Source: Alphaproteobacteria bacterium (lineage in GTDB: Bacteria; Pseudomonadota; Alphaproteobacteria; Rs-D84). From it: DNA of 64,000 nucleotides. Of this stretch, positions 1-64,000 are shown piece by piece (the stretch's first letter is position 1; the number at the start of each line of letters is the position of its first letter). The notes beneath the pieces were generated by a model. The model worked only from the letters and a program-made list of their open reading frames with translations, had not been told where the DNA came from and did no database searches. A program made the position numbers and the translations under genes. The stretch spans positions 7,256-71,255 of the forward strand of contig JAFXVM010000001.1 in NCBI GenBank assembly GCA_017524525.1, given 5' to 3'.

Positions 1-28
1 TTTAACTCTTATCGCATAGGACTTTATA

Positions 29-715
29 ATGAATAAATTGTTTTCGTTCTTTGGCGGTTTGATATTACTCGCAGCAGTTTTTGCGATGTTGGTTTTGTCT
101 GCTTTGATTTATCGCGCAAATGAAAATTCTTCTGTTAAATCTTATATATTTCAAATGAATGATTGGTCAAACGAACGATTGGGAATATTGCAAAATATAA
201 ACGATATTTCCGCAAACGATTTACGCAACAGGTTGATAAAAAAATATGTGTCCGAATATTTTAAAGTTATCCCAGGAGAAATCGATGTTACAAAAAGACC
301 TGTATTGCGGATGCTGTCCACACCAGAGGCTTTCTCGCAATGGGAACAAGGCGAAGCACAGACAATATTAAAAATGTCAGAACAAAAAATGTTTCGTATG
401 GTGACTGTTGATGATACAGGGATTGCTGTGAATTCAAATGAAAATGTTCAATATGACCCAAGCGGCAATGCAGAAAAAATATATTATGTTATTCGTTATT
501 ATATGTCAACATGGGCAGAATCTAATGTAATGGCTACAGAACCAGTATTAGAACAAGGAACCTTGTTCATGGAAGCACGCTTTTCGCCCGGTCTGCGTGA
601 ACATGATGGTTTTGGAAACAAAATTAATATAAGAAAATATCTAGAAGAAGGTAATAATCCTGTGGGGTTGTTTAAATTCACAGTGACTAATATTGGGGAT
701 AAAATGATAAAATGA
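29..715 (+). CDS. Membrane-anchored protein, possibly VirB8-like type IV secretion component
   Basis: 228 aa. One N-terminal TM helix (FFGGLILLAAVFAMLVLSALIY) followed by a ~200 aa soluble domain. C-terminal NNPVGLFKFTV resembles the NPxG-type motif near the C-terminus of VirB8 proteins, and the size fits VirB8. Confidence 0.4.
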   Translation: MNKLFSFFGGLILLAAVFAMLVLSALIYRANENSSVKSYIFQMNDWSNERLGILQNINDISANDLRNRLIKKYVSEYFKVIPGEIDVTKRPVLRMLSTPEAFSQWEQGEAQTILKMSEQKMFRMVTVDDTGIAVNSNENVQYDPSGNAEKIYYVIRYYMSTWAESNVMATEPVLEQGTLFMEARFSPGLREHDGFGNKINIRKYLEEGNNPVGLFKFTVTNIGDKMIK

Positions 716-1500
716 TAAAGAAATTCGCATTTTTTATATTTTCGTATTTAGTGATGTTTTTGCCTTGCTCTTCGTTTGCAGACGAAATGGATTTCGATGA
801 ATTTGCTATTGTAGACCAAGAAGACACAACCATAAACACAGAAGATGTTTCTTTGAATTCGGGTTCTGGCGGACTGGATGTTAAACATTTTGATATCGCA
901 GGTGTAATGTTGGGAATGAATTATGATGAAATAAAAAATTTGTTTTTTGATAATGGTGGACTTTATGCTCCTCGAAAGAAAGATAGTGTTATTTACACTA
1001 TAAACAAAGAATGGAAATATAATCTAGATTACGAATGTCGACAAAATAATATATTTATTCCAGAGAAATTAGAAAAATGCATATATTCTTTGGCACAAAA
1101 TCGTGGATTGCTTTATATTGCAGAAATACATTTAGAACGCGCTTTCACAGGCGAAATGTTGGACATATATTTTACGAGTAATGCCACAGACAATTTAGTT
1201 TGGAAGGTTGTTTATACTAATGATGCTAATGTTCTTGAAGGTGTTGACGGCAACGATGACAGATTCAGCAATCAACGAGAAAAAAAATTACTCGCTTTTT
1301 GGCAAGGCGTACTTGATAAATACGGACAGCCGAATTCAGACGAAGACAAATGGATTTCTTCTGAAAACGCGTATGATCCAATGATGCAGGCGTTCTATGG
1401 TCAATTGGTATTATCCGACAATGGTCTGGAAGCGTCTGATGCAGCGACAAATGTTCAACAAGCACGTAAAAATTTCCAAGCGAAACCTTATGCTTTCTAA
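712..1500 (+). CDS. Secreted hypothetical protein
   Basis: 262 aa. Signal-peptide-like N-terminus (FFIFSYLVMFLPCSSFA/DE). Start overlaps the upstream stop (ATGA). No family recognised. Confidence 0.45.
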   Translation: MIKKFAFFIFSYLVMFLPCSSFADEMDFDEFAIVDQEDTTINTEDVSLNSGSGGLDVKHFDIAGVMLGMNYDEIKNLFFDNGGLYAPRKKDSVIYTINKEWKYNLDYECRQNNIFIPEKLEKCIYSLAQNRGLLYIAEIHLERAFTGEMLDIYFTSNATDNLVWKVVYTNDANVLEGVDGNDDRFSNQREKKLLAFWQGVLDKYGQPNSDEDKWISSENAYDPMMQAFYGQLVLSDNGLEASDAATNVQQARKNFQAKPYAF

Positions 1501-1843
1501 GAAGACATCTTATCAAATTGGATTGTATTCTGAATTTATCGCCAGAATGTATCTGCGTTTTCATGGGTACAAAATATTAAAAAGTCGCTATGTGACAGGT
1601 AAAAATACTAATCGCGCAGAAATAGACATCATCGCAAAACATAAAAACACAATCGTTTTTGTTGAAGTCAAATATCGAAAAGATGTTTCTGCGGCATGGG
1701 ATGCGATAACACCAACACAAGCCGCACGATTGCGTCGCGCCGCAGAAACTTATTTAATCAAAACCAGATGGACAGGTGATGCGCGCTTTGATGTAATCGT
1801 AGTATGTGGGTCCAAAATACATTGGGCTAAAAATGCAATTTAA
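1490..1843 (+). CDS. yraN: YraN family (UPF0102) endonuclease-like protein
   Basis: 117 aa from ATG 1490. Typical YraN core: EIDIIAK...IVFVEVKYR...ARFDVIVV. The longer ORF from 1397 overlaps the upstream gene and is unlikely to be the true start. Confidence 0.75.
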   Translation: MLSKKTSYQIGLYSEFIARMYLRFHGYKILKSRYVTGKNTNRAEIDIIAKHKNTIVFVEVKYRKDVSAAWDAITPTQAARLRRAAETYLIKTRWTGDARFDVIVVCGSKIHWAKNAI

Positions 1844-2100
1844 TTTTTTATAACTGCACTTTTAATCAAAGTCACATCTTCTTTGATTCCATCTATTTTT
1901 AATTGCAATTGTCCAATACCAGATTCCAGCATAGTCGTTCTGTTTTCAAGTGCTGTGATGCGCTGTTCTTGGCGTTCAATTTCAGCAACATATGAATCTT
2001 GGCGAGCAACCCAATAAATCATACCTGCAATAAATACTATTAAAAACCAACTATCACGCAAAGCATCTAAAAAAGATAAAAAATTTTGTTGTTTTGCCAT
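1840..2100 (-). CDS. Small membrane/coiled-coil protein, last gene of the phage-like locus
   Basis: 86 aa from ATG 2100 (the ORF track begins at a GTG at 2106). One TM helix (WFLIVFIAGMIYWV) then heptad-like ERQEQRITALENRTTMLES. Confidence 0.4.
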   Translation of the reverse strand: MAKQQNFLSFLDALRDSWFLIVFIAGMIYWVARQDSYVAEIERQEQRITALENRTTMLESGIGQLQLKIDGIKEDVTLIKSAVIKN

Positions 2101-2148
2101 CAGCACATCAATAATTTACCATAAAATATACGATGACACATTTGTATA

Positions 2149-2349
2149 TTATGTTGGATTATTGCCTCTTTTTATAAAATTTTCTATTTGATGAATCAAC
2201 GCATTCTGTGCAGCCCACCAACGCAAATCATCATTTGTTATATTTGGTCCAACAATGCGCTCTACGGTTATAGAACGCAAATGAGCCAACACTTGTTTTC
2301 CGCTCGCACTTAAAAAAGTACGAGCGTATTGTTTTTCAATATCTTTCAT
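2149..2349 (-). CDS. Small phage-associated protein
   Basis: 66 aa, 4 nt downstream of the portal gene. Small conserved proteins occupy this position in BPP-1/T7-supergroup podoviruses. The family cannot be verified here. Confidence 0.4.
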   Translation of the reverse strand: MKDIEKQYARTFLSASGKQVLAHLRSITVERIVGPNITNDDLRWWAAQNALIHQIENFIKRGNNPT

Positions 2350-2353
2350 AAAG

Positions 2354-3583
2354 TTATCCTTGGATTAACATTTCTTCTTGAGCCATTTGAGCAATAGGTG
2401 CAATGTATTTTAATTCTGCATCACTGTGCAAAGATATTTTTTCTATCAAACCGCGACGAGATAATATCTGCAATCCACGTTCACACAAAGGCTTTATGAA
2501 TTCGTGCAACAGTCTGCCGTATGTTGCCCCCAAGATTCGCACCATATCAGAATTACGCGCCAAAATTTCAGTAGCAGTCATTTCTTTGTCAGACAACAGT
2601 CCAAGTCTGTCTGCCAGCAAAGAATGCCTTATTCTGTCGCGCAAATCGCGCAGTATAATTTGAGAAACATCAAAATCGGCTCCGCTGGATAATGGCGTTA
2701 ATCCTGAACTGCCAACTGCTTTTGGTATAATTGCCCCAGGTGTTAAATTAATGTTAGATAAATTGATAACACCATCATCATCTGCCTGCCAGATACCGCT
2801 GACCGCGATGGTCGCATTTTTTAGAACTAATTCTACAACTTTGTTCGCTGTTTTTATATCTGGCAAAGCACGCAAAACAGGTCCACGACCATAAAGTTCC
2901 CCGCTTACCAAAGACCAACGAAAGATTATATACGGATTAGTTTCAAATGTACCACGCGCCACTATGTTATTCTCTATATCGTCACCAACATCTATCCACG
3001 CCGTAAAATCTTTGCCAATTAAAGACTGAACTAATCTTATCGGTGTTTCCGGATTTGTTTTTATTGTGTCTTTCATGTGAGCCGGCATAGTTATATTTGG
3101 ATACTTTTCCATTAAATCACATGCAGGTAATGATGTGGTATGGAATATCGCATTTGGCAATATCGCTATGTCTTTCATCGGTATAGATGTAAAAGAAAAA
3201 GCAGAAGATGCTCCTATGGGGTTTTCTGCCATGAACAAACACGCCGTACCTAAAACGACCAAATCTATATAACACTGATGAATTGTTGTATAAAAATTTG
3301 AATCATTTAAATGCGCACGCAATACTGATGTTGCAATTTCTGCATTTGGTGATTCGTCGCTTTCGCGAACCAGATTTATCCAAAGCGATTCTGGCGGCGT
3401 TAACAAGGAATACATAGATGCAGCCAAATTATCTACGGCATCCGCTGCAGTTGCATCAAATAATGTGGCAGATTCTGTATCATCTGTGGGAATTGTATAA
3501 CGCATGGCAGATTTCCATCTGGACAGCCATACTTCACGTTCGTCCAACGCACGTTTATATAATTGCATAAGATTTTTTTGCAT
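2354..3583 (-). CDS. Phage portal (head-to-tail connector) protein
   Basis: 409 aa. Lies directly downstream of the terminase nuclease fragment (14-nt gap). Size and position fit a podovirus connector. Called from synteny plus general resemblance. Confidence 0.55.
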   Translation of the reverse strand: MQKNLMQLYKRALDEREVWLSRWKSAMRYTIPTDDTESATLFDATAADAVDNLAASMYSLLTPPESLWINLVRESDESPNAEIATSVLRAHLNDSNFYTTIHQCYIDLVVLGTACLFMAENPIGASSAFSFTSIPMKDIAILPNAIFHTTSLPACDLMEKYPNITMPAHMKDTIKTNPETPIRLVQSLIGKDFTAWIDVGDDIENNIVARGTFETNPYIIFRWSLVSGELYGRGPVLRALPDIKTANKVVELVLKNATIAVSGIWQADDDGVINLSNINLTPGAIIPKAVGSSGLTPLSSGADFDVSQIILRDLRDRIRHSLLADRLGLLSDKEMTATEILARNSDMVRILGATYGRLLHEFIKPLCERGLQILSRRGLIEKISLHSDAELKYIAPIAQMAQEEMLIQG

Positions 3584-3597
3584 ATATTTTCCTTTTT

Positions 3598-4449
3598 TTA
3601 TAACAGACTAAAATCTGTTTTTGCTTTGATAAGACTGGTACGTTGACCCAGTGGCCTTGTCGGCCAAGGCTCCATTGTCAAAGCCCCAGCCAACGCATCC
3701 AGCCCGTCATCGTGTTCCACAGAACCAATCGGCGTCCAAGCCAACATTTCTGATAACAACATTGTTTTTTTGATTTTTTCATGCATATAAAAATGCCCTG
3801 TTGTTAACATCGGTTCTATGGCGTTTAAAATTCTTGTTTCTTTCTTTATATGATTTGATATTTGAATTATGTTTATTAACATCTGCTCTTGTTGAGCTTC
3901 GGTCCTGATTATTTCAGGCAACGCATTACCCAGCCCATTTATTTCTATGCCGATTCTAATTAAAAAGTGTTTTTTCATAAAATCTAATACTGTTTTACAC
4001 TGATTCGCTAGTGGATACAAATCGTCATCTGGCACAGATATATAAAGAATATCGTGTACAAAGATATCTCGATTTTTGTCATCTCGATAAACCAAAACAC
4101 AAACGCTGCCATCAGAATTATTTCTGCCAACCGAAGGATCCCAATAAAAACTGACACCTGATATACGATGATCGCCTATTTTACAGAAACGTTTATCAAA
4201 TTCTTCGTCATAAAAATTAATGGCACCAGGATCAAGATGGACACGCTCTTCTGCGATGTATTCCAGCAGCATTTGAGCAGAAAAATGTCGATGACCAACC
4301 ATTGTTTCCAATTCATGAATTTTTTCAAGCGGAAACATCTCTGGCCACGCCGGATTTCCGCTACTATCTATGATTGGGATTTTTAATTGTTTATATCCAC
4401 TTAAAAAAGGTGTTGAATTATCAAAATTTTCGTTTAATCTAAAAGACAT
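3598..4449 (-). CDS. Terminase large subunit, C-terminal nuclease-domain polypeptide (separate gene)
   Basis: 283 aa with its own ATG. RNase-H-like terminase nuclease motifs are present: FYWDPSVGRNNSDGSVCVLV, IGIEINGLGN and EHDDGLDALAGAL. It has no ATPase motifs. Confidence 0.7.
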   Translation of the reverse strand: MSFRLNENFDNSTPFLSGYKQLKIPIIDSSGNPAWPEMFPLEKIHELETMVGHRHFSAQMLLEYIAEERVHLDPGAINFYDEEFDKRFCKIGDHRISGVSFYWDPSVGRNNSDGSVCVLVYRDDKNRDIFVHDILYISVPDDDLYPLANQCKTVLDFMKKHFLIRIGIEINGLGNALPEIIRTEAQQEQMLINIIQISNHIKKETRILNAIEPMLTTGHFYMHEKIKKTMLLSEMLAWTPIGSVEHDDGLDALAGALTMEPWPTRPLGQRTSLIKAKTDFSLL

Positions 4450-5992
4450 GGACTTTACCCCTAAATCTTTACCTGTTAATTTAGAAGCAGAACAAGCGGT
4501 TCTTGCTGCGGTGTTGATGAATAATCGCGCACTAGAATCTGTGTCGGACTTTTTGTTGCCTGAACACTTTTCACATGCTGCGCACCAAGAAATTTATAAG
4601 TTGGCTTTACGTCAGTTTGCTATTGGGATTCCTTTTGACATCATTACAGCAAAAACATATCTTGAACAACAAGGTATACTGGAAAGCGTGGGCGGTGTTG
4701 AATACCTGTCTAAATTGACCGCTGCGGGCGCAACAGTTGTTAATGTTGAACATTATGGTCGTATCGTTTTTGATAATGCTCGCCGTCGTGATTTGATAAG
4801 TCTGGGCCAAAACATTATTGATGATGCATACACCGAAGATTTGGATAAACCTGTTAATACACAAATAGAATCTGCTGAACAGAAACTGTTTAATTTGGCT
4901 TCAACTGGGCAAAGCGAACGCAATATCGTCACACTGGCTGACGCATTAAAAAGCGCAATGCAAGAAGCAGAAATTGCATACAAAGCAGACGGCAAATTGT
5001 CTGGTTTAACGACCGGTTTAGACGATTTAGATAAATCTATCAGTGGTTTACACCATTCCGATTTGATAATTATTGCTGGGCGTCCTGCTATGGGAAAAAC
5101 CACACTGGCGCTTAACATCGCGTTTAATGCTGCCAATGCTATATTAAATGGTCGCGCAAATCAGCAATACAAAGGTGCTGTCGCGTTTTTCAGTTTGGAA
5201 ATGTCTTATCCACAATTGGCTGCACGTATATTGTCTTCTCAATCAAAAATACCATCTTCTCGCATGCGCGAAGGGAGCAATTTGACAGACGAAGATTTTA
5301 TGAAAATGTCTCAATATACGGACGCTTTGTCAAAAGTGCCTATTGTTATTGACGACACTTCTGAAATGTCTGTTCCTGGGGTAAAAACACGTGCGCGTCG
5401 CATAGCCCGCAAATTCGGTGGAATTGCGCTTATTGTCATTGACTATTTGCAATTGATGACTGTCCCTGGTGGGAAACGCAACGACAACCGCGTTCAAGAA
5501 TTGTCTGAAATTACTCGTGGATTAAAAATCTTGGCCAAAGAATTAGATGTTCCTGTGATTGTGTTGTCCCAGTTGTCTCGTAAGGTCGAAGATCGTGACG
5601 ACAAACGACCAATTTTATCAGATTTGCGTGAATCTGGTTCTATTGAACAAGACGCGGATATTGTCATGTTTACTTACCGCGAAGAATATTATCTAGAAGG
5701 ACATTCCCCAGACAAACGCTTATCCGGTCTTACGTCCGATAATGCTATGCAGGCGTGGCAAAAACGTATGGATTTGTCCAGAAACAAAGCCGATGTTATC
5801 ATCGCTAAAAACCGCCACGGAAAACCTGAAACTGTACATTTAAGTTTCTTTGGCGAATATTCGTTGTTTGATAATTTACAGCATTATCAACAAATACCAG
5901 ACCAAGATTTTGACAATCAAATTCCACAATCGACAGATACAAACTCACAAACAGTGGTCGATATTAATGATATTCCTGACGACATTATTTAA
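4448..5992 (+). CDS. dnaB: Replicative DNA helicase DnaB
   Basis: 514 aa from ATG 4448. N-terminal NLEAEQAVLAAVLMNN, Walker A GRPAMGKTT, Walker B LIVIDYLQLM, LSQLSR, and RESGSIEQDADIV. Carries an acidic ~45 aa C-terminal tail. Confidence 0.9.
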   Translation: MDFTPKSLPVNLEAEQAVLAAVLMNNRALESVSDFLLPEHFSHAAHQEIYKLALRQFAIGIPFDIITAKTYLEQQGILESVGGVEYLSKLTAAGATVVNVEHYGRIVFDNARRRDLISLGQNIIDDAYTEDLDKPVNTQIESAEQKLFNLASTGQSERNIVTLADALKSAMQEAEIAYKADGKLSGLTTGLDDLDKSISGLHHSDLIIIAGRPAMGKTTLALNIAFNAANAILNGRANQQYKGAVAFFSLEMSYPQLAARILSSQSKIPSSRMREGSNLTDEDFMKMSQYTDALSKVPIVIDDTSEMSVPGVKTRARRIARKFGGIALIVIDYLQLMTVPGGKRNDNRVQELSEITRGLKILAKELDVPVIVLSQLSRKVEDRDDKRPILSDLRESGSIEQDADIVMFTYREEYYLEGHSPDKRLSGLTSDNAMQAWQKRMDLSRNKADVIIAKNRHGKPETVHLSFFGEYSLFDNLQHYQQIPDQDFDNQIPQSTDTNSQTVVDINDIPDDII

Positions 5993-6060
5993 ATTTTTCT
6001 TGCCAAGTCTCTAAAAATTGACTATGATTTTGTCAACAACAGATTCCAAGGAGTTTGATT

Positions 6061-7068
6061 ATGGCACAAGAAGAAATAATATTTCCTAATAATATCCGCA
6101 ATATTCGTGCATCGAAAGGGATGAAAATGACGGAATTAGCAAGACGTGCTAATTTATCTTTGTCCGCGGTTTCCAAGATTGAAAAAGGTGTTCGTCGTCT
6201 TAATCAAAAACAATTATTAAATGTATGTACCATTTTGGGTTGCAAACTTTCTGATATATTTATTCACGAATCAGATGCAGTTGCACAAAACTGGCAAAAC
6301 GAAATTAAACGCCGTTTAACAGATAATGAAGACAGCGGTTTGAAAGTGTTCGGTTCTGGTTTACGCAAGATTCGTCAACGTTCCGAAAAAACTATTGCTG
6401 ATGCCGCTAAGGCTGCAAAAATGACTTTGTCTGTATACCATAAAATCGAAGTGGGTCAGCGCGAAGTTTACCAAGACGAAATTGAAGTTTTGGCAAAAGC
6501 ATTCGGTTATACTGTGCAACAATTGTTCAGTGAAATTGCCCAATTATATAATTCTGGCGAATTAACAAAGCAGATAAACAAGGTTACTGAACGTGTAAAA
6601 TCTGTATTAGAACCAGGTAATCCTGTATCTGGATTAGATGTTCACGGTGGTTTGTATGGTGCACAATTATACGATAATGCGCGCAAAAAATTAGTTCCTG
6701 TATTTGGAACACCAGACGGCAAAAGTATCAAATTCAAAAAATCTGATGAAACTATGATTGTTGCTCCTACGATGGTAGAAGGCCGCAGTGGTATTTATGC
6801 TGTTTTACCAAATTCAAAGCGTGTATCTGGCTTTATTCCTGAAACAGCATATGTTTTTGCAGATTCTGCTTTGGAACCAAAGGTCGGTGATTTGGCAGTT
6901 TGTATTGATGATGATTTTTCAAAAATGAAATCTGATACTGTAAGCACTGCACAAATCGTTCTGGTTCGCAAAGACAGTCATGGCAAAATCTATGGACACG
7001 TTGCGAACCCAGAAGAAAAAGTTATTGGCAAAACTATGCACAAAGTCATTATGATTGTTATGCAATAA
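6061..7068 (+). CDS. Tandem XRE-type HTH regulator with CI/LexA-like C-terminal domain
   Basis: 335 aa from ATG 6061, with AAGGAG 8 nt upstream. Two HTH_XRE modules (IRNIRASKGMKMTELARRANLSLSAVSKIEKG and LRKIRQRSEKTIADAAKAAKMTLSVYHKIEVG). The ~150 aa C-terminal beta-rich domain starts LVPVFG, like S24-type repressors. Catalytic Ser/Lys residues are not confirmed. Confidence 0.6.
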   Translation: MAQEEIIFPNNIRNIRASKGMKMTELARRANLSLSAVSKIEKGVRRLNQKQLLNVCTILGCKLSDIFIHESDAVAQNWQNEIKRRLTDNEDSGLKVFGSGLRKIRQRSEKTIADAAKAAKMTLSVYHKIEVGQREVYQDEIEVLAKAFGYTVQQLFSEIAQLYNSGELTKQINKVTERVKSVLEPGNPVSGLDVHGGLYGAQLYDNARKKLVPVFGTPDGKSIKFKKSDETMIVAPTMVEGRSGIYAVLPNSKRVSGFIPETAYVFADSALEPKVGDLAVCIDDDFSKMKSDTVSTAQIVLVRKDSHGKIYGHVANPEEKVIGKTMHKVIMIVMQ

Positions 7069-7092
7069 TTAATTACCAAACGGAGAGAGACC

Positions 7093-7734
7093 ATGCCACA
7101 ACAAGCCCATATAATCGCACAAAGATTATTGAATCTTTATCGCCAAGAACATGTTATTGAAGGGGGGTGGAGTGCTGTTAATAAAATCTTTCTTGAAGAA
7201 GCAACAAACGACCAAATTATCAACGAACTTCAAAATTTGCCCACAGGAAAAAAACTTGTCGCTCACATTGATAATTTGCGCAGTGGTAAAACCCCGATGG
7301 ATACCATAGACAAAGACTTGTTGCCATATGGCGGTTTAATGTCAGATCAAGAAATCACCTTTTCTTTGAATCCGGAAGAGATTGCAGAACTGAAAAACGC
7401 GCTTGATAAATTTGAACCTTCCCCGGAAAATTTAGCAGAAATTAAAAAGTTATCTTTCGTTCAAAAGTTTGGTACCGATTGGTCAAAAGACATCAAAGCA
7501 GCGCTTGTTTCTCATCCAGATATGCTTGAACAATGGAAAACAGTTATTCAAACAGACAAGGCTTATCAAACGTGGTATTCTGCCAAAGAATTGTTGTCTG
7601 ATACATTGACAGAACGTCATCGCGCTCAAATCCAAGCAGATATGCCCGAATATGAAACATTTTTACCTATGTTTGGTGAACAAGGCAAAGCGATGTTAAC
7701 CAAATTGCGAACATTTATGTCTTCTGTGGCTTAG
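7093..7734 (+). CDS. Hypothetical protein (third gene of the dnaB insert)
   Basis: 213 aa. GGAGAG RBS upstream. Its stop overlaps the stop of the convergent terminase ATPase gene. No family recognised. Confidence 0.45.
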   Translation: MPQQAHIIAQRLLNLYRQEHVIEGGWSAVNKIFLEEATNDQIINELQNLPTGKKLVAHIDNLRSGKTPMDTIDKDLLPYGGLMSDQEITFSLNPEEIAELKNALDKFEPSPENLAEIKKLSFVQKFGTDWSKDIKAALVSHPDMLEQWKTVIQTDKAYQTWYSAKELLSDTLTERHRAQIQADMPEYETFLPMFGEQGKAMLTKLRTFMSSVA

Positions 7735-8339
7735 TTTGTTTTATATATTGTGTCTTTTGTGTGTGGCGTCCCGATATAAATCATCGATCCGTGTGGCGAT
7801 AAAATAAAATCTAGTTCGCGCAACCTTTCGCGCAGATTTATTCTTTTTTGTTGTGTATTACATGTATTCGGTACTTCGACATCGTCGCATATTATCAAAT
7901 CAGATCTCATACCAGTAATATTTCCGGTGATACCTTGACATATAACTGACGGTTCTCGAATTCCAATGGGACGTTTAATTGTGATTTTATGAGTACCCCA
8001 TTCTTTTTTTACATCTGGTAAAATTTCACTGCAAAACGGATGATTTTCCAAAATGTTTTTGATATGCGACACCATTCGTGAAGCCAAACTTGATTCAGCA
8101 GATAATATTAATATTCGTGTTTCTGGTTTATGATATAAAACACATGCTGCAAAAACCCCAACTACCGTTGATTTCCCAGAATGTCGAAAAGCAGTCAACA
8201 ATCCACGACGCGGTTCATTGATAAAAACATCTACTAAAAATTCCATTATTTGTTTGTGATGTGCTGGGGTCGAAAAACCAAGGATATTGTTCCAACTGTC
8301 TAAAAAATCAAAGGCTTCCGTAATCGTCATTGTTTTCAT
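7731..8339 (-). CDS. Terminase large subunit, N-terminal ATPase-domain polypeptide (separate gene)
   Basis: 202 aa. Walker A FRHSGKST, Walker B DLIICDDVE, and coupling motif IYIGTPHTKDTIY. It ends 5 residues after that motif and has no nuclease domain. Confidence 0.75.
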   Translation of the reverse strand: MKTMTITEAFDFLDSWNNILGFSTPAHHKQIMEFLVDVFINEPRRGLLTAFRHSGKSTVVGVFAACVLYHKPETRILILSAESSLASRMVSHIKNILENHPFCSEILPDVKKEWGTHKITIKRPIGIREPSVICQGITGNITGMRSDLIICDDVEVPNTCNTQQKRINLRERLRELDFILSPHGSMIYIGTPHTKDTIYKTN

Positions 8340-8856
8340 TATTGGCTGCTTCTGTGACGTATCCGTAATCGTTTATCAAACTGGGCAAAGCGCTGTCTAA
8401 CACATTAAGCAAATTATTATAAAGCCCCAACACTGATCCGCCAGAAAGTTTATCTTCTATGGTTTGTAATGCATAATTTATTTGAGCCAACAAATTATCA
8501 TGAACATTAGCCCAAGAAGACAAATCTATATCTATATTATGCAAATCTTGAAATGCAGCCAACAAAAAATTAAAATCAGAATTTAAATCTTCTGGATCTA
8601 TTTTTTGGGTTGGTTGATAATCAATAGTTCGATTCAAAGACACCTGACGAAAAATATCTATGTGTTTACCAGATAACGGCGCAGAAGGAAACACAACCAG
8701 ACCACCATTAAAATCTTGATTAGGGTTCACATCATATTGCGTATTATCCAATAACACATTATCTATTGCTACTTTGATATCTGCGTTTTGAAAAAAAGGA
8801 AAGGAAAAAACGAATTCTGTGTTAATTCCATCTCCTGTGTATGAAATCTTATACAT
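8308..8856 (-). CDS. Short tail fibre/spike protein with T7-type N-terminal adaptor domain
   Basis: 182 aa. The N-terminus YKISYTGDGINTEFVFSFPFFQNADIKVAIDNVLL matches the usual pattern of podovirus tail-fibre N-domains. Confidence 0.5.
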   Translation of the reverse strand: MYKISYTGDGINTEFVFSFPFFQNADIKVAIDNVLLDNTQYDVNPNQDFNGGLVVFPSAPLSGKHIDIFRQVSLNRTIDYQPTQKIDPEDLNSDFNFLLAAFQDLHNIDIDLSSWANVHDNLLAQINYALQTIEDKLSGGSVLGLYNNLLNVLDSALPSLINDYGYVTEAANNENNDDYGSL

Positions 8857-8865
8857 AACATCCCC

Positions 8866-9213
8866 CTAGCCCGCTATTTTATCTATATTTGACAACCAAG
8901 TTTTTATTATGTTTGGTTTTTTCACTTTCGTTTTTTTAATTTTTTCTAAATTATCCTGTTTTTTTTCATCGTATGGTTGTGCAGTTTCTTCACGCAACCG
9001 CTGTAAAACTGCATTTTCAGAAAAGCTGTTTCCAGCATTACCATTTGCACCGAATTTTGCGCGTTGCGATGCTAACGCTTTTTTTATCAAATTTGTTTTA
9101 ATATTTTCATCTGCTGCAATTTGAGCCAAAATTTTTTGACGTTGATTTTCAGCGGTCTTTTTTGAATTATTGTAATCCAAGACTTTTGTCACATCTGATA
9201 CTAGTTGTCCCAT
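8866..9213 (-). CDS. Small basic virion-associated hypothetical protein
   Basis: 115 aa, K/Q-rich and probably helical. Lies between the nozzle and fibre genes. Confidence 0.35.
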   Translation of the reverse strand: MGQLVSDVTKVLDYNNSKKTAENQRQKILAQIAADENIKTNLIKKALASQRAKFGANGNAGNSFSENAVLQRLREETAQPYDEKKQDNLEKIKKTKVKKPNIIKTWLSNIDKIAG

Positions 9214-9230
9214 AAAAAACTCCTATTTTT

Positions 9231-10943
9231 TTATATTAAATACCAACCTTCTATTGACACAGATAATATTGTCGCTGGTAATTGTTCACTGCTTGAAATA
9301 GTCCACAAAGGTTCTATGGTGTTGCATTGTGTTCCTAATAAATTCATTGACAAATCACCAGTAAAACCAGAGTTGTTTTCGGCATATGCCCAATTAGGTA
9401 TTTCCATACGATAATTATTTACAAACATTGTTTTTGTTTTTATAACTCGGACAGAAATTTTTCTGGTTCTAATTTTTTTTGGGCAATGACCATTTACTAT
9501 AATTGGAAACGACGATACCTTGTAAGAAAATCCGTATGTATCTGCATCTTGTAATTTCGCATTATCAAATTTTTCAAGATATTGTGTATTATTCCTTTTG
9601 ACGATAACATAAGTTTCATTGCCAACAACAGCCACATATTTGAACAAACCATCTGTTTTATAGGTTCCCCATGCTGCAATATCTGTATTAGCATAATTAT
9701 GAAATACAGCCATAGAGCCATCTTCCATAATTAAAAATAATTTGTGTTTCACTGGATTATACGCGATGCTGGTCGGCTGGTTTAATAAATGTTTTGAAAA
9801 CACACATAAATCCGTCGCATTATATTTATTGTTCAAAGTATCTAAATCTAATTCTCGAATATCTTTACCAGATTGAGCAACAAATACAGTACTGCCTTCA
9901 ATTTGTTGTGGTGGCAAATATCTGCTTACAGTGCTACCTATGGCAGTATGTTTTTTTATATTAACATTTGATGGTGTTAGCGGTGTATTTGATATAGCCC
10001 ATTCGCCAGTAGAAGTTAATATTTGTAGCGCATCGCAACTAACCAAATTGCATATTTGATTGTGTTGTGCTGATAATAAAACAGTATATATTGCTTCGTC
10101 GTCTAAGCCTGTTCCTGTATCAAAGTTATTGTATTCGCCAACTTTAGACATCCAAATATTATTTGGTGCAGACGGAGTTCCCCCAAAAACTAACCTGTTT
10201 TGGTGAAAAGCGATAGTCATAGGCCAACCACGTCTTGTGTTAAAGGCGGCTTCAAACCAATCTGTTATAGGAGTAATTGGTATCGTAAAATCACCATTTG
10301 TATAAACTGTTGCTATGCGAGCGCTTTGAACAGATTCTACTATCCACTGTTTATTGTTGACTAATAATCTTACGTTTAACCACGTATTGTCCCACAAATC
10401 CGCGCTTGCAGTAAATGTTGCATGGTTATTATCTATGTTACTGGTCCCGATAGTGATAGAAATATCTTGTGTATCATCATAACGCATAAATGGTATATTC
10501 AAAGTAGTGTTTGAATTCATATAAAAACGAAATACACTCAAAGAAAAACCATTTGCGTTTTTTGTTAATATTTGTGGCGCATAGTTAGGATGCACAAAAA
10601 ACATTGTGTTAAATCTTTGAACGTATTGTAATTTATTCAAATCAGCACTATACCAAGGCGTGACAACTGTCGCTATTTTGTTGTCGTTATAATAGACATC
10701 TAACAATCTGTCGTAAAAAACTAGTAAATATTTTTCTGCATCATTAATTACAAACGGTACTAATATGGAATTATTTGCGATATTCTTTATCTTTTTTAAT
10801 CCTGGTCTGCGTTTCAAAGCCCCGGATTCTAATACATCCATATTTTCAAGTTTTGCTACACCATGAACAGTATTTATTGCATAAAATTCTGGGGCTACTT
10901 CGCCACTAGAAAAAACATTTTGTGTTTTAAGAAAATTTCCCAT
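9231..10943 (-). CDS. Tail tubular protein B / nozzle-like protein
   Basis: 570 aa and beta-rich. Located directly after the adaptor-like gene. N-terminal FSSGEVAPEFYA...LESGALKRRPGL is typical of podovirus nozzle/stabilisation proteins. Confidence 0.5.
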   Translation of the reverse strand: MGNFLKTQNVFSSGEVAPEFYAINTVHGVAKLENMDVLESGALKRRPGLKKIKNIANNSILVPFVINDAEKYLLVFYDRLLDVYYNDNKIATVVTPWYSADLNKLQYVQRFNTMFFVHPNYAPQILTKNANGFSLSVFRFYMNSNTTLNIPFMRYDDTQDISITIGTSNIDNNHATFTASADLWDNTWLNVRLLVNNKQWIVESVQSARIATVYTNGDFTIPITPITDWFEAAFNTRRGWPMTIAFHQNRLVFGGTPSAPNNIWMSKVGEYNNFDTGTGLDDEAIYTVLLSAQHNQICNLVSCDALQILTSTGEWAISNTPLTPSNVNIKKHTAIGSTVSRYLPPQQIEGSTVFVAQSGKDIRELDLDTLNNKYNATDLCVFSKHLLNQPTSIAYNPVKHKLFLIMEDGSMAVFHNYANTDIAAWGTYKTDGLFKYVAVVGNETYVIVKRNNTQYLEKFDNAKLQDADTYGFSYKVSSFPIIVNGHCPKKIRTRKISVRVIKTKTMFVNNYRMEIPNWAYAENNSGFTGDLSMNLLGTQCNTIEPLWTISSSEQLPATILSVSIEGWYLI

Positions 10944-10959
10944 TATGCAATCCTTTTTA

Positions 10960-11478
10960 TTAAAATCTTGAATTTATCAAGGAAAAACTATTTATATTTG
11001 ATTGATTCGAAGATGTACTGTCTATGAATTTAGCAGATTGATATTCTGATTCATACAAAGCCGTCATCATTTTAAAAACATTTGTGTCACCAATCAAAGG
11101 GATACAGAATTCTACTGCCAATTTGGTTGCAACTAATGTCGCAAAATACCCAGGAAAATCTTCTGGTGCAGTCTTTACAATCGCAGATACTTCCAAACTT
11201 TCCCCTGATGTGATTATTTTATTACCAATTATTTGTCCTTCACATTTTAATATACGCAATACATTTGCAGGTATAATAAAATCACCATTTGAATCTTTGG
11301 TTAAAATCAAAGTTTGTGTTGCAAATCGCCATGGGAACATTGCCAACAGAGTATCTGTTACGGAATCAAACAAAGTTCTTGATAATTGGGCAGATGCGGA
11401 ATCTTCTCGCCAAGATTGGATAGGTTTTTCACCCAATTTCAACAAAGCCATTGAACATAAATCTATTTTTGTAAACAT
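10960..11478 (-). CDS. Tail tubular protein A / head-tail adaptor-like protein
   Basis: 172 aa. N-terminal IDLCSMALLKLGEKPIQSW...AMFPWRFA is typical of podovirus gp11-like adaptors. Confidence 0.5.
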   Translation of the reverse strand: MFTKIDLCSMALLKLGEKPIQSWREDSASAQLSRTLFDSVTDTLLAMFPWRFATQTLILTKDSNGDFIIPANVLRILKCEGQIIGNKIITSGESLEVSAIVKTAPEDFPGYFATLVATKLAVEFCIPLIGDTNVFKMMTALYESEYQSAKFIDSTSSNQSNINSFSLINSRF

Positions 11479-11541
11479 ATCTTATACCTATTCATTAAAA
11501 ATGGGTCGCATTTGCGACCCATTGTGTAAGAAAAAACGCGT

Positions 11542-11772
11542 TTATGATAACGCACCTACTGTGACTACACCTTCTGCAACAGTAATCGCTTTGATTGTTG
11601 CTCCATCAGAGCCATTAATCAAAATAATATCACCTGTATTCATTAAGGTTTTTACGCTTGAAAAATAGCCAGATGCAATTATTGTCGCCAATGTAGCACT
11701 TTCTTTGTAGTGCCACAAAGTAAAACCATTAGCATATGCAATCACAGACAAGTTTTTATTTTGAAAAGCCAT
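11542..11772 (-). CDS. Small structural-module hypothetical protein
   Basis: 76 aa ORF directly downstream of the capsid gene. Confidence 0.35.
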   Translation of the reverse strand: MAFQNKNLSVIAYANGFTLWHYKESATLATIIASGYFSSVKTLMNTGDIILINGSDGATIKAITVAEGVVTVGALS

Positions 11773-11794
11773 TTTATTCCCTTTTGGTTATATG

Positions 11795-12622
11795 TTAAGC
11801 AGCATCGTCATCGCATTTGATACGAACAATACCTTCGTTATCAATCAAAACTGCACCCTGAGACATACTGTTGCTGATAAAGTGCGCAGCGCGTTCACCG
11901 TGCCATGTGATATCTGTTTTCACTTCTTGACCACATGCATGACCAATACTGGATGCATGGTACATAAAGCAATCACGGTCATCTCCGCTTGCCAAAGGAA
12001 GCGCGTTGCACAAAATCCAATTAACACCTAACCATTTTCTTGATTCACAACCGTCTACCAAAGGCAAAGAATTGCCAACATAATCAGCAGAAACAAATTC
12101 TGATATTTTTAACAATTCATTCCATTGATGAACACCAACAACTGCGAATCTACGGCCGTCATCTGGCACATCGTTTTCATTTAACTTTTCCAACGCAGCC
12201 ATAATAAGAGCTTTGGTTAAACCTGTGCTGTAATCACCAACATATTGAGTTGCGTTATTCATAGCGCCGATAATTAATTCATCTGTTTTGCGTCCCAAAG
12301 CATAAGCCCCAGCAGATGCAACAACACGACGTTCGTCTACATTGGTTTTCAATTCATCCAATGCATCAACCCAATCGCCAGCATAGTAATCTTGTAATGT
12401 ACATTCTACTGGCGTATGATTCAAATTCATCACAGGAACAATTCCATGACGAGATTTTGTACTGGCGATACCTTTGCCAACTTTTTGGAATGTTGTAGAA
12501 GCGCCAACCACTCCAGATTTGCTGCGAATTGTAGAGCGTAATTTTGTGCCCATTTGTTGATATGCTAAATGCACATCTGCTTCAAATTGTTTTATAAATA
12601 CTTGGTCTACAGACATAGACAT
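11795..12622 (-). CDS. Major capsid protein (HK97-fold type, small)
   Basis: 275 aa. Positioned after the scaffold gene. N-terminal FIKQFEADVHLAYQQMGTKLR pattern is seen in phage capsid families. AAAGGA RBS upstream. Confidence 0.55.
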   Translation of the reverse strand: MSMSVDQVFIKQFEADVHLAYQQMGTKLRSTIRSKSGVVGASTTFQKVGKGIASTKSRHGIVPVMNLNHTPVECTLQDYYAGDWVDALDELKTNVDERRVVASAGAYALGRKTDELIIGAMNNATQYVGDYSTGLTKALIMAALEKLNENDVPDDGRRFAVVGVHQWNELLKISEFVSADYVGNSLPLVDGCESRKWLGVNWILCNALPLASGDDRDCFMYHASSIGHACGQEVKTDITWHGERAAHFISNSMSQGAVLIDNEGIVRIKCDDDAA

Positions 12623-12794
12623 AAGAAATCCTTTTTGTTTAAGTTAACTGTGCCTTGTGGCATGAAAAAATTTTGATTGATGGTTATGCAAATAATGCGC
12701 CATTAAACAAAACATTACACACGGGTCCACAAAAATGGATTATCCAATAAAAAATTCAGTTAGACTTCTATCATCTAACTGAAAAATTTATCAT

Positions 12795-12825
12795 AAAAAA
12801 ATCCCCAAAATCTGCGATTCTGGGG
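12795..12825 (-). terminator. Intrinsic terminator after the K/A-rich gene
   Basis: On the minus strand: CCCCAGAATCGCAGATTTTGGGG hairpin followed by a T-run. Confidence 0.6.
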
Positions 12826-12848
12826 ACAAATAATTGATTAACTATTTA

Positions 12849-13142
12849 TTATTTTTTCTTTACTACTTTTTTAGCAGCTGGTTTTTTTGCAGCAACTTTT
12901 TTTGCAGGTGCTTTTTTAGCAACTGGTTTTTTTGCAACTACTTTTTTAGCAGCTGGTTTTTTTGCAGCAACTTTTTTTGCAGGTGCTTTTTTAGCAACTG
13001 GTTTTTTTGCAACTACTTTTTTAGCAGCTGGTTTTTTTGCAGGTGCTTTTTTAGCAACTGGTTTTTTTGCAGCAGGTTTTTTTGCAGCAGCTGGTTTAGC
13101 AGCTGTTTTTGTGCATCCACATTTTTTCTTTAAGCCGAACAT
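12849..13142 (-). CDS. Lysine/alanine-rich histone-H1-like basic protein
   Basis: 97 aa from ATG 13142, with AAGGAGAG 7 nt upstream. MFGLKKKCGCTKT followed by AKKPAAKK / VAKKPVAKKAPAKK repeats through to the C-terminus. Confidence 0.7.
   Translation of the reverse strand: MFGLKKKCGCTKTAAKPAAAKKPAAKKPVAKKAPAKKPAAKKVVAKKPVAKKAPAKKVAAKKPAAKKVVAKKPVAKKAPAKKVAAKKPAAKKVVKKK
12862..13090. repeat. 75-nt tandem repeat (about 3 copies) inside the K/A-rich gene
   Basis: The string actacttttttagcagctggttttttt recurs at 12862, 12937 and 13012. The period of 75 nt equals 25 codons. Confidence 0.85.
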
Positions 13143-13239
13143 AATTCTCTCCTTTCTATGTTTTCGGATAGAACAAAATTTTTTTGTTCTTGTTTTATAT
13201 TTTATATGAAAGAAAACAAATAGTAAAGAATAAAATGAA

Positions 13240-13896
13240 TTATGAATATAATTTTTTAAAACCATTTTCAATTTTTCTAACATACTCTTCATCATGATCG
13301 CGCCAATATTTTGGATCGCGCATCATATCACGCAGAACATCATCTGTTAAATTTTCTGTCGAACTTTTATTTGTTAAAACATCAGGTTCCATTGATTGCA
13401 TCATCTTGTATATACCTTGTATTCCCTGGGGTGTAGCGCACAATTCATCAAATGCATCTTTTGGTAAATATCTTTCACCAAACGCATTTATTTCACGTAA
13501 AGCATCTTTCATTTTTTCATCATCACCAAAAAAATTTTTCAATTCATTTATAGCATTCGTTTGATTTTGTAATTGAAATAAATTTTTTAATGTTGGTTGT
13601 AAAAATTCTTCTGCGATTGCATAAATTTGTTCAACTTGTTTTGAAGTTAAACCAATTTCATGAAATTTTTCGCGAACCGATTCGTCTTCAAACAAAGGAT
13701 TGATTGGATAATCAGCAGCACTATCTGGGACACCAATTGCATGATTAAACTTTTGTTTTGTTGCATCATCACTATCATCTTTTGGCAAAGATATCATGTT
13801 GCTCATTTTCTTTTCGAGTTCACAATATGATTTTACTAACGCAGATGTATTTAATTCACCTTTGTCATCTAGAAATTTTTCTGGAATTTGTTCCAT
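13240..13896 (-). CDS. Capsid scaffolding/assembly protein
   Basis: 218 aa from ATG 13896 (AAGGAAA RBS). Acidic and helical. MEQIPEKFLDDKGELNTSALVKSYCELEKK resembles podovirus scaffold N-termini. Lies upstream of the capsid gene. Confidence 0.5.
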   Translation of the reverse strand: MEQIPEKFLDDKGELNTSALVKSYCELEKKMSNMISLPKDDSDDATKQKFNHAIGVPDSAADYPINPLFEDESVREKFHEIGLTSKQVEQIYAIAEEFLQPTLKNLFQLQNQTNAINELKNFFGDDEKMKDALREINAFGERYLPKDAFDELCATPQGIQGIYKMMQSMEPDVLTNKSSTENLTDDVLRDMMRDPKYWRDHDEEYVRKIENGFKKLYS

Positions 13897-14086
13897 TAGA
13901 TTTTCCTTTGGTTGAAGATTCTTGTTTAAGAAAATAAATGCCCCCCAATGTGAATATTGTTTGCAGCATTGAAAACACATCTGCATCACCAACAAGATAT
14001 GCGCCCACAGCAGATACAATACCGACACTGGAAATAACATAAGTTTTACGATTTTGTAAATAACCGCCTTTGATTATTTTGTTCAT
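13865..14086 (-). CDS. Small membrane protein, holin candidate
   Basis: 73 aa with two hydrophobic segments (VISSVGIVSAVGAYLV and LQTIFTLGGIYFL). Lies immediately after the hydrolase gene. Confidence 0.4.
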   Translation of the reverse strand: MNKIIKGGYLQNRKTYVISSVGIVSAVGAYLVGDADVFSMLQTIFTLGGIYFLKQESSTKGKSNGTNSRKISR

Positions 14087-14103
14087 GAAAATCCTTTTGT
14101 TAT

Positions 14104-14514
14104 TTATAAATAATAAAGTATGTCTTCACATTCAAATATATAACCACGCGCAACTGCCCATTGTGGCATAACATCTGTGTGATGAAATTTAGTTGCGCCA
14201 AAAACACTGTCGCGTAAATTACCATGCAACATAGTTTTAACAACCCGCAAACACATTTGAAGCCTTCTGTCTTTTGTATCCACAGACAAAAATTTTTTTC
14301 GCGGAGAAAAATGATTTAAAGAGTCGAAAATATTTTTATCCGTTGCAATATCTTCAAAAGACTTTTTATATTTAACATGAATGTTATATATCATAGATGC
14401 CATTGCTTCAACAGCCTGCAAAGATACACCTTTTGTCTCAGCAAATATGATTCGTGCTAATTTATACGGTACAATTTGTGTATCGTCTGGATTGTTTATT
14501 AAAAATAGTTGCAT
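14104..14514 (-). CDS. SleB-type cell wall hydrolase (endolysin candidate)
   Basis: 136 aa. LARIIFAETKG...AVEAMASMIYN...FHHTDVMPQWA matches the Hydrolase_2/SleB pattern. Confidence 0.6.
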   Translation of the reverse strand: MQLFLINNPDDTQIVPYKLARIIFAETKGVSLQAVEAMASMIYNIHVKYKKSFEDIATDKNIFDSLNHFSPRKKFLSVDTKDRRLQMCLRVVKTMLHGNLRDSVFGATKFHHTDVMPQWAVARGYIFECEDILYYL

Positions 14515-14537
14515 GGTTTTACCTGTGTTGTGTTAAT

Positions 14538-14565
14538 AAAAAAACCGCACAGCAAATGCGTGCGG
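14538..14565 (-). terminator. Intrinsic terminator 2 in the leader of the phage-like operon
   Basis: On the minus strand: CCGCACGCATTTGCTGTGCGG followed by TTTTTTT. Confidence 0.65.
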
Positions 14566-14581
14566 AAAAAAACACAAGAAT

Positions 14582-14604
14582 AAAAAAACCGCCCATCATG
14601 GCGG
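14582..14604 (-). terminator. Intrinsic terminator 1 (after birA, in the leader of the phage-like operon)
   Basis: On the minus strand: CCGCCATGATGGGCGG followed by TTTTTTT. Confidence 0.65.
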
Positions 14605-14631
14605 ACAGAATTTCTATTCTTGATGTTGTGT

Positions 14632-14660
14632 ATGATATCACAAATTGACATGAAAGTCAA
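14632..14660 (-). promoter_or_regulatory. Sigma70-like promoter facing the phage-like operon
   Basis: On the minus strand: TTGACT (14660-14655), a 17-nt spacer, then TATCAT (14637-14632). The -35 lies inside a TTGAC-N6-GTCAA palindrome (14645-14660). Confidence 0.45.
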
Positions 14661-14666
14661 GTGCTT

Positions 14667-15350
14667 TTAAATACTGATTTCGTCCCCGTATGTTAAAATA
14701 TATCTGGTTCCTTCACGTAAAACCAATGCACCGTCTTCGTTAAGTCCCATTAATTCTGCGGGTTTGCCGTGGTATTGAATCGTTTTATTAAGACCTGCTG
14801 CCAAATCCATCCAACGTTCACGTACAACAGAAAAATTTGCACCACGCCATTTATCTATTTTTTTCATTAAAACATTCAAAACTTCTTTGATATCAACATC
14901 TGGCTTGTATTTATGTATTTTAGTTGTTCTATATTCTTTGACAGTTGGACAAGTTTTTACATTTATTCCAATTCCAACAATTACAAAATTTTGAGAATAT
15001 TCTATCAAAACACCACTGATTTTTTTACCATCTATTAAAACATCATTGGGCCATTTTATTTGCGGATTCATTCCAAAAGAAATTAATGTTTCTGCAATTG
15101 CAACCGCAACTGCATAAGACAATCTAGGATCGCGTTCATCTAGTTTATAAATAAACGAAACATACAAATTACCATGATGCGAAACCCATGTCCGTCTGTA
15201 TCTTCCACGACCTGCACTTTGTGCCAAAGCCATAATTACCGTTTTATTAGTCGCAGTTCCACGTGCAATTAAATCATGCGCAAAATCTTGCGTGCTGGTT
15301 ATTTTATCAAAAGACAATAATTTATAAGTGTCCAATTTTGTATTTTCCAT
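14667..15350 (-). CDS. birA: Biotin-[acetyl-CoA-carboxylase] ligase
   Basis: 227 aa. GRGRYRRTW motif and KWPNDVLIDGKKISGVL. No N-terminal HTH (group I type). Confidence 0.85.
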   Translation of the reverse strand: MENTKLDTYKLLSFDKITSTQDFAHDLIARGTATNKTVIMALAQSAGRGRYRRTWVSHHGNLYVSFIYKLDERDPRLSYAVAVAIAETLISFGMNPQIKWPNDVLIDGKKISGVLIEYSQNFVIVGIGINVKTCPTVKEYRTTKIHKYKPDVDIKEVLNVLMKKIDKWRGANFSVVRERWMDLAAGLNKTIQYHGKPAELMGLNEDGALVLREGTRYILTYGDEISI

Positions 15351-15741
15351 TCTCGTTTAATATAAAATCGTGTCCATATTTTTTACGCAATTGATAAACA
15401 GCATTTTCAACTGTGTGAGTTGTTATATCTGGCAAGAAACCGATATTTTCTTTTAATTCACGCATAGATATATTTGGATTTTTATATAATGAAACAACAA
15501 TTTTGCGTTGTAAAATCGGCAAAATAATATAATGCCCAAAAACAGCGATGATAACATCATGATAATCAAGACACTCAAAAATAATTTTTTTTAAGTCATC
15601 AACATAAACAGGCGCATTTGTAGCAACATCATCAAAAACCACATCCGCAGTATTTTGATTATCAACCACAATTGCACCCAAATCAGCAAAAATATGCTGC
15701 CAATACCTATCAGACGAATAAATCTTGATATTATCTAACAT
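15322..15741 (-). CDS. Winged-helix (OmpR/PhoB C-terminal type) DNA-binding protein without recognisable receiver domain
   Basis: 139 aa. C-terminal ISMRELKENIGFLPDITTHTVENAVYQLRKKYGHDFILNENGKYKIG resembles the trans_reg_C domain. Confidence 0.45.
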   Translation of the reverse strand: MLDNIKIYSSDRYWQHIFADLGAIVVDNQNTADVVFDDVATNAPVYVDDLKKIIFECLDYHDVIIAVFGHYIILPILQRKIVVSLYKNPNISMRELKENIGFLPDITTHTVENAVYQLRKKYGHDFILNENGKYKIGHL

Positions 15742-15791
15742 ACTTGCACAATACCCGAAAAACAGACATTGTGCAAGATTTTATTAATGTT

Positions 15792-16034
15792 CTATAAACT
15801 GTTATCGTGAGACGGGATAAATTTCGTAAAATCTTCAAGCGATGCCCCTGTTGAAGCCAATATTTTAGAAATACTATTGGTCGAAGGCCATCTTGGTTGC
15901 CCTTCTTTGGACCAGCGTTTGCTTTTGTTAAAAGTTGTTGGATCTAAACCGCTACATTTTGCAAGTCCAGAACAAGACATGTGATGTTCTGTTGCAAATT
16001 TTTCGATTGCATGCCATACATCTTCGTGTGTCAT
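15792..16034 (-). CDS. Small HTH (phage-repressor-like) transcriptional regulator
   Basis: 80 aa from ATG 16034 (GGGAGA RBS). WHAIEKFATEHHMSCSGLAKCSGLDPTTFNKSKR is HTH-like. Confidence 0.55.
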   Translation of the reverse strand: MTHEDVWHAIEKFATEHHMSCSGLAKCSGLDPTTFNKSKRWSKEGQPRWPSTNSISKILASTGASLEDFTKFIPSHDNSL

Positions 16035-16170
16035 TTTCTTTTTCTCCCTAGGCTTAGTTTTCCAATTCAACACTTTGATAATACGCTATTTTTCACATTT
16101 TGTTGAATAGTTTGTTTTCCTAGGCAAAAAAGCAAAAAAATATACAAAAAAATTTTTTTTGACAAAATAC

Positions 16171-16199
16171 TTGACAAATGGTTTTTTGTGTATTATATT
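16171..16199 (+). promoter_or_regulatory. Sigma70-like promoter of the candidate sRNA
   Basis: TTGACA (16171-16176), a 17-nt spacer, then TATATT (16194-16199). The 16-nt string aaaatacttgacaaat is repeated at 46589-46604. Confidence 0.5.
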
Positions 16200-16204
16200 T
16201 CGAT

Positions 16205-16382
16205 TCGTCAAAGGATGAAAATCATTTGACTATATCGAGCCCAGAGTTTTCAGACTCCCTCCTACATTCTCTCTCCTCTGGACTTTGGGCTCAAACGACA
16301 GTTTAGGATGCCCATTTCTTTTTCTCCTTTCCTTCCTTTCAGGGCATCCGGAAAATACCGCCGGCAACGGCGGTGTTTTTTT
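16205..16382 (+). ncRNA. Candidate trans-acting sRNA with CU-rich (anti-SD-like) loops
   Basis: Lies in a 364-nt non-coding gap. Stem 16237-16246 pairs with 16283-16292 and encloses CUCCCUCC and CUCUCUCCUCU. Stem 16306-16313 pairs with 16342-16349 and encloses UUCUCCUUUCCUUCCUUUC. Terminator CCGCCGGCAACGGCGG plus a U-run at 16358-16382. Confidence 0.5.
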
Positions 16383-16397
16383 ATTTATAAATAAAAA

Positions 16398-17333
16398 TTA
16401 TTTATCGAATACAGCGAATATTTCCCAATGGGCAGAACCAACAAATTGATCCATAGGAATTGCAACAGTCATTTTATATCCGCCATGTTCTAGTGTTTGT
16501 TTGTCTCGCACAAAAGAATTTGGATTGCAAGATACATAAATTACGCGTTTGACATTTGATTTCGCGATTTCTTTGGATTGTTTCTCTGCCCCGGCACGTG
16601 GCGGATCCATTATAACAACATCATATTGATTAAGATTCTGCACCGTCAAAGGCTTTTTAAACAAATCTCGCCCTATGCCATTACCAAATATATCAAAACC
16701 TGTTGCATTCGTAGCATAAGTGAAATTGCCCAATCCGCAAAACAAATCAGCCACTTTTTTTGCGCCATTTGTATATTTTACAACCAAATCACGCAAGATT
16801 TGTTCTGTTTCGATTGTGGGTTGTAAAAACGCAAAAGGCGGATATTTTATGATTTTATCATTAAACTTGATTTCCGGTTCATTATATTTTCGCACAATTT
16901 TATCGTTCCAAACAAATCGAATTATTTGTGGTGGCAATTTTTCAACTTTTTCTTTGAAAGCCGCGTTAAAATACGGAATATCTGCTTTGACAGAAACATC
17001 TATACCGTTTTCGCATTTTGTGATTAAAACACTGCCAGCACCAATCCAAGGAAGCGCGGCAATCTTTGGTAAAACTGTATTTATTTCTTCGCATAAATTT
17101 GGGCAATTTTTAATATCAATTATGTCTTTGCTTTGTTTTTTATAAAACCCAAAATGCCCCCCAACAAAAGCCAAATCAGCACGACGGCGTGTTCCATACT
17201 GCCCCCAAATGGGTTCATTTGTGAAATCTATGTTCGGCAAATCAGCCAATTTAGATTCGCGATATTGTGCATCGCTCCAATCATATTTGCAGCCGCCACA
17301 CAGATTCAAAAAAGGACATTTTTTCGTTATCAT
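16398..17333 (-). CDS. RNA (uracil-C5)-methyltransferase, RlmD/TrmA family, no TRAM domain
   Basis: 311 aa. N-terminal Cys cluster CPFLNLCGGCKY, SAM motif DLFCGLGNF, and VIMDPPRAG...VIYVSCNP. Confidence 0.7.
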   Translation of the reverse strand: MITKKCPFLNLCGGCKYDWSDAQYRESKLADLPNIDFTNEPIWGQYGTRRRADLAFVGGHFGFYKKQSKDIIDIKNCPNLCEEINTVLPKIAALPWIGAGSVLITKCENGIDVSVKADIPYFNAAFKEKVEKLPPQIIRFVWNDKIVRKYNEPEIKFNDKIIKYPPFAFLQPTIETEQILRDLVVKYTNGAKKVADLFCGLGNFTYATNATGFDIFGNGIGRDLFKKPLTVQNLNQYDVVIMDPPRAGAEKQSKEIAKSNVKRVIYVSCNPNSFVRDKQTLEHGGYKMTVAIPMDQFVGSAHWEIFAVFDK

Positions 17334-17394
17334 ATTTTTATATTAACATAAATTCTGTCTTGATTCCAATTTGTTTTAAAACTATTATATAATC

Positions 17395-18213
17395 ATGAGA
17401 AAAAATACAAATAAAAAAGTTGCTTTGTTTGCAGGCGCATTATCGTTGCCTTTCTTGACACGCGATGCGTTACGCAAACATGGATGGGACGTTTTTGTTA
17501 TCGGGCTTAAAAACTTTTATGACCCAAAATTAAATCCAGATTTAGTTATTCGGCTGGGCGCAGGTGGAACTGCGGCACGCGAATGCAAGAAACGCGGTAT
17601 ATCTAAACTTGTATTCGTCGGGGCTTTGGGACATATAAATTTAAGTGATATTCGACCTGATTTATGGTCTATATCTGTATTGTTAAGCGTTTTAAAACAT
17701 CAAAAAGGGTATGATTCTATGGCTGTTGCATTTAACAAAGCGTTGGAAAAACGCGGATACGAAATCGTTGCTGCCCAAGATTTGGCACCAGAATTAACTT
17801 TCGAAAAAAGCGGCATTCAAACCAAGGTTAAACCGTCTAAATCTGATTTAAAAGATATAGAACGCGCAATAAAAGTATCTCATACAATTGGTGTTGAAGA
17901 TATTGGTGCGTCTGTGGTTGTGGATAAACAAGTCATCGCAGTAGAAGCCGCCGAAGGCACCGCCCGCATGCTGGAACGCGTTGTTGAAATGCGCAAAAAC
18001 AAACGCAAATGCGGTGGTGTATTTGCAAAAATGACCAAGCCAGGTCAAGATTTACGCATAGACATTCCTGCGATTGGGGTTGATACTATTCGCGCGGTTG
18101 CTGCCGCAAAATTACACGGGATTATCGTTAATTCTAAAACTTGCTTTGTAATTGATAAAAAGGCTGTGTTGGATGCCGCAAACAAAGCAAAAATATTTAT
18201 CAAAGCGATATAA
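17395..18213 (+). CDS. lpxI: UDP-2,3-diacylglucosamine pyrophosphatase LpxI (DUF1009)
   Basis: 272 aa. Two-domain LpxI-like pattern: ALFAGALSLP..., DIGASVVVDKQVIAVEAAEGT, and FAKMTKPGQDLRIDIPAIG. Confidence 0.7.
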   Translation: MRKNTNKKVALFAGALSLPFLTRDALRKHGWDVFVIGLKNFYDPKLNPDLVIRLGAGGTAARECKKRGISKLVFVGALGHINLSDIRPDLWSISVLLSVLKHQKGYDSMAVAFNKALEKRGYEIVAAQDLAPELTFEKSGIQTKVKPSKSDLKDIERAIKVSHTIGVEDIGASVVVDKQVIAVEAAEGTARMLERVVEMRKNKRKCGGVFAKMTKPGQDLRIDIPAIGVDTIRAVAAAKLHGIIVNSKTCFVIDKKAVLDAANKAKIFIKAI

Positions 18214-18240
18214 AAAAACCGCCAAAACGGCGGTTTTTTT
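18212..18240. terminator. Bidirectional intrinsic terminator
   Basis: A-run, CCGCCAAAACGGCGG, T-run. Lies between convergent genes. Confidence 0.7.
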
Positions 18241-18254
18241 ATACAAAGTATTCT

Positions 18255-18578
18255 TTATTTTTTGATTTCTTTGACTGTCACTTTGAATACTGCTTCTTTG
18301 CCAGCCAAGTTTGCTGCTTGGTAATCTTCTGGGAAAGTAATTTTTACTTCGCGAGTTTCACCAACTTTAGCACCAACCAATTGGTCTTCGAAACCTGGGA
18401 TAAATGTGCCACTGCCTAATTTTAATGGGTAATTAGAAGCAGTACCGCCCGCAAATTGTTCTTCGCCCATAAAGCCAGCAAAATCAATAACGACTGTGTT
18501 GCCATTTTTTGCACCACTGTCACAACCTGCCACCATAACTGCACCGCAAATTGCCATTAAACCCATAAGTTTTTTCAT
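18255..18578 (-). CDS. Lipoprotein consisting of a trigger-factor-type FKBP PPIase domain
   Basis: 107 aa. Lipobox [13 protein letters not shown]. The rest ([17 protein letters not shown]...[20 protein letters not shown]...[26 protein letters not shown]) matches the Tig PPIase domain pattern. Confidence 0.65.
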
Positions 18579-18601
18579 TTTGTACTCCTTTGTTAGTTTG
18601 G

Positions 18602-19147
18602 TTATTTTTTATTATAAACGCATCTAAACCCGTATTCGCGCATTGTAACACCTTCGGATTCAACACGATAATCAAAGAAAGATGTTGGACGCATTACATC
18701 AAACGAAGGTTGATCATAAACAATCACAACGCTTTCCGCATTTCGACCACACACACGTTTCATTTCGTAATCCGCAACACGCGCCAACACAGTTTTTATA
18801 TCTGCATCAACGTCAGTTCCGTCTGCGTTTTGCATCAAGCGTAAACGCATTTCACGAACGTCTGTATCGCCCAATAAGATTTCCACACGAATCATTGTAC
18901 CTTTGTATTCTTGCCATCTGGTTTCTTTGCGTGCGGTATTCCATTTCTTTGCAGCCGCTTCGCGTTCAGCCATTGTTCGTGGCTGATACGAATCGATTTC
19001 AGCATATTCGTTTTCATCCGTTATGTATTCCGCGGTTCTTTCGGTGTAAACTTCGCCACCGTTTTCCCCATAAAATCCGCCATTATCCGAAGCACACCCG
19101 GTCATCAGCAACCCAGCGCACAAAAAGTAAAATATAGATTTTTTCAT
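18602..19147 (-). CDS. Hypothetical lipoprotein
   Basis: 181 aa from ATG 19147. Lipobox [11 protein letters not shown]. No family recognised. Confidence 0.45.
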
Positions 19148-19229
19148 TTCTTTTTCTCTTTGGTTCGAAATCATTCTAGCAAATAAAATTTTTTGATTCA
19201 AGACTCGATTTATGATAAAATCATAAATA

Positions 19230-20189
19230 ATGACAAATGTAGTTCTGGAATCTTTATTAAAACCTTTGGAAGAATTTTATTCGCCTTCGTTCGTGGAAGA
19301 AATCGCAATAAACCACGCTGGCGAAGTTTGGATGCGCCTTAATGGTGGCAAAGTTCCATGGGTTTCTTATAACAGCGAAATTTTATCTAAGCAGTATTTG
19401 GTTGATTTGATTCATACTGTTGCGAATATTTATGAAAGACCGTTTGACCCAGTGCATGGAATACCTGTGGTGTATGCTACACTGCCTGGGAATCATCGTT
19501 TTTCTGCCATAGCAGGACCAAATGTTCAATATGATGAACGTGATATAACTGGCGGGGTCGCGCTTAATATACGTGGTGGCGGGGTCAAGGAAACTAATTT
19601 TGAAAACTATCATTTGGAACGTGGCAAGAAACTGTTAAAGGTTAAACCACGCGAATCGGTTCGACCAGACGACCCATACGAAAGATTAATGTCTGCAATT
19701 AATGACGGCAGTCCTATTTTAATATCAGGCGCCACATCTACAGGTAAAACAACTTTTCTTAATCACATGTTGACTTTGATTGACCAAAACAGTCGCGTAA
19801 TTACTGTCGAAGATGCACGTGAAATCCGCGTACCACAAAAAAATCGTGTTCATTTTGTGCTGTCAAGAACAGAACAATCTAATGATTTTAATTATGCTAG
19901 ATTGCTTGACTTGGTTGTTCGTATGACACCTGATGTAATTATTGGTGGTGAAATTTCTACTGATAATGCGGGCGTGTTGTGGGAAATGTTGGGAACGGGT
20001 CACGACCATTTCTATACCACTATTCATGCTGAAAATGCAGAGGCTGCATACGCCGCATTCGCAGATCGTATATTACATACGCAACCTGCATATGACAGGG
20101 CTGATTTAATGGCAGAAATGAAAAAGAAAATCCGTGTTGTGCAATTATCCCGCGAAGGCACTTTGCGCGCCGTTACAGAAGTCGTGTAA
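19230..20189 (+). CDS. virB11: VirB11/TrbB-family type IV secretion ATPase
   Basis: 319 aa. Walker A ISGATSTGKTTFLN, then RVITVEDAREI, IIGGEI, and the His-box-like HDHFYTTIHA. Confidence 0.8.
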   Translation: MTNVVLESLLKPLEEFYSPSFVEEIAINHAGEVWMRLNGGKVPWVSYNSEILSKQYLVDLIHTVANIYERPFDPVHGIPVVYATLPGNHRFSAIAGPNVQYDERDITGGVALNIRGGGVKETNFENYHLERGKKLLKVKPRESVRPDDPYERLMSAINDGSPILISGATSTGKTTFLNHMLTLIDQNSRVITVEDAREIRVPQKNRVHFVLSRTEQSNDFNYARLLDLVVRMTPDVIIGGEISTDNAGVLWEMLGTGHDHFYTTIHAENAEAAYAAFADRILHTQPAYDRADLMAEMKKKIRVVQLSREGTLRAVTEVV

Positions 20190-20214
20190 AAGATTCAATT
20201 GAAAAGGAAATAAA

Positions 20215-20655
20215 ATGCATGATGAATTAGAAAAGAAAATTTATGAAATAATAAACAATCTGGATGACGAACTATTGCAGGCTCACGCAATTGATAAAAA
20301 CAATAACGCACTTGACGTAAATGCCTTTAATCGTATCTTGGATAAAAAAATAAAAGAATTACATGCTCTTGAACCTTTGGTCGCTGACGAAATGGGGATT
20401 GTGACGGATAGATACGGCGCAAAAATTTTGTTCCATCACATTTCCGTGTTGCAAGACAAGAAAGATAGAAACACAGCAAACACGGCTGATTATCTATACG
20501 ACCATAAAAAAATAACAGCAGTCAAAAAAACTACAGACACAGCAAAAGAGCTCCCATTAACACAAACAGAACACGTATCAAAACTATCAAAAATTTCTCT
20601 TTTTATAAAGAAAGCTTTTCAAAAAATTGTATCTAACGAGGGACATTCTATATAA
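20215..20655 (+). CDS. Hypothetical protein, tandem paralog A
   Basis: 146 aa. The N-terminal ~80 aa are clearly similar to the next ORF (LxQAHAIDxNNN...ELxALExLVAxEMGIVTDxYG). Confidence 0.5.
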   Translation: MHDELEKKIYEIINNLDDELLQAHAIDKNNNALDVNAFNRILDKKIKELHALEPLVADEMGIVTDRYGAKILFHHISVLQDKKDRNTANTADYLYDHKKITAVKKTTDTAKELPLTQTEHVSKLSKISLFIKKAFQKIVSNEGHSI

Positions 20656-20707
20656 TTATACAATTTTCAATAAAAAATAACAAAACCAAAACAAAAAGGA
20701 GAACCAA

Positions 20708-21124
20708 ATGTCAGATGTTTTATTAACAAAAATTCATGAGATTGTAGATAATTTGAAAACCGAATTGCGGCAAGCACATGCAATCGATACGAACAATAAT
20801 GTAATCAATTCAGAAATTTTTAATCGTATTTTGAAGCAAAAAATGACAGAGTTAAACGCACTCGAATCTCTGGTCGCTAACGAAATGGGAATAGTTACAG
20901 ATAAATACGGTTCACAAATTTTATTTAACACAATAACATTGCTGAACGATATGATAGAATATCAAAGTTTGACACCGGACGATGTACGTGCAGAATACCA
21001 TGCAGACATGCAAAAAAAACATGATGTCCCTTCAAGCACACCTAATCCTTTGCCTTTTAAAAAAGGGATTCTTAAGCTTTTTAAAAATTTTCAGCGTAAA
21101 ACCCCAGACACTTCTCGTGGGTAG
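20708..21124 (+). CDS. Hypothetical protein, tandem paralog B
   Basis: 138 aa. AAGGAGAA RBS. Paralog of 20215-20655 with a divergent C-terminus. Confidence 0.5.
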   Translation: MSDVLLTKIHEIVDNLKTELRQAHAIDTNNNVINSEIFNRILKQKMTELNALESLVANEMGIVTDKYGSQILFNTITLLNDMIEYQSLTPDDVRAEYHADMQKKHDVPSSTPNPLPFKKGILKLFKNFQRKTPDTSRG

Positions 21125-21182
21125 AGAGTTTTTCAAACTTATCAATTTATCAATCTAGAGGCCCCTCAGGAGTCTCTTTTTT

Positions 21183-22424
21183 TTATAAACGACCAAGGTT
21201 TCCAATAAATATATCGCTTTCTGTGCCTGTGATTGTCACATCACAGATTGTTTTTTCTTTGATTGGGGTGCCGACTATTTTTATATCTATGTCATCTGGG
21301 GTACGACCAATATTATTTTGTTCCACCAAGACAGAAACCGTTTTCCCGATTTGTTTTTGCATAAACTTTTCACGATTTTGATTTGCGATTTCTATAATCT
21401 GTTGAACGCGTTGTTTTGAAATATTACGCGGAACCTGATTTGGCATAGTCGCAGCGACTGTGTTTGGTCGCGGCGAATACGGAAACGCATGAACGTGTAC
21501 CAAATTCATATCGCGTACCATTTGCAATGTTTCTTGGAATAAATCTTCGGTTTCACCTGGGAAACCACAGATTATATCCGCACTAAACGAAACTGTGCCA
21601 TTTGCAAATTTTACCAAATCCATCAATTTTTTTGAATCATGACGGCGACGCATAGCGCGCAAAATTGTGTCTGAACCAGACTGCATAGAAAGATGCAAAT
21701 GTGGCATAAATCTTGAATTTTGATTCATCAAAGCGATTATCTTTGGAACTTCGGGTGATGCTGGGTCAACAGACGACAGACGCAAATGTTTTATTTCTGG
21801 GACATCCATCAACAAACTTTGGCACAAATCTGCCAATAAAAAAGGCTTTCCATCACGTTGAATCAGGTAAGACGCCGTATCTACCCCTGTTAAAACTATT
21901 TCATAAAACCCATTTTGAATCGCCGCACGCGCATCTGCCAAAATTTCTTCGTACGGGAAAGATACATTTTTTCCACGCAAAAGACGTGTCACACAATAAG
22001 TACAATCATGATTACAACCATTTTGGACCTGAATAAATTTCTTAGATAGTTTATCTTCGTTGTCTTTGAATTTTTCTATTTTCGAACAAGACAAATCAAA
22101 ATCCGCGCTTTTTAACGCATTTACATACGCTGACAAATTCATTTTTTCAGCATTATCAATAACCAACGCGTGTGGCACAGATTCAAACAAAGCCCTGTTT
22201 CGTGTTGCGCCACAACCTGTCACAAAAATAATCGCATCTGGGTTTTCGCGCGACAGCCGACGCAATGTTTGCGCACATTGACGTTCTGCCTCTGCTGTGA
22301 CAGAACAAGTGTTAATCAATATTGCTGAATCAACCACGCCCGCCAACATGCGAGATATTTTTTCGCATTCCAATGCATTAAGCCGGCAACCGAAAGATAA
22401 TGTTCTTATGTTCTTTTTTTGCAT
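21183..22424 (-). CDS. mtaB: MiaB-like radical-SAM tRNA methylthiotransferase (MtaB type)
   Basis: 413 aa. N-terminal UPF0004 Cys residues, radical SAM motif CNHDCTYC, and a C-terminal TRAM-like region. Confidence 0.75.
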   Translation of the reverse strand: MQKKNIRTLSFGCRLNALECEKISRMLAGVVDSAILINTCSVTAEAERQCAQTLRRLSRENPDAIIFVTGCGATRNRALFESVPHALVIDNAEKMNLSAYVNALKSADFDLSCSKIEKFKDNEDKLSKKFIQVQNGCNHDCTYCVTRLLRGKNVSFPYEEILADARAAIQNGFYEIVLTGVDTASYLIQRDGKPFLLADLCQSLLMDVPEIKHLRLSSVDPASPEVPKIIALMNQNSRFMPHLHLSMQSGSDTILRAMRRRHDSKKLMDLVKFANGTVSFSADIICGFPGETEDLFQETLQMVRDMNLVHVHAFPYSPRPNTVAATMPNQVPRNISKQRVQQIIEIANQNREKFMQKQIGKTVSVLVEQNNIGRTPDDIDIKIVGTPIKEKTICDVTITGTESDIFIGNLGRL

Positions 22425-22497
22425 TTTCTGCTTGATTTTTTAGACTTCTTAATGCATTATATCGTAGTTAAAAACGATTTCAACAAAGGATTTTATT

Positions 22498-22881
22498 ATG
22501 GCACGTGTAACAAATTCTGACACTTTACCTTTTGTAGAAAGCAGATATGAACTGGGAATGCTGGCTTCACAACGCGTTCGCGATTTGAACGGTGGCGCCG
22601 AAGCGGTGGTTGACAAAGAAAACGATAAATTGACTGTCGTTGCTTTGCGCGAAATTGCTAGTGGCAAATTGGATGTGGACCAAGTACGTCATGAATTTGT
22701 AGAATCTTACAAAGATACACCTGCGGTTGTTGATGAAGACGCTGCTTTGGAAATCACCAGCGAAGATCCTATGTTGCGCGAAATTGATGCAGAATTGGAA
22801 AATTCTTTGGTTGACGATACCACAGATGGCGTTGCTGATGCTGGGGACGACACACCAGACGAAGGCGAAACCGAAGAATAA
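22498..22881 (+). CDS. rpoZ: DNA-directed RNA polymerase subunit omega
   Basis: 127 aa. MARVTNSD...[16 protein letters not shown]...[12 protein letters not shown], followed by an acidic tail. Confidence 0.85.
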
Positions 22882-22894
22882 TCTAACCAGATTT

Positions 22895-22985
22895 GGAGAC
22901 GTCGCATAGTTGGTCTAGTGCGCCACATTGGAAATGTGGTATACTCGCAAGGGTATCAAGGGTTCGAATCCCTTCGTCTCCGCCA
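22895..22985 (+). tRNA. tRNA-Ser (anticodon GGA)
   Basis: Folded by hand. Acceptor GGAGACG pairs with CGTCTCC. Anticodon stem CCACA/TGTGG with loop TTGGAAA. Long variable arm, T-arm AAGGG-TTCGAAT-CCCTT, and an encoded CCA. Confidence 0.9.
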
Positions 22986-22998
22986 CAAACAACAAAAT

Positions 22999-23019
22999 GT
23001 CCCATCGGGACGTTTTTTT
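22999..23019 (+). terminator. Intrinsic terminator after tRNA-Ser
   Basis: GTCCCATCGGGAC followed by a T-run. Confidence 0.6.
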
Positions 23020-23141
23020 GTTTGTTTCGTCGACTTCAGGATTCGAACACGAAGAAAGGGTTCGACCCGCAGGCGAAAGGCAGACGGAAGTATGCCGGTT
23101 CGCACAGCGAATGAGCCAAGGGGAATGTAGCGTAGCGAAAT

Positions 23142-23188
23142 CAATCCCTTCGTCTCCGCCAGGGATTAAAATCTTAAAAAACCACCAA
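23142..23188 (+). repeat. Copy of the tRNA-Ser 3' end plus 28-nt flank (att-like site)
   Basis: aatcccttcgtctccgcca repeats tRNA positions 22967-22985. The following agggattaaaatcttaaaaaaccaccaa recurs at 26167-26194. Confidence 0.85.
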
Positions 23189-23346
23189 CGGTGGTTTTTT
23201 TGATTTTAACTGGCGGGACGAGGGGATGCGCCAGAGTGCCAAAGGCGCGCATGGCGAATACGCAGATAAACAATTAGAAAAATTTTCAAAAATTGAAGTT
23301 TACAAGATTTTTATAATTTTTATTATTGTTTATCAAGACAGGAATT

Positions 23347-23369
23347 CGTCTCCGCCAGATTAAAATCTT
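23347..23369 (+). repeat. Third, shorter copy of the tRNA-Ser 3' end (att-like)
   Basis: cgtctccgccagattaaaatctt. Confidence 0.75.
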
Positions 23370-23373
23370 GTTT

Positions 23374-23715
23374 TCATTTTTGTTCTTTTAAATAATCACT
23401 ATGCAATTTAGACCATATCATTAAATCATAAAATTTATCGTTCATATACACAGCACATCTGGAAATGCCATCTAATATAAAGCCGGTTCTTTCGGCCAAC
23501 TTTGCTGAATCCTTGTTTTGAGCAACATTCACACGCATTATTTTGTTAACTTTTAATTTGTTAAATGCGATATCTTCTATTGTGCGATAAGATTCTGTTG
23601 CAAAACCACGACCACGAGCATTTGATACCAACCACACAGTATTTAATTTTAATGTAAATGCTTCTTTATAAAAATATATTTTTCGCATACCAATAAACTG
23701 ATTATTATAAAACAT
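23374..23715 (-). pseudogene. GNAT (RimJ/RimL-like) acetyltransferase, probably N-terminally truncated
   Basis: 113 aa containing only the C-terminal part of a GNAT fold (NARGRGFATESY...AERTGFILDG). The ORF abuts the att-like repeat. Confidence 0.5.
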
Positions 23716-23822
23716 ATAATAATGGATTCAAAAGTGGGTTTTGAAAAACATTAAGATATTGTTGTTTTTGGGTTTTTGTGGTATAATTAACTTACTAAAC
23801 AAACTAAACAAAAGGAGAAATA

Positions 23823-24938
23823 ATGTATACTTCTGGTGACTATACTGTGTTTGAATTTAATAATAGAATGGTAAAGAACAGTAAAAAATATGACGCTATA
23901 ACAAGAATACTTGCCGAACATCGATATTATCGCTTTAAACAAGATAAACTTACATTGAACGATTACGAAAAACATCTTAATAACCGTTTTATGCTTCTTG
24001 AGAGTTTGTTGCGTTACTATGAATCGTTAAGTTATTATCGAAAATCGGGGTATTGCCCACAGCCACACACACAATTAATAAAAACAGCCAAAGAAAATAA
24101 AGAATCTTTTACTGAAAATATTGGAGTTAAATTTTATGGTAATGTGCGTAATGATGAAGTCTTTTTTAGGTTGTCAAAATGCTTTTCAGTAGACGACTAT
24201 CTTGAAAAGTCTTATGGTCTTACCGCAGACGATTGTTTCTTGAGTATAAATAATGGTTTTATTCGAGATATTGGCAGGTATGTCACAGAATCTTTTATTT
24301 ATAATATTAGAAGCAAAGAACAATTAAATAATTATATGAATGTGGTCGATTTCTTTAAGGAATATTTTAACATAAATATCTTAGAATCTTTTGATCATAC
24401 AAAATTTCCCAAAGATAATTATCCTCTCTCATTAAGCACAAAGAAAATGTTAGATGACTATATGGAAGTGGTTAATTTCTTTCAAGAAAAATTTGGGACA
24501 AACCTGCCAGAACACAATCTTGGAAGAGATGTACCGTATAATAAATGGATAGAAACACAATTAAATATATTAAATATAACCACAAAAGATATTGATTTAG
24601 CAAACTTTGATTTGAAGAATGCTGAAGATATAAAACACTGCAAAAAGCTTTATCCTTTGGCGGTAAAATACCCAGATTTGTTCTGGAAATGGTATAATCG
24701 TGCAACGGGTAAAATAAAATTTGAACCAACATATGAAAATGGTTTGGAAAAGAAACGTAAAGAAGTTCACGCAAAAATAGAAGACAAAAAAGCAAAAACT
24801 AAAAGCACATTAAAGCGTGTAATTCTTAAATTTGCTGCAAAAGTTGTTGTTCCCGAAAAATTAGGCAAAACGGCCACAAAAATGGAACAAAAAATTGCAG
24901 ATATCGCATATCGTAAAAAGCAAAAAGGTAGAAAATAA
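23823..24938 (+). CDS. Hypothetical island protein with internal duplication
   Basis: 371 aa. AAGGAGAAA RBS. Internal repeat LNNYMNVVDFFKEYFNINI / LDDYMEVVNFFQEKFGTNL. Basic C-terminus. Confidence 0.5.
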   Translation: MYTSGDYTVFEFNNRMVKNSKKYDAITRILAEHRYYRFKQDKLTLNDYEKHLNNRFMLLESLLRYYESLSYYRKSGYCPQPHTQLIKTAKENKESFTENIGVKFYGNVRNDEVFFRLSKCFSVDDYLEKSYGLTADDCFLSINNGFIRDIGRYVTESFIYNIRSKEQLNNYMNVVDFFKEYFNINILESFDHTKFPKDNYPLSLSTKKMLDDYMEVVNFFQEKFGTNLPEHNLGRDVPYNKWIETQLNILNITTKDIDLANFDLKNAEDIKHCKKLYPLAVKYPDLFWKWYNRATGKIKFEPTYENGLEKKRKEVHAKIEDKKAKTKSTLKRVILKFAAKVVVPEKLGKTATKMEQKIADIAYRKKQKGRK

Positions 24939-25026
24939 TATAAAACTCCAAATGGTTGGCAACCAGAACCTGATGATATATCCGATATACTAAAAATATA
25001 CAACTCTGGCAGAAGTGTGCAATAAA

Positions 25027-25058
25027 AACAAAACACCGCCACAATCGTGGCGGTTTTT
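25027..25058. terminator. Bidirectional intrinsic terminator
   Basis: CCGCCACAATCGTGGCGG flanked by A- and T-runs. Lies between convergent genes. Confidence 0.65.
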
Positions 25059-25066
25059 GTCATTGA

Positions 25067-25888
25067 TTAACGTACCATGTGTGCCATATATTTATTGAAA
25101 TATACTTGTTTCACAGCAGTATTTTTTGCAATTTCTTTTTTCTTGTTTTCTTCTGCTGCTTCTTTTTCTATTCTGTTTTTTGCTCTATTTTCAGATTCTT
25201 CCTTACGTGTAAAATACAGCAAATTTAACAATGGTTTTGGAAACAGCCTCTTTTTGTTTTTTATTATCGCTTCGTAAGGAAGTGCTTCTTTGAACCAATC
25301 TCTTTCATACCATCTATACTCCAAATCTCTTAACAAATTATTTGCTGCTTGCAAGCGATAATCTTTATTTCTATCATCAAATATTAACACTTCTCCTGTG
25401 TGTAGATTTTCTATCTTGTAGCGATGGTAATACACAACTCCACAATATTCATCTTCAAATTTTTGACATTCTTTTGATATAACAAAAAAATCTGCTACAT
25501 AATATAAGTTTTTTTCGCTGTTACGGGGTCTCTTGTAGTCCATGTCATAAGACCAGTGGTTTTTTACTAAATACATCAATGCCTTACTTAATGGCATTTT
25601 TTGTAGTTCTTCTTTGCTTTTTATTGATTCTTTTAGTTCCAATAATTCGTCTAATGACATTTCTTCCACTTTGTCTCTAGAGTAGATATAGGTTATTCCC
25701 AGTCTGCATCTTGCTTTTAACTCATAAAACAAGTGAGCAGTAGCCAATCTCTCTTTTTCTCCGGTTACAGTGTTTTCTATAAAGTCATCAGATACTAAAT
25801 AAACCCCCACACGGTAGTGATATGAGTCAACATATTTTATCTGATAAGATCCTCTTATTATATTTTTTTCCACTATTTTTAGTAACAT
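25067..25888 (-). CDS. Hypothetical island protein
   Basis: 273 aa from ATG 25888 (AAGGAT RBS). No family recognised. Lysine/glutamate-rich C-terminus. Confidence 0.45.
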   Translation of the reverse strand: MLLKIVEKNIIRGSYQIKYVDSYHYRVGVYLVSDDFIENTVTGEKERLATAHLFYELKARCRLGITYIYSRDKVEEMSLDELLELKESIKSKEELQKMPLSKALMYLVKNHWSYDMDYKRPRNSEKNLYYVADFFVISKECQKFEDEYCGVVYYHRYKIENLHTGEVLIFDDRNKDYRLQAANNLLRDLEYRWYERDWFKEALPYEAIIKNKKRLFPKPLLNLLYFTRKEESENRAKNRIEKEAAEENKKKEIAKNTAVKQVYFNKYMAHMVR

Positions 25889-26109
25889 TTTTATCCTTTT
25901 TTGTTTTTCTATACCATAAATATAACACAAAATATAATATTGTCAAGTGTAAAGCGACACGATTATGTCGCTTTTTTATGCTTTTATTTCCCTGATATTT
26001 ATAAATAATTCTCTGTTTTTTATTGCAGGGAATTTATGGCTTTTTCCGTAGAAAACCGGGGTATAGTTTTGCTTATTTGTGTTAAAATCTGTTAAAAATG
26101 GCAAAATTT

Positions 26110-26130
26110 CCCTGTAAATACCCTGTAAAT
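26110..26130 (+). repeat. Direct repeat ccctgtaaat x2 (plus related ttccctg/cagggaa copies at about 25991-26035), possible arm-type recombinase sites
   Basis: ccctgtaaat occurs at 26110 and 26121. tttccctg is at about 25989 and cagggaatt at about 26027, all within 170 nt of the att-like repeat. Confidence 0.4.
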
Positions 26131-26160
26131 GCAATATCTGAGACAGTCATTTCTTATAAC

Positions 26161-26194
26161 TCCGCCAGGGATTAAAATCTTAAAAAACCACCAA
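26161..26194 (+). repeat. Distal att-like repeat closing the tRNA-Ser island
   Basis: tccgccagggattaaaatcttaaaaaaccaccaa is identical to 23155-23188. Confidence 0.85.
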
Positions 26195-26275
26195 TGATAC
26201 GTCCCCCTCTTACAAAAATATTGACGACCCGTCTTTTTGTGTTATCTATTATCATACACACAAAAAGGTTGAACA

Positions 26276-27106
26276 ATGGCACCAGATGTTAATGCTGCGA
26301 AAGAGTATCTTTCAAAAAACATCGCTTCTAACGGAAAATTTGCCGAATATTCTGCTGCGTATGTTGTGACTAATGAAGATATACGCAGCGCCATGAATTT
26401 TATGCCCAAAGACACAGAAAATGCTTTGACTGTTGCTGGGTCTGGCGATCATCCTATGTTTATGAAAATATATGGCGCAAAGAATGTCGATACTTTTGAT
26501 TTATCTTATAACGCAAAATTAATTATGGATATCAAGACGGCTGCTTTGCCAATATTAAAACATGCCGAATATTATAACTTTTTGAAAAACATCTATTTTG
26601 CCGACGATTTATTATCCGTCGAAAATATGCCAAAGATAATTGAAAAATTGCCATACGAAGAAAAAGCATATATTGTCGGGATGCGCAATTGCAGATTGTT
26701 CAATCACGGGCTGAACCCAGATTCTTATTTAGGTACAAATAAACCTGTCCCTTATTTAACAGAATTCCAAAAAATGCGAGAAGTTATTACCGAACCTTTT
26801 AATTTTATTTGGTCTGATATAGAATCTCTGCACACAAAATTGGATAAAACTTACGATTTTATACATCTTTCTAATATTCTCGATTATATCAAAGAACCGA
26901 ATGATTTAAAAATTTTGGCTTCATTGATGCAACACACACATATTGGCAGTGTTGTTTATTTTGAAACATTTCATTTTTGTTCCTTGCCAGAACGTTTGTT
27001 TATGGACCCAAATCATTATCGTTTTATGATTAATAAAAATCAAATTTGGGCATATAAACGACCAACAATGGACGAAACTCTTCACGTAATGCAACGAATA
27101 AGATAA
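26276..27106 (+). CDS. DUF3419/BtaA-like SAM-dependent protein (tentative)
   Basis: 276 aa. ALTVAGSGDHPMFM...VDTFDLSYNAKLIMDIKTAAL resembles the N-terminal SAM-binding pattern of DUF3419 proteins. Confidence 0.35.
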   Translation: MAPDVNAAKEYLSKNIASNGKFAEYSAAYVVTNEDIRSAMNFMPKDTENALTVAGSGDHPMFMKIYGAKNVDTFDLSYNAKLIMDIKTAALPILKHAEYYNFLKNIYFADDLLSVENMPKIIEKLPYEEKAYIVGMRNCRLFNHGLNPDSYLGTNKPVPYLTEFQKMREVITEPFNFIWSDIESLHTKLDKTYDFIHLSNILDYIKEPNDLKILASLMQHTHIGSVVYFETFHFCSLPERLFMDPNHYRFMINKNQIWAYKRPTMDETLHVMQRIR

Positions 27107-27175
27107 AAAATTTGACAAAATATTTTTTGGACTTATAATATGCTCGCAAAAAAATAACATAAAAAGGTAAAAACA

Positions 27176-27877
27176 ATGGAAAAACATACTATAAATGATT
27201 TGGCTAAGAAATTAAAAATAAACAAAGCGACTGCGCTTTACAAAGCACATGTATTATCGTTGCTGTTACTGGGCAGCACTATTTTGGGCATCGGTGTAGC
27301 TGGAGTTGTAGAATTTTCCAACAAAGGTGCCAGCCAAGAAGCACAATACAGAGGACATTTTTTTGAAACGACAATCGCAGTTTTGCTTGTTGCTTTTATC
27401 GCTGTAGTTATGTTTGAAACAGGTAAAAAAATAGACAGAACTGCCGCTCGCACAGCATTAAAATATCTTAAACAATTGTTCAGCAAAAAGCCTGAATTAA
27501 AGCAATTTGAAAATGTTTTATCTGATCAAAAGTCTTTGGAAGAAATTGCCGCTTATATTTTCAACAATTTACGTCCAAGCGAACAGCAAGATATTCATAA
27601 AATGATTGAAGATAGTCACATATTGACTTCTTTAATCAATATCGACCAGAAAAAAGAAGAAGAAAGAATCAAAGACCTTATGGTTATCGAAGAAACAAAA
27701 GACAAAATTATTAACAAAATCAACGAGCATGCAAATCCAGATAATGATTTTAAACCCCACCCAGAATTCATATCAGGACTGGAAAGTTTGTTGTTGGGAT
27801 TGAGTTATAACCTGGACAGACAGAAAGTCATAAATATGAATAGAAATGCCAGCAAACAAGCCCAACAAGGCGCATAA
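27176..27877 (+). CDS. Membrane protein, paralog pair member 1
   Basis: 233 aa. Two TM helices, then PELKQFENVLSDQKSLEEIAAYIFNNL...IEDSHIL, which is shared with the next gene. Confidence 0.5.
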   Translation: MEKHTINDLAKKLKINKATALYKAHVLSLLLLGSTILGIGVAGVVEFSNKGASQEAQYRGHFFETTIAVLLVAFIAVVMFETGKKIDRTAARTALKYLKQLFSKKPELKQFENVLSDQKSLEEIAAYIFNNLRPSEQQDIHKMIEDSHILTSLINIDQKKEEERIKDLMVIEETKDKIINKINEHANPDNDFKPHPEFISGLESLLLGLSYNLDRQKVINMNRNASKQAQQGA

Positions 27878-27899
27878 ATAACACAAAAATCTAGGTTAG

Positions 27900-27920
27900 C
27901 CCCGCTTTTGCGGGGTTTTT
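27900..27920 (+). terminator. Intrinsic terminator
   Basis: CCCCGCTTTTGCGGGG followed by TTTTT. Confidence 0.65.
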
Positions 27921-27981
27921 CTTAATAAAAATGTTGAAGATACGATTTTTTAATTTAAAATAGCCGTTGCTAATAAAGAAT

Positions 27982-28617
27982 ATGATGAAGAACAGAAAAC
28001 CTATTATAAACAGAATCAGCGCCAGATATATGTCGATTATACTATTAATAATGCTCGTGTACGCTACTGCATTTTGTGCGATTATATGTAATTTGAATCA
28101 TCATCCTGCCAACAAGCCTGAAACAAAAAAAGAAATGGTTAAAACCAGCGTTATTGATGTATCTGCTGTTTTAATTTCGGCATTTTTGATAACTTTGCAT
28201 TTGGTAAATTTACATAAAAAAGCAAATGCTTTTGCTTCACATATTGTCCGTAATTATATTCGGCAGATGATGAGGGGACACCCTGCTCTTAAACAATACC
28301 AATCAGTATTAACAAACCCAAAAACTTTACAAATTGTTGCAAACGGGGTTTCTAATGCCCTGCCTGATGACACAAAAAAGACAATTTTACAGATTATTCG
28401 TGATTCAGACATATTAAATATAGACGGTTCTTCGTTCCGTATGCCGCGTCCACATACTGTTAAAAACATTAGAAAAGCAATTTCTCAAATTACTAGCGTG
28501 ATTGAAAGATATGCCAAAAACAACCCAGAATTTATATTTAAAATCTATTCTGTGATGGAAATCGCTCAAAAATCTATGATGAATAGCCCAAACAAAACAA
28601 ACACAAAAACAAGATAA
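27982..28617 (+). CDS. Membrane protein, paralog pair member 2
   Basis: 211 aa from ATG 27982 (the ORF track starts at a TTG). Two TM helices, then PALKQYQSVLTNPKTLQIVANGVSNAL...IRDSDIL. Confidence 0.5.
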   Translation: MMKNRKPIINRISARYMSIILLIMLVYATAFCAIICNLNHHPANKPETKKEMVKTSVIDVSAVLISAFLITLHLVNLHKKANAFASHIVRNYIRQMMRGHPALKQYQSVLTNPKTLQIVANGVSNALPDDTKKTILQIIRDSDILNIDGSSFRMPRPHTVKNIRKAISQITSVIERYAKNNPEFIFKIYSVMEIAQKSMMNSPNKTNTKTR

Positions 28618-28685
28618 ATTCGTCGTATTATTTTTTATAAAAAAATATTGGCATTGAAGATTATTGTTGCTATTATCAAAAGGAA

Positions 28686-29864
28686 ATGTTGAAGAAGTTC
28701 CTGATTTTATGTATGTGTTTGAATATTGGCTTTGCCAATGCTGACGATTTTCAAACCAAGGCCAAATCTGCTTATTTAATCGATTACGACAGTGGACACG
28801 AAATTGTTTCCAAAAATGCAGATGTTCTAATGCCGCCTTCTTCCATGTTAAAATTGATGACTTTGACAGTGCTTTTTGATGCAATTAAATCTGGCAATTT
28901 GAAAATGGATGATTTATTGACTGTATCTGAAAATGCAGACTATAAAAATCCACTATGGTATCCAGCCAGCAAAATGTGTTTAACCACTGGGCAACAAATA
29001 TCTGTCAAAGACGCAATATTGGGCATTATTGTACTTTCTGCGGGGGATGCTTCTGTGACGGTTGCAGAAAAATTGGCTGGGGATGAATCTAAATTCACAG
29101 AATTAATGCAGAAAAAAGCACATGAAATTGGAATGAATTTATCGACTTTTGGTAATGCGAGTGGTTTGCCACACGATAACAATTTAATGACTTCCAAAGA
29201 ATTAGCGATATTGGCAAAATATATAATTGATGAATATCCTGATATTTACCCAATGTTTGCAACAAAACGTTTTGAATTTACAGACACGAAAACTGATTGG
29301 TGTCGTGATTGGAATAAATCTCATACTATGAATTATAACAGATTATTATTTCAAATGCCGGGGGCAGACGGTCTTAAAACTGGACATACTGACGAAGGTG
29401 GCTATGGTGTTGTTGCCAGTGCCAAAGTTGGCGGTCGTCGTTTGATTGGTGTTATAAACGGATTCCGCGGCAAAGGGCACGATGGTTTGGCTGAAGAAAT
29501 AAAAAAATTGTTAAATTACGGATACAAAACCACCTATACAAAAGTATTTTATCGCTCAGGTGATACGCTTTTGAAAATACCTGTGTGGTATGGTCGCAAA
29601 GCAGAAATAGAAGCAACCGTAGATGAAAACGTAGCAATAACTTTGCCAAAAGATTATCCGCTGAAAAATATTCGCGTACTTGCGCGATACGAAGAACCTG
29701 TTGCTGCACCAATCAAAGCAGGACAAAACATCGGCGAAGTTGTTATCGAAAAAAACGGAGATATTGTCAAAAGAATCCCTTTGGTTGCCAAAGAAAGAAT
29801 TAGAAAAATTCAATTCTTTGGACGCGTGTTCAAAAATATATCTGTGATGTTGGGGGGCAAATAG
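28686..29864 (+). CDS. D-alanyl-D-alanine carboxypeptidase (PBP5/6 type)
   Basis: 392 aa. Signal peptide, SxxK (PPSSMLKLMT), SAGDAS in the SxN position, KTGHT, and a C-terminal PBP5_C-like domain. Confidence 0.8.
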   Translation: MLKKFLILCMCLNIGFANADDFQTKAKSAYLIDYDSGHEIVSKNADVLMPPSSMLKLMTLTVLFDAIKSGNLKMDDLLTVSENADYKNPLWYPASKMCLTTGQQISVKDAILGIIVLSAGDASVTVAEKLAGDESKFTELMQKKAHEIGMNLSTFGNASGLPHDNNLMTSKELAILAKYIIDEYPDIYPMFATKRFEFTDTKTDWCRDWNKSHTMNYNRLLFQMPGADGLKTGHTDEGGYGVVASAKVGGRRLIGVINGFRGKGHDGLAEEIKKLLNYGYKTTYTKVFYRSGDTLLKIPVWYGRKAEIEATVDENVAITLPKDYPLKNIRVLARYEEPVAAPIKAGQNIGEVVIEKNGDIVKRIPLVAKERIRKIQFFGRVFKNISVMLGGK

Positions 29865-29866
29865 TT

Positions 29867-30769
29867 ATGGCAACCAAGAAAAAGGAAGTTTTATTTGATT
29901 TTCCAAAACCAATTGATAACGATTGTTTAATTGGACACGAAGAAACTCTTCAAACTTTTATAAACGCATGGAACGGACGCAACGAACATTCCATTCATCC
30001 TGTGTGGATGTTGTGTGGTCCGCACGGAATTGGCAAGGCTACTTTGGCTTATAAAATCGCAAAAATGGTTTATGGCGATGTCGGTGATTTCTTTATAATT
30101 GATATGGAAAACAACATAGACAAAGACGGCAAACCAAAAACAGAAGGTAAAGAAATTACAGTATATACTGTGCGCGCTATGATAAAAAAAATGCAGATGT
30201 CTTCTATGTCTGGTAAATGGCGCGTTGTATTGATTGATTCTGTTGATGAATTAAATCTGGCTGCTGAAAACGCAATTTTAAAGTTATTAGAAGAACCACC
30301 ACAACAAACTTTGTTTTTGCTGGTGACACATCAGTTGTCTAATGTATTACCAACAGTACGGTCGCGCGCACGCGTTGAAAAGATGCGTCCACTTACAATT
30401 TCTCAACTTCGCGAATTGTGCATCAAATTTATGGGCGAAGAAGAAATAAGTTCCGCGATGTTAAAATTGGCTAATGGCAGTTTTGGGAAAATTGCTAATT
30501 TGAAAGCATGTGGTGGCGATGTTATTTATGAAGAATTACTTAATGTGTTAACAGACAAAAAATCAACTGCAAGCGATATGATGAGTATCGCTGTAAAAAT
30601 AGCATCTGCGCCTGCTCTTTACGGTATTGTATTAGATGCTATTGCTTATTTTGGTTTAGCTGATTTATACCCGATGGCCAGCAATACTATTGCTGATATC
30701 AACAGACTAAATTTGCGACCTGATATAACATTATTTAAAATTATAACCGAGATTAAAAAATGTTTATAG
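29867..30769 (+). CDS. holB: DNA polymerase III subunit delta'
   Basis: 300 aa. GPHGIGKATLA, AENAILKLLEEPP, and PTVRSRA. Confidence 0.75.
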   Translation: MATKKKEVLFDFPKPIDNDCLIGHEETLQTFINAWNGRNEHSIHPVWMLCGPHGIGKATLAYKIAKMVYGDVGDFFIIDMENNIDKDGKPKTEGKEITVYTVRAMIKKMQMSSMSGKWRVVLIDSVDELNLAAENAILKLLEEPPQQTLFLLVTHQLSNVLPTVRSRARVEKMRPLTISQLRELCIKFMGEEEISSAMLKLANGSFGKIANLKACGGDVIYEELLNVLTDKKSTASDMMSIAVKIASAPALYGIVLDAIAYFGLADLYPMASNTIADINRLNLRPDITLFKIITEIKKCL

Positions 30770-31521
30770 ATACGCATTGCCATTTAACCCATGAATATGA
30801 AAGTGGCGTGGACGCTGTTGTGGCGCGCGCTGATGATGCAGGTGTAAAAACTTTGATTTGCGCGACAGCCGAAGGAACAGACATAAAACCAGCCCTTAAA
30901 ATTGCCGAAAAATATACTAACATTTTTATAACCGCTGGCATTCATCCAGATCACATAGATTTAAATCCACACGATTTTTTAACCGATGAAATTTTAAATC
31001 ATCCACGGGTTTTGGGAGTTGGTGAAATTGGGCTTGATTATCATTACGAACCACAAACACGCGACGCACAAATAAAACTGTTCGAAACACAACTGGAAAT
31101 TGCACGCGTTCATAATATGCCTGTGGCGATTCATACGCGCGATGCAGACGAAGATACTGTTGCGATTTTAACTGACAAATACCACGGCGTTATGCATTGC
31201 TTTACTTCGTCTTGGGAATTAGCAAAGGTTATGTTAGATCGTGGCTTTTATTTTTCTGCAAGTGGTATTTTAACTTTTAAAAACGCAGAATCTATACGCG
31301 AAACATTTGTAAAAATACCGATGGACAGAATTGTGATTGAAACAGATTCACCCTATTGCGCGCCTGTACCGTATCGTGGCAAAGTTTGCGAACCTGCATT
31401 TGTGATTGAAACAGCAAAAGTGTTAGCACAAATCAAAAAGTTGCAAATCGAAGAATTAGAAACTATACTGTTTGAAAACACAAAAAGGTTGTACCCAAAG
31501 ATATCGGTCGCAAACGGTTAA
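30760..31521 (+). CDS. tatD: TatD family metal-dependent hydrolase
   Basis: 253 aa. FIDTHCHL, GEIGLDYHY, AIHTRDA, and ETDSPY. Confidence 0.85.
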   Translation: MFIDTHCHLTHEYESGVDAVVARADDAGVKTLICATAEGTDIKPALKIAEKYTNIFITAGIHPDHIDLNPHDFLTDEILNHPRVLGVGEIGLDYHYEPQTRDAQIKLFETQLEIARVHNMPVAIHTRDADEDTVAILTDKYHGVMHCFTSSWELAKVMLDRGFYFSASGILTFKNAESIRETFVKIPMDRIVIETDSPYCAPVPYRGKVCEPAFVIETAKVLAQIKKLQIEELETILFENTKRLYPKISVANG

Positions 31522-31522
31522 T

Positions 31523-32662
31523 TTATTCGTTATAAAATAAATTTATGTAATCTTTGTAATACCATTTTTGCGCATATGCATTATCACCAAGTTTTACTAA
31601 AATTCCCATTTTTACCAATCGGTTTATCATTTTATACCCAGACGGTTTTGATGTTCCTGTCCATTTCATAATATCTGATATACCAACAATAGGCATTTTA
31701 TATAAATTTTCCAATACAGTCATTGTTGATTGTGATACCGCTTTACCTAAAACTTTTACTTTATCTGTATCTCGTTCACGTATTTTTGTAATCAAAGCAC
31801 ATGTTTTGATGGCGGAATTTGCAGTGTCAATAATTCCATCCAAAAAGAAATCCAACCAACCAACAATGTCGCCATTATGATAATCATTTAACTTTTGATA
31901 ATATATACTTCTGTGTTGTTTGAAATATGCCGATAAATACAATATAGGCATTTCCAACAACTTTTTATACCATAAAAACATTGTTATCAATATACGACCT
32001 GTTCGACCATTGCCATCATTAAATGGGTGAATTGTTTCAAATTGTGCATGCAATAAACCTGCCTTAACAAGTGGTAAATAATCATCATTTGCATGTATAA
32101 ATTTTTCTAAATCATTCAAAGCACGTGTCATTTCCTCAACTGGTGGTGGGACATAGGTCGCATTATCTGGTCTGGTGCCACCAATCCAATTTTGACTGGT
32201 TCTAAATTCCCCAGGATAAGAATTATGTGTGCTTCGTGCTTTCAACATCAATTTTGAGTGTAATTCCCTGATAAATCTTAAAGACAAAGGAAAATCTTTG
32301 GCTCGAACAAGGCCATAATTCAATGCATTTATATAATGCATAATATCATCTACATCTTCAGGCAAAGAATTGCTTGGTTCTACGTTTTCTTTTTCAATAA
32401 CATCCATCATAGTTGCATTTGTGCCTTCAATTTGACTAGAAGATGATGCGTCCTTTTTTACAAACATAACCAAAAACCAATCTTTATCAGGTAATAATTC
32501 TGTAATACCGTCCAATTTACCTAATAATCTTATTGCTTCCGTATGCTTTGAAATTATTGTATTTGGTAAAGATAATTGTTTAACAGGCGGAAAAGAATTT
32601 GGAATAAATGCCTTAAAACCCGCAGATTGTTTTACAAAATTACCTATTTTTATATTATTCAT
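31523..32662 (-). CDS. Fic family protein with C-terminal winged-helix domain
   Basis: 379 aa. Canonical Fic motif HPFNDGNGRTGR. N-terminal Fic_N-like region. C-terminal GYKMINRLVKMGILV is wHTH-like. Confidence 0.85.
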   Translation of the reverse strand: MNNIKIGNFVKQSAGFKAFIPNSFPPVKQLSLPNTIISKHTEAIRLLGKLDGITELLPDKDWFLVMFVKKDASSSSQIEGTNATMMDVIEKENVEPSNSLPEDVDDIMHYINALNYGLVRAKDFPLSLRFIRELHSKLMLKARSTHNSYPGEFRTSQNWIGGTRPDNATYVPPPVEEMTRALNDLEKFIHANDDYLPLVKAGLLHAQFETIHPFNDGNGRTGRILITMFLWYKKLLEMPILYLSAYFKQHRSIYYQKLNDYHNGDIVGWLDFFLDGIIDTANSAIKTCALITKIRERDTDKVKVLGKAVSQSTMTVLENLYKMPIVGISDIMKWTGTSKPSGYKMINRLVKMGILVKLGDNAYAQKWYYKDYINLFYNE

Positions 32663-32695
32663 AATGCCACCTTTGGTAAATACTGTAACATAAAA

Positions 32696-32766
32696 ACTTT
32701 ACTTTGTAAACACAAAAGTAAACTTTTTTATATAAAACCTTTACTTTGGCAAAATAAAAGTAAACT
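32696..32766. promoter_or_regulatory. Two copies of palindrome TTTACTTT-N9-AAAGTAAA, 42 bp apart, upstream of fic
   Basis: Arms at 32698-32705/32715-32722 and 32740-32747/32757-32764, located 36-102 nt upstream of the fic ATG. Confidence 0.55.
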
Positions 32767-33053
32767 TTTTGATGGTATATTTTTATATGATAATGGTGTC
32801 TGAAAATTTACACATCATCCCACTATGCCTAGTATTATAATACCAAAATACCACGGTGCAAACGGGTAAAATAAGTCATTAAAAATTGGTAAATGATAAA
32901 ATTTTTGATTTTTATCTTTTATATTGTATAATTTAAATCATTGAAAAGGTTTATTATGAAAAAATACCCAAGTTTTCAAGATAAATATAAAACAGTATTT
33001 TAAAAAAACACCTGATTTACCCCAGGTGTTTTATTTTTTATGTTATTAATATT

Positions 33054-33554
33054 TTATTTTACTTTTTGTGTTGAATTTTGATTGGCTGCATTTATTGTTT
33101 TTTGTTGTTCTTGTTTGAACTTTTCCAGTGCCTCTTTTATAATCTCTTGCTTAAATTGTTCTTTTTCACGTTTATCCTGTTCAATTGCTTTCACACACGC
33201 AAACGATAACCCAGCAAGAATAGCAATTATTACTGTCCAAACAATCGCTTCTTCATGTCTGTATTCCCACCATTCTTTTGCTTTTGTTTTAAAAGGTTTC
33301 AACTTATATCTCAGTTTGTCATACAAATCATCAGCCTTTTGAAACAATACTCCACAAGTAAAATATTTATTATTTATCATATATGCTTCAAATTCATCTT
33401 TTCTACTGCGTTTTATGCTAGCAACGTCGCCAATATGTATAACCTTTTCTTCATCCTTGGTTATTTTATATTTGTAAACATGTTTGATTAAATAATTGAT
33501 GTATTTTAATGCCTCTGTGTCTGATAAATTTGACCAATCTTGTGGTATTTTCAT
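33054..33554 (-). CDS. Hypothetical single-pass membrane protein
   Basis: 166 aa. One TM helix (VWTVIIAILAGLSFACV) and a charged helical C-terminus. Confidence 0.4.
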   Translation of the reverse strand: MKIPQDWSNLSDTEALKYINYLIKHVYKYKITKDEEKVIHIGDVASIKRSRKDEFEAYMINNKYFTCGVLFQKADDLYDKLRYKLKPFKTKAKEWWEYRHEEAIVWTVIIAILAGLSFACVKAIEQDKREKEQFKQEIIKEALEKFKQEQQKTINAANQNSTQKVK

Positions 33555-33679
33555 TTTTAATCCTTTTTTTATTATATCTTTCTGGTTTCATCATAGACAA
33601 AAGCATTTGCTTTGTCAAATTTTTCGTATTTCTCATAAAAACATTGGATTTTTACAAAAAATCATATAAAATTTATGCT

Positions 33680-34147
33680 ATGTCACGTCAAATTATAAAA
33701 TTTGGTCAAGTCAGTGAAAATCGCAAAGCGCGATTTGCTTATTCAATAGATGATACTATTGAAGCCGGCATTTCATTGACTGGGGCAGAAATCAAATCAA
33801 TTCGTTATGGATTGGTGACTATTGTTGATGGTTTTGTTCAAAAACGTGGCGACAATTTATTTTTGGCTGGGGTCGAAATTCAAAAATTACCAACTGCCGC
33901 ACGCATCGTTAATTTCGATGAAAGACGCCAACGCCAATTGTTATTACATCGTAATCAAATAAATCGTTTGATTGGTAAATTACAAGAAAAAGGTGCAACC
34001 ATAGTTCCGCTTAAATTATATTTCAACAATCGCGGCAGATTAAAAGTTTTGCTTGGTATCGGTTATGGTAAAAACAAAGTCGACAAACGCGAAACAATCA
34101 AACAACGCGAATGGGAAAGAAATAAATCTAGGATTTTAAAGAAATAA
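33680..34147 (+). CDS. smpB: SsrA-binding protein SmpB
   Basis: 155 aa from ATG 33680. NRKARFAYSI..., GISLTGAEIKSIR, and LLLHRNQINRL. Confidence 0.85.
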   Translation: MSRQIIKFGQVSENRKARFAYSIDDTIEAGISLTGAEIKSIRYGLVTIVDGFVQKRGDNLFLAGVEIQKLPTAARIVNFDERRQRQLLLHRNQINRLIGKLQEKGATIVPLKLYFNNRGRLKVLLGIGYGKNKVDKRETIKQREWERNKSRILKK

Positions 34148-34177
34148 AAAAAAACCGTCCAGTAAGACGGTTTTTTT
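34146..34177. terminator. Bidirectional intrinsic terminator
   Basis: A-run, CCGTCCAGTAAGACGG, T-run. Confidence 0.65.
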
Positions 34178-34189
34178 AAATTGTATTAT

Positions 34190-34663
34190 TTATTGTTCAT
34201 TTGCTTCTGGTGCATTTGGTTCTTGGGTTTCTGCTGGCATTTCTGGTTTTTGAAAATCTTTCTTGCCAAAGAACCCTTTGTGATGGCGCATTTCTTTTTT
34301 TACTGCTTTGTATTCTTCGATAGAAATGCAATTATCACCATTCATATCAGCAGTTGCCAATTTTTCCTGCATTTTTGGGCAGTTAATAGAAGACATATCC
34401 AAACACCCGTTTACAAATACAGGATTCATCTTTGGCATGTGTTTTGGACCATGACCGCAATACATCATTTTGCCAGCCACCATACCCAAAGCAAATATAA
34501 TAGCCCAAACGATTAAATGTTTGATAAAATGAGCACCACCATGGCAATGGCAACGACAATTTTCGCCACATTCACATCTGTGTTCCATTACCGGTGCAGG
34601 TTTAACAACCGTTCTTTTAACAGTTGTTTTTTTCATTGTTTTTGTTGTCTTTTTTGTTGGCAT
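34190..34663 (-). CDS. Membrane protein with Cys/His-rich N-terminus and one EF-hand loop
   Basis: 157 aa. AAGGAAGGA RBS. HRCECGENCRCHCHGGAH, one TM helix (LIVWAIIFALGMVAG), and DMNGDNCISIEE, which fits the 12-residue EF-hand loop DxNxDxxIxxxE. Confidence 0.55.
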   Translation of the reverse strand: MPTKKTTKTMKKTTVKRTVVKPAPVMEHRCECGENCRCHCHGGAHFIKHLIVWAIIFALGMVAGKMMYCGHGPKHMPKMNPVFVNGCLDMSSINCPKMQEKLATADMNGDNCISIEEYKAVKKEMRHHKGFFGKKDFQKPEMPAETQEPNAPEANEQ

Positions 34664-34831
34664 TGTATTCCTTCCTTTGGTTGTTTGTTATACACATGCA
34701 TATTGTAAGCGATTTATAAAATTAAGTCCAGCGGAAAAATTACATAAAAAAACTATCATCGTATTAACTTGAAATTGTATTCTTGTTGTTTTTGTGATAC
34801 TATGTGAAAGTAGTTAAAAAGGGAGATGATA

Positions 34832-35611
34832 ATGACCGCTTATAAACAAACAAAGAAAGATATACGACTTATTATTGACAACGAAATTTGTATACCTGTT
34901 GCAAAATTACCAATTCGCGAAATGGTGACCAAGGTAATTCCTGGCAAAAAATATTTATGTACAGACACAGGTATGTATTCCGAAGGCAAAGAAGGCGAAG
35001 CACTTATTACGCGCATATATCCTGATGGTACAAAAGATACATATAAGAACAAAAAAGGACCAAAATACGAATTTGAAAATGGAAAAACCTGGGATGATTT
35101 GAAACCTGGTGAATCTGCTTTTGGAAAATTAAAAGATGGTCCAGAATACGACAGAGTCGCGTTATTGGCATCCCCAAAGGATACAGTTGATGCCGTATGG
35201 GATGAAACACAAAAAGTTTTGCGTAAAAATGCTTATATTACCGTTATTTACATGAACAATAAATTCGATATGAGTGAAAAGGGAAAATGGGGCAGTCAAC
35301 AAATCGTATTGAATAATAATGCTGGCGATTTGCATCCAATCGATATAAAAAGAAAAGATTCCAAAGGCAACCCTGTGGTTATCGGCGAATTACCATTGAC
35401 TGCAAAAGTACAAGCACGTAAAAAAGAATTGAAAGAATATGTAAATAAATATTACGGTGGTATAACGCCAACACATTTAAAACCACTTGAAAAGACTTTA
35501 AATGCCACTATCACGCATTCTTTGAACAAGGCTAAAAAGAAAACAAGTACAATGCCGAAGGCACGTGGTATCGGTATAAAAAGAATACTGTCTCAAATGC
35601 GTCAAAAATAA
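34832..35611 (+). CDS. Hypothetical protein
   Basis: 259 aa from ATG 34832 (GGGAG 6 nt upstream). No family recognised. Basic C-terminus. Confidence 0.45.
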   Translation: MTAYKQTKKDIRLIIDNEICIPVAKLPIREMVTKVIPGKKYLCTDTGMYSEGKEGEALITRIYPDGTKDTYKNKKGPKYEFENGKTWDDLKPGESAFGKLKDGPEYDRVALLASPKDTVDAVWDETQKVLRKNAYITVIYMNNKFDMSEKGKWGSQQIVLNNNAGDLHPIDIKRKDSKGNPVVIGELPLTAKVQARKKELKEYVNKYYGGITPTHLKPLEKTLNATITHSLNKAKKKTSTMPKARGIGIKRILSQMRQK

Positions 35612-35629
35612 TAAAGTATTTTTGTTACA

Positions 35630-35661
35630 AAAAAACACCCACGATTTTGTGGGTGTTTTTT
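35630..35661. terminator. Bidirectional intrinsic terminator
   Basis: A-run, CACCCACGATTTTGTGGGTG, T-run. Confidence 0.65.
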
Positions 35662-35684
35662 AACCTTTCTAAACAAACCAGGGT

Positions 35685-35957
35685 TTAGTTCAAAGCATCC
35701 TTCAAGGATTTTCCTGGACGGAACTTTGGTTGTGTAGAAGCAGCAATTTTAATTGGTGCACCTGTTTGTGGGTTGCGACCTGTTGTTGCTTTACGTTTTG
35801 CTGTTGCGAAAGTACCAAAGCCTACCAAGCGAACTTCGCCTTTTTTCTTTAATACTTTTGTTACTGTGTTGATGAATGCATCCAAACAACCAGCTGCAGT
35901 TGCTTTTGTAACTTCAACTTCATTTGCAATTGCTTCAATCAATTCTTGTTTGTTCAT
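35685..35957 (-). CDS. hup: DNA-binding protein HU
   Basis: 90 aa. MNKQELIEAIA...VRLVGFGTF...RNPQTGAPIKIAAS..PKFRPGKSLKDALN. Confidence 0.9.
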   Translation of the reverse strand: MNKQELIEAIANEVEVTKATAAGCLDAFINTVTKVLKKKGEVRLVGFGTFATAKRKATTGRNPQTGAPIKIAASTQPKFRPGKSLKDALN

Positions 35958-36138
35958 ATGTTTCTCCTTTCATATAGAGTTTAAGGTTGTCCGGCAGTTT
36001 TCAAAGGCATTGCCCTTGGAACAATATCTCGGTTTCCAAAGACATTGCCTCCACTGCTTACCCGAATCGTAGAGAAAACTGCGGTTTAAGTCAAGTCAAT
36101 AATTTCAAAACCGCAAAATTCTTTATTTTTGACAAAAA

Positions 36139-36627
36139 TTATCTAGAAGAAACAGCACGATAATCCACCGCACGAGCCCCCGCAGAATCACTGTCACAAA
36201 GCACCCATGGCGTATCTTGTCCACGTACTTGGACACTTCTGTAATGATTTGGTGTCACAACAAGAATAGTAAAAGCGATTAAAACCCAGAAAAATCCCTT
36301 GGTCAATGCCCATGGCATTTTATACGCATCTTCGACAAACTTATCTTTCAAAAGGTTTTGATAAAGCGCCCATCCCCAACTGAAAAACAAAACAATCCCA
36401 AAAAACAGAAAAGCAATCGAAGCATATCTACTGAGTGTATGCAAAGAACTAGATATACCAGTCCATGTAGTATTATCTATGGGACATATGTATAACACAT
36501 TGGCAGAATCTATGCCTGCACGCAATTTTACAGATGTTCTGCCATCAAGATTCATATTAAAAGCCGCGCCTAATATGACAAAAGTAAAAAGCAATACAGA
36601 AAAAACTAACCCTGGTTTTTTATTCAT
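36139..36627 (-). CDS. Hypothetical multi-pass membrane protein
   Basis: 162 aa with about 4 hydrophobic segments. Confidence 0.4.
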   Translation of the reverse strand: MNKKPGLVFSVLLFTFVILGAAFNMNLDGRTSVKLRAGIDSANVLYICPIDNTTWTGISSSLHTLSRYASIAFLFFGIVLFFSWGWALYQNLLKDKFVEDAYKMPWALTKGFFWVLIAFTILVVTPNHYRSVQVRGQDTPWVLCDSDSAGARAVDYRAVSSR

Positions 36628-36739
36628 ATCTCTGCCTCTTGAAATACATTATATCATAAAATATACACCTTTTGCAATTTTATGATTGAATATCACAACT
36701 TTTAATTTTATCATAAAGCGACAACCAAGGAAACAACTA

Positions 36740-38818
36740 ATGACATATAATGATATAAGAAAGATTTTTTTAACCTATTTTGAACAACATGGACATAAAA
36801 TTGTGCCATCTGCATCGCTGATTCCTAATGATCCAACACTGTTATTTTCTGTTGCTGGCATGGTTCAATGGAAAGGCGTATTCCAAGGTACAGAGCAACC
36901 AATCGCACCACGCGTTGCAAATGTTCAAAAGTGTATTCGCGCAGGTGGAAAACACAACGATTTAGAAGATGTTGGTTTTGATGGTCGTCATCACACTTTC
37001 TTTGAAATGCTGGGGAATTGGTCTTTTGGCGATTATTTCAAAGAAGGCGCTATTGAAATGTCTTGGGAATTATTGACCAAAGTTATTGGTTTAGACCCAA
37101 ACAGAATCGTGGTGACAACTCATATAAGCGATGACGAAGCAACAGCGATTTGGAAAAAAATTACTGGCAAAGATGCTATACGTCTTGACAAAGACAATTG
37201 GTGGTCAGCAGGTGAAACGGGTCCATGTGGTCCATGCACGGAAATGCATTATGATTTTGGTCCAGATGTTCCGGGTGGTCTGCCGGGCAGCCCAGACGAA
37301 GACGGTGGACGTTTTGTAGAAATTTGGAACGATGTATTTATGCAATACGACAGAGATGCTAATGGAAATTTAACACCTCTTCCTAAACAAAATGTTGATA
37401 CTGGTGCAGGACTGGAAAGATGGGCTGCGGTTTTACAAAACAAACTGGATAATTATGATACTGATTTGTTTGCAAATTTGAAAAGCGCAGTTTCTGATTT
37501 GACTGGTGTTAAAGAAACAGAAGAAAACAAACCAAGTTTTAAAATCATTACTGACCATTTACGCGCTGTAGGTTTTGCTATTGCTGATGGTGTTATCCCA
37601 AGTAATGCTGACCGTGGTTATGTAATTCGTAGAATTTTACGTCGTGCGATGCGTCACGGACAAATATTGGGACACAAAGGCGAATTGTTGTCTGCATTGT
37701 ATCCTGCGTTAGTCAAAGAAATGGGCGATGCTTATCCTGAATTAAAAACCCAAGAAAAGCATGTTGTAGAAATTATCAAAAACGAAGAAAATTCTTTTGC
37801 TGATATGTTGCAAAATGGTATGAAGTTATTGGAAAGCGAATTACCAAAAGTGAACAATAACATATTACCTGGGGAAATCGCTTTCAAGTTGTTTGATACT
37901 TATGGATTTCCACTTGATTTGACTCAAATGATTTTGCGCGATAAAAAAATGGATGTCGATGTTGATTCGTTCGAAAAATGTATGAAAGAACAAAAAGAAC
38001 GTTCACGCGCAGACACACGCGGAACACGCGTATTATGGGAATCTCAAACTGATTTGCCAGCAACAGATGATTCTGAAAAATACGAAGCAGAAACAAATAG
38101 AACTGCGAAAGTTTTATCCATATTACGTGGCGAAGAATTTGTAAAATCTGCAAACCCAGGTGATGCTGTGGAAATTGCTTTGGACCACACACCTTTCTAT
38201 GGCACCCAAGGCGGTCAAGTTGGCGATATGGGCGTATTCAAAATCGGTGATAAAATTGTAATGAATGTTGCTGAAACAAATCGTGTTGGCAATGTCGTTA
38301 TTCACAAAGGAACACTGACAGAGCCTGTGTCAATTGGTGATGAAGTAATTCCAGAAATTAACTTAACAGTTCGTCAACAAACTGCACGCGCACATACTGC
38401 GACTCATTTATTACAGGCGGCTTTGCGTCAGGTATTAAACGAAGATGTAGAACAACGCGGTTCTAAGGTTGCACCTGATTCTGTGCGTTTTGATTTCTCT
38501 TTTGGTCGTGCGATGAGCGCAGAAGAAAAGCAATCAGTTGAAGATTTGGTTAACAAATGGATTGCACAAAATTTAACTGTTTCTCATGAAGAAATGGATA
38601 TTGAATCTGCAAAAAAACGTGGTGCGATGGCTTTGTTTGGTGAAAAATATGGTGACCGTGTTCGCGTTATAACCGCGGGCGATGTATCTTGCGAATTATG
38701 TGGTGGAACACATGTTTATCACACTGGCGAAATTATCAAAGCACGCATAAACAAAGAAAAATCTATCAGTTCTGGAATACGTCGTATTACTATGTCTGTT
38801 GGAACATTGGCGGAATAG
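36740..38818 (+). CDS. alaS: Alanine-tRNA ligase lacking the C-terminal C-Ala domain
   Basis: 692 aa from ATG 36740. N-terminal IRKIFLTYFEQHGHKIVPSASLIP, editing-domain HxxxH (HTATHLLQAAL) and CGGTHV. The ORF ends about 25 aa after CGGTHV. Confidence 0.85.
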   Translation: MTYNDIRKIFLTYFEQHGHKIVPSASLIPNDPTLLFSVAGMVQWKGVFQGTEQPIAPRVANVQKCIRAGGKHNDLEDVGFDGRHHTFFEMLGNWSFGDYFKEGAIEMSWELLTKVIGLDPNRIVVTTHISDDEATAIWKKITGKDAIRLDKDNWWSAGETGPCGPCTEMHYDFGPDVPGGLPGSPDEDGGRFVEIWNDVFMQYDRDANGNLTPLPKQNVDTGAGLERWAAVLQNKLDNYDTDLFANLKSAVSDLTGVKETEENKPSFKIITDHLRAVGFAIADGVIPSNADRGYVIRRILRRAMRHGQILGHKGELLSALYPALVKEMGDAYPELKTQEKHVVEIIKNEENSFADMLQNGMKLLESELPKVNNNILPGEIAFKLFDTYGFPLDLTQMILRDKKMDVDVDSFEKCMKEQKERSRADTRGTRVLWESQTDLPATDDSEKYEAETNRTAKVLSILRGEEFVKSANPGDAVEIALDHTPFYGTQGGQVGDMGVFKIGDKIVMNVAETNRVGNVVIHKGTLTEPVSIGDEVIPEINLTVRQQTARAHTATHLLQAALRQVLNEDVEQRGSKVAPDSVRFDFSFGRAMSAEEKQSVEDLVNKWIAQNLTVSHEEMDIESAKKRGAMALFGEKYGDRVRVITAGDVSCELCGGTHVYHTGEIIKARINKEKSISSGIRRITMSVGTLAE

Positions 38819-38822
38819 TTTA

Positions 38823-39197
38823 ATGAAACAATTAAGTGACAAAGATATTGCAGATATGATTGGCGAAGATTTCACAGCAGATGATGATTCTGTAAAAAAA
38901 TCAGTTCGTCAATCTTTGCACTTGTCAACGCGCGTTCCAAAACCGATTGAAAAAACACCTGAACATATAACCATCGATTTTCATCAGCACACAGAAGAAG
39001 AAGCATGGAATATGTTAATTGAAACTGTCACATCTGGCGCACGCAGCGCAACTGTGATAACTGGCGCCAGTGGAATATTAAAACAAAAATTTCCACAATG
39101 GATGACCCAGAGTATAATCAGCCCACACATAATTTCATTCAAACCATTAAATAACGGCAGTTTCGAAATCAAAATTCATAAACCAAAGGAAGGATAA
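38823..39197 (+). CDS. Smr domain protein
   Basis: 124 aa. ITIDFHQHTEEEAWNML...VITGASG... is the Smr pattern. Confidence 0.65.
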   Translation: MKQLSDKDIADMIGEDFTADDDSVKKSVRQSLHLSTRVPKPIEKTPEHITIDFHQHTEEEAWNMLIETVTSGARSATVITGASGILKQKFPQWMTQSIISPHIISFKPLNNGSFEIKIHKPKEG

Positions 39198-39201
39198 TAA
39201 T

Positions 39202-39819
39202 ATGGCTAAATTACATTTTTATTACGGTGTTATGGCATCTTCTAAATCTGCCCTGCTTTGCATCAATGCGTATAATTTAAGACGCACTGACAATAAATTT
39301 GAAGTTATTAAACCATCCATAGACAACCGCGATTCAACCAGCAAAATCGTTTCCAGAATCGGTCTGTCAACTGATGCACGCGCATTACCAAATCTTGATA
39401 ATTACAAACCAAAACGCGGAACACAGTTTATACTGATTGACGAAGTTCAATTTTTTTCGCCATCCGACATTGATAAATTGGTTCAAATTGCAGACCATTC
39501 AAAAATAACTATAATTTGTTATGGTTTGGTCGTGGACAGCAATGGGAATATGTTTCCTGCGTCCAAAAGATTATTTGAAGCAAATGCAGAAAAACACGAA
39601 ATTGAAACAGTTTGCGAAATGCCAGGTTGCGTAAATTCAGCCAATAATCATTTGCGCTTTGACGCCAAAGGCAATGTTATTCGTGGTGGCAGCCAAGTTG
39701 AAGTTGGCGCATCACAATATAAATCTGTGTGCCGTCAGCACTTTAATTCGATATACTATGGCAATCCAAACTTTAACCTGTTGGCATACATACGCGACAC
39801 AAAAAGAAGACAAAAATAA
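39202..39819 (+). CDS. tdk: Thymidine kinase
   Basis: 205 aa. Collinear with E. coli Tdk as I recall it (LHFYYGVMASSKS, ILIDEVQFF, ICYGL, VCRQH). The P-loop reads SSKS rather than AGKS. Confidence 0.8.
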   Translation: MAKLHFYYGVMASSKSALLCINAYNLRRTDNKFEVIKPSIDNRDSTSKIVSRIGLSTDARALPNLDNYKPKRGTQFILIDEVQFFSPSDIDKLVQIADHSKITIICYGLVVDSNGNMFPASKRLFEANAEKHEIETVCEMPGCVNSANNHLRFDAKGNVIRGGSQVEVGASQYKSVCRQHFNSIYYGNPNFNLLAYIRDTKRRQK

Positions 39820-39852
39820 AACACGACCTAAAGCCGTGTTTTATTTTTATTC

Positions 39853-39865
39853 TGGCGCGCCCAGA
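39853..39865 (-). repeat. 13-nt copy of the tRNA-Arg 3' end
   Basis: tggcgcgcccaga is identical to 40054-40066. Confidence 0.6.
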
Positions 39866-40053
39866 TTCCTCCTTGATAAACAATAATCAACCCTATGCAA
39901 AAACTCTATTAAACATATCCGTTTTTGCACGGTTGCTAATTGTTCATCTACGTATTCGCCATGCGCTTTGCTCTGGCGTATCCTTCTGGGCGACACACAT
40001 CAACAATGTTTAATAAAAAAATGCCACACGAGGTGGCATTTTTTATTAAATCG

Positions 40054-40130
40054 TGGCGCGCCCAGAAGGATTCGAACCCTCAACCTTCTGATCCGTAGTC
40101 AGATGCTCTATCCAATTGAGCCATGGGCGC
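40054..40130 (-). tRNA. tRNA-Arg (anticodon ACG)
   Basis: The reverse complement folds by hand. Acceptor GCGCCCA pairs with TGGGCGC. Anticodon stem TCTGA/TCAGA with loop CTACGGA. T-loop TTCGAAT and an encoded CCA. Confidence 0.9.
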
Positions 40131-40366
40131 AATGTTTTATATTTTATACCCTTTTATTTGAATTGCAAGAAAAAATAATAAATTTACGAAGCACGTGTTT
40201 TCAACACTTTTGGTATTCTTGACCGTCGCCTTTGGCGATACACCGCATATAGCGGGAAAATTTTGCGTTTATGACGGAAGCATAAATTTCCCCTTGCGGG
40301 GGTTGGGGAAAAATAGTATAATACCAATATGATAAATTAATTAGAGAATTGGGGGATTTTCATACC

Positions 40367-41605
40367 ATGAAATTCACAAAATTTACATTTTTAATGCTGG
40401 GCGCAACAGTGTTATCGTTGGGACAAATGGGCGACACCTATGCTACATCTTGTACAACTGCTGGGGCTGGAAGTGTGTGTCTCGGGACAACACTTAGAGA
40501 TTGTGCTCCAGGTTGTTATTGCACAGGCGGAGGAAACTGGTCAATCTCAAAAGGTGATTTTCACGATGCCTGTTCTAAGAGATGGTCCAATGTTGACGGA
40601 ACACATGGAGCATATTTGTGTCCTAAAGACTTCCCAAACTCTGCCAATAAAGCATCAAAAGACACTGAATGTTATACTACTTGGGGCAACTCAGTGGTTT
40701 TCTATCATACGGTTATAAATTGTGAACCAGGTTATTATCTACCAAAAAAAACAACGGAATGTGCCGAATGTCCAACAGACGAAGGAAACGCAGATAAATA
40801 CTGTCCTGGTTCTGCTAGTGAAAATGGTTTTTGGGTAAGTCCTGATTATGATAAAGGTTTAAAAAACTGCGCATCTGGATACACACCAAACAGATATCGT
40901 ACAGGCTGTGATAAAATTCCTGACCCGGTGCAATGTATACAAGGGTCCTTTTTGCCCGCTAATTCAAAAGATTGCGCTGAATGCCTGGATGGGTTCGTGT
41001 GTCCTGGCGCTTTGGACGAAAACAATAAACTATTGAACAAACCAGGGGAGTATGCACCTGATTTACCAATTAAACAAGGGATATATTATCCAGACGAAAT
41101 ATGCACCGGGGCGGATGAAATAGTTAATCGTAACAAAAGCGGATGCACTTCGTGTGGGGCGGGCAAGAAAGCAAATGAACAACACACGGAATGTGTGGAT
41201 GCGGAAATAACGGTTCCAGCGGGGGAATATTTGCCTGCTAATCGCGTTGAACCCGTTGATTGTACAGGGGCAAAAAAATTCTGTCCTGGTGGAAAATTCA
41301 TGAAAAAAGAAATTGAACAGGGTCGCTATGATTGTCCTTTTAATTCAACCCCTAAGAAAATAAATCCCACCAGTGCTGGTTTTGATGGTTGCGATTTGAA
41401 TTTGACCAAAGACCAAATGAAGAATGGTATTTCTGGTAATGGGGAATGTTGGAAAAAAACAGACCCTGACGATTACAGATATTGCATTTATGGCGTTCGT
41501 TTCGAATTGCCTAACAACTATATGGGTGGTGGCAAAGGTCCTGCTGTTTATAATCTACCCAGCATGCCATACGTGCAAGCAACAATTATCAAGAGGGGAC
41601 AATGA
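40367..41605 (+). CDS. Secreted cysteine-rich repeat protein (furin/TNFR/ephrin-receptor-like Cys modules)
   Basis: 412 aa from ATG 40367. Signal peptide FTFLMLGATVLSLGQMGDTYA. Roughly 35 or more Cys in recurring modules: CAPGCYCTGG, CEPGYYLPKKTTECAECP, CIQGSFLPANSKDCAECLDGFVCPG, and PAGEYLPANRVEPVDCTGAKKFCPGG. Confidence 0.6.
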   Translation: MKFTKFTFLMLGATVLSLGQMGDTYATSCTTAGAGSVCLGTTLRDCAPGCYCTGGGNWSISKGDFHDACSKRWSNVDGTHGAYLCPKDFPNSANKASKDTECYTTWGNSVVFYHTVINCEPGYYLPKKTTECAECPTDEGNADKYCPGSASENGFWVSPDYDKGLKNCASGYTPNRYRTGCDKIPDPVQCIQGSFLPANSKDCAECLDGFVCPGALDENNKLLNKPGEYAPDLPIKQGIYYPDEICTGADEIVNRNKSGCTSCGAGKKANEQHTECVDAEITVPAGEYLPANRVEPVDCTGAKKFCPGGKFMKKEIEQGRYDCPFNSTPKKINPTSAGFDGCDLNLTKDQMKNGISGNGECWKKTDPDDYRYCIYGVRFELPNNYMGGGKGPAVYNLPSMPYVQATIIKRGQ

Positions 41606-41680
41606 GTCCGGATCAAACAACAGCAAAGCCTTCAACTCAACCGGCAATCGGTAAAGGGAATAATATTTAAACACTATTGT

Positions 41681-41710
41681 CACCCATCGTTCCCGATGGG
41701 TGTTTTTTTT
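41681..41710 (+). terminator. Intrinsic terminator
   Basis: CACCCATCGTTCCCGATGGGTG followed by T8. Confidence 0.7.
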
Positions 41711-41762
41711 GATTTTTTGTTACAGAGTGTATGCTTGTCACACGAAGTTTTAACGAAGTGGG

Positions 41763-41915
41763 GTCATTGCGAAGAACAAAATTGGCAACCAAGCAACGCT
41801 GTTGTTAATTTTGTGACGTGGCAATCCAGGTGTATTATTGTGTCTGGCGTTCCGACAGACTGCTTTTCTATAAAAACCTGGATGCTCACGCTCGTTTACA
41901 CTCGCTCAGCATGAC
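41763..41915. repeat. Nested imperfect palindromic element (REP/MITE-like)
   Basis: The outer arm gtcattgcgaagaac (41763) matches the reverse complement of ctcgctcagcatgac (41901). The inner arm cgtggcaatccaggt (41817) matches the reverse complement of acctggatgctcacg (41876). Confidence 0.55.
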
Positions 41916-41935
41916 ATAGCCCGTTGAGCTGTTTA

Positions 41936-42018
41936 ACCCCCTCCCGCCTGCGGCGTACTCCCCCACATTGGGGGAGAACCCTCCCCCGCCCTGCGGGTCC
42001 CCGCCCCCCAAGGGGAGA
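41936..42018. repeat. GC-rich C/G-tract element with hairpins
   Basis: ccccctcccgcctgcgg...ctcccccacattgggggag...ccctcccccgccctgcgggtccccgccccccaaggggag. It stands out against the AT-rich background. A related ccccttgcgggggttgggg occurs at 40290-40308. Confidence 0.6.
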
Positions 42019-42022
42019 ATTT

Positions 42023-43240
42023 TTATTCGTATCTTAAACTGTCGATTGGGTTTAACTTAGCGGCCTTGATTGCAGGCATTACACCAGATGCCAATCCCAC
42101 AACCACAGCGACCGAAACAGACACTATGACCGGCCAAATTGAAAACGGTACATTATAATGCAATATGAATCTTCCCACGCCTTGGGACAAGCCTACACCA
42201 AGTATAAGACCAAACATAGAGCCGATAAATGATATTAGAATTGATTCTGATAAAAATTGAGTGACAATCGTGCTTTCTTGGGCGCCAATCGCCTTTCTTA
42301 TGCCAATTTCACGCGTACGTTCTGCAACAGATACCAACATCATGTTCATAATACCAATAGAACCAACCAATAATGAAACCGCTGCTATTGCTATCAACAA
42401 AAGCGTTAAATAGCCCGTCACTGTTTCCATTGTTTCCATAACCTGCTTCATGTCAGTGATTTGAAAATCGTCTGCATCACCGTCTTTTAATTTATGACGT
42501 TGGCGCAACAATGAAGTAATTTGTTCAGTTGCTATATCATTGTCTGCGTCTTGGTATAATTTCAATGCTATCATGGACACCGAATTAGGAAAACGTGAAC
42601 CTGTGATTCTTTTTTTCAAAGTCGTAATTGGCACAATTATCATATCGTCTTGGGACCCCATGCCAGAACTGCCCTTTGCTTTGGTGACACCGATAATTGT
42701 TAATGGCGTATTACGAACACGGATAATTTCACCCACTGGATTTTTAGGCAACCCCAACTCTTCGGCTGTTTCTGGTCCAATAACCGCGTATGTCGCAGCG
42801 TTTCGAACCGCAGACATATCCAAAAATGTTCCTGATTCCATTTCGATATTTTGAACCGTTGCGTATCCTGGATATACCCCAACCATCGAAGTTGACCAAT
42901 TCTTGTTTCCATAGACAACCTGGGCACCTGTACTGTCCATCGGGGTCACAGCCGCAACATCTGGCAACTGCGAAAGATATGTTATATCATCCATTGTCAA
43001 AGTCATACGATTACCACTGCGTACGCCCGCGCTTTGTGCTGCACCAGCACGTATCATTATCGTATTTGTCCCCAGAGATGAAAATTGGTCTGTGATAGAT
43101 TGTTGCACCGTTTCGCCAACTGCAACCATTATCACAACAGCCATAATACCAATCACTATACCCAGCACTGTCAAAAATGAACGCATTTTATTCCCAGATA
43201 TAGACAACCATGATTCATGCATAATATCGTAAAATGTCAT
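42023..43240 (-). CDS. ABC transporter permease, MacB/FtsX type
   Basis: 405 aa. N-terminal TM helix, a large periplasmic domain, and a C-terminal FtsX 3-TM bundle. Confidence 0.8.
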   Translation of the reverse strand: MTFYDIMHESWLSISGNKMRSFLTVLGIVIGIMAVVIMVAVGETVQQSITDQFSSLGTNTIMIRAGAAQSAGVRSGNRMTLTMDDITYLSQLPDVAAVTPMDSTGAQVVYGNKNWSTSMVGVYPGYATVQNIEMESGTFLDMSAVRNAATYAVIGPETAEELGLPKNPVGEIIRVRNTPLTIIGVTKAKGSSGMGSQDDMIIVPITTLKKRITGSRFPNSVSMIALKLYQDADNDIATEQITSLLRQRHKLKDGDADDFQITDMKQVMETMETVTGYLTLLLIAIAAVSLLVGSIGIMNMMLVSVAERTREIGIRKAIGAQESTIVTQFLSESILISFIGSMFGLILGVGLSQGVGRFILHYNVPFSIWPVIVSVSVAVVVGLASGVMPAIKAAKLNPIDSLRYE

Positions 43241-43983
43241 TTTACATGCGCCTTTTTTTCAGATTGTAATAATACAGTTTCATTTTTCGGGACCGGCCCA
43301 TCATAAGTTATATGGCCATCATAAATATGAATAACACGGCTAGCGTATTGCGCTATTTCAAATTCATGAGTAATCATTACGATTGTTATGCCGAGTTCTT
43401 TGTTTAGTTTTTTGAAAAACTTTAATATTTCATTTCCCATCTTAGAATCAAGCGCACCTGTGGGTTCGTCTGCCAGAATCAATTTCGGGTCGCCCGCCAA
43501 TGCACGCGCAATTGCAACGCGTTGTTTCATTCCACCTGATAACTGCGTAGGTAAATATGTTTCAAAATTTTCCAGATTTACCAATTGCAACATTTCACGC
43601 GCACGTTCAAGTCGCTCGTTCATTGGCAAACCACGATACATCAAAGGCAACATCACGTTGTCCAAGATATTTCTTTTGGGTAACAGATTAAAGTTTTGAA
43701 AAACAAAACCAATGTATTCGTTTCGCACCTTTGCTAATTCGTCTGGCAACAATGTCATTATATCTTTGCCATACAATTCATATGTTCCACTGGTTGCACT
43801 GTCCAACGCACCAATAATGTTCATACAAGTTGATTTGCCAGAACCACTGGGACCCATAATCGCAACAAATTCACCTGGGTTTATTGTGAAGGATATATCG
43901 AACAAAACCTGTTGTTCACCCCCCACTTCCAATGGGAAGATTTTACAGATTTTCTTCATAGATATAATTGGCGTTTGTTTCAT
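43237..43983 (-). CDS. ABC transporter ATP-binding protein, MacB/LolD type
   Basis: 248 aa. GPSGSGKST, LSGGMKQRVAIARAL, and LILADEPTGALD. Confidence 0.85.
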   Translation of the reverse strand: MKQTPIISMKKICKIFPLEVGGEQQVLFDISFTINPGEFVAIMGPSGSGKSTCMNIIGALDSATSGTYELYGKDIMTLLPDELAKVRNEYIGFVFQNFNLLPKRNILDNVMLPLMYRGLPMNERLERAREMLQLVNLENFETYLPTQLSGGMKQRVAIARALAGDPKLILADEPTGALDSKMGNEILKFFKKLNKELGITIVMITHEFEIAQYASRVIHIYDGHITYDGPVPKNETVLLQSEKKAHVK

Positions 43984-43995
43984 ATATTTATACCT

Positions 43996-45174
43996 TTAAC
44001 GCGGACCCGGACCACCCATCATGCCACCACGATTATTATTTCTTTGTGTTGTTTTTTGAGTTTTTTGCCCCATATAACCGATTACTATTTTGTCGCCATC
44101 CATAATTTCGTTAGATATAATTTGGGTTTCCGTAGCCGTCGCCAAACCTTTGGTATAAGGAATTAATTTTATTTCATCACCACGTTTAATCGCAAGATGT
44201 GTTTTTGGCGTAATATTTTCATCGCTGACCGCCACTATGCCATCAAAACTGCGAATAAGAAACGCAGAATTTTGCGCTTTCCATGCGTCTTTGGCCTCTG
44301 CTACTATGATTGTCACAAAAGCGGTCATCCCCGGCATAAGTTTCAAATCTGCATTATCTACATCGATTACAACCGTGTAAACAACAACATTTGATGTAGT
44401 TGTAGGAGACAAACGAATTTGACGAACTTCGCCTTTGAAAACACGTGAAGAATACGCATCAACAGTAAATGTCACAGGTTGACCTTGTTTAATCGAACCG
44501 ATGTCTGCTTCGGATACAGAAGTTTCAATTTGCATTTTTGTTAAATCTTCTGCGATATAGAAAAGGTCTGGCGTTTGGAAAGACGCCGCAACTGTTTGAC
44601 CTTTGTCCACCTTTCTTGAAATAACAGTGCCATCCACAGGCGATACAATCGTTGCGTATCCCAAATTAGTCACCGCTTTGTCGTACTGAGATTGTGCGCG
44701 CACAACAGCAGATTCTGCCTGTTCGTAAGTCGTTTGTGCTTTTTCCATTTCACTGCGAGCAATCAATTCGTCTTTGTAAAGCATTTTACTTCTGTCGTAT
44801 TCGTTTTTGGCATAATTGCGCTGAGAAACAGCACTGTCCAACGCAGCCTTAGCCTCGTCAACAGATGCTTGCAAAACGGATGGTTCTATGGTTAATAATT
44901 TATCACCTTTTTTAACCGTGGAATTATAATCTACAAAAATCTCTTCGATTGTTCCAGATACTTGGGAACCAACGCTTACCGTGTTAACCGGCATAATTTC
45001 ACCAGTTGCCGTCACAGTTTGTGATATATCGCCACGCATTATATCCATTGTGACATAGTTCTTCTTTTCCATTTTCTTGGCGCCAAAAACACTTATGCCA
45101 ATAGTCACTATCAAAACCACACCAAACACAGTCCACCATTTATGGCGTTTAAACCAATTCCTTTTATTAGTCAT
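43996..45174 (-). CDS. HlyD/MacA-family periplasmic adaptor
   Basis: 392 aa. N-terminal TM helix, a coiled-coil hairpin, and lipoyl/beta-barrel segments. Confidence 0.75.
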   Translation of the reverse strand: MTNKRNWFKRHKWWTVFGVVLIVTIGISVFGAKKMEKKNYVTMDIMRGDISQTVTATGEIMPVNTVSVGSQVSGTIEEIFVDYNSTVKKGDKLLTIEPSVLQASVDEAKAALDSAVSQRNYAKNEYDRSKMLYKDELIARSEMEKAQTTYEQAESAVVRAQSQYDKAVTNLGYATIVSPVDGTVISRKVDKGQTVAASFQTPDLFYIAEDLTKMQIETSVSEADIGSIKQGQPVTFTVDAYSSRVFKGEVRQIRLSPTTTSNVVVYTVVIDVDNADLKLMPGMTAFVTIIVAEAKDAWKAQNSAFLIRSFDGIVAVSDENITPKTHLAIKRGDEIKLIPYTKGLATATETQIISNEIMDGDKIVIGYMGQKTQKTTQRNNNRGGMMGGPGPR

Positions 45175-46495
45175 TTTTCATCCCTTCGATTCCTGATTTT
45201 ATATCGCCGATAGCCAGCGCAACCGCCGCACGTTTTACAAACAAATCATATTTAGCAGCATTATTTTGTTTTTGTGCGTTAATCAATTCAGATTGAGCAG
45301 TTTGCCAATCCAACATAGTTGCACGACCTACTTTGTACATACCAGATGTGACGCGTTCATTTTCAGTTGCCGATTTAAGCAGGCTTTCTGCGTGTTTCAA
45401 AACTGTTTGTGCTGTTTTATAATTTTGATACGCAGTAAACACATCCATCATCGCAGTATTATTCGTTTGCTGTTCATTATATTTTGCCCTGTCGTAATCT
45501 GATTCTGCAGCGCGAAGCCCGTAAAGATTTGCAAATCCCGCAAACAACGGCATAGACGCACGAATCCCAATAGAGCCATTTATTTGATTTGAATCTGGTT
45601 CAAAGACACCAGGCAATTTTTCATCGTTCCATCCCACAGAACCACTTGCAGTAATGGACGGCAAGTTTTTCAAAAATGCAGCGTTTCTTTTGTGCCATGC
45701 CGCATCTTTGTTCGCAGTTGCTTTTAATAAATCTGGTCTTTTTTCACGCGCAATCTTTATCAATTCGTCTATGTTTTCGTTTTCTGCCTCTGTTCCAAAA
45801 GTCGAAGACATATCAGCAATCACTATCTCTTGATCTGCGGGAAAAGAAAGTTTTGTTAAAAGTGTTCCTTTGGCTATCTCTCGATTATTCTTTGCGCGTT
45901 CCAAAGATAATTGAGACGAAGCCAATGTTGTATCAGCCTTATACACATCTGCCTTGGCTACTGAACCTGCTTTGTATTTTTTATCCGCCATGTCTTTTGC
46001 GGTTTGCGCAACCTTTAACGCAGATTCTGCAGATTCAACGTCTGCGTCCGCATTCAGCAATTCATAGTATGCCCCAACCAAACCATAAACAAAATTTTGT
46101 ACTGTTGCGTCATAATCAAAGCCCGCAGCACGATAAGTTGCAATCATTTGATTCATATCAGCAGTACGTTTACCAAAATCAAAAATCAAATAAGACGCAG
46201 AAATAGACGCGCCATAATTCCAATCGTCCCATTCTTTGTTTCTGTAATTCTTGTTTGCAGAGACAGACGCAGAAACATTCGGCAAATAATTGGAATATGC
46301 GGCATTTTTATTAAAATGACTGCTGCGCAACGAAGCGTATGCCGCCGCAGTTTGCGGATTACGACAAAGCCCCAGTTTAATAACATCTTGCAAAGTTTGT
46401 ACGCCGTCTGGTGTATGTCGCATAGTAGCACAATCTTGTGCACCAAAAGCCAAAGCCGGCGTCAGTACAGCAAGTATCGTAATATACAATTTCAT
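45167..46495 (-). CDS. TolC-family outer membrane channel
   Basis: 442 aa. Signal peptide and two OEP-type repeats. First gene of the efflux operon. Confidence 0.75.
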   Translation of the reverse strand: MKLYITILAVLTPALAFGAQDCATMRHTPDGVQTLQDVIKLGLCRNPQTAAAYASLRSSHFNKNAAYSNYLPNVSASVSANKNYRNKEWDDWNYGASISASYLIFDFGKRTADMNQMIATYRAAGFDYDATVQNFVYGLVGAYYELLNADADVESAESALKVAQTAKDMADKKYKAGSVAKADVYKADTTLASSQLSLERAKNNREIAKGTLLTKLSFPADQEIVIADMSSTFGTEAENENIDELIKIAREKRPDLLKATANKDAAWHKRNAAFLKNLPSITASGSVGWNDEKLPGVFEPDSNQINGSIGIRASMPLFAGFANLYGLRAAESDYDRAKYNEQQTNNTAMMDVFTAYQNYKTAQTVLKHAESLLKSATENERVTSGMYKVGRATMLDWQTAQSELINAQKQNNAAKYDLFVKRAAVALAIGDIKSGIEGMKND

Positions 46496-46596
46496 AAGGG
46501 GTCCCTTTACATTCTAACTGAATATTATCCTATCATATTTGATATTTTTTTTGAAGTGTTTTTTTTAGTTATCCCGTAATTGAACTTAAAAAATAC

Positions 46597-46624
46597 TTGA
46601 CAAATTGTTTTTGTGTGCTATAAA
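46597..46624 (+). promoter_or_regulatory. Sigma70-like promoter sharing a 16-nt block with the sRNA promoter
   Basis: TTGACA (46597-46602), a 16-nt spacer, then TATAAA (46619-46624). aaaatacttgacaaat is identical to 16163-16178. Confidence 0.45.
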
Positions 46625-46655
46625 CACATAAAACAAACAACAAAAAGGTTAAATT

Positions 46656-47963
46656 ATGCTACTGGGAACTAAATTGATAGCAAAAGAAGAAAAAAGTTTA
46701 GAACGCTCAAGACAAGCGCGAGCTTCTGCTTTTCAAAAAGATACTGCTATTATCAAAGAAATCTTTGATGCATCATCCAATTGCAAAGCTGCAAAAGCCT
46801 GCAAAATTCTCGCAGAACCAGAAAATTTAAGAAGACTTTTGGTTTGCGACAAAGGAAACAACGTTGCCTGCTTTTATTCATTGCATGCGCTTTTCATTGT
46901 TTTGGCTTTGAGAGACATTAATCGCAAGGCGTTTTTAAATACTATGACAGATGAAAACATCAACGTTTTGCGCGAATTAATCTTGGTCGCAAAACAGCGC
47001 CCTTTGCCTAACAAAGAATCATTAAACACAATATTAAAGACTCGTACGGCAAGAAAATTGGTGCCAGCAACCCAAGAATATATCTCTAACCAAAATATGA
47101 TATTGTCTGCGCGCTTGACAACGGATGTTGCTGATTGGTGGGAAGACGCAACCAAACAATTAGAAATTTGGCTGAACGACATAGACAATTTTAAACGCGA
47201 AAAAACATCTGTTTCCACAGAAAACTGGTGGTCATTAGCAGATTTAGCACAAAAATTAGGCTGTAAAAACCTAAATGCTTTTTACATGAAAAAGTGCGAA
47301 CTTTTGAAACAAAAACCTCTGTTAGCGGCTGAAATAAACAGCTGGTTTGCAGCAAAAGGGCAAAAAAAATTGTTTAACCCTGACTGTTTCGCCGAATTTA
47401 AGGCTTTGTGGAATTCTGTAACCCTTCCTACTAGAGAGAAAAAATCATTGACAAAACCAAGAAAACCGGTCAAAGCCGTCGCATCAAAGGCAGAACGCAA
47501 ACCACGTAAAGCAATTAAAGCGACTGTTGTCCCTGTTGTTGAACAACCAAAAGAAACAGCAAACGCCCAAAAGCCTGTTGTTAAATGCGGTCGCAAACCA
47601 AGACAAGTTCAAGAACCTGCAAAAACCAAAAACAAAGAATTAAAAACTTTGACAGATTTCAAAGCGTTTAAAGAATTTATAGACTGGTTGGCAGAACAAA
47701 ACGCAGAAGCACAAAATGATTTTAATACTAAAACTGTCGATTACGAATCCGAATTGGATGCTATTCGCGAAATCAAAGATTCTGAACAACGTGTTGAATT
47801 ATTACAACAAATCACAGAAGCAAATGCTGCTGTCATAGAATCTGAAAAAACTTTTAATCAAATTGCTGCTCAATTTGCCAAAGCCACTAAATTGTTTGAT
47901 GATTTGAAAAAAGCACAAGCAGGCTTGAAAGAAATGATGGAAGATGCTCAAAAACAAAAATAA
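46656..47963 (+). CDS. Hypothetical protein with basic KPRK-rich centre and coiled-coil C-terminus
   Basis: 435 aa. KPRKPVKAVASKAERKPRKAIKA...CGRKPRQ. No family recognised. Confidence 0.45.
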   Translation: MLLGTKLIAKEEKSLERSRQARASAFQKDTAIIKEIFDASSNCKAAKACKILAEPENLRRLLVCDKGNNVACFYSLHALFIVLALRDINRKAFLNTMTDENINVLRELILVAKQRPLPNKESLNTILKTRTARKLVPATQEYISNQNMILSARLTTDVADWWEDATKQLEIWLNDIDNFKREKTSVSTENWWSLADLAQKLGCKNLNAFYMKKCELLKQKPLLAAEINSWFAAKGQKKLFNPDCFAEFKALWNSVTLPTREKKSLTKPRKPVKAVASKAERKPRKAIKATVVPVVEQPKETANAQKPVVKCGRKPRQVQEPAKTKNKELKTLTDFKAFKEFIDWLAEQNAEAQNDFNTKTVDYESELDAIREIKDSEQRVELLQQITEANAAVIESEKTFNQIAAQFAKATKLFDDLKKAQAGLKEMMEDAQKQK

Positions 47964-47983
47964 TTTTGTTGCTTGTAAAAAAA

Positions 47984-48005
47984 CCGCCACGATGGCGGTT
48001 TTTTT
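47984..48005 (+). terminator. Intrinsic terminator
   Basis: CCGCCACGATGGCGG followed by T7. Confidence 0.7.
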
Positions 48006-48069
48006 CCTTGTAAATACATAGCTGTTTGGTATATCATCCATAATGAACTTAGAACAAAAAGGATTTATT

Positions 48070-48624
48070 ATGATAGCAGCAATTATTATATTAGCGTGTC
48101 TGGTTTTATTTTTCATTGTGACTTACAATTCTTTGGTTGCGGGACGCCAAAATGTCAAAGAAGCATGGGCAACCGTGAACACTCAATTGAAACGCAGATA
48201 TGATTTGATTCCTAATTTAGTAGAGGTTGTAAAAGGTTATGCAAAACACGAACGCGAAACTTTGGCTGCTGTAATAGAAGCACGTTCTGCGGCTATGTCC
48301 GCCAAAGGCGTTGCTGGCAAAAACGCAGAAGAAGGTGCATTATCCGGGGCATTAAAATCTTTGTTTGCTTTGTCTGAAAGTTATCCTGATTTGAAAGCAA
48401 ATACTAATTTCTTGGAATTACAGCAAGAATTGTCCGACACTGAAACCAAGATTCAGGCAGCAAGACAATTTTACAATACAGTCGTGCAAAGCATGAATAT
48501 CAAAGTTAAATCTTTCCCATCTAACATTGTTGCAGGTATGTTCCATTTTGGCGAAGAAAAATATTTCGAATTAGACGAAGCTGAACGCGAAGCAGTAAAG
48601 CATGCACCAAGCGTAAAATTTTAA
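48070..48624 (+). CDS. lemA: LemA family protein
   Basis: 184 aa from ATG 48070 (AAAGGA RBS). TM helix, then YNSLV...VKEAWATVNTQLKRRYDLIPNLVE. Confidence 0.8.
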   Translation: MIAAIIILACLVLFFIVTYNSLVAGRQNVKEAWATVNTQLKRRYDLIPNLVEVVKGYAKHERETLAAVIEARSAAMSAKGVAGKNAEEGALSGALKSLFALSESYPDLKANTNFLELQQELSDTETKIQAARQFYNTVVQSMNIKVKSFPSNIVAGMFHFGEEKYFELDEAEREAVKHAPSVKF

Positions 48625-48634
48625 GGTTTAATTT

Positions 48635-49573
48635 ATGACACAGGATGTTTATCAACACATAAAACACAACAATATGAAAACTATATTGTTGGTGTTATTG
48701 TTCCCTGTTGTTTTATGTGTTTTGATATTTGCTATATCTTGTGCGGTTATGTCTGCAGACGAAGCATTGAATTTAATGTCTACCGCTTTTCCTGTGATTG
48801 CGTGCGTATGTTTGATATGGGCGATTGTTTCTTATTCTTGTGGCAGTGATATGATGTTGGGATTTGCTGGGGCGCACGAATTAAATAACAAAAGCGAAGA
48901 AAACAAAAAAGTTTATAAGAGTGTCGAAAACGTTGCACTGGCCGCAGGATTGCCTTGCCCACGGGTATATGTGATAGATGACGACAGTTTAAATGCCTTT
49001 GCAACTGGCACTTCGCCGAATAACGCTTCAATTGCTTTGACGCGTGGTATTATAAAAAAATTAACCCCTTTGGAATTAGAAGCGGTTATTGCGCACGAAA
49101 TGGGACATATAAAAAATCGCGATGTTAGATTAGATGTTATAATCATTACTTGTTTGGGGGCTTTGACTTTGTTAGCAGATGTTATTGCCCGTTCTTTCAT
49201 TTATTCTGACAGTGGGCGACACAACAGCAAAGAACAAGATAATGCACGCGCAATATTGCTGATAGTGTGGCTTTCGTTATTAGTGTTCAATTTATTTTTT
49301 GCACCGATTATATATTTTGCTTTGTCACGAACACGCGAATATGCAGCAGACGCTGCATCAGCACATATTACCAGAAATCCGTCTGCACTGATTTCTGCAT
49401 TACAAAAAATCAGTATTGATCCGCGCGTTGAATCTTTGGATAAATGCAAATTAATGGGGAACATTTGTATTGCAAATCCTTTGGATAAAAAGCGTATGTT
49501 TGCCGGTATTGGCGAAACTCATCCTTCTGTTGAAAATCGCATAAAAAGATTAAAATCTATGCGCGGGTTTTAA
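48635..49573 (+). CDS. htpX: M48-family (HtpX-like) zinc metalloprotease
   Basis: 312 aa. HEMGHIKNRD motif, 4 TM segments, and EYAADA. Confidence 0.8.
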   Translation: MTQDVYQHIKHNNMKTILLVLLFPVVLCVLIFAISCAVMSADEALNLMSTAFPVIACVCLIWAIVSYSCGSDMMLGFAGAHELNNKSEENKKVYKSVENVALAAGLPCPRVYVIDDDSLNAFATGTSPNNASIALTRGIIKKLTPLELEAVIAHEMGHIKNRDVRLDVIIITCLGALTLLADVIARSFIYSDSGRHNSKEQDNARAILLIVWLSLLVFNLFFAPIIYFALSRTREYAADAASAHITRNPSALISALQKISIDPRVESLDKCKLMGNICIANPLDKKRMFAGIGETHPSVENRIKRLKSMRGF

Positions 49574-50498
49574 TGTGTTGCGCGTTTAAAAATTTATTCT
49601 TTTGAATTTCAAATTCTGCCAAAGCGTTACTTAATTTTTCTTGGTCTTGTTTGGTCATTGTCCCAAGTGTCCGCAATACCGGCGAAGAAATTAAATTCAT
49701 ATTGTACAAAGCCTGTTTAATAGGAATCGGGTTTGTAGTCATAAATAATGATTTAAATAGCGGATAAAGCATTTGATGATATTGTTGTGAAAGCATCGGG
49801 TTTGAATTAAAATTCGTTATCATTTGGTTAATCATTTTACCTGCCAAGTGCGACGCAACACTTACCACACCTTTGGCACCCAAAGACAACATAGGCAAAG
49901 TCAAACTGTCATCGCCAGAATAAATTTGAAATGTTGCAGGGCATTTTATTCTAATCTCGCTAACTTTGTCCAAATCAGGCATACTTTGTTTTACACCGAT
50001 GATATTTGGATTATCGTGTGCCAAATGCGCGATTGTATCTGGTAAAATTTCTGTACCTGTGCGCGATGGAATATTATAAATAAAGATTGGTTTATTAGAC
50101 ACAGATTTTGCCACATTTGAAAAATGAGCATACAAATCTTTTTGTGGCGGTTTTATATATTCTGGAACGCTTATCAATACAGCGTCTGCCCCTAAATCAA
50201 AAGCACAATTAGATTTTTCGATAACGCGATTGGTGTTTGTATCACCCGTAGAAACAATAATTTTTGTATCTTTTGGCGTATTTTGACGAACATTTTTAAT
50301 AATATATTGTTTTTCTCGTGAAGATAATTGAGCGGCTTCGCCTGTTGAACCAACCAACAACAAAGAATCAGTACCGTTCTTTAATAAATAATTAGCCAAA
50401 TTAATTGCGCCAGCCAAATCGACCGTATTATTGTCGTCATCTAAAAACGGCGTGACCATAGCCGTAATAACCTTTCCAAAATCAGTATCATTTACCAT
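49557..50498 (-). CDS. dapA: 4-hydroxy-tetrahydrodipicolinate synthase
   Basis: 313 aa. ITAMVTPF, GSTGEAAQLS, IYNIPSRTG, and GVKQS (catalytic Lys region). Confidence 0.8.
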   Translation of the reverse strand: MVNDTDFGKVITAMVTPFLDDDNNTVDLAGAINLANYLLKNGTDSLLLVGSTGEAAQLSSREKQYIIKNVRQNTPKDTKIIVSTGDTNTNRVIEKSNCAFDLGADAVLISVPEYIKPPQKDLYAHFSNVAKSVSNKPIFIYNIPSRTGTEILPDTIAHLAHDNPNIIGVKQSMPDLDKVSEIRIKCPATFQIYSGDDSLTLPMLSLGAKGVVSVASHLAGKMINQMITNFNSNPMLSQQYHQMLYPLFKSLFMTTNPIPIKQALYNMNLISSPVLRTLGTMTKQDQEKLSNALAEFEIQKNKFLNAQHIKTRA

Positions 50499-50602
50499 TT
50501 CTTATATAAATACTTCGTTGTGATATTTATACACCCTTTTGTAAAAAAGTCAATTTATACTTGCGGTGCACATGTTATATGATAAACTTAAAAGAAACTG
50601 CC

Positions 50603-51379
50603 ATGAAAAATATTGATTTAACTTCTAATTTAATTGATTTTACCAAAGACGCTGATTTAGAACAAATTGGTATTGGGTGTTCTGGGGACAGCGTTATTAA
50701 AATCACCAAAAACGACAATGTATACTTTTTAAAGTATTCTGCAAATCCAACCATACAGATTGAATACGAAAAATTAAAATGGCTGCAGGGTAAATTACCT
50801 GTGCCAAAAATCGTGTCATATGAAGAAAAAGACGGAAAATATTACTTATTGACGCACAAATTAGATGGTGAAATGGTTTGTACCCCTTTCTATATGAAAA
50901 ATTGGCAGATTGGTTTGAATGTGATTCAACAGGCATTTTCTGTTTTATGGGACATCGATATAAGCGATTGCCCTTTTGATGCGGGAATCGATTACAAACT
51001 TAATCAAATCAAAAACAAATTAGACAATAATTTAATAAATCCAGAAGATATACGACCAGAATTTTTAGAAAAACACAATGGCATTCATGGTATGTATAAA
51101 TATCTAGTCGATAATCGTCCAAGCGAAAAGTTAGTTTTTTCTCATGGCGACACCAGTTTGCCTAACATCTTTGGAACTGGGGATAAATTAACTGGGTTTA
51201 TTGATGTTGCAGATTGTGGGGCTGCAGATATTTGGTTTGATATTGCAGTGACTGCTAAATCTGTACAAAGGAACTATGGCAAAGAAGCGTTGGATGTATT
51301 TTACAACCAAATAAAAAATCAAATTGGCGAAATAGATTTTGATGCTATTGAATACTATGTGACTCTGGTTGAATTTTAG
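50603..51379 (+). CDS. Aminoglycoside 3'-phosphotransferase-like kinase (APH family)
   Basis: 258 aa from ATG 50603. FSHGDTSLPNIF (Brenner motif HGDxxxxN) and GFIDVADCGAADIWFDIA. Confidence 0.7.
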   Translation: MKNIDLTSNLIDFTKDADLEQIGIGCSGDSVIKITKNDNVYFLKYSANPTIQIEYEKLKWLQGKLPVPKIVSYEEKDGKYYLLTHKLDGEMVCTPFYMKNWQIGLNVIQQAFSVLWDIDISDCPFDAGIDYKLNQIKNKLDNNLINPEDIRPEFLEKHNGIHGMYKYLVDNRPSEKLVFSHGDTSLPNIFGTGDKLTGFIDVADCGAADIWFDIAVTAKSVQRNYGKEALDVFYNQIKNQIGEIDFDAIEYYVTLVEF

Positions 51380-51417
51380 TTGATTTTTTTATTCAAAAGT
51401 ATTAATATAATCAGTGA

Positions 51418-51570
51418 ATCAAGGTGGATTTAACCAGACTTGTCCTGCCTTTAAATGGACTAAAAATGGAGTTGTTATCATGCATATTTCCAATTTTTTA
51501 CAAGTTGCAATGTATGGTGTATTTTTTGAATCCACCTTTGGTGTTTTTTACAAAACCAAAGGAGTAAATA
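51418..51570 (+). promoter_or_regulatory. Structured 5' leader (riboswitch-like) of the metK-like gene
   Basis: A perfect TATAAT at 51406-51411. 51421-51430 (aaggtggatt) pairs perfectly with 51529-51538 (aatccacctt). The overlapping hairpin 51535-51542/51555-51562 sequesters the SD AAGGAG (51559-51564). Confidence 0.5.
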
Positions 51571-52587
51571 ATGCAAAAAACAGCAGAAGCAGTGTCTTTG
51601 GGACACCCAGATAAAACAGCCGATTATATTTCCTGTTTTATTCTTGATAGAATAATCGAACAAGACAAACATGCCAAATACGCAGTCGAAGTTATGATTA
51701 AAGACAACACTGTTGTGATGGGTGGCGAAATTAAAAGCAATGCAAAAATCGAAAATTTAGACAATCTTGTAAAACAGGCTTTGGCTGAAATCGGCTATGA
51801 CGAAAGGTATTGTTCAATTTGGGGCAAATTCGTTATTAACCCATCAAAAATAAATGTTATCAATTTGATTGGCACTCAATCTGTTGATATTAATCGTGGC
51901 GTAGAAGCAGATGGTTGGGGCGACCAAGGCGTCTTTGTTGGATACGCTTGTCAAGGTGAAGGCAAAATAAATCGCGAATTGTTTTTAGCAAGCAAATTAA
52001 ATGATGAACTTTATAGCAAAGCACGCAACAGTGATAATTTAGGAATTGATATAAAAACACAAATCACATTAAACGATGGAAAAATCGAAACTGCGATTGT
52101 CGCAATTCCTATGTTAAAAGATGAAGATTTAACAGATTTCATTGTTTCTGTGTTGGAAGAAAAGCCAAAAAACATTATTGTAAACGGAACGGGACGATAC
52201 ACATATCACGGTTCTGTGGCAGATTGTGGTATTACAGGACGTAAATTGGCTTGTGATTTTTATTCTACTGCATGTCCTATTGGTGGTGGTTCACCGTGGA
52301 CCAAGGACGCCAGCAAAGCTGATTTGACTCTTAATATTTACGCGCGTATTTTGGCATGTGAAAATTTAGGCAACAATGATGAATGCTTTGTGTATTTATC
52401 TTCTTGCATTGGGCGCAGTGAATTACCAAGCGGATTAATAAAAACAATCAAAGACGAAAAAATATCGTATCATGATTTGTGGTCAAATCAAAAACCAAGC
52501 GCACTTATAAATTTCTTTGGTCTGGACGAACCTGTTTTTACTAAATTATGCAAAAAAGGTATTTCTGGAATATTGCCACAGAAATAA
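51571..52587 (+). CDS. Divergent, short S-adenosylmethionine synthetase homolog
   Basis: 338 aa. GHPDKTADYIS, GDQGVFVGYA, and DCGITGRKLACDFY...GGGSPWTKDASKAD parallel the MetK motifs GHPDK, GAGDQG, and D.GLTGRK...GGGAFSGKD..KVDRS. It is about 45 aa shorter than typical MetK. Confidence 0.6.
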   Translation: MQKTAEAVSLGHPDKTADYISCFILDRIIEQDKHAKYAVEVMIKDNTVVMGGEIKSNAKIENLDNLVKQALAEIGYDERYCSIWGKFVINPSKINVINLIGTQSVDINRGVEADGWGDQGVFVGYACQGEGKINRELFLASKLNDELYSKARNSDNLGIDIKTQITLNDGKIETAIVAIPMLKDEDLTDFIVSVLEEKPKNIIVNGTGRYTYHGSVADCGITGRKLACDFYSTACPIGGGSPWTKDASKADLTLNIYARILACENLGNNDECFVYLSSCIGRSELPSGLIKTIKDEKISYHDLWSNQKPSALINFFGLDEPVFTKLCKKGISGILPQK

Positions 52588-52599
52588 GCGACAAAAAAA

Positions 52600-52622
52600 C
52601 CGCCCCATTGGGACGGTTTTTA
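52600..52622. terminator. Bidirectional intrinsic terminator (imperfect stem)
   Basis: A-run, CCGCCCCATTGGGACGG, T-run. Confidence 0.5.
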
Positions 52623-52640
52623 TTTTATTTGCGGCGTTTA

Positions 52641-54134
52641 TTATTTGCCACGACCAAAATTCTTTTGTCGCATCAAGTAATATTTTCTGCCGCCATATAT
52701 TGCGCCAACGCCCAGCAAACCTAAGCCCAAACCAAGAGCGACGTTGCCTGCTTTTTTGCGTTTTTCGCTCAATTTTTCTTGAGCGATATTAAGTTGGTCT
52801 TGTGCAGCTTTGGTTTTATTTTCAGCCAAAGATTTTTCGAAACAATCTTTTGCGCGACCATATTTGCACTTTCCCATATATGCCATACCCATATTGAAAT
52901 GTGCTGCGCCACGTTGTTTGTTGGTTTGTGCGTATTTTAAAGCCGACATAGCATCTTGTAATGCTTTGTCATAATTTTCTGCTTGGTATGCATACAAAGA
53001 CTTATCGTTCAAAGAATCAACATTTACTGTTTTATCTTCGTTTGCTGGCAATATAACATACGTGGAAGATTTACCACCAGATACATCTTGCCATACATAG
53101 TCACCATTTTCTATTTTCGATACAATAGTAGGATCTATGCTATTTATCAACTGACGTACAGTTTCACAAGTAATCTTATTACCGTTTTTATCAACAGGAT
53201 TTTTTGCCCACTCTTTAAACTTTTTTAAAGCCTCAGGCTTGACTGTGATAGTACCATTGTTGTTAGTATTGAATAAAGCGGATTTATTTTTACCAACCAC
53301 ACACCAAAATTCATACATGCTTTTCATTGGTAAATCCAGCAAATCTTTGTATGTGATGTTGCCCATGGCAAGTTGCCCTTGCAACCAACGGCGCCAGTAA
53401 ATACCACCTCCTTCTGCACAAAAACCACCAAGGGAATTTGCCCAATCTTCAGTAGTTCCACCATTTAACGCTTTGTAAAAACTATAATTACCTCTAATAG
53501 GGTATTTTGCAAATACCTCTTTGACTTGTTCTGCATTGACATTATCCCCATATTTTTCATACAAATCGCGTAACTTTTCATTGCGTTCACAATGAGTTGT
53601 ACAGTTTTTGTTTTCAATGCAAGAAGTATTGGCATTATACATAACGTCTGCAAATCCTAATGCTTTTTCTTGTGTATCTATGTACAAACCATCTATCCCA
53701 ATTTCATAGCACCACATGAAATAGTAAGTTTCTACATTTTCATAAAAGTCCACAGATTTTTCCCATGCCTCTTGAACTGTGATATGGCGAGTATTCTTTG
53801 TGACGGCTTTTCCATCCATTTGTGTTATGCCAAAACCATGTGTCCATCTGTCTTTTTCGCCGTTATTTAGTCTTTTACTATATGGTTTACATAAACCGTT
53901 GTCATCAAATTCGGCGCCTTCTATCAAAATTGTTTGCACCATTACCAGAGGTGTTATTTGTTGCATGCGTTTTTTAAAATCACCGTATGTAGCATCTTGC
54001 TGTTCTTTTGCTTTTACTTCTGTTTTTGCTTCTTCTTTGTCATCAGATTTGTTCGAAGAACAACTAGATGCACCAAGTGCCAAGCCGCCAAGCACACTAG
54101 CGCCAAACAATAATTTATTTAATTTTTCGTTCAT
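52641..54134 (-). CDS. Lipoprotein with possible lysozyme-like core, TPR-like region and C-terminal TM anchor
   Basis: 497 aa from ATG 54134 (AAGGAA RBS). Lipobox LGGLALGASSC. HGFGITQMDGKAV...ITVQEAW is reminiscent of GH24-type lysozymes. TPR-like YDKALQDAM...AHFNMGMAYM. C-terminal GNVALGLGLGLLGVGAIYGG. Confidence 0.4.
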   Translation of the reverse strand: MNEKLNKLLFGASVLGGLALGASSCSSNKSDDKEEAKTEVKAKEQQDATYGDFKKRMQQITPLVMVQTILIEGAEFDDNGLCKPYSKRLNNGEKDRWTHGFGITQMDGKAVTKNTRHITVQEAWEKSVDFYENVETYYFMWCYEIGIDGLYIDTQEKALGFADVMYNANTSCIENKNCTTHCERNEKLRDLYEKYGDNVNAEQVKEVFAKYPIRGNYSFYKALNGGTTEDWANSLGGFCAEGGGIYWRRWLQGQLAMGNITYKDLLDLPMKSMYEFWCVVGKNKSALFNTNNNGTITVKPEALKKFKEWAKNPVDKNGNKITCETVRQLINSIDPTIVSKIENGDYVWQDVSGGKSSTYVILPANEDKTVNVDSLNDKSLYAYQAENYDKALQDAMSALKYAQTNKQRGAAHFNMGMAYMGKCKYGRAKDCFEKSLAENKTKAAQDQLNIAQEKLSEKRKKAGNVALGLGLGLLGVGAIYGGRKYYLMRQKNFGRGK

Positions 54135-54286
54135 TTTTCGTTCCTTTTGTTGTTTTATATGGGCATAATATAACACAAAACAAAATATCGTCAAGTATTT
54201 TTTTGCAAAAAAAAGCACAAAAACAACCCCAAAAACTGGTTTCGGCGGGTTTTATATCATTTTTTATCACGAAAACACGGCAGATG

Positions 54287-55510
54287 TTATATTTTTTTGA
54301 ATATTAACGATGTGTTTATGCCACCGAATGCGAAATTATTATTCATAACATAATCTGTTTTTATTTCGCGCCCTGCCCCCATTATGTAATCCAATTTACC
54401 ACATTCCGGATCTGGGGTTTGTAAATTTAATGTTGGCGCAAACCAATTATCATTCATCATTTGAATTGCCCAAATAGATTCCAGCGCACCACACGCACCC
54501 AAAGTATGTCCAACGTAACCCTTTTGTGTACTGCAAGGTGTGTTATTTCCAAAAACAACTTCCGTAGCCAAAGATTCAGCCATATCCCCATGTTTTGTTC
54601 CTGTGCCGTGCATATCGACATATCCAATAGATTCTGGTTTTAAATTCGCAGATTCCAGTGAAAGTTGCATACACTTTGCCATCATATCTTTGTTAGGTTG
54701 GGTTATATGTGTACCATCTGTATTTGTTCCAAAACCAACAATTTCCGCATATATTTTTGCACCACGTGCGATTGCGTGTTCGTATTCTTCCAGTATCAAT
54801 GTTGCTGCACCTTCACCGATAACAAGACCATCGCGTTTTACATCAAATGGTGATGGTGTTTTATCTGGCGTTTCATTTTTAACACTGGTCGCATAAAGCG
54901 TATCGAACACTGCCACCTGGGTTGAATCAAGTTCTTCGGCACCACCAGCAATCATGACATCTTGCGCGCCTGATTTAATTGCTTCATACGCATAACCAAC
55001 AGCCAAACTGCCCGAAGTGCACGCAGTTCCACTCGGTATCAAACGACCCGTGGTTTTAAAATACAAAGATATATTCACAGCAGTTGTTTGTGGCATAATT
55101 TTTATGTACGAAGATGAATTTATTTGACCTACTTCGTGTGTTTTTACCATAGAATAAAAATCAAGTACTGGTCCCGCTGAACCAAACGAAGAACCATACG
55201 CAACCCCAGTACGCCCTGAGGTTATAATTTCATCATCTAATAAACCCGCGTCATTTAAGGCTTGTTCTGTGGCATTAACTGCCATTACAGACACAGGTCC
55301 CATAGTACGCAAAACTTTGCGCGTATAATGTTCAGGAACAACGAAGTTTTTAACTGGCGCAACAATATGCGCATTAAGCCCGCGAATTTGTTCCAAATCT
55401 TCGCTTTTTTCAACAGCATTTTTATAAACATGCAAACGCTTGTACGCACTTTGAACATCGTTTCCCAATGCGCTTATTAAACCTATTCCTGTGACAACTA
55501 CGCGTTTCAT
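54287..55510 (-). CDS. Beta-ketoacyl-ACP synthase (KAS I/II type) of APE-like cluster
   Basis: 407 aa. Active-site GTACTSG (Cys), then THITQP and MHGTGT (His, His). Confidence 0.85.
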   Translation of the reverse strand: MKRVVVTGIGLISALGNDVQSAYKRLHVYKNAVEKSEDLEQIRGLNAHIVAPVKNFVVPEHYTRKVLRTMGPVSVMAVNATEQALNDAGLLDDEIITSGRTGVAYGSSFGSAGPVLDFYSMVKTHEVGQINSSSYIKIMPQTTAVNISLYFKTTGRLIPSGTACTSGSLAVGYAYEAIKSGAQDVMIAGGAEELDSTQVAVFDTLYATSVKNETPDKTPSPFDVKRDGLVIGEGAATLILEEYEHAIARGAKIYAEIVGFGTNTDGTHITQPNKDMMAKCMQLSLESANLKPESIGYVDMHGTGTKHGDMAESLATEVVFGNNTPCSTQKGYVGHTLGACGALESIWAIQMMNDNWFAPTLNLQTPDPECGKLDYIMGAGREIKTDYVMNNNFAFGGINTSLIFKKI

Positions 55511-56235
55511 TAAATCATTCCCCCATTTACTGATATAACCTGACGTGTGATATAAGACGCATCATCGCTTAACAAATATGCAACCAACGATGCAATCTCA
55601 CTTGGCTTTCCCATACGACGCATCGGTATCATTTTTTCAATTTCTTCTGTTGGCAATTCGGCAGTCATATCTGTTTCGATTACACCTGGTGCAATTGCGT
55701 TTACAGTGATATTACGTTTAGCCAATTCAACCGCCAAAGATTTTACAGCACCAATTATGCCCGCTTTGGAAGCCGCATAATTAACCTGACCACGATTTCC
55801 CATAACGCCGGAAATCGAAGATAACGCGATAATACGACCGCCCTTGCGTGCAGATATCATCGGCATCACACAAGGATGCAATACATTATAAAGTCCATCC
55901 AAATTTGTATGTAAAACTTTGTCCCATGCGTCACCACTTAAGGCCGGAAAAGGTGCGTCCGCCGCAATCCCTGCATTACAAATCACCCCGTAATATGCAC
56001 CATGTTCGTTTATATCATCTGTTAACTTTTTTTCGACATCTTGACGATTAGAAATATCAAAAGCCAACAAGCGCGCATGTCCACCCAAAGATTCTATTTC
56101 CTTTAATGTCTGTTCAGCCGCATTTTTGTTTGAATTGTAATGCAAAACCAAATCGTACCCCAGTGGCGCCAGATAAAGCGCAATCGCATGTCCTATGCCA
56201 CGAGAAGCACCAGTAATTAAAACAGTTTTATTCAT
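55510..56235 (-). CDS. 3-oxoacyl-ACP reductase (SDR, FabG-like)
   Basis: 241 aa. TGASRGIG and YAASKAG (YxxxK). Confidence 0.85.
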   Translation of the reverse strand: MNKTVLITGASRGIGHAIALYLAPLGYDLVLHYNSNKNAAEQTLKEIESLGGHARLLAFDISNRQDVEKKLTDDINEHGAYYGVICNAGIAADAPFPALSGDAWDKVLHTNLDGLYNVLHPCVMPMISARKGGRIIALSSISGVMGNRGQVNYAASKAGIIGAVKSLAVELAKRNITVNAIAPGVIETDMTAELPTEEIEKMIPMRRMGKPSEIASLVAYLLSDDASYITRQVISVNGGMI

Positions 56236-56695
56236 TTCCTTTCTCCATAAAGTTATTCAAATCGTCTGGGCGAAAAGCGTTAAGGTTGCCTTCCGCAACA
56301 AGTGTATTATTGGCATCGTATATTTTACATTCAAACGAAGCGATATTATTATCACAAAACAAAGATTGAACATGAACATAATAACTTTCGTTAACATTAA
56401 ATTTTGGAATCATAAAATGTAAATCTCGCGATCCCATAATAAATCCTGCCACCGCTTTTGTTTCGCCTGTGATATGTATATCTTGGGCACCAATATAGCA
56501 CGCTATGGATTGAGCCATATATTCCAACGCAGCCACAGATGAAATACCATTTATATTTTTTTGGTAAAGCAAATCTGTGTCGCGAATATCAATGCGCGTA
56601 ATCATTTTTTGATTATCAAAATCAACGGATTCTATGTCCGTAATAAATGCCATTGGGGCTTTCTGTGGTAATAAATCAATTGGTTTAAAATTCAT
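56228..56695 (-). CDS. Hotdog-fold 3-hydroxyacyl-ACP dehydratase-like protein
   Basis: 155 aa. Lies between the KS and KR genes. Size and pattern fit ApeP-like dehydratases. Confidence 0.55.
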   Translation of the reverse strand: MNFKPIDLLPQKAPMAFITDIESVDFDNQKMITRIDIRDTDLLYQKNINGISSVAALEYMAQSIACYIGAQDIHITGETKAVAGFIMGSRDLHFMIPKFNVNESYYVHVQSLFCDNNIASFECKIYDANNTLVAEGNLNAFRPDDLNNFMEKGNE

Positions 56696-56697
56696 TT

Positions 56698-57834
56698 TTA
56701 TTTCCCCATTATTAAACTGGCATTACTGCCCCCGAAAGCGAAAGCATTACACAACACGCGGTTTATTTCTTTGTTGTCCCCAATTTGTGCCAGACGAATG
56801 TCAGCACAATCTGGCGCAAAATTTCCATCATACACATGCGGAATAACAAAATTGTATTTAAGCATTAACCAAGACAGCCCCATGCTCACAGCCCCAGCAG
56901 CACCCAAAGTATGTCCTGTCAAAGGTTTAGTTGATGCACACAAAACTTCATCACCAAATACTGTATTTATTGCCAAAGATTCCATAGCATCATTTGCGAC
57001 AGTGCCTGTTCCGTGCATATTTATAAAATCTATGTCTTTTGGGGTTAATCCTGCGCCTGACAATGCTTTTTGCATAGAATCTATGGCACCAGAACCCGTT
57101 GGGTCTGGGCTGGTTAAATGGTATGCGTCCGAACTTTCACCAATGCCCAACAATTTAATTCCACTGTTCCCTTTTTCCATAATAAATAATGCTGCGCCTT
57201 CGCCCAGATTTATCCCGTCCCGATTTTGCGACATTGGATTAGTGTGATTTTTACTTAATGCCCCCAATGCATCAAAACCATTAAGAGCGAAATCACAATG
57301 ACCATCTACGCCACCAACCAACACAGCATCACAAATATCATTGTCCATAAATTCTTTCGCAGATTGAAAAACTTTTAAACTGGATGAACATGCTGTGGAC
57401 ACGGTAAACACAGGTCCGCAAAAACCTGTCTTTTCACTTATGTATTGTGCGGGTCTGCCCAATTCCAAATCTTCAATCACAGTTCTGTCTATTTGAGTAT
57501 TTGTTTTAAACGCTTTTTCTATCAATTTTTGTGCTTCGTGAACGCCAGTATTAGAAGAACCGATAATAACGCCAACACGATTTGGTGAATATTTTTGTTT
57601 TAATGATTCTAAATCCATAACAATTTGATTTAGCGCACAATCTATTAAATCATACATACGCGCTTCGTGTGTTTGTTCAACAGGCGCACTGCCAAAAGGT
57701 ACTTTTTCACCACCAACCATCACATTGCCAGAAAACATAGCACGTGCATTGCCAACACGCGCATTTTTTACAATATCTTCGTGATTTGCACCCAGTGCAC
57801 ACACGAAACCAAGATTTTTCAATATATATTCCAT
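56698..57834 (-). CDS. Beta-ketoacyl-ACP synthase, second copy
   Basis: 378 aa from ATG 57834 (an alternative ATG is at 57852). STACSSS (Cys), AYHLTSP and MHGTGT. Confidence 0.8.
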   Translation of the reverse strand: MEYILKNLGFVCALGANHEDIVKNARVGNARAMFSGNVMVGGEKVPFGSAPVEQTHEARMYDLIDCALNQIVMDLESLKQKYSPNRVGVIIGSSNTGVHEAQKLIEKAFKTNTQIDRTVIEDLELGRPAQYISEKTGFCGPVFTVSTACSSSLKVFQSAKEFMDNDICDAVLVGGVDGHCDFALNGFDALGALSKNHTNPMSQNRDGINLGEGAALFIMEKGNSGIKLLGIGESSDAYHLTSPDPTGSGAIDSMQKALSGAGLTPKDIDFINMHGTGTVANDAMESLAINTVFGDEVLCASTKPLTGHTLGAAGAVSMGLSWLMLKYNFVIPHVYDGNFAPDCADIRLAQIGDNKEINRVLCNAFAFGGSNASLIMGK

Positions 57835-57910
57835 TTCAAATCCAACTTGCAAAATAGGATTTTTTTTCTATAATGGCACAGTATTATATAAAAAAATCGA
57901 TTTTTCAAGT

Positions 57911-58540
57911 ATGAACAAAACCTTATATATAGATAATTTTGCTTTCTGGACAGAAAACGATATGGAAAAACTTCCTGATGTGTCGTTTATTCCCCCAATG
58001 TTGCGCAGACGTATGAGCGCGCTGGAAAAAATTGCTATTTCATTGGCTGCGCGCGTTGCCCCAGAATCTTTAGATTACCAAGTGATTTTTGCTTCACGAT
58101 TTGGCGAATGGGAACAAACAATCAAACTTATCCGTCAATTCTATGAAGACAAAGAAATGTCTCCTGCGGGGTTCAGTAATTCTGTTCATAATGCTTCAAT
58201 GGGGCATCTGTCTTTGTTGACCCATAATAAAAATTCTTATACATCTATTGCAGGTGGGGAAAAAACTATTGAAAACGCGTTGTTAACAGCCCTGATTTCT
58301 ACAAAACCGGTACTTTTTGTTTATGCCGAAGAACACAACCCAGCAGAATATGAACATTTGTTTGAAAAGCCCATGGTTTCGCACGGCTGTGCTTTGTTTA
58401 TCACTCAAACAGGCAAAAACAAATTTGAATTATCTGCAAACAACCAAACATCACCTGTTTTGACATTTGAAAAATTACAAAATCTTTTTGAACACGAAAT
58501 TGAAATTCAAACCTCTAATTGGTTTTTGACAAGGAAATAA
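57911..58540 (+). CDS. Beta-ketoacyl synthase N-terminal-like protein lacking active-site Cys (chain-length-factor-like)
   Basis: 209 aa. RRMSALEKIAISLA...IFASRFGEW...NSVHNAS is a pattern typical of the small KS-like gene of APE clusters. Confidence 0.5.
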   Translation: MNKTLYIDNFAFWTENDMEKLPDVSFIPPMLRRRMSALEKIAISLAARVAPESLDYQVIFASRFGEWEQTIKLIRQFYEDKEMSPAGFSNSVHNASMGHLSLLTHNKNSYTSIAGGEKTIENALLTALISTKPVLFVYAEEHNPAEYEHLFEKPMVSHGCALFITQTGKNKFELSANNQTSPVLTFEKLQNLFEHEIEIQTSNWFLTRK

Positions 58541-59280
58541 TGAAAAAATTTTTTCGTTCTTTTTTAAGTGGTCTTTGCTTTTCCATTTTTGGAATTGGTG
58601 GCATTATAACAGGCGCAACTTTGGTTCCTGTGCTTTTGATATTTTGTTCCAAACGCACCCAAAAACGCGTATTATCTGGGACTGTTCATCATTTGTGGCG
58701 AGCATTTGTTTGGCTGATGTGTTTTTTAAAACTAATTGATATAAAAATAAAAAACGAACAAATTTTACACGATTTACACGGAAATATAGTAATAGCAAAT
58801 CATCCTTCGTTAATAGATGTCGTTATATTGGTATCAAAAATTCCACGTTCTATTTGTGTTGTAAAGGATAGTTTGTTCAAAAACATGTTTATAAAATCTT
58901 TGATTCGTAGAGTTTATTTGTCTAATTCTGCGTCCCCTGATGATTTTATAAAAGAAGCCACCGAAGATTTAGATAACGGCTATAACATCATAATTTTTCC
59001 CGAAGGAACCAGAACTCAAAAACACAAACCAATCCATATGCATCGCGGTTTTGCTTATCTGCAAATGCATTCAGGGCACGACATTTTACCAATTTACATA
59101 GAAAACAAGCCCCATATTTTAGGCAAAAATACACCTTGGTATGACGTTGGTGATAAAACATCTGTGTATACACTGAAAATACTGCCGAAAATCTTTTTTG
59201 ATACACGAAACAAAAAAACAGATAGAAAAAATGCTGTTTTGATAACAGAAAAGGCAAAAAAATCTCTGTTTTCAGCATAG
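58540..59280 (+). CDS. Lysophospholipid/glycerolipid acyltransferase (PlsC family)
   Basis: 246 aa from ATG 58540 (TAATG overlap, AAGGA RBS). HX4D motif NHPSLIDV and FPEGTR. Confidence 0.75.
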   Translation: MKKFFRSFLSGLCFSIFGIGGIITGATLVPVLLIFCSKRTQKRVLSGTVHHLWRAFVWLMCFLKLIDIKIKNEQILHDLHGNIVIANHPSLIDVVILVSKIPRSICVVKDSLFKNMFIKSLIRRVYLSNSASPDDFIKEATEDLDNGYNIIIFPEGTRTQKHKPIHMHRGFAYLQMHSGHDILPIYIENKPHILGKNTPWYDVGDKTSVYTLKILPKIFFDTRNKKTDRKNAVLITEKAKKSLFSA

Positions 59281-59344
59281 ATTGCTTGACAATCAGGGTT
59301 TCTTTTCCTAGTATTTGCGGGACAGTTCACAAAGGTAAAAAATT

Positions 59345-59620
59345 ATGAAACAACAAACACTTGAACAAGAAATCAAAGAATTGATTATTTCCGCTTTAGA
59401 TTTGGAAGACATCACTGTTGCCGATATAGATTCTAGCGCTCCTTTGTTTACCGAAGGTTTGGGTCTGGATTCCATTGACGCACTGGAACTGGGTATGGCT
59501 TTAAAGAAAAAATATGGTGTCAATTTCAAATCTGACAAAGAAGAAAACAAAGAATATTTTAAATCTGTTGAAAACTTGGCAAAATATATTGCTGAATCTA
59601 AAAATATTACATTGGAGTAA
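59345..59620 (+). CDS. Acyl carrier protein 1
   Basis: 91 aa. Phosphopantetheine site LGLDSIDALEL. Confidence 0.85.
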   Translation: MKQQTLEQEIKELIISALDLEDITVADIDSSAPLFTEGLGLDSIDALELGMALKKKYGVNFKSDKEENKEYFKSVENLAKYIAESKNITLE

Positions 59621-59624
59621 ATAA

Positions 59625-59879
59625 ATGCACACAAAAGAAGAAATTTTTTCCACGATTAAAGATATATTAATTAATGATTTTGGTTGTGAAGAATCTAAAT
59701 TAAAACCAGAATCCAAATTGGTCGAAGATTTAGATTTAGACAGTATTGATGCTGTCGATTTGGTCGTTAAATTGCAAAGCAAAATCAACCAAAAAGTAGA
59801 CCCAGAAGATTTTAAACAAATCCGTACTTTACAGGATGTTGTCGATGCAGTTGAAAAAATCGTTAACAATAATCACTAA
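59625..59879 (+). CDS. Acyl carrier protein 2
   Basis: 84 aa. LDLDSIDAVDL. Confidence 0.85.
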   Translation: MHTKEEIFSTIKDILINDFGCEESKLKPESKLVEDLDLDSIDAVDLVVKLQSKINQKVDPEDFKQIRTLQDVVDAVEKIVNNNH

Positions 59880-59880
59880 G

Positions 59881-60402
59881 ATGTTTCTTGGCGCTTTTGT
59901 TATCGCATATCCTTTTGTAATTTTTTATATGCTGCAACAAAATATTGCTATCAGGTTTATTGGGTTAATTTTGGTGATGGTTGTTGCGCTTTCTTTTGTG
60001 CGCAACAAAAATAAATATTTGTTTATGCTGGGGTTGTTGCTTTGTTTTTTGGTGATTTTTTTTAATCAAGCAATTTTTCTTAAATTCTATCCGGTTTTGA
60101 TGAACGCCGGTGTTTTTTCTGTTTTTGCTTTGTCGTTAAAAAAAGTGCCACTTGTGACACAAATTGCCCAAAGAACAACCAAAGACAATCTTGATGAAGC
60201 CCAATTAACATACACCAAATTAGCAACAATTGCATGGGCGATTTTTATGTTCTGTAATACGATTGCTTCTTTGATTACTGTATTTTTGCCGTATGAAATT
60301 TGGGCGATATATAACGGCTTTATCGCATACATTTTAATCGGTATTATGATGGCAGCAGAATACACAATTCGTAAGGTCAAAAGAAAATGTCCACACCAAT
60401 AA
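59881..60402 (+). CDS. Integral membrane protein of APE-like cluster
   Basis: 173 aa from ATG 59881 with about 5 TM segments. Confidence 0.5.
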   Translation: MFLGAFVIAYPFVIFYMLQQNIAIRFIGLILVMVVALSFVRNKNKYLFMLGLLLCFLVIFFNQAIFLKFYPVLMNAGVFSVFALSLKKVPLVTQIAQRTTKDNLDEAQLTYTKLATIAWAIFMFCNTIASLITVFLPYEIWAIYNGFIAYILIGIMMAAEYTIRKVKRKCPHQ

Positions 60403-62084
60403 GCAAACTTTTTTTAGATAACATTGATGCAAACAGAATTATTTTTTATAAATCTGATGGGATTGTACATTTTGGTGAATATATAAAAGATGTCGCAAAA
60501 TATGCTAATCATTTTTCAAAAATACCATCAAATCAAATTGTGATTTATATACCCGACAATTTTTATTTGTTTTACGTATGTTTTATGGCGGCATTACAAG
60601 CAGGCAAAGACATAATTTTGCCCGCTTTGTTAACAGAACAAAATGCCAAACCTTTGTTGGAAACAACACATTTTTTAATAACTGATAAATTCACATCTTT
60701 CGACGATTTTGAAATAGTAAATTTAGAATGTGAAAATAATGTGAATTGGGATTTCTGTGATGTAAGTGAAAGATTTTTATATTTCTTTACATCTGGTTCC
60801 ACAGGAACGCCAAAACGTATAAAAAAACAATTTAAAATGCTTGCTGCCGAAGTGGCTTTTCACAGCACAAACCAAAAACATTTAATAAATCAAAATCCTG
60901 TTATGATTTCTTCGGTTGCGCCATACCACATGTATGGGTTGTTGTGGCGTTTCTTTTTTCCATTGGCAAATGGGATTGCTTCTGATTTAGACATTATTTT
61001 TACACCTGAAGAATTACAACATAAACAATCTGTGTACGACAAAGTTTTATTCGCAACAACCCCTTCGTTTTTAGACGGCATCACCAGATATCAAAATCAG
61101 TATTCTTTCAAAAACAACTGCATTGGGATTTATTCTTCGGGCAGTTTATTACAAACAAAAACATCTATGGATGCTTATGAAATGTTTGGCGTATCGCCTT
61201 TTGAAATATTTGGCAGCACTGAAACCGGCGGAGTTGCAGGTCGCCAACAAAAAGACGGTCCACAATGGACAATTTTTCCACCTGTAAAAGTGAATTTGAC
61301 AGAAAACAGTGAATTATTAATTGAATCTGATTTTTCTTGTCAAAACCCTTATTTAATGTCTGATATTGTTGAAAAAACCGGTGATAATACTTTTTTACTA
61401 AAAGGACGTGGAGACCGTATGGTAAAAATCGCAGAAGAACGCGTATCCCTGCCAGAAATGGAAGAAAGACTTTGCGAATATAAACATATAGACAAAAGTT
61501 ATGTTAGCGCTTTGAATTCCAAAGATAGAAATATTGTTTGCGCTGTTATTACATTAAATACAGAAGGCAAAAAATATATCATTGAAAATGGCCGACACTT
61601 GTTCGTAAAGGAATTAAAACAATATTTATTAGATTATTTCCCAAATGTCGTATTGCCACGAAAAATAAGAATTGTTAATACTATTCCTGTGAACACCCAA
61701 GGAAAATATATAAAATCTGATATAAACGCAATGTTTGAATCTAATGTTGCTGAACCAATTATGCAAAACATTACAAAGACAGATACTGAATTTGTTGCAG
61801 ATTTAACCTTTTTAAAAGATTCTTCATATTTTAACGGACATTTTCCGGAACACCCTATTTTGCCCGGCGTGATACAAATGCATTTCGTATTATCTTTTAT
61901 AAAACAATATTTTAACAAAGACGCAAATGATTATCATATTTTAAAACTAAAGTTTTCAAATCTAATTTTACCAGATTCTTGTGTGCATTTTGAATTAAAA
62001 CGAAACAGCGAAAACGAATTTATTTTCAGTTATGTCAATGGCGATAAAAAATATTCTTGTGGCAAAATAGCAATAAAGGCGTAA
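60387..62084 (+). CDS. AMP-dependent synthetase/ligase fused to C-terminal FabA/FabZ-like hotdog dehydratase
   Basis: 565 aa. Adenylation motifs YFFTSGSTGTPKRI and FGSTETGG. C-terminal YFNGHFPEHPILPGVIQMHF is the dehydratase motif. Confidence 0.75.
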   Translation: MSTPISKLFLDNIDANRIIFYKSDGIVHFGEYIKDVAKYANHFSKIPSNQIVIYIPDNFYLFYVCFMAALQAGKDIILPALLTEQNAKPLLETTHFLITDKFTSFDDFEIVNLECENNVNWDFCDVSERFLYFFTSGSTGTPKRIKKQFKMLAAEVAFHSTNQKHLINQNPVMISSVAPYHMYGLLWRFFFPLANGIASDLDIIFTPEELQHKQSVYDKVLFATTPSFLDGITRYQNQYSFKNNCIGIYSSGSLLQTKTSMDAYEMFGVSPFEIFGSTETGGVAGRQQKDGPQWTIFPPVKVNLTENSELLIESDFSCQNPYLMSDIVEKTGDNTFLLKGRGDRMVKIAEERVSLPEMEERLCEYKHIDKSYVSALNSKDRNIVCAVITLNTEGKKYIIENGRHLFVKELKQYLLDYFPNVVLPRKIRIVNTIPVNTQGKYIKSDINAMFESNVAEPIMQNITKTDTEFVADLTFLKDSSYFNGHFPEHPILPGVIQMHFVLSFIKQYFNKDANDYHILKLKFSNLILPDSCVHFELKRNSENEFIFSYVNGDKKYSCGKIAIKA

Positions 62085-62087
62085 AAG

Positions 62088-62807
62088 ATGAAGAAACCAG
62101 TTATTATTGTTCCTTGTTTTAATCACGCGGATGCTTTTGTTAACGTTGCTGATAAATTGTCTAAATTTAAACACGATGTTATTGTTGTTGATGATGGAAG
62201 CGAAAAAGCACAATCAAAAAAAATAAAAAAAATTTGTGAAACACATAAATTTTTCTATTTAAAAAATTTGAAAAATGGTGGCAAAGGTGCCGCTATGTTA
62301 ACTGGTTTCCAATTCGCGATAAAAAATGGTTTTACACATGCTTTGCAAATTGATGCAGATGGGCAACACGAAGTTCGTGATATTCCTTTGTTTTTCAAAA
62401 TTGCAAATTCTTATCCAAAAAATTTAATCCTGGGGAACCCGATATATGATGAGTCTGCACCACGGTCTAGATTGATTGGTCGCAAAATAACCGATTTTTG
62501 GGTTATGATTGAAACTTTGAATAAAAACATGCCTGATACAATGTGTGGTTTTCGTGTTTACCCGTTAAAATTAATAGAACCTGTATTGAAAACTATAAAA
62601 TTCAAGCGCATGGGATTTGACATTGAAATCGTGGTGAAAGCCTTTAGAAACGGTGTAAAAATTATTGCTGTGCCAACGAAAGTTGTTTATCCTGAAAGTG
62701 GCGTTTCACACTTTCATGCTTTTCGTGATAATTTTTATATCAGTTTGCTTCATACTTATTTATGTTGTTTAATACCAATATGGTTAATCAAAAGAGGGAG
62801 AAAATGA
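62088..62807 (+). CDS. Family 2 glycosyltransferase
   Basis: 239 aa. IIVPCFNH, VVDDGS, and QIDADGQH. Confidence 0.75.
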   Translation: MKKPVIIVPCFNHADAFVNVADKLSKFKHDVIVVDDGSEKAQSKKIKKICETHKFFYLKNLKNGGKGAAMLTGFQFAIKNGFTHALQIDADGQHEVRDIPLFFKIANSYPKNLILGNPIYDESAPRSRLIGRKITDFWVMIETLNKNMPDTMCGFRVYPLKLIEPVLKTIKFKRMGFDIEIVVKAFRNGVKIIAVPTKVVYPESGVSHFHAFRDNFYISLLHTYLCCLIPIWLIKRGRK

Positions 62808-63388
62808 AAAAAATAATATCAATTTTGGCTTGCGTTTTTTCACTGAACGCGTTTGCATATCCAATCACTGATGAAATGCCTGAAAAATTAAAAAACTTCA
62901 CAAACAATCTGGAATCAGTATCTGCAACATTTAAACAAACCAAGATGTTGCCTGAATCGACAAAACGATTTATATCAAACGGCTATGTAAAATTTGTTAA
63001 AAATGTCGGCTTTACATGGCATCAACAAAAACCAAGCGAAGATGTGTTTACTTCTACTTTGAAAGAATATTGTGTAAACGGCGAAACAAAAGAATTAACA
63101 GAACTGCCCTATTTTTATCGCGTTCAATCTATGATAGATAAAATGTTAAATGGCGATATGACAGATTTTCTGTTTGCTTTTAATGTCGATTACAGCGAAT
63201 ACAAAGACAGTTGGACTTTGGTTGCAACTCCTCGTTTAGTGGTATTAGCTGATATGGTTCAAAATTTAACTATGTATGGAACGACAAAAGATTTAACCAA
63301 GGTTATTATGACATATTATGATGGAACTATTGTTATTTTAGAATTTAATCGTTCAAAGAAAGAAATAGAAGATGAAATCGTTTGTTAA
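62804..63388 (+). CDS. LolA-like outer-membrane lipoprotein carrier protein
   Basis: 194 aa from ATG 62804 (GAGGGAG RBS, ATGA overlap). Signal peptide. F.Q.K pattern (ATFKQTKML). Confidence 0.55.
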   Translation: MKKIISILACVFSLNAFAYPITDEMPEKLKNFTNNLESVSATFKQTKMLPESTKRFISNGYVKFVKNVGFTWHQQKPSEDVFTSTLKEYCVNGETKELTELPYFYRVQSMIDKMLNGDMTDFLFAFNVDYSEYKDSWTLVATPRLVVLADMVQNLTMYGTTKDLTKVIMTYYDGTIVILEFNRSKKEIEDEIVC

Positions 63389-64000
63389 AAAAATCTTATT
63401 TTGTGTCGTCGTTGTTTTTGGTGTTATTGCAACATTAATATTCAAAACGCCTTTGCATAGTCAAACTGATTTGATGTCTTTGATAGACATAAACAGCACA
63501 GAACAACAATGGCCAATAGACAAGATTTCTAATAAATTTTCTTCTGTGATAAATATTATTGTTGAATCAAACGATGAAAAAACAGCACGTCAAAACGCTA
63601 ACAAAATCATTAATTTATTAAATACTGAACAATTCAATAGTTTAAAAGTTCAATTCAATAATTTTTCTTTGAAAAGTGTCACCAAAGATTTAGTTCCTTA
63701 TAAAAACGGTCTTTTAAGCAGCCAAGACAAGGAATTTTTACAACACAAGCAATCAAGAAAAATCGCAGACAATGCAATAAAACAAGTATCACAATCTATG
63801 ATGCCACTAATTGTTCCTTTGCGAGAAGATCCTTTTTTGCTGTTATCAAATTATCTTTTGAATATTAATACTGGAAACACAGGTTGGACTTTGCATAATG
63901 GTTTACTTTGGCAATATAATGATTCAAAACATTATTTTATGATACCTGTGGATGCAATTAATACGGACACAACAACCAAACAGATAAATTATTTACGCAA
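63372..64000 (+). CDS. Predicted exporter (MMPL/RND-like), 5' partial
   Basis: Open reading frame from ATG 63372 to the window end (not in the ORF track because it has no stop). MKSFVKKILFCVVVVFGVIATLIF... The position after the LolA-like gene is as in APE clusters. Confidence 0.55.
   Translation, partial: MKSFVKKILFCVVVVFGVIATLIFKTPLHSQTDLMSLIDINSTEQQWPIDKISNKFSSVINIIVESNDEKTARQNANKIINLLNTEQFNSLKVQFNNFSLKSVTKDLVPYKNGLLSSQDKEFLQHKQSRKIADNAIKQVSQSMMPLIVPLREDPFLLLSNYLLNINTGNTGWTLHNGLLWQYNDSKHYFMIPVDAINTDTTTKQINYLR

Follow-up and report, generated by a model that had tools for sequence, protein, structure and literature searches.

The window, by which we mean the whole 64-kb stretch of DNA that was analysed, carries a gene for a cysteine-rich protein between a tRNA-Arg gene and a group of pump genes (Table 1). 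Among the genes called on the contig are those for AlaS, TK and MacB, and the order alaS-smr-tdk-tRNA-Arg-gene-macB is common to nearly all related loci examined. Downstream of the gene, and convergent with it, lie macB, an ABC ATPase gene, a gene for a HlyD-like adaptor and an OEP/TolC-like gene, an arrangement found in the window and in most relatives.

The reading frame is uninterrupted and encodes 412 amino acids counted from the ATG, in agreement with the preliminary description of this DNA, which had however put the number of cysteines at roughly 35 or more; the count is 28 (6.8% of residues). Both cysteine modules quoted there were found again, CEPGYYLPKKTTECAECP spanning residues 119-136 and CIQGSFLPANSKDCAECLDGFVCPG residues 190-214, and the protein has three CXXC motifs. 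A 403-aa start variant of the product is entered as P0001. Read by eye, the N-terminus (MKFTKFTFLMLGATVLSLGQMGDTYA/TS) is built like a signal peptidase I substrate, its basic n-region being followed by a hydrophobic core and then by an A-x-A-like site, as expected if it is the signal peptide proposed earlier. We infer that this signal peptide is cleaved after TYA, in which case Sec export and its removal would leave a mature protein of about 386 aa. The segment is disordered in the AlphaFold2 (AF2) model, and its motif MKFTKxTFLMLG is kept throughout the family alignment. As the 412-aa protein shows neither a membrane anchor nor a lipobox, beta-barrel or sorting motif, it could stay periplasmic. 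Lipoprotein identity was rejected, as the residues ahead of the first cysteine have no consistent lipobox in the family alignment. The C-terminus is hydrophilic and disordered in the AF2 model, and the tail carries a frameshift-type truncation relative to P0005.

Table 1. Positions of features in and around the cysteine-rich gene (window coordinates)
Feature	Position	Strand	Basis or remark
tRNA-Arg(ACG)	40054..40130	-	Rfam; conserved neighbour of the gene
Putative sigma-70-type promoter, -35 TTGCGG, 17-nt G-rich spacer, -10 TATAAT	40294..40322	+	Sequence read by eye
Coding sequence, 412-aa cysteine-rich protein, 28 Cys	40367..41605	+	Stop codon 41603-41605
Signal-peptide-like N-terminus, residues 1-26, MKFTKFTFLMLGATVLSLGQMGDTYA	40367..40444	+	Sequence read by eye
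Hypervariable central segment, ~residues 30-273	40452..41186	+	No detectable nucleotide similarity to the L011 allele
Conserved C-terminal module, ~residues 274-384, KFCPGG...QGRYDCP...CWKKTDPDDYRYCIYGVRF	41186..41518	+	86% nucleotide identity to L011
Intrinsic terminator, 9-bp stem CACCCATCG/CGATGGGTG, then T8	41681..41710	+	Scan; 95% conserved in L011
Non-coding stretch, ~290 bp	41710..42002		No counterpart in the other related loci fetched
GC-rich tract of nested palindromes, directly next to the macB stop codon	41937..42018		GC scan, G4Hunter, folding

The promoter was read by eye and from the cross-locus alignment; a simple sequence scan did not list it. Its -35 box occupies 40294-40299 and its -10 box 40317-40322. 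A CTTGCx-N17-TAGTATAAT block, a GGGGGA/AGGAAA ribosome-binding site and ATGAAATTCACAAA can be aligned in six related loci, where the start codon and ribosome-binding site of the gene are conserved and where the promoter spacer is mostly A-rich, as against G-rich in the window. Promoter, ribosome-binding site and terminator are strongly conserved. With a near-consensus promoter, a strong ribosome-binding site and a terminator of its own, the gene forms a stand-alone transcription unit.

Flanking DNA and the tRNA

The preliminary description had placed the gene in a repeat-bounded pocket, flanked by GC-rich elements at 40290-40308 and 41936-42018, and had taken this setting as a sign of horizontal acquisition. 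The upstream element turned out to be the -35 box and spacer of the promoter. The downstream tract, 41937-42018, is unique in the 64 kb, both as a stretch with at least 80% GC and as a G4Hunter segment scoring at least 1.5, and it includes a canonical G-quadruplex motif at 41979-42009 on the - strand. It also folds into the nested hairpins expected of the palindromic element described earlier, with fold energies of -39 and -49.5 kcal/mol and modest z-scores of -1.6 and -2.0, and its end, CCCCAAGGGGAGAATTTTTATT, looks like a second + strand terminator. The one pairing between the upstream and downstream tracts spans just 25 nt at 76% complementarity; with one arm being a promoter, we rejected a repeat-bounded mobile pocket.

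Most of the downstream GC tract falls within the stretch of about 290 bp that follows the terminator. Outside the window this stretch was found only in L006 and L007, which are copies of the window sequence itself; there was no match in the other loci fetched, nor elsewhere in the window. An Rfam search of the gene flanks returned the tRNA alone and nothing in 41710-42002, and comparison of 41700-42022 with a phage collection gave no match.

The tRNA-Arg gene is indeed the neighbour of the cysteine-rich gene, on the - strand in the window, as against the + strand in L002 and L003. In blastn comparisons the segment 40054-40177 is inverted relative to L002, L003, L011 and L012, indicating a local inversion around tRNA-Arg. 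Fragments of the tRNA 3'-end occur at 39850-39866 and 39977-39992, both on the tdk side of the tRNA in a small inverted segment, so that the gene is not enclosed by direct repeats as in a tRNA-linked island.

Family, profiles and predicted fold

Searches with one sequence gave 51 matches and searches with a profile 77, and the family comprises 182 representative clusters from a library without organism names. Its members contain 26-52 cysteines, an even number in 36 of 50 relatives. The invariant columns of the family alignment are almost all Cys, Gly or Pro, most of them in the C-terminal module, and cysteines and glycines are conserved while the loops drift. The C-terminal end module recurs in the 756-aa protein P0213.

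Every homologue that could be placed lies on a bacterial contig or in one of four bacterial MAGs, and many of the matches carry the label 'Alphaproteobacteria bacterium' MAG. Wherever the context of a homologue is known, it belongs to a gut-associated bacterium with a reduced genome. The AlaS encoded in the window shares 88% identity with that of Ca. Enterousia merdequi. The host is a Ca. Enterousia-like bacterium (order Rs-D84); its lineage, from ruminant and horse guts, has reduced genomes of less than 1 Mb and no respiration, and a partner-dependent lifestyle has been proposed for it (PMC12306168). No relatives were found in IMG/VR, among INPHARED phages or among PLSDB plasmids, and we therefore rejected a phage-borne or plasmid-borne origin; a scan of JGI metagenomes for the family gave one weak match. 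The family is uncharacterised and uncurated and occurs mainly in Ca. Enterousia-like (Rs-D84) gut Alphaproteobacteria.

Pfam and NCBIfam scans of the window protein returned nothing significant, and a PDB sequence search with the family profile returned nothing at E up to 10. The preliminary description had likened the protein to furin-like, TNFR or ephrin-receptor-like repeats. At E up to 10 the window protein matched neither Ephrin_rec_like/GCC2_GCC3 (PF07699) nor TNFR_c6 nor Furin-like; among 28 relatives, six gave Ephrin_rec_like matches, all sub-threshold (best E 0.0048), and one matched TNFR_ELAPOR1_6th (E 0.045). The likeness accordingly holds for secreted-type cysteine-rich repeats with sub-threshold structural and profile neighbours, and does not extend to a significant match. 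Two observations had been named that would speak against a eukaryotic origin, of which one was made, the lack of a significant profile match; the other, closest homologues in widespread free-living bacteria, was not, the homologues coming from the gut bacteria described above.

Another related profile is DUF7631 (PF24634), a domain without assigned function, whose positions 3-20, out of a 50-position model, correspond to the repeat core C-x-AG-x-YLPANS-x-C-x-x-C of our protein. With only this part of the model matched, the window protein scores 13.5 bits (E 0.11), under the 27-bit cut-off; 16 of the 28 close relatives match weakly, and the cut-off is passed by the distant multi-repeat relatives P0110 (57 bits), P0051 (37.5 bits) and P0126 (28.6 bits). 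The DUF7631 repeat is accordingly related, but the window protein is no scoring member. Our literature search found no paper mentioning DUF7631 and nothing useful on bacterial ephrin-receptor-like repeats.

The full-length AF2 model has a pLDDT of 83, with residues 30-375 mostly above 90, and a model of residues 112-280 reaches a pLDDT of 93 and a pTM of 0.74; both are built of short beta-hairpins. Taking E <=1e-3 and TM above about 0.5 as significant, Foldseek found no match to either model in PDB or BFVD (all E above 1e-3, TM at most 0.25). The best PDB hits were 8wa2 for the full-length model (E 5.7e-3, TMq 0.13) and one at E 0.087 (TMq 0.25) for the fragment, and the best BFVD hit had E 1.7e-3. 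The top ranks, none of them significant, were all eukaryotic or eukaryote-virus cysteine-rich modules: TNFR members, ELAPOR1, the CaSR cysteine-rich domain, a Chlamydomonas mastigoneme and a giant-virus ephrin-receptor-like protein. As modelled, the protein would resemble Ephrin_rec_like/GCC2_GCC3, TNFR, ELAPOR1 and mastigoneme modules in being a rod of small, disulfide-type beta-hairpin modules, and it shares with the ephrin-receptor-like and TNFR repeats the local motif CxxGxY...CxxCPxG. Unlike them, it belongs to a bacterial family with its own conserved N- and C-terminal modules, and has neither a transmembrane segment nor a kinase or receptor context.

The variant-specific surface proteins (VSPs) of Giardia are rich in CXXC and have a C-terminal transmembrane anchor and a CRGKA tail. 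Our protein is like them in being apparently of a secreted type, rich in cysteine and CXXC, highly variable between alleles and made by an anaerobic gut organism; unlike them it is bacterial, is encoded at a single locus in the window and has three CXXC motifs, with neither transmembrane anchor nor CRGKA tail. The Giardia VSP profile (PF03302) had no Pfam match in the window protein or the 28 relatives.

Mosaic alleles at a conserved slot

In L002, L003, L011, L016, L019, L020 and L021 this slot is likewise occupied by a member of the family, and no empty site was seen there among the related loci examined. In L012 the next gene downstream is one for a tRNA synthetase, and the pump genes lie about 6 kb off, on the far side of alaS. 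Pfam assigned SmpB, Fic, Smr, OEP and HlyD domains to the neighbouring ORFs, but no integrase or transposase. The GC3 of the gene is about 0.32, against 0.25-0.38 in its neighbours and 0.311 expected from their pooled synonymous usage, and its higher total GC stems from Gly, Cys, Pro and Ala codons. A foreign composition, which the preliminary description had suggested be looked for, was rejected on this native GC3. Because the slot is the same in nearly all relatives examined, GC3 is native and no integrase was found nearby, recent acquisition at the tRNA is refuted, and the gene is no recent import from a eukaryote.

Within this conserved setting, the locus is hypervariable, which is a new result. 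Compared with L011, the flanking proteins are 97-100% identical and the cysteine-rich protein 54%; compared with L003, the values are 87-96% and 40%. In blastn of the window against L011 the flanks match at 96% and 93% and the gene ends at 86%, while the middle (about 730 bp) finds no match, and the breakpoints between similar and dissimilar DNA are sharp. Residues 111-275 have a dN of 0.62 and a saturated dS against L011, as opposed to a dS of 0.09-0.22 in the flanking genes; in the C-terminal module amino acid identity is 85%, dN 0.096 and dS 0.43. The variation described here is population-level, being drawn from assembled consensus contigs.

The alleles are mosaics. Between P0004 and P0066 identity is about 99% in residues 1-283 and about 60-65% after residue 284, and P0067 is near-identical to P0004 in residues 120-283 only. 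Since the segments shared by P0004 and P0066 lie in genomes whose AlaS proteins are only 93% identical, the sequences show horizontal exchange in the form of allele swapping between related bacteria.

Explanations of the divergence

Flagellin and the porin, Opa and pilin genes of Neisseria are hypervariable surface-protein loci kept diverse by recombination, and flagellin has conserved ends and a variable middle. Our locus is like these in its conserved flanks and gene ends, divergent core, raised dS and mosaic alleles shared across lineages, and unlike them in fold and family. We consider it fairly probable that the gene encodes an exported, cysteine-rich modular protein at a recombination-driven hypervariable locus, as would be expected of a cell-exposed protein under diversifying selection. 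The protein is probably a rod braced by disulfides, in which a variable core recombines between conserved ends. Small beta-hairpin modules would follow one another in an elongated chain, kept together by 28 conserved cysteines, which most likely pair into 14 disulfides. Conserved modules stand at either end, CxPGCYCTGG at the N-terminus and KFCPGG...CWxKTDPxDYxxCIYGxRF at the C-terminus, and the inner modules, CxxGxYLPxxxxxCxxC(P)xGxxCxG, differ in sequence and number. Homologous recombination, with the conserved flanks and ends of the gene as its anchors, would carry alleles, whole or in part, between strains and between related species and so give mosaic alleles, and diversifying, frequency-dependent selection would act on a cell-exposed binding or coat protein. 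Export, disulfide bonding and surface exposure are deduced from the features above, as is a selective agent, for which phages, host antibodies or partner-cell specificity are candidates.

The Rs-D84/Ca. Enterousia bacteria are uncultured and thought to be partner-dependent, and no interaction factor is known for them. The cysteine-rich gene is the only hypervariable, recombining one in an otherwise almost identical neighbourhood, and from its signals it looks strongly expressed, so that its product is a concrete candidate for contact with partner cells, phages or host antibodies. The role in cell interaction suggested in the preliminary description is compatible, in a weak sense, with the hypervariability and with the partner-dependent lifestyle (PMC12306168). 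In an anaerobic host lineage that has no respiratory chain, forming 14 disulfides by oxidation would be non-trivial, and no Dsb-type gene was found within the 64-kb window; the cysteines might bind metal instead. An extracellular-type family with 26-52 cysteines in such an organism raises the question of oxidative folding versus metal binding.

Of the other explanations, it seems unlikely that the protein is a periplasmic or structural housekeeping component whose divergence reflects relaxed constraint and neutral drift of loops on a cysteine scaffold. The retention of Cys and Gly amid drifting loops, the disordered tail with its truncation relative to P0005 and the lack of an anchor or surface-sorting signal would suit such a protein. 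Drift of this kind, however, cannot raise dS, which is saturated in the middle of the gene and 0.09-0.22 in the flanks, nor does it agree with the sharp breakpoints, with identical N-terminal or middle segments in genomes whose AlaS differ by 7%, or with the strong conservation of promoter, ribosome-binding site and terminator.

We regard it as improbable that the adjacent MacAB-TolC-type pump expels the protein across the outer membrane, as a secreted effector or a toxin-like cargo folded in the periplasm and made hypervariable by an arms race with its targets. MacAB-TolC exports the E. coli enterotoxin STII, the four pump-type genes adjoin our gene in the window and most relatives, and the protein has a Sec-type signal and no anchor. 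However, the convergent orientation and the separate terminator of the gene speak against one operon with the pump; the pump genes of L012 are displaced beyond alaS; and a folded protein of about 40 kDa far exceeds known MacB substrates. There is also no toxin domain and no immunity gene, and the variable part of the protein is central, as opposed to C-terminal in polymorphic toxins.

The locus could also carry a dedicated variation system, in which G4-prone or homopolymeric G/C tracts initiate recombination or phase variation and so replace the central modules of a TNFR-like adhesin that chooses the partner or host cell. A G4 element upstream of Neisseria pilE is such an initiator. In six of nine distinct syntenic loci the G4-prone or homopolymeric G/C tracts near the gene have no counterpart elsewhere in 7-64 kb of AT-rich DNA, and in a seventh the tract is one of only two; in all seven it is within about 400 bp of the gene. 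G8 tracts lie upstream of the gene in L016 and L019, and the promoter spacer of the window has G5 and G4 runs. G-tract lengths are identical among contigs from different samples, the assemblies giving consensus only, and, unlike at the Neisseria loci, neither paralogues of the gene nor silent cassettes were found within 64 kb. We hold such a system to be improbable.

Least plausible, and in our judgement highly unlikely, is a eukaryote-derived TNFR/ephrin-receptor/furin-like repeat protein, acquired at a tRNA-linked, repeat-bounded pocket and mimicking host molecules: its appeal lies in the motif CxxGxYLPxxxxxCxxCPxG, which resembles the Ephrin_rec_like and TNFR consensus, in the eukaryotic top ranks of Foldseek and the sub-threshold profile matches of some relatives (Ephrin_rec_like in six, TNFR_ELAPOR1_6th in one), in the adjoining tRNA and in a habitat of protist-rich animal guts, but the window protein has no significant Pfam, NCBIfam, PDB or Foldseek match, its slot is the same in nearly all relatives examined and its GC3 native, no integrase is nearby, the upstream 'repeat' is a promoter, the tRNA fragments lie on the tdk side, and the homologues with known context are all on bacterial contigs. 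A TNFR-like or ephrin-like look can thus arise or persist in bacteria without recent eukaryotic transfer, and some relatives in the family carry bacterial Listeria-Bacteroides repeats.

The cysteine-rich protein gene and its setting

The cysteine-rich protein is encoded by a stand-alone, well-signalled gene that joins a conserved cysteine scaffold and conserved end modules to a variable core, and whose alleles are exchanged. Its reading frame lies between a near-consensus promoter, with a GGGGGA ribosome-binding site downstream of it, and an intrinsic terminator (see table). The promoter block CTTGCx-N17-TAGTATAAT...GGGGGATTT...ATGAAATTCACAAA can be aligned across six related loci, and in most of these the spacer is A-rich, not G-rich. 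Judged from its residues, the N-terminus, MKFTKFTFLMLGATVLSLGQMGDTYA/TS, is laid out like a signal peptide cleaved by signal peptidase I. The preliminary description was right about this secreted-type N-terminus and about the modules CEPGYYLPKKTTECAECP (residues 119-136) and CIQGSFLPANSKDCAECLDGFVCPG (residues 190-214), but its figure of 35 or more cysteines was too high, since the mature part contains 28 (6.8%).

Coordinates of the features discussed (window positions unless a related locus is named)
Feature	Position	Strand	Remarks
Head-tail connector/portal gene	2354-3583		PF12236, E 2.6e-79
DnaB-type helicase gene	4370-5992		among phage-type genes
Double-HTH regulator gene	6055-7068		among phage-type genes
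Capsid gene	11795-12622		PF19821, E 3e-74
T7-type capsid assembly protein gene	13240-14040		
Fic/DOC-family gene	31523-32662	-	PF02661, PF13784; between tatD and smpB
tRNA-Arg(ACG)	40054-40130	-	
Promoter, -35 box	40294-40299	+	TTGCGG; near-consensus, 17-nt spacer
Promoter, -10 box	40317-40322	+	TATAAT
Cysteine-rich protein ORF	40367-41605	+	uninterrupted, 412 aa from ATG
Intrinsic terminator	41681-41710		textbook type, 3' of the ORF
Downstream G/C-tract segment	41937-42018		sole stretch of >=80% GC in 64 kb
Canonical G4 motif	41979-42009	-	
G/C-tract segment, L011	9390-9422		
G/C-tract segment, L002	11155-11182		
G/C-tract segment, L016	1573-1600		
G/C-tract segment, L019	1423-1450		
G/C-tract segment, L021	5876-5907		

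The gene order reads PBP5, holB, tatD, (fic), smpB, HU, alaS, smr, tdk, tRNA-Arg and then the cysteine-rich protein gene, beyond which macB, ABC ATPase, HlyD-like and OEP/TolC-like genes run convergently. The protein could be cargo of this neighbouring MacAB-TolC pump, but that reading is weak: the pump genes are convergent with the gene, which carries its own terminator; the pump is located elsewhere in L012, a rearranged variant of the neighbourhood; and the protein is large. On the other side of alaS, the tatD-smpB interval, which contains the Fic/DOC gene, exceeds that of the near-identical locus L011 by ~2.9 kb and so probably reflects a strain-specific insertion.

Many MAG proteins labelled Alphaproteobacteria share 86-100% identity with the window's AlaS, and the AlaS of Candidatus Enterousia merdequi, whose genus NCBI lists as Alphaproteobacteria incertae sedis, shares 88%. 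Enterousia was assigned in 2025 to the uncultured order Rs-D84, a lineage with genomes of ~0.75-1.0 Mb that lacks the TCA cycle, the respiratory chain and some glycolytic steps, and for which a partner-dependent lifestyle in farm-animal guts has been proposed (PMC12306168). Judging by their form, the contig labels TONG22-1, WILK20-1 and XIEF21-1 may be codes of ruminant-gut studies. Elsewhere in the window, the phage-type genes at 2354-14040 look like a podovirus-like prophage, or a remnant of one, in a ~1 Mb genome. An aryl-polyene-like lipid biosynthesis cluster at 54287-63388, notable in so reduced a genome, holds several ketoacyl synthases, a ketoreductase, ApeP- and ApeI-like dehydratases, an acyltransferase, an AMP-binding enzyme, a family-2 glycosyltransferase and a LolA-like protein.

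Protein family and likeness to eukaryote-type repeats

With one sequence as query, 51 relatives were found among 5.8 billion proteins, and with a profile 77; HMMER, run exhaustively over 1.84 billion cluster representatives, gave 182 clusters at E <=1e-3, of which 41 reach <=1e-30. None of the matches carries a functional name, the labels being 'hypothetical protein' or InlB B-repeat (two distant members are 'MAG: InlB B-repeat-containing protein [Alphaproteobacteria bacterium]'). The family alignment begins with a conserved signal peptide and N-terminal module (CxPGCYCTGG ... LCPxxFPxS...CY), continues with CxxGxYLPxxSxxCxxCPxGxxCxGG ... DQG ... C modules that vary in number, and ends in a conserved module (KFCPGGxF...DQGxYDCP...CWxKTDPxDYxxCIYGxRF); its invariant positions are nearly all occupied by Cys, Gly or Pro. 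The cysteine count is even in 36 of 50 relatives. Far longer relatives, such as P0110 (2701 aa), carry the family's repeat module many times and then Listeria-Bacteroides repeats at the end. L008, a locus from a more distant genome with a 598-aa member (P0023), has an Mtd_N-domain gene ~9 kb away (20599-21162), with OLD-family nuclease and phage lysozyme genes also nearby; Mtd_N forms the N-terminus of the major tropism determinant, which is linked to diversity-generating retroelements.

The protein had been proposed to carry eukaryote-type cysteine repeats, and profile searches did not bear this out: Pfam gave only DUF7631 (E 0.11; 13.5 bits, where the cut-off is 27), and neither NCBIfam nor PDB sequences searched with the family profile gave a match. 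Sixteen of 28 relatives touch DUF7631 (best E 0.0026) and six Ephrin_rec_like (best E 0.0048), all below threshold; the DUF7631 cut-off is passed only by distant multi-repeat relatives, through summed partial matches to model positions 3-20. Confident AlphaFold2 models built with the family alignment consist of short beta-hairpins, both at full length (pLDDT 83, residues 30-375 mostly >90) and for residues 112-280 (pLDDT 93, pTM 0.74). Foldseek searches of the models against PDB and BFVD found nothing at E <=1e-3, with query-normalised TM-scores <=0.25. Even so, the same class of cysteine-rich proteins heads every list: the Chlamydomonas mastigoneme, ELAPOR1, the CaSR cysteine-rich domain and meckelin; the TNFR family members 4-1BB, CD40, TNFR2, OX40 and DR6; and giant-virus ephrin-receptor-like and poxvirus TNFR proteins. 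We read these sub-significant matches as pointing to a genuine architectural resemblance, of disulfide-type hairpin modules in a rod, rather than to demonstrated membership or homology. The protein belongs to a bacterial family that is new and uncurated, and its look is TNFR- or ephrin-like.

The same negative searches, together with the locus itself, largely refute a eukaryote-derived mimic acquired at a tRNA island. The tRNA next to the gene was correctly described, and tRNA-Arg is also a conserved neighbour of the family gene; the same slot is filled by a family member in nearly all retrieved related loci (L002, L003, L011, L016, L019, L020 and L021). No integrase or transposase was found near the gene, and phage and plasmid collections yielded no relatives. 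Nor is its composition foreign: total GC (42%, window 36%) is raised at the first and second codon positions, through codons for Gly, Cys, Pro and Ala, and GC3 is 0.322, against 0.25-0.38 in the neighbours and 0.311 expected from their synonymous usage. The gene is native to its genome, not a recent acquisition.

Segment 40054-40177 is inverted relative to L002, L003, L011 and L012, and fragments of the tRNA-Arg 3' end remain on the tdk side (39850-39866, direct; 39977-39992, inverted), which together suggest that a short stretch between tdk and the gene (39812-40177) has been locally inverted. Just upstream of the tRNA-Arg region, a 31-nt sequence (39936-39966) recurs inverted and 93.5% identical at 23247-23277, ~260 nt past tRNA-Ser (22895-22985), possibly as a short repeat dispersed alongside tRNA genes.

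Allelic variation within the slot

Between the window and L011, the flanking proteins are nearly identical (AlaS 99%, Smr 100%, Tdk 97%, MacB 99%, ABC 99%, HlyD 97%, TolC 97%), whereas the cysteine-rich proteins share 54%. The corresponding values are 87-96% and 40% for L003, and 97% (MacB) and 38-45% for L016 and L019. At the nucleotide level, window and L011 are 96% and 93% identical in the flanks, 86% over the gene's first ~90 bp and upstream region (40259-40452), 86% over its 3' 330 bp and 95% in the terminator region, with no detectable similarity over the central 730 bp (40452-41186).

Neutral drift of a periplasmic protein is contradicted by the dS values and by the mosaic alleles. For macB, alaS, tdk and hlyD, dN is ~0.007-0.013 and dS 0.09-0.22; for the C-terminal module the values are 0.096 and 0.43, and in the middle dN is 0.6 and dS saturated. 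Neither simple fast drift nor in-place positive selection can account for so high a dS. The relatives P0004 and P0066 are ~99% identical over residues 1-283 and then roughly 60-65% to the end, and the AlaS proteins of their contigs are mutually only 93% identical. P0004 and P0067, both from contigs with AlaS 99% identical to the window's, are near-identical to each other only within residues 120-283, so no fewer than three widely divergent alleles (those of the window, P0004 and P0067) circulate in genomes whose AlaS proteins are >=99% identical. These comparisons show that the alleles are old and moved by recombination, and that the locus is a recombination-driven, hypervariable mosaic.

The C-terminal peptide of the relative P0005 (...GGDNESGSNNSKPFNPTGNR) is encoded in the window out of frame just past the stop, where ORF 41424-41654 ends ...GDNESGSNNSKAFNSTGNR (region 41560-41654); the shifted frame indicates a 1-nt indel in the window allele, which leaves its disordered C-terminal tail ~16 residues shorter.

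The protein would be Sec-exported with cleavage of its signal peptide, could form up to 14 disulfides, and would be exposed to the outside, where phages, host antibodies or partner-cell specificity could impose diversifying or frequency-dependent selection. No anchor motif was found in the protein and no Dsb genes lie within the 64 kb; in a host without respiration, oxidative folding would not be straightforward, and the cysteines may bind metal instead. What is surprising is the hypervariability, in a lineage of gut symbionts with reduced genomes, and the number of cysteines in an anaerobe that does not respire.

GC-rich tracts beside the gene

The gene had been described as lying in a repeat-bounded pocket, flanked by GC-rich tracts. 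The downstream tract is real and forms nested hairpins with modest z-scores (-1.6 and -2.0), but the upstream one (40290-40308) is the promoter's -35 box and spacer. Pairing between the two is weak (25 nt, 76% complementarity), and thus there is no repeat-bounded pocket. The downstream tract sits in a ~290-bp stretch (41710-42002) missing from the other fetched loci, except two copies of the window sequence itself.

Segments with a G4Hunter score >=1.5 are very rare in these AT-rich genomes, and the 64-kb window has just one. Assemblies showed no polymorphism in tract length; some segments near the gene are probably just GC-rich terminators, and their involvement in recombination or phase variation is speculative and improbable. 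Of nine distinct syntenic loci, seven have such a segment no more than ~400 bp from the family gene, as the locus's sole one in six and as one of two in L002. It stands downstream, against the macB stop, in the window, L011 and L002, and upstream, including G8 runs, in L016, L019/L020 and L021.
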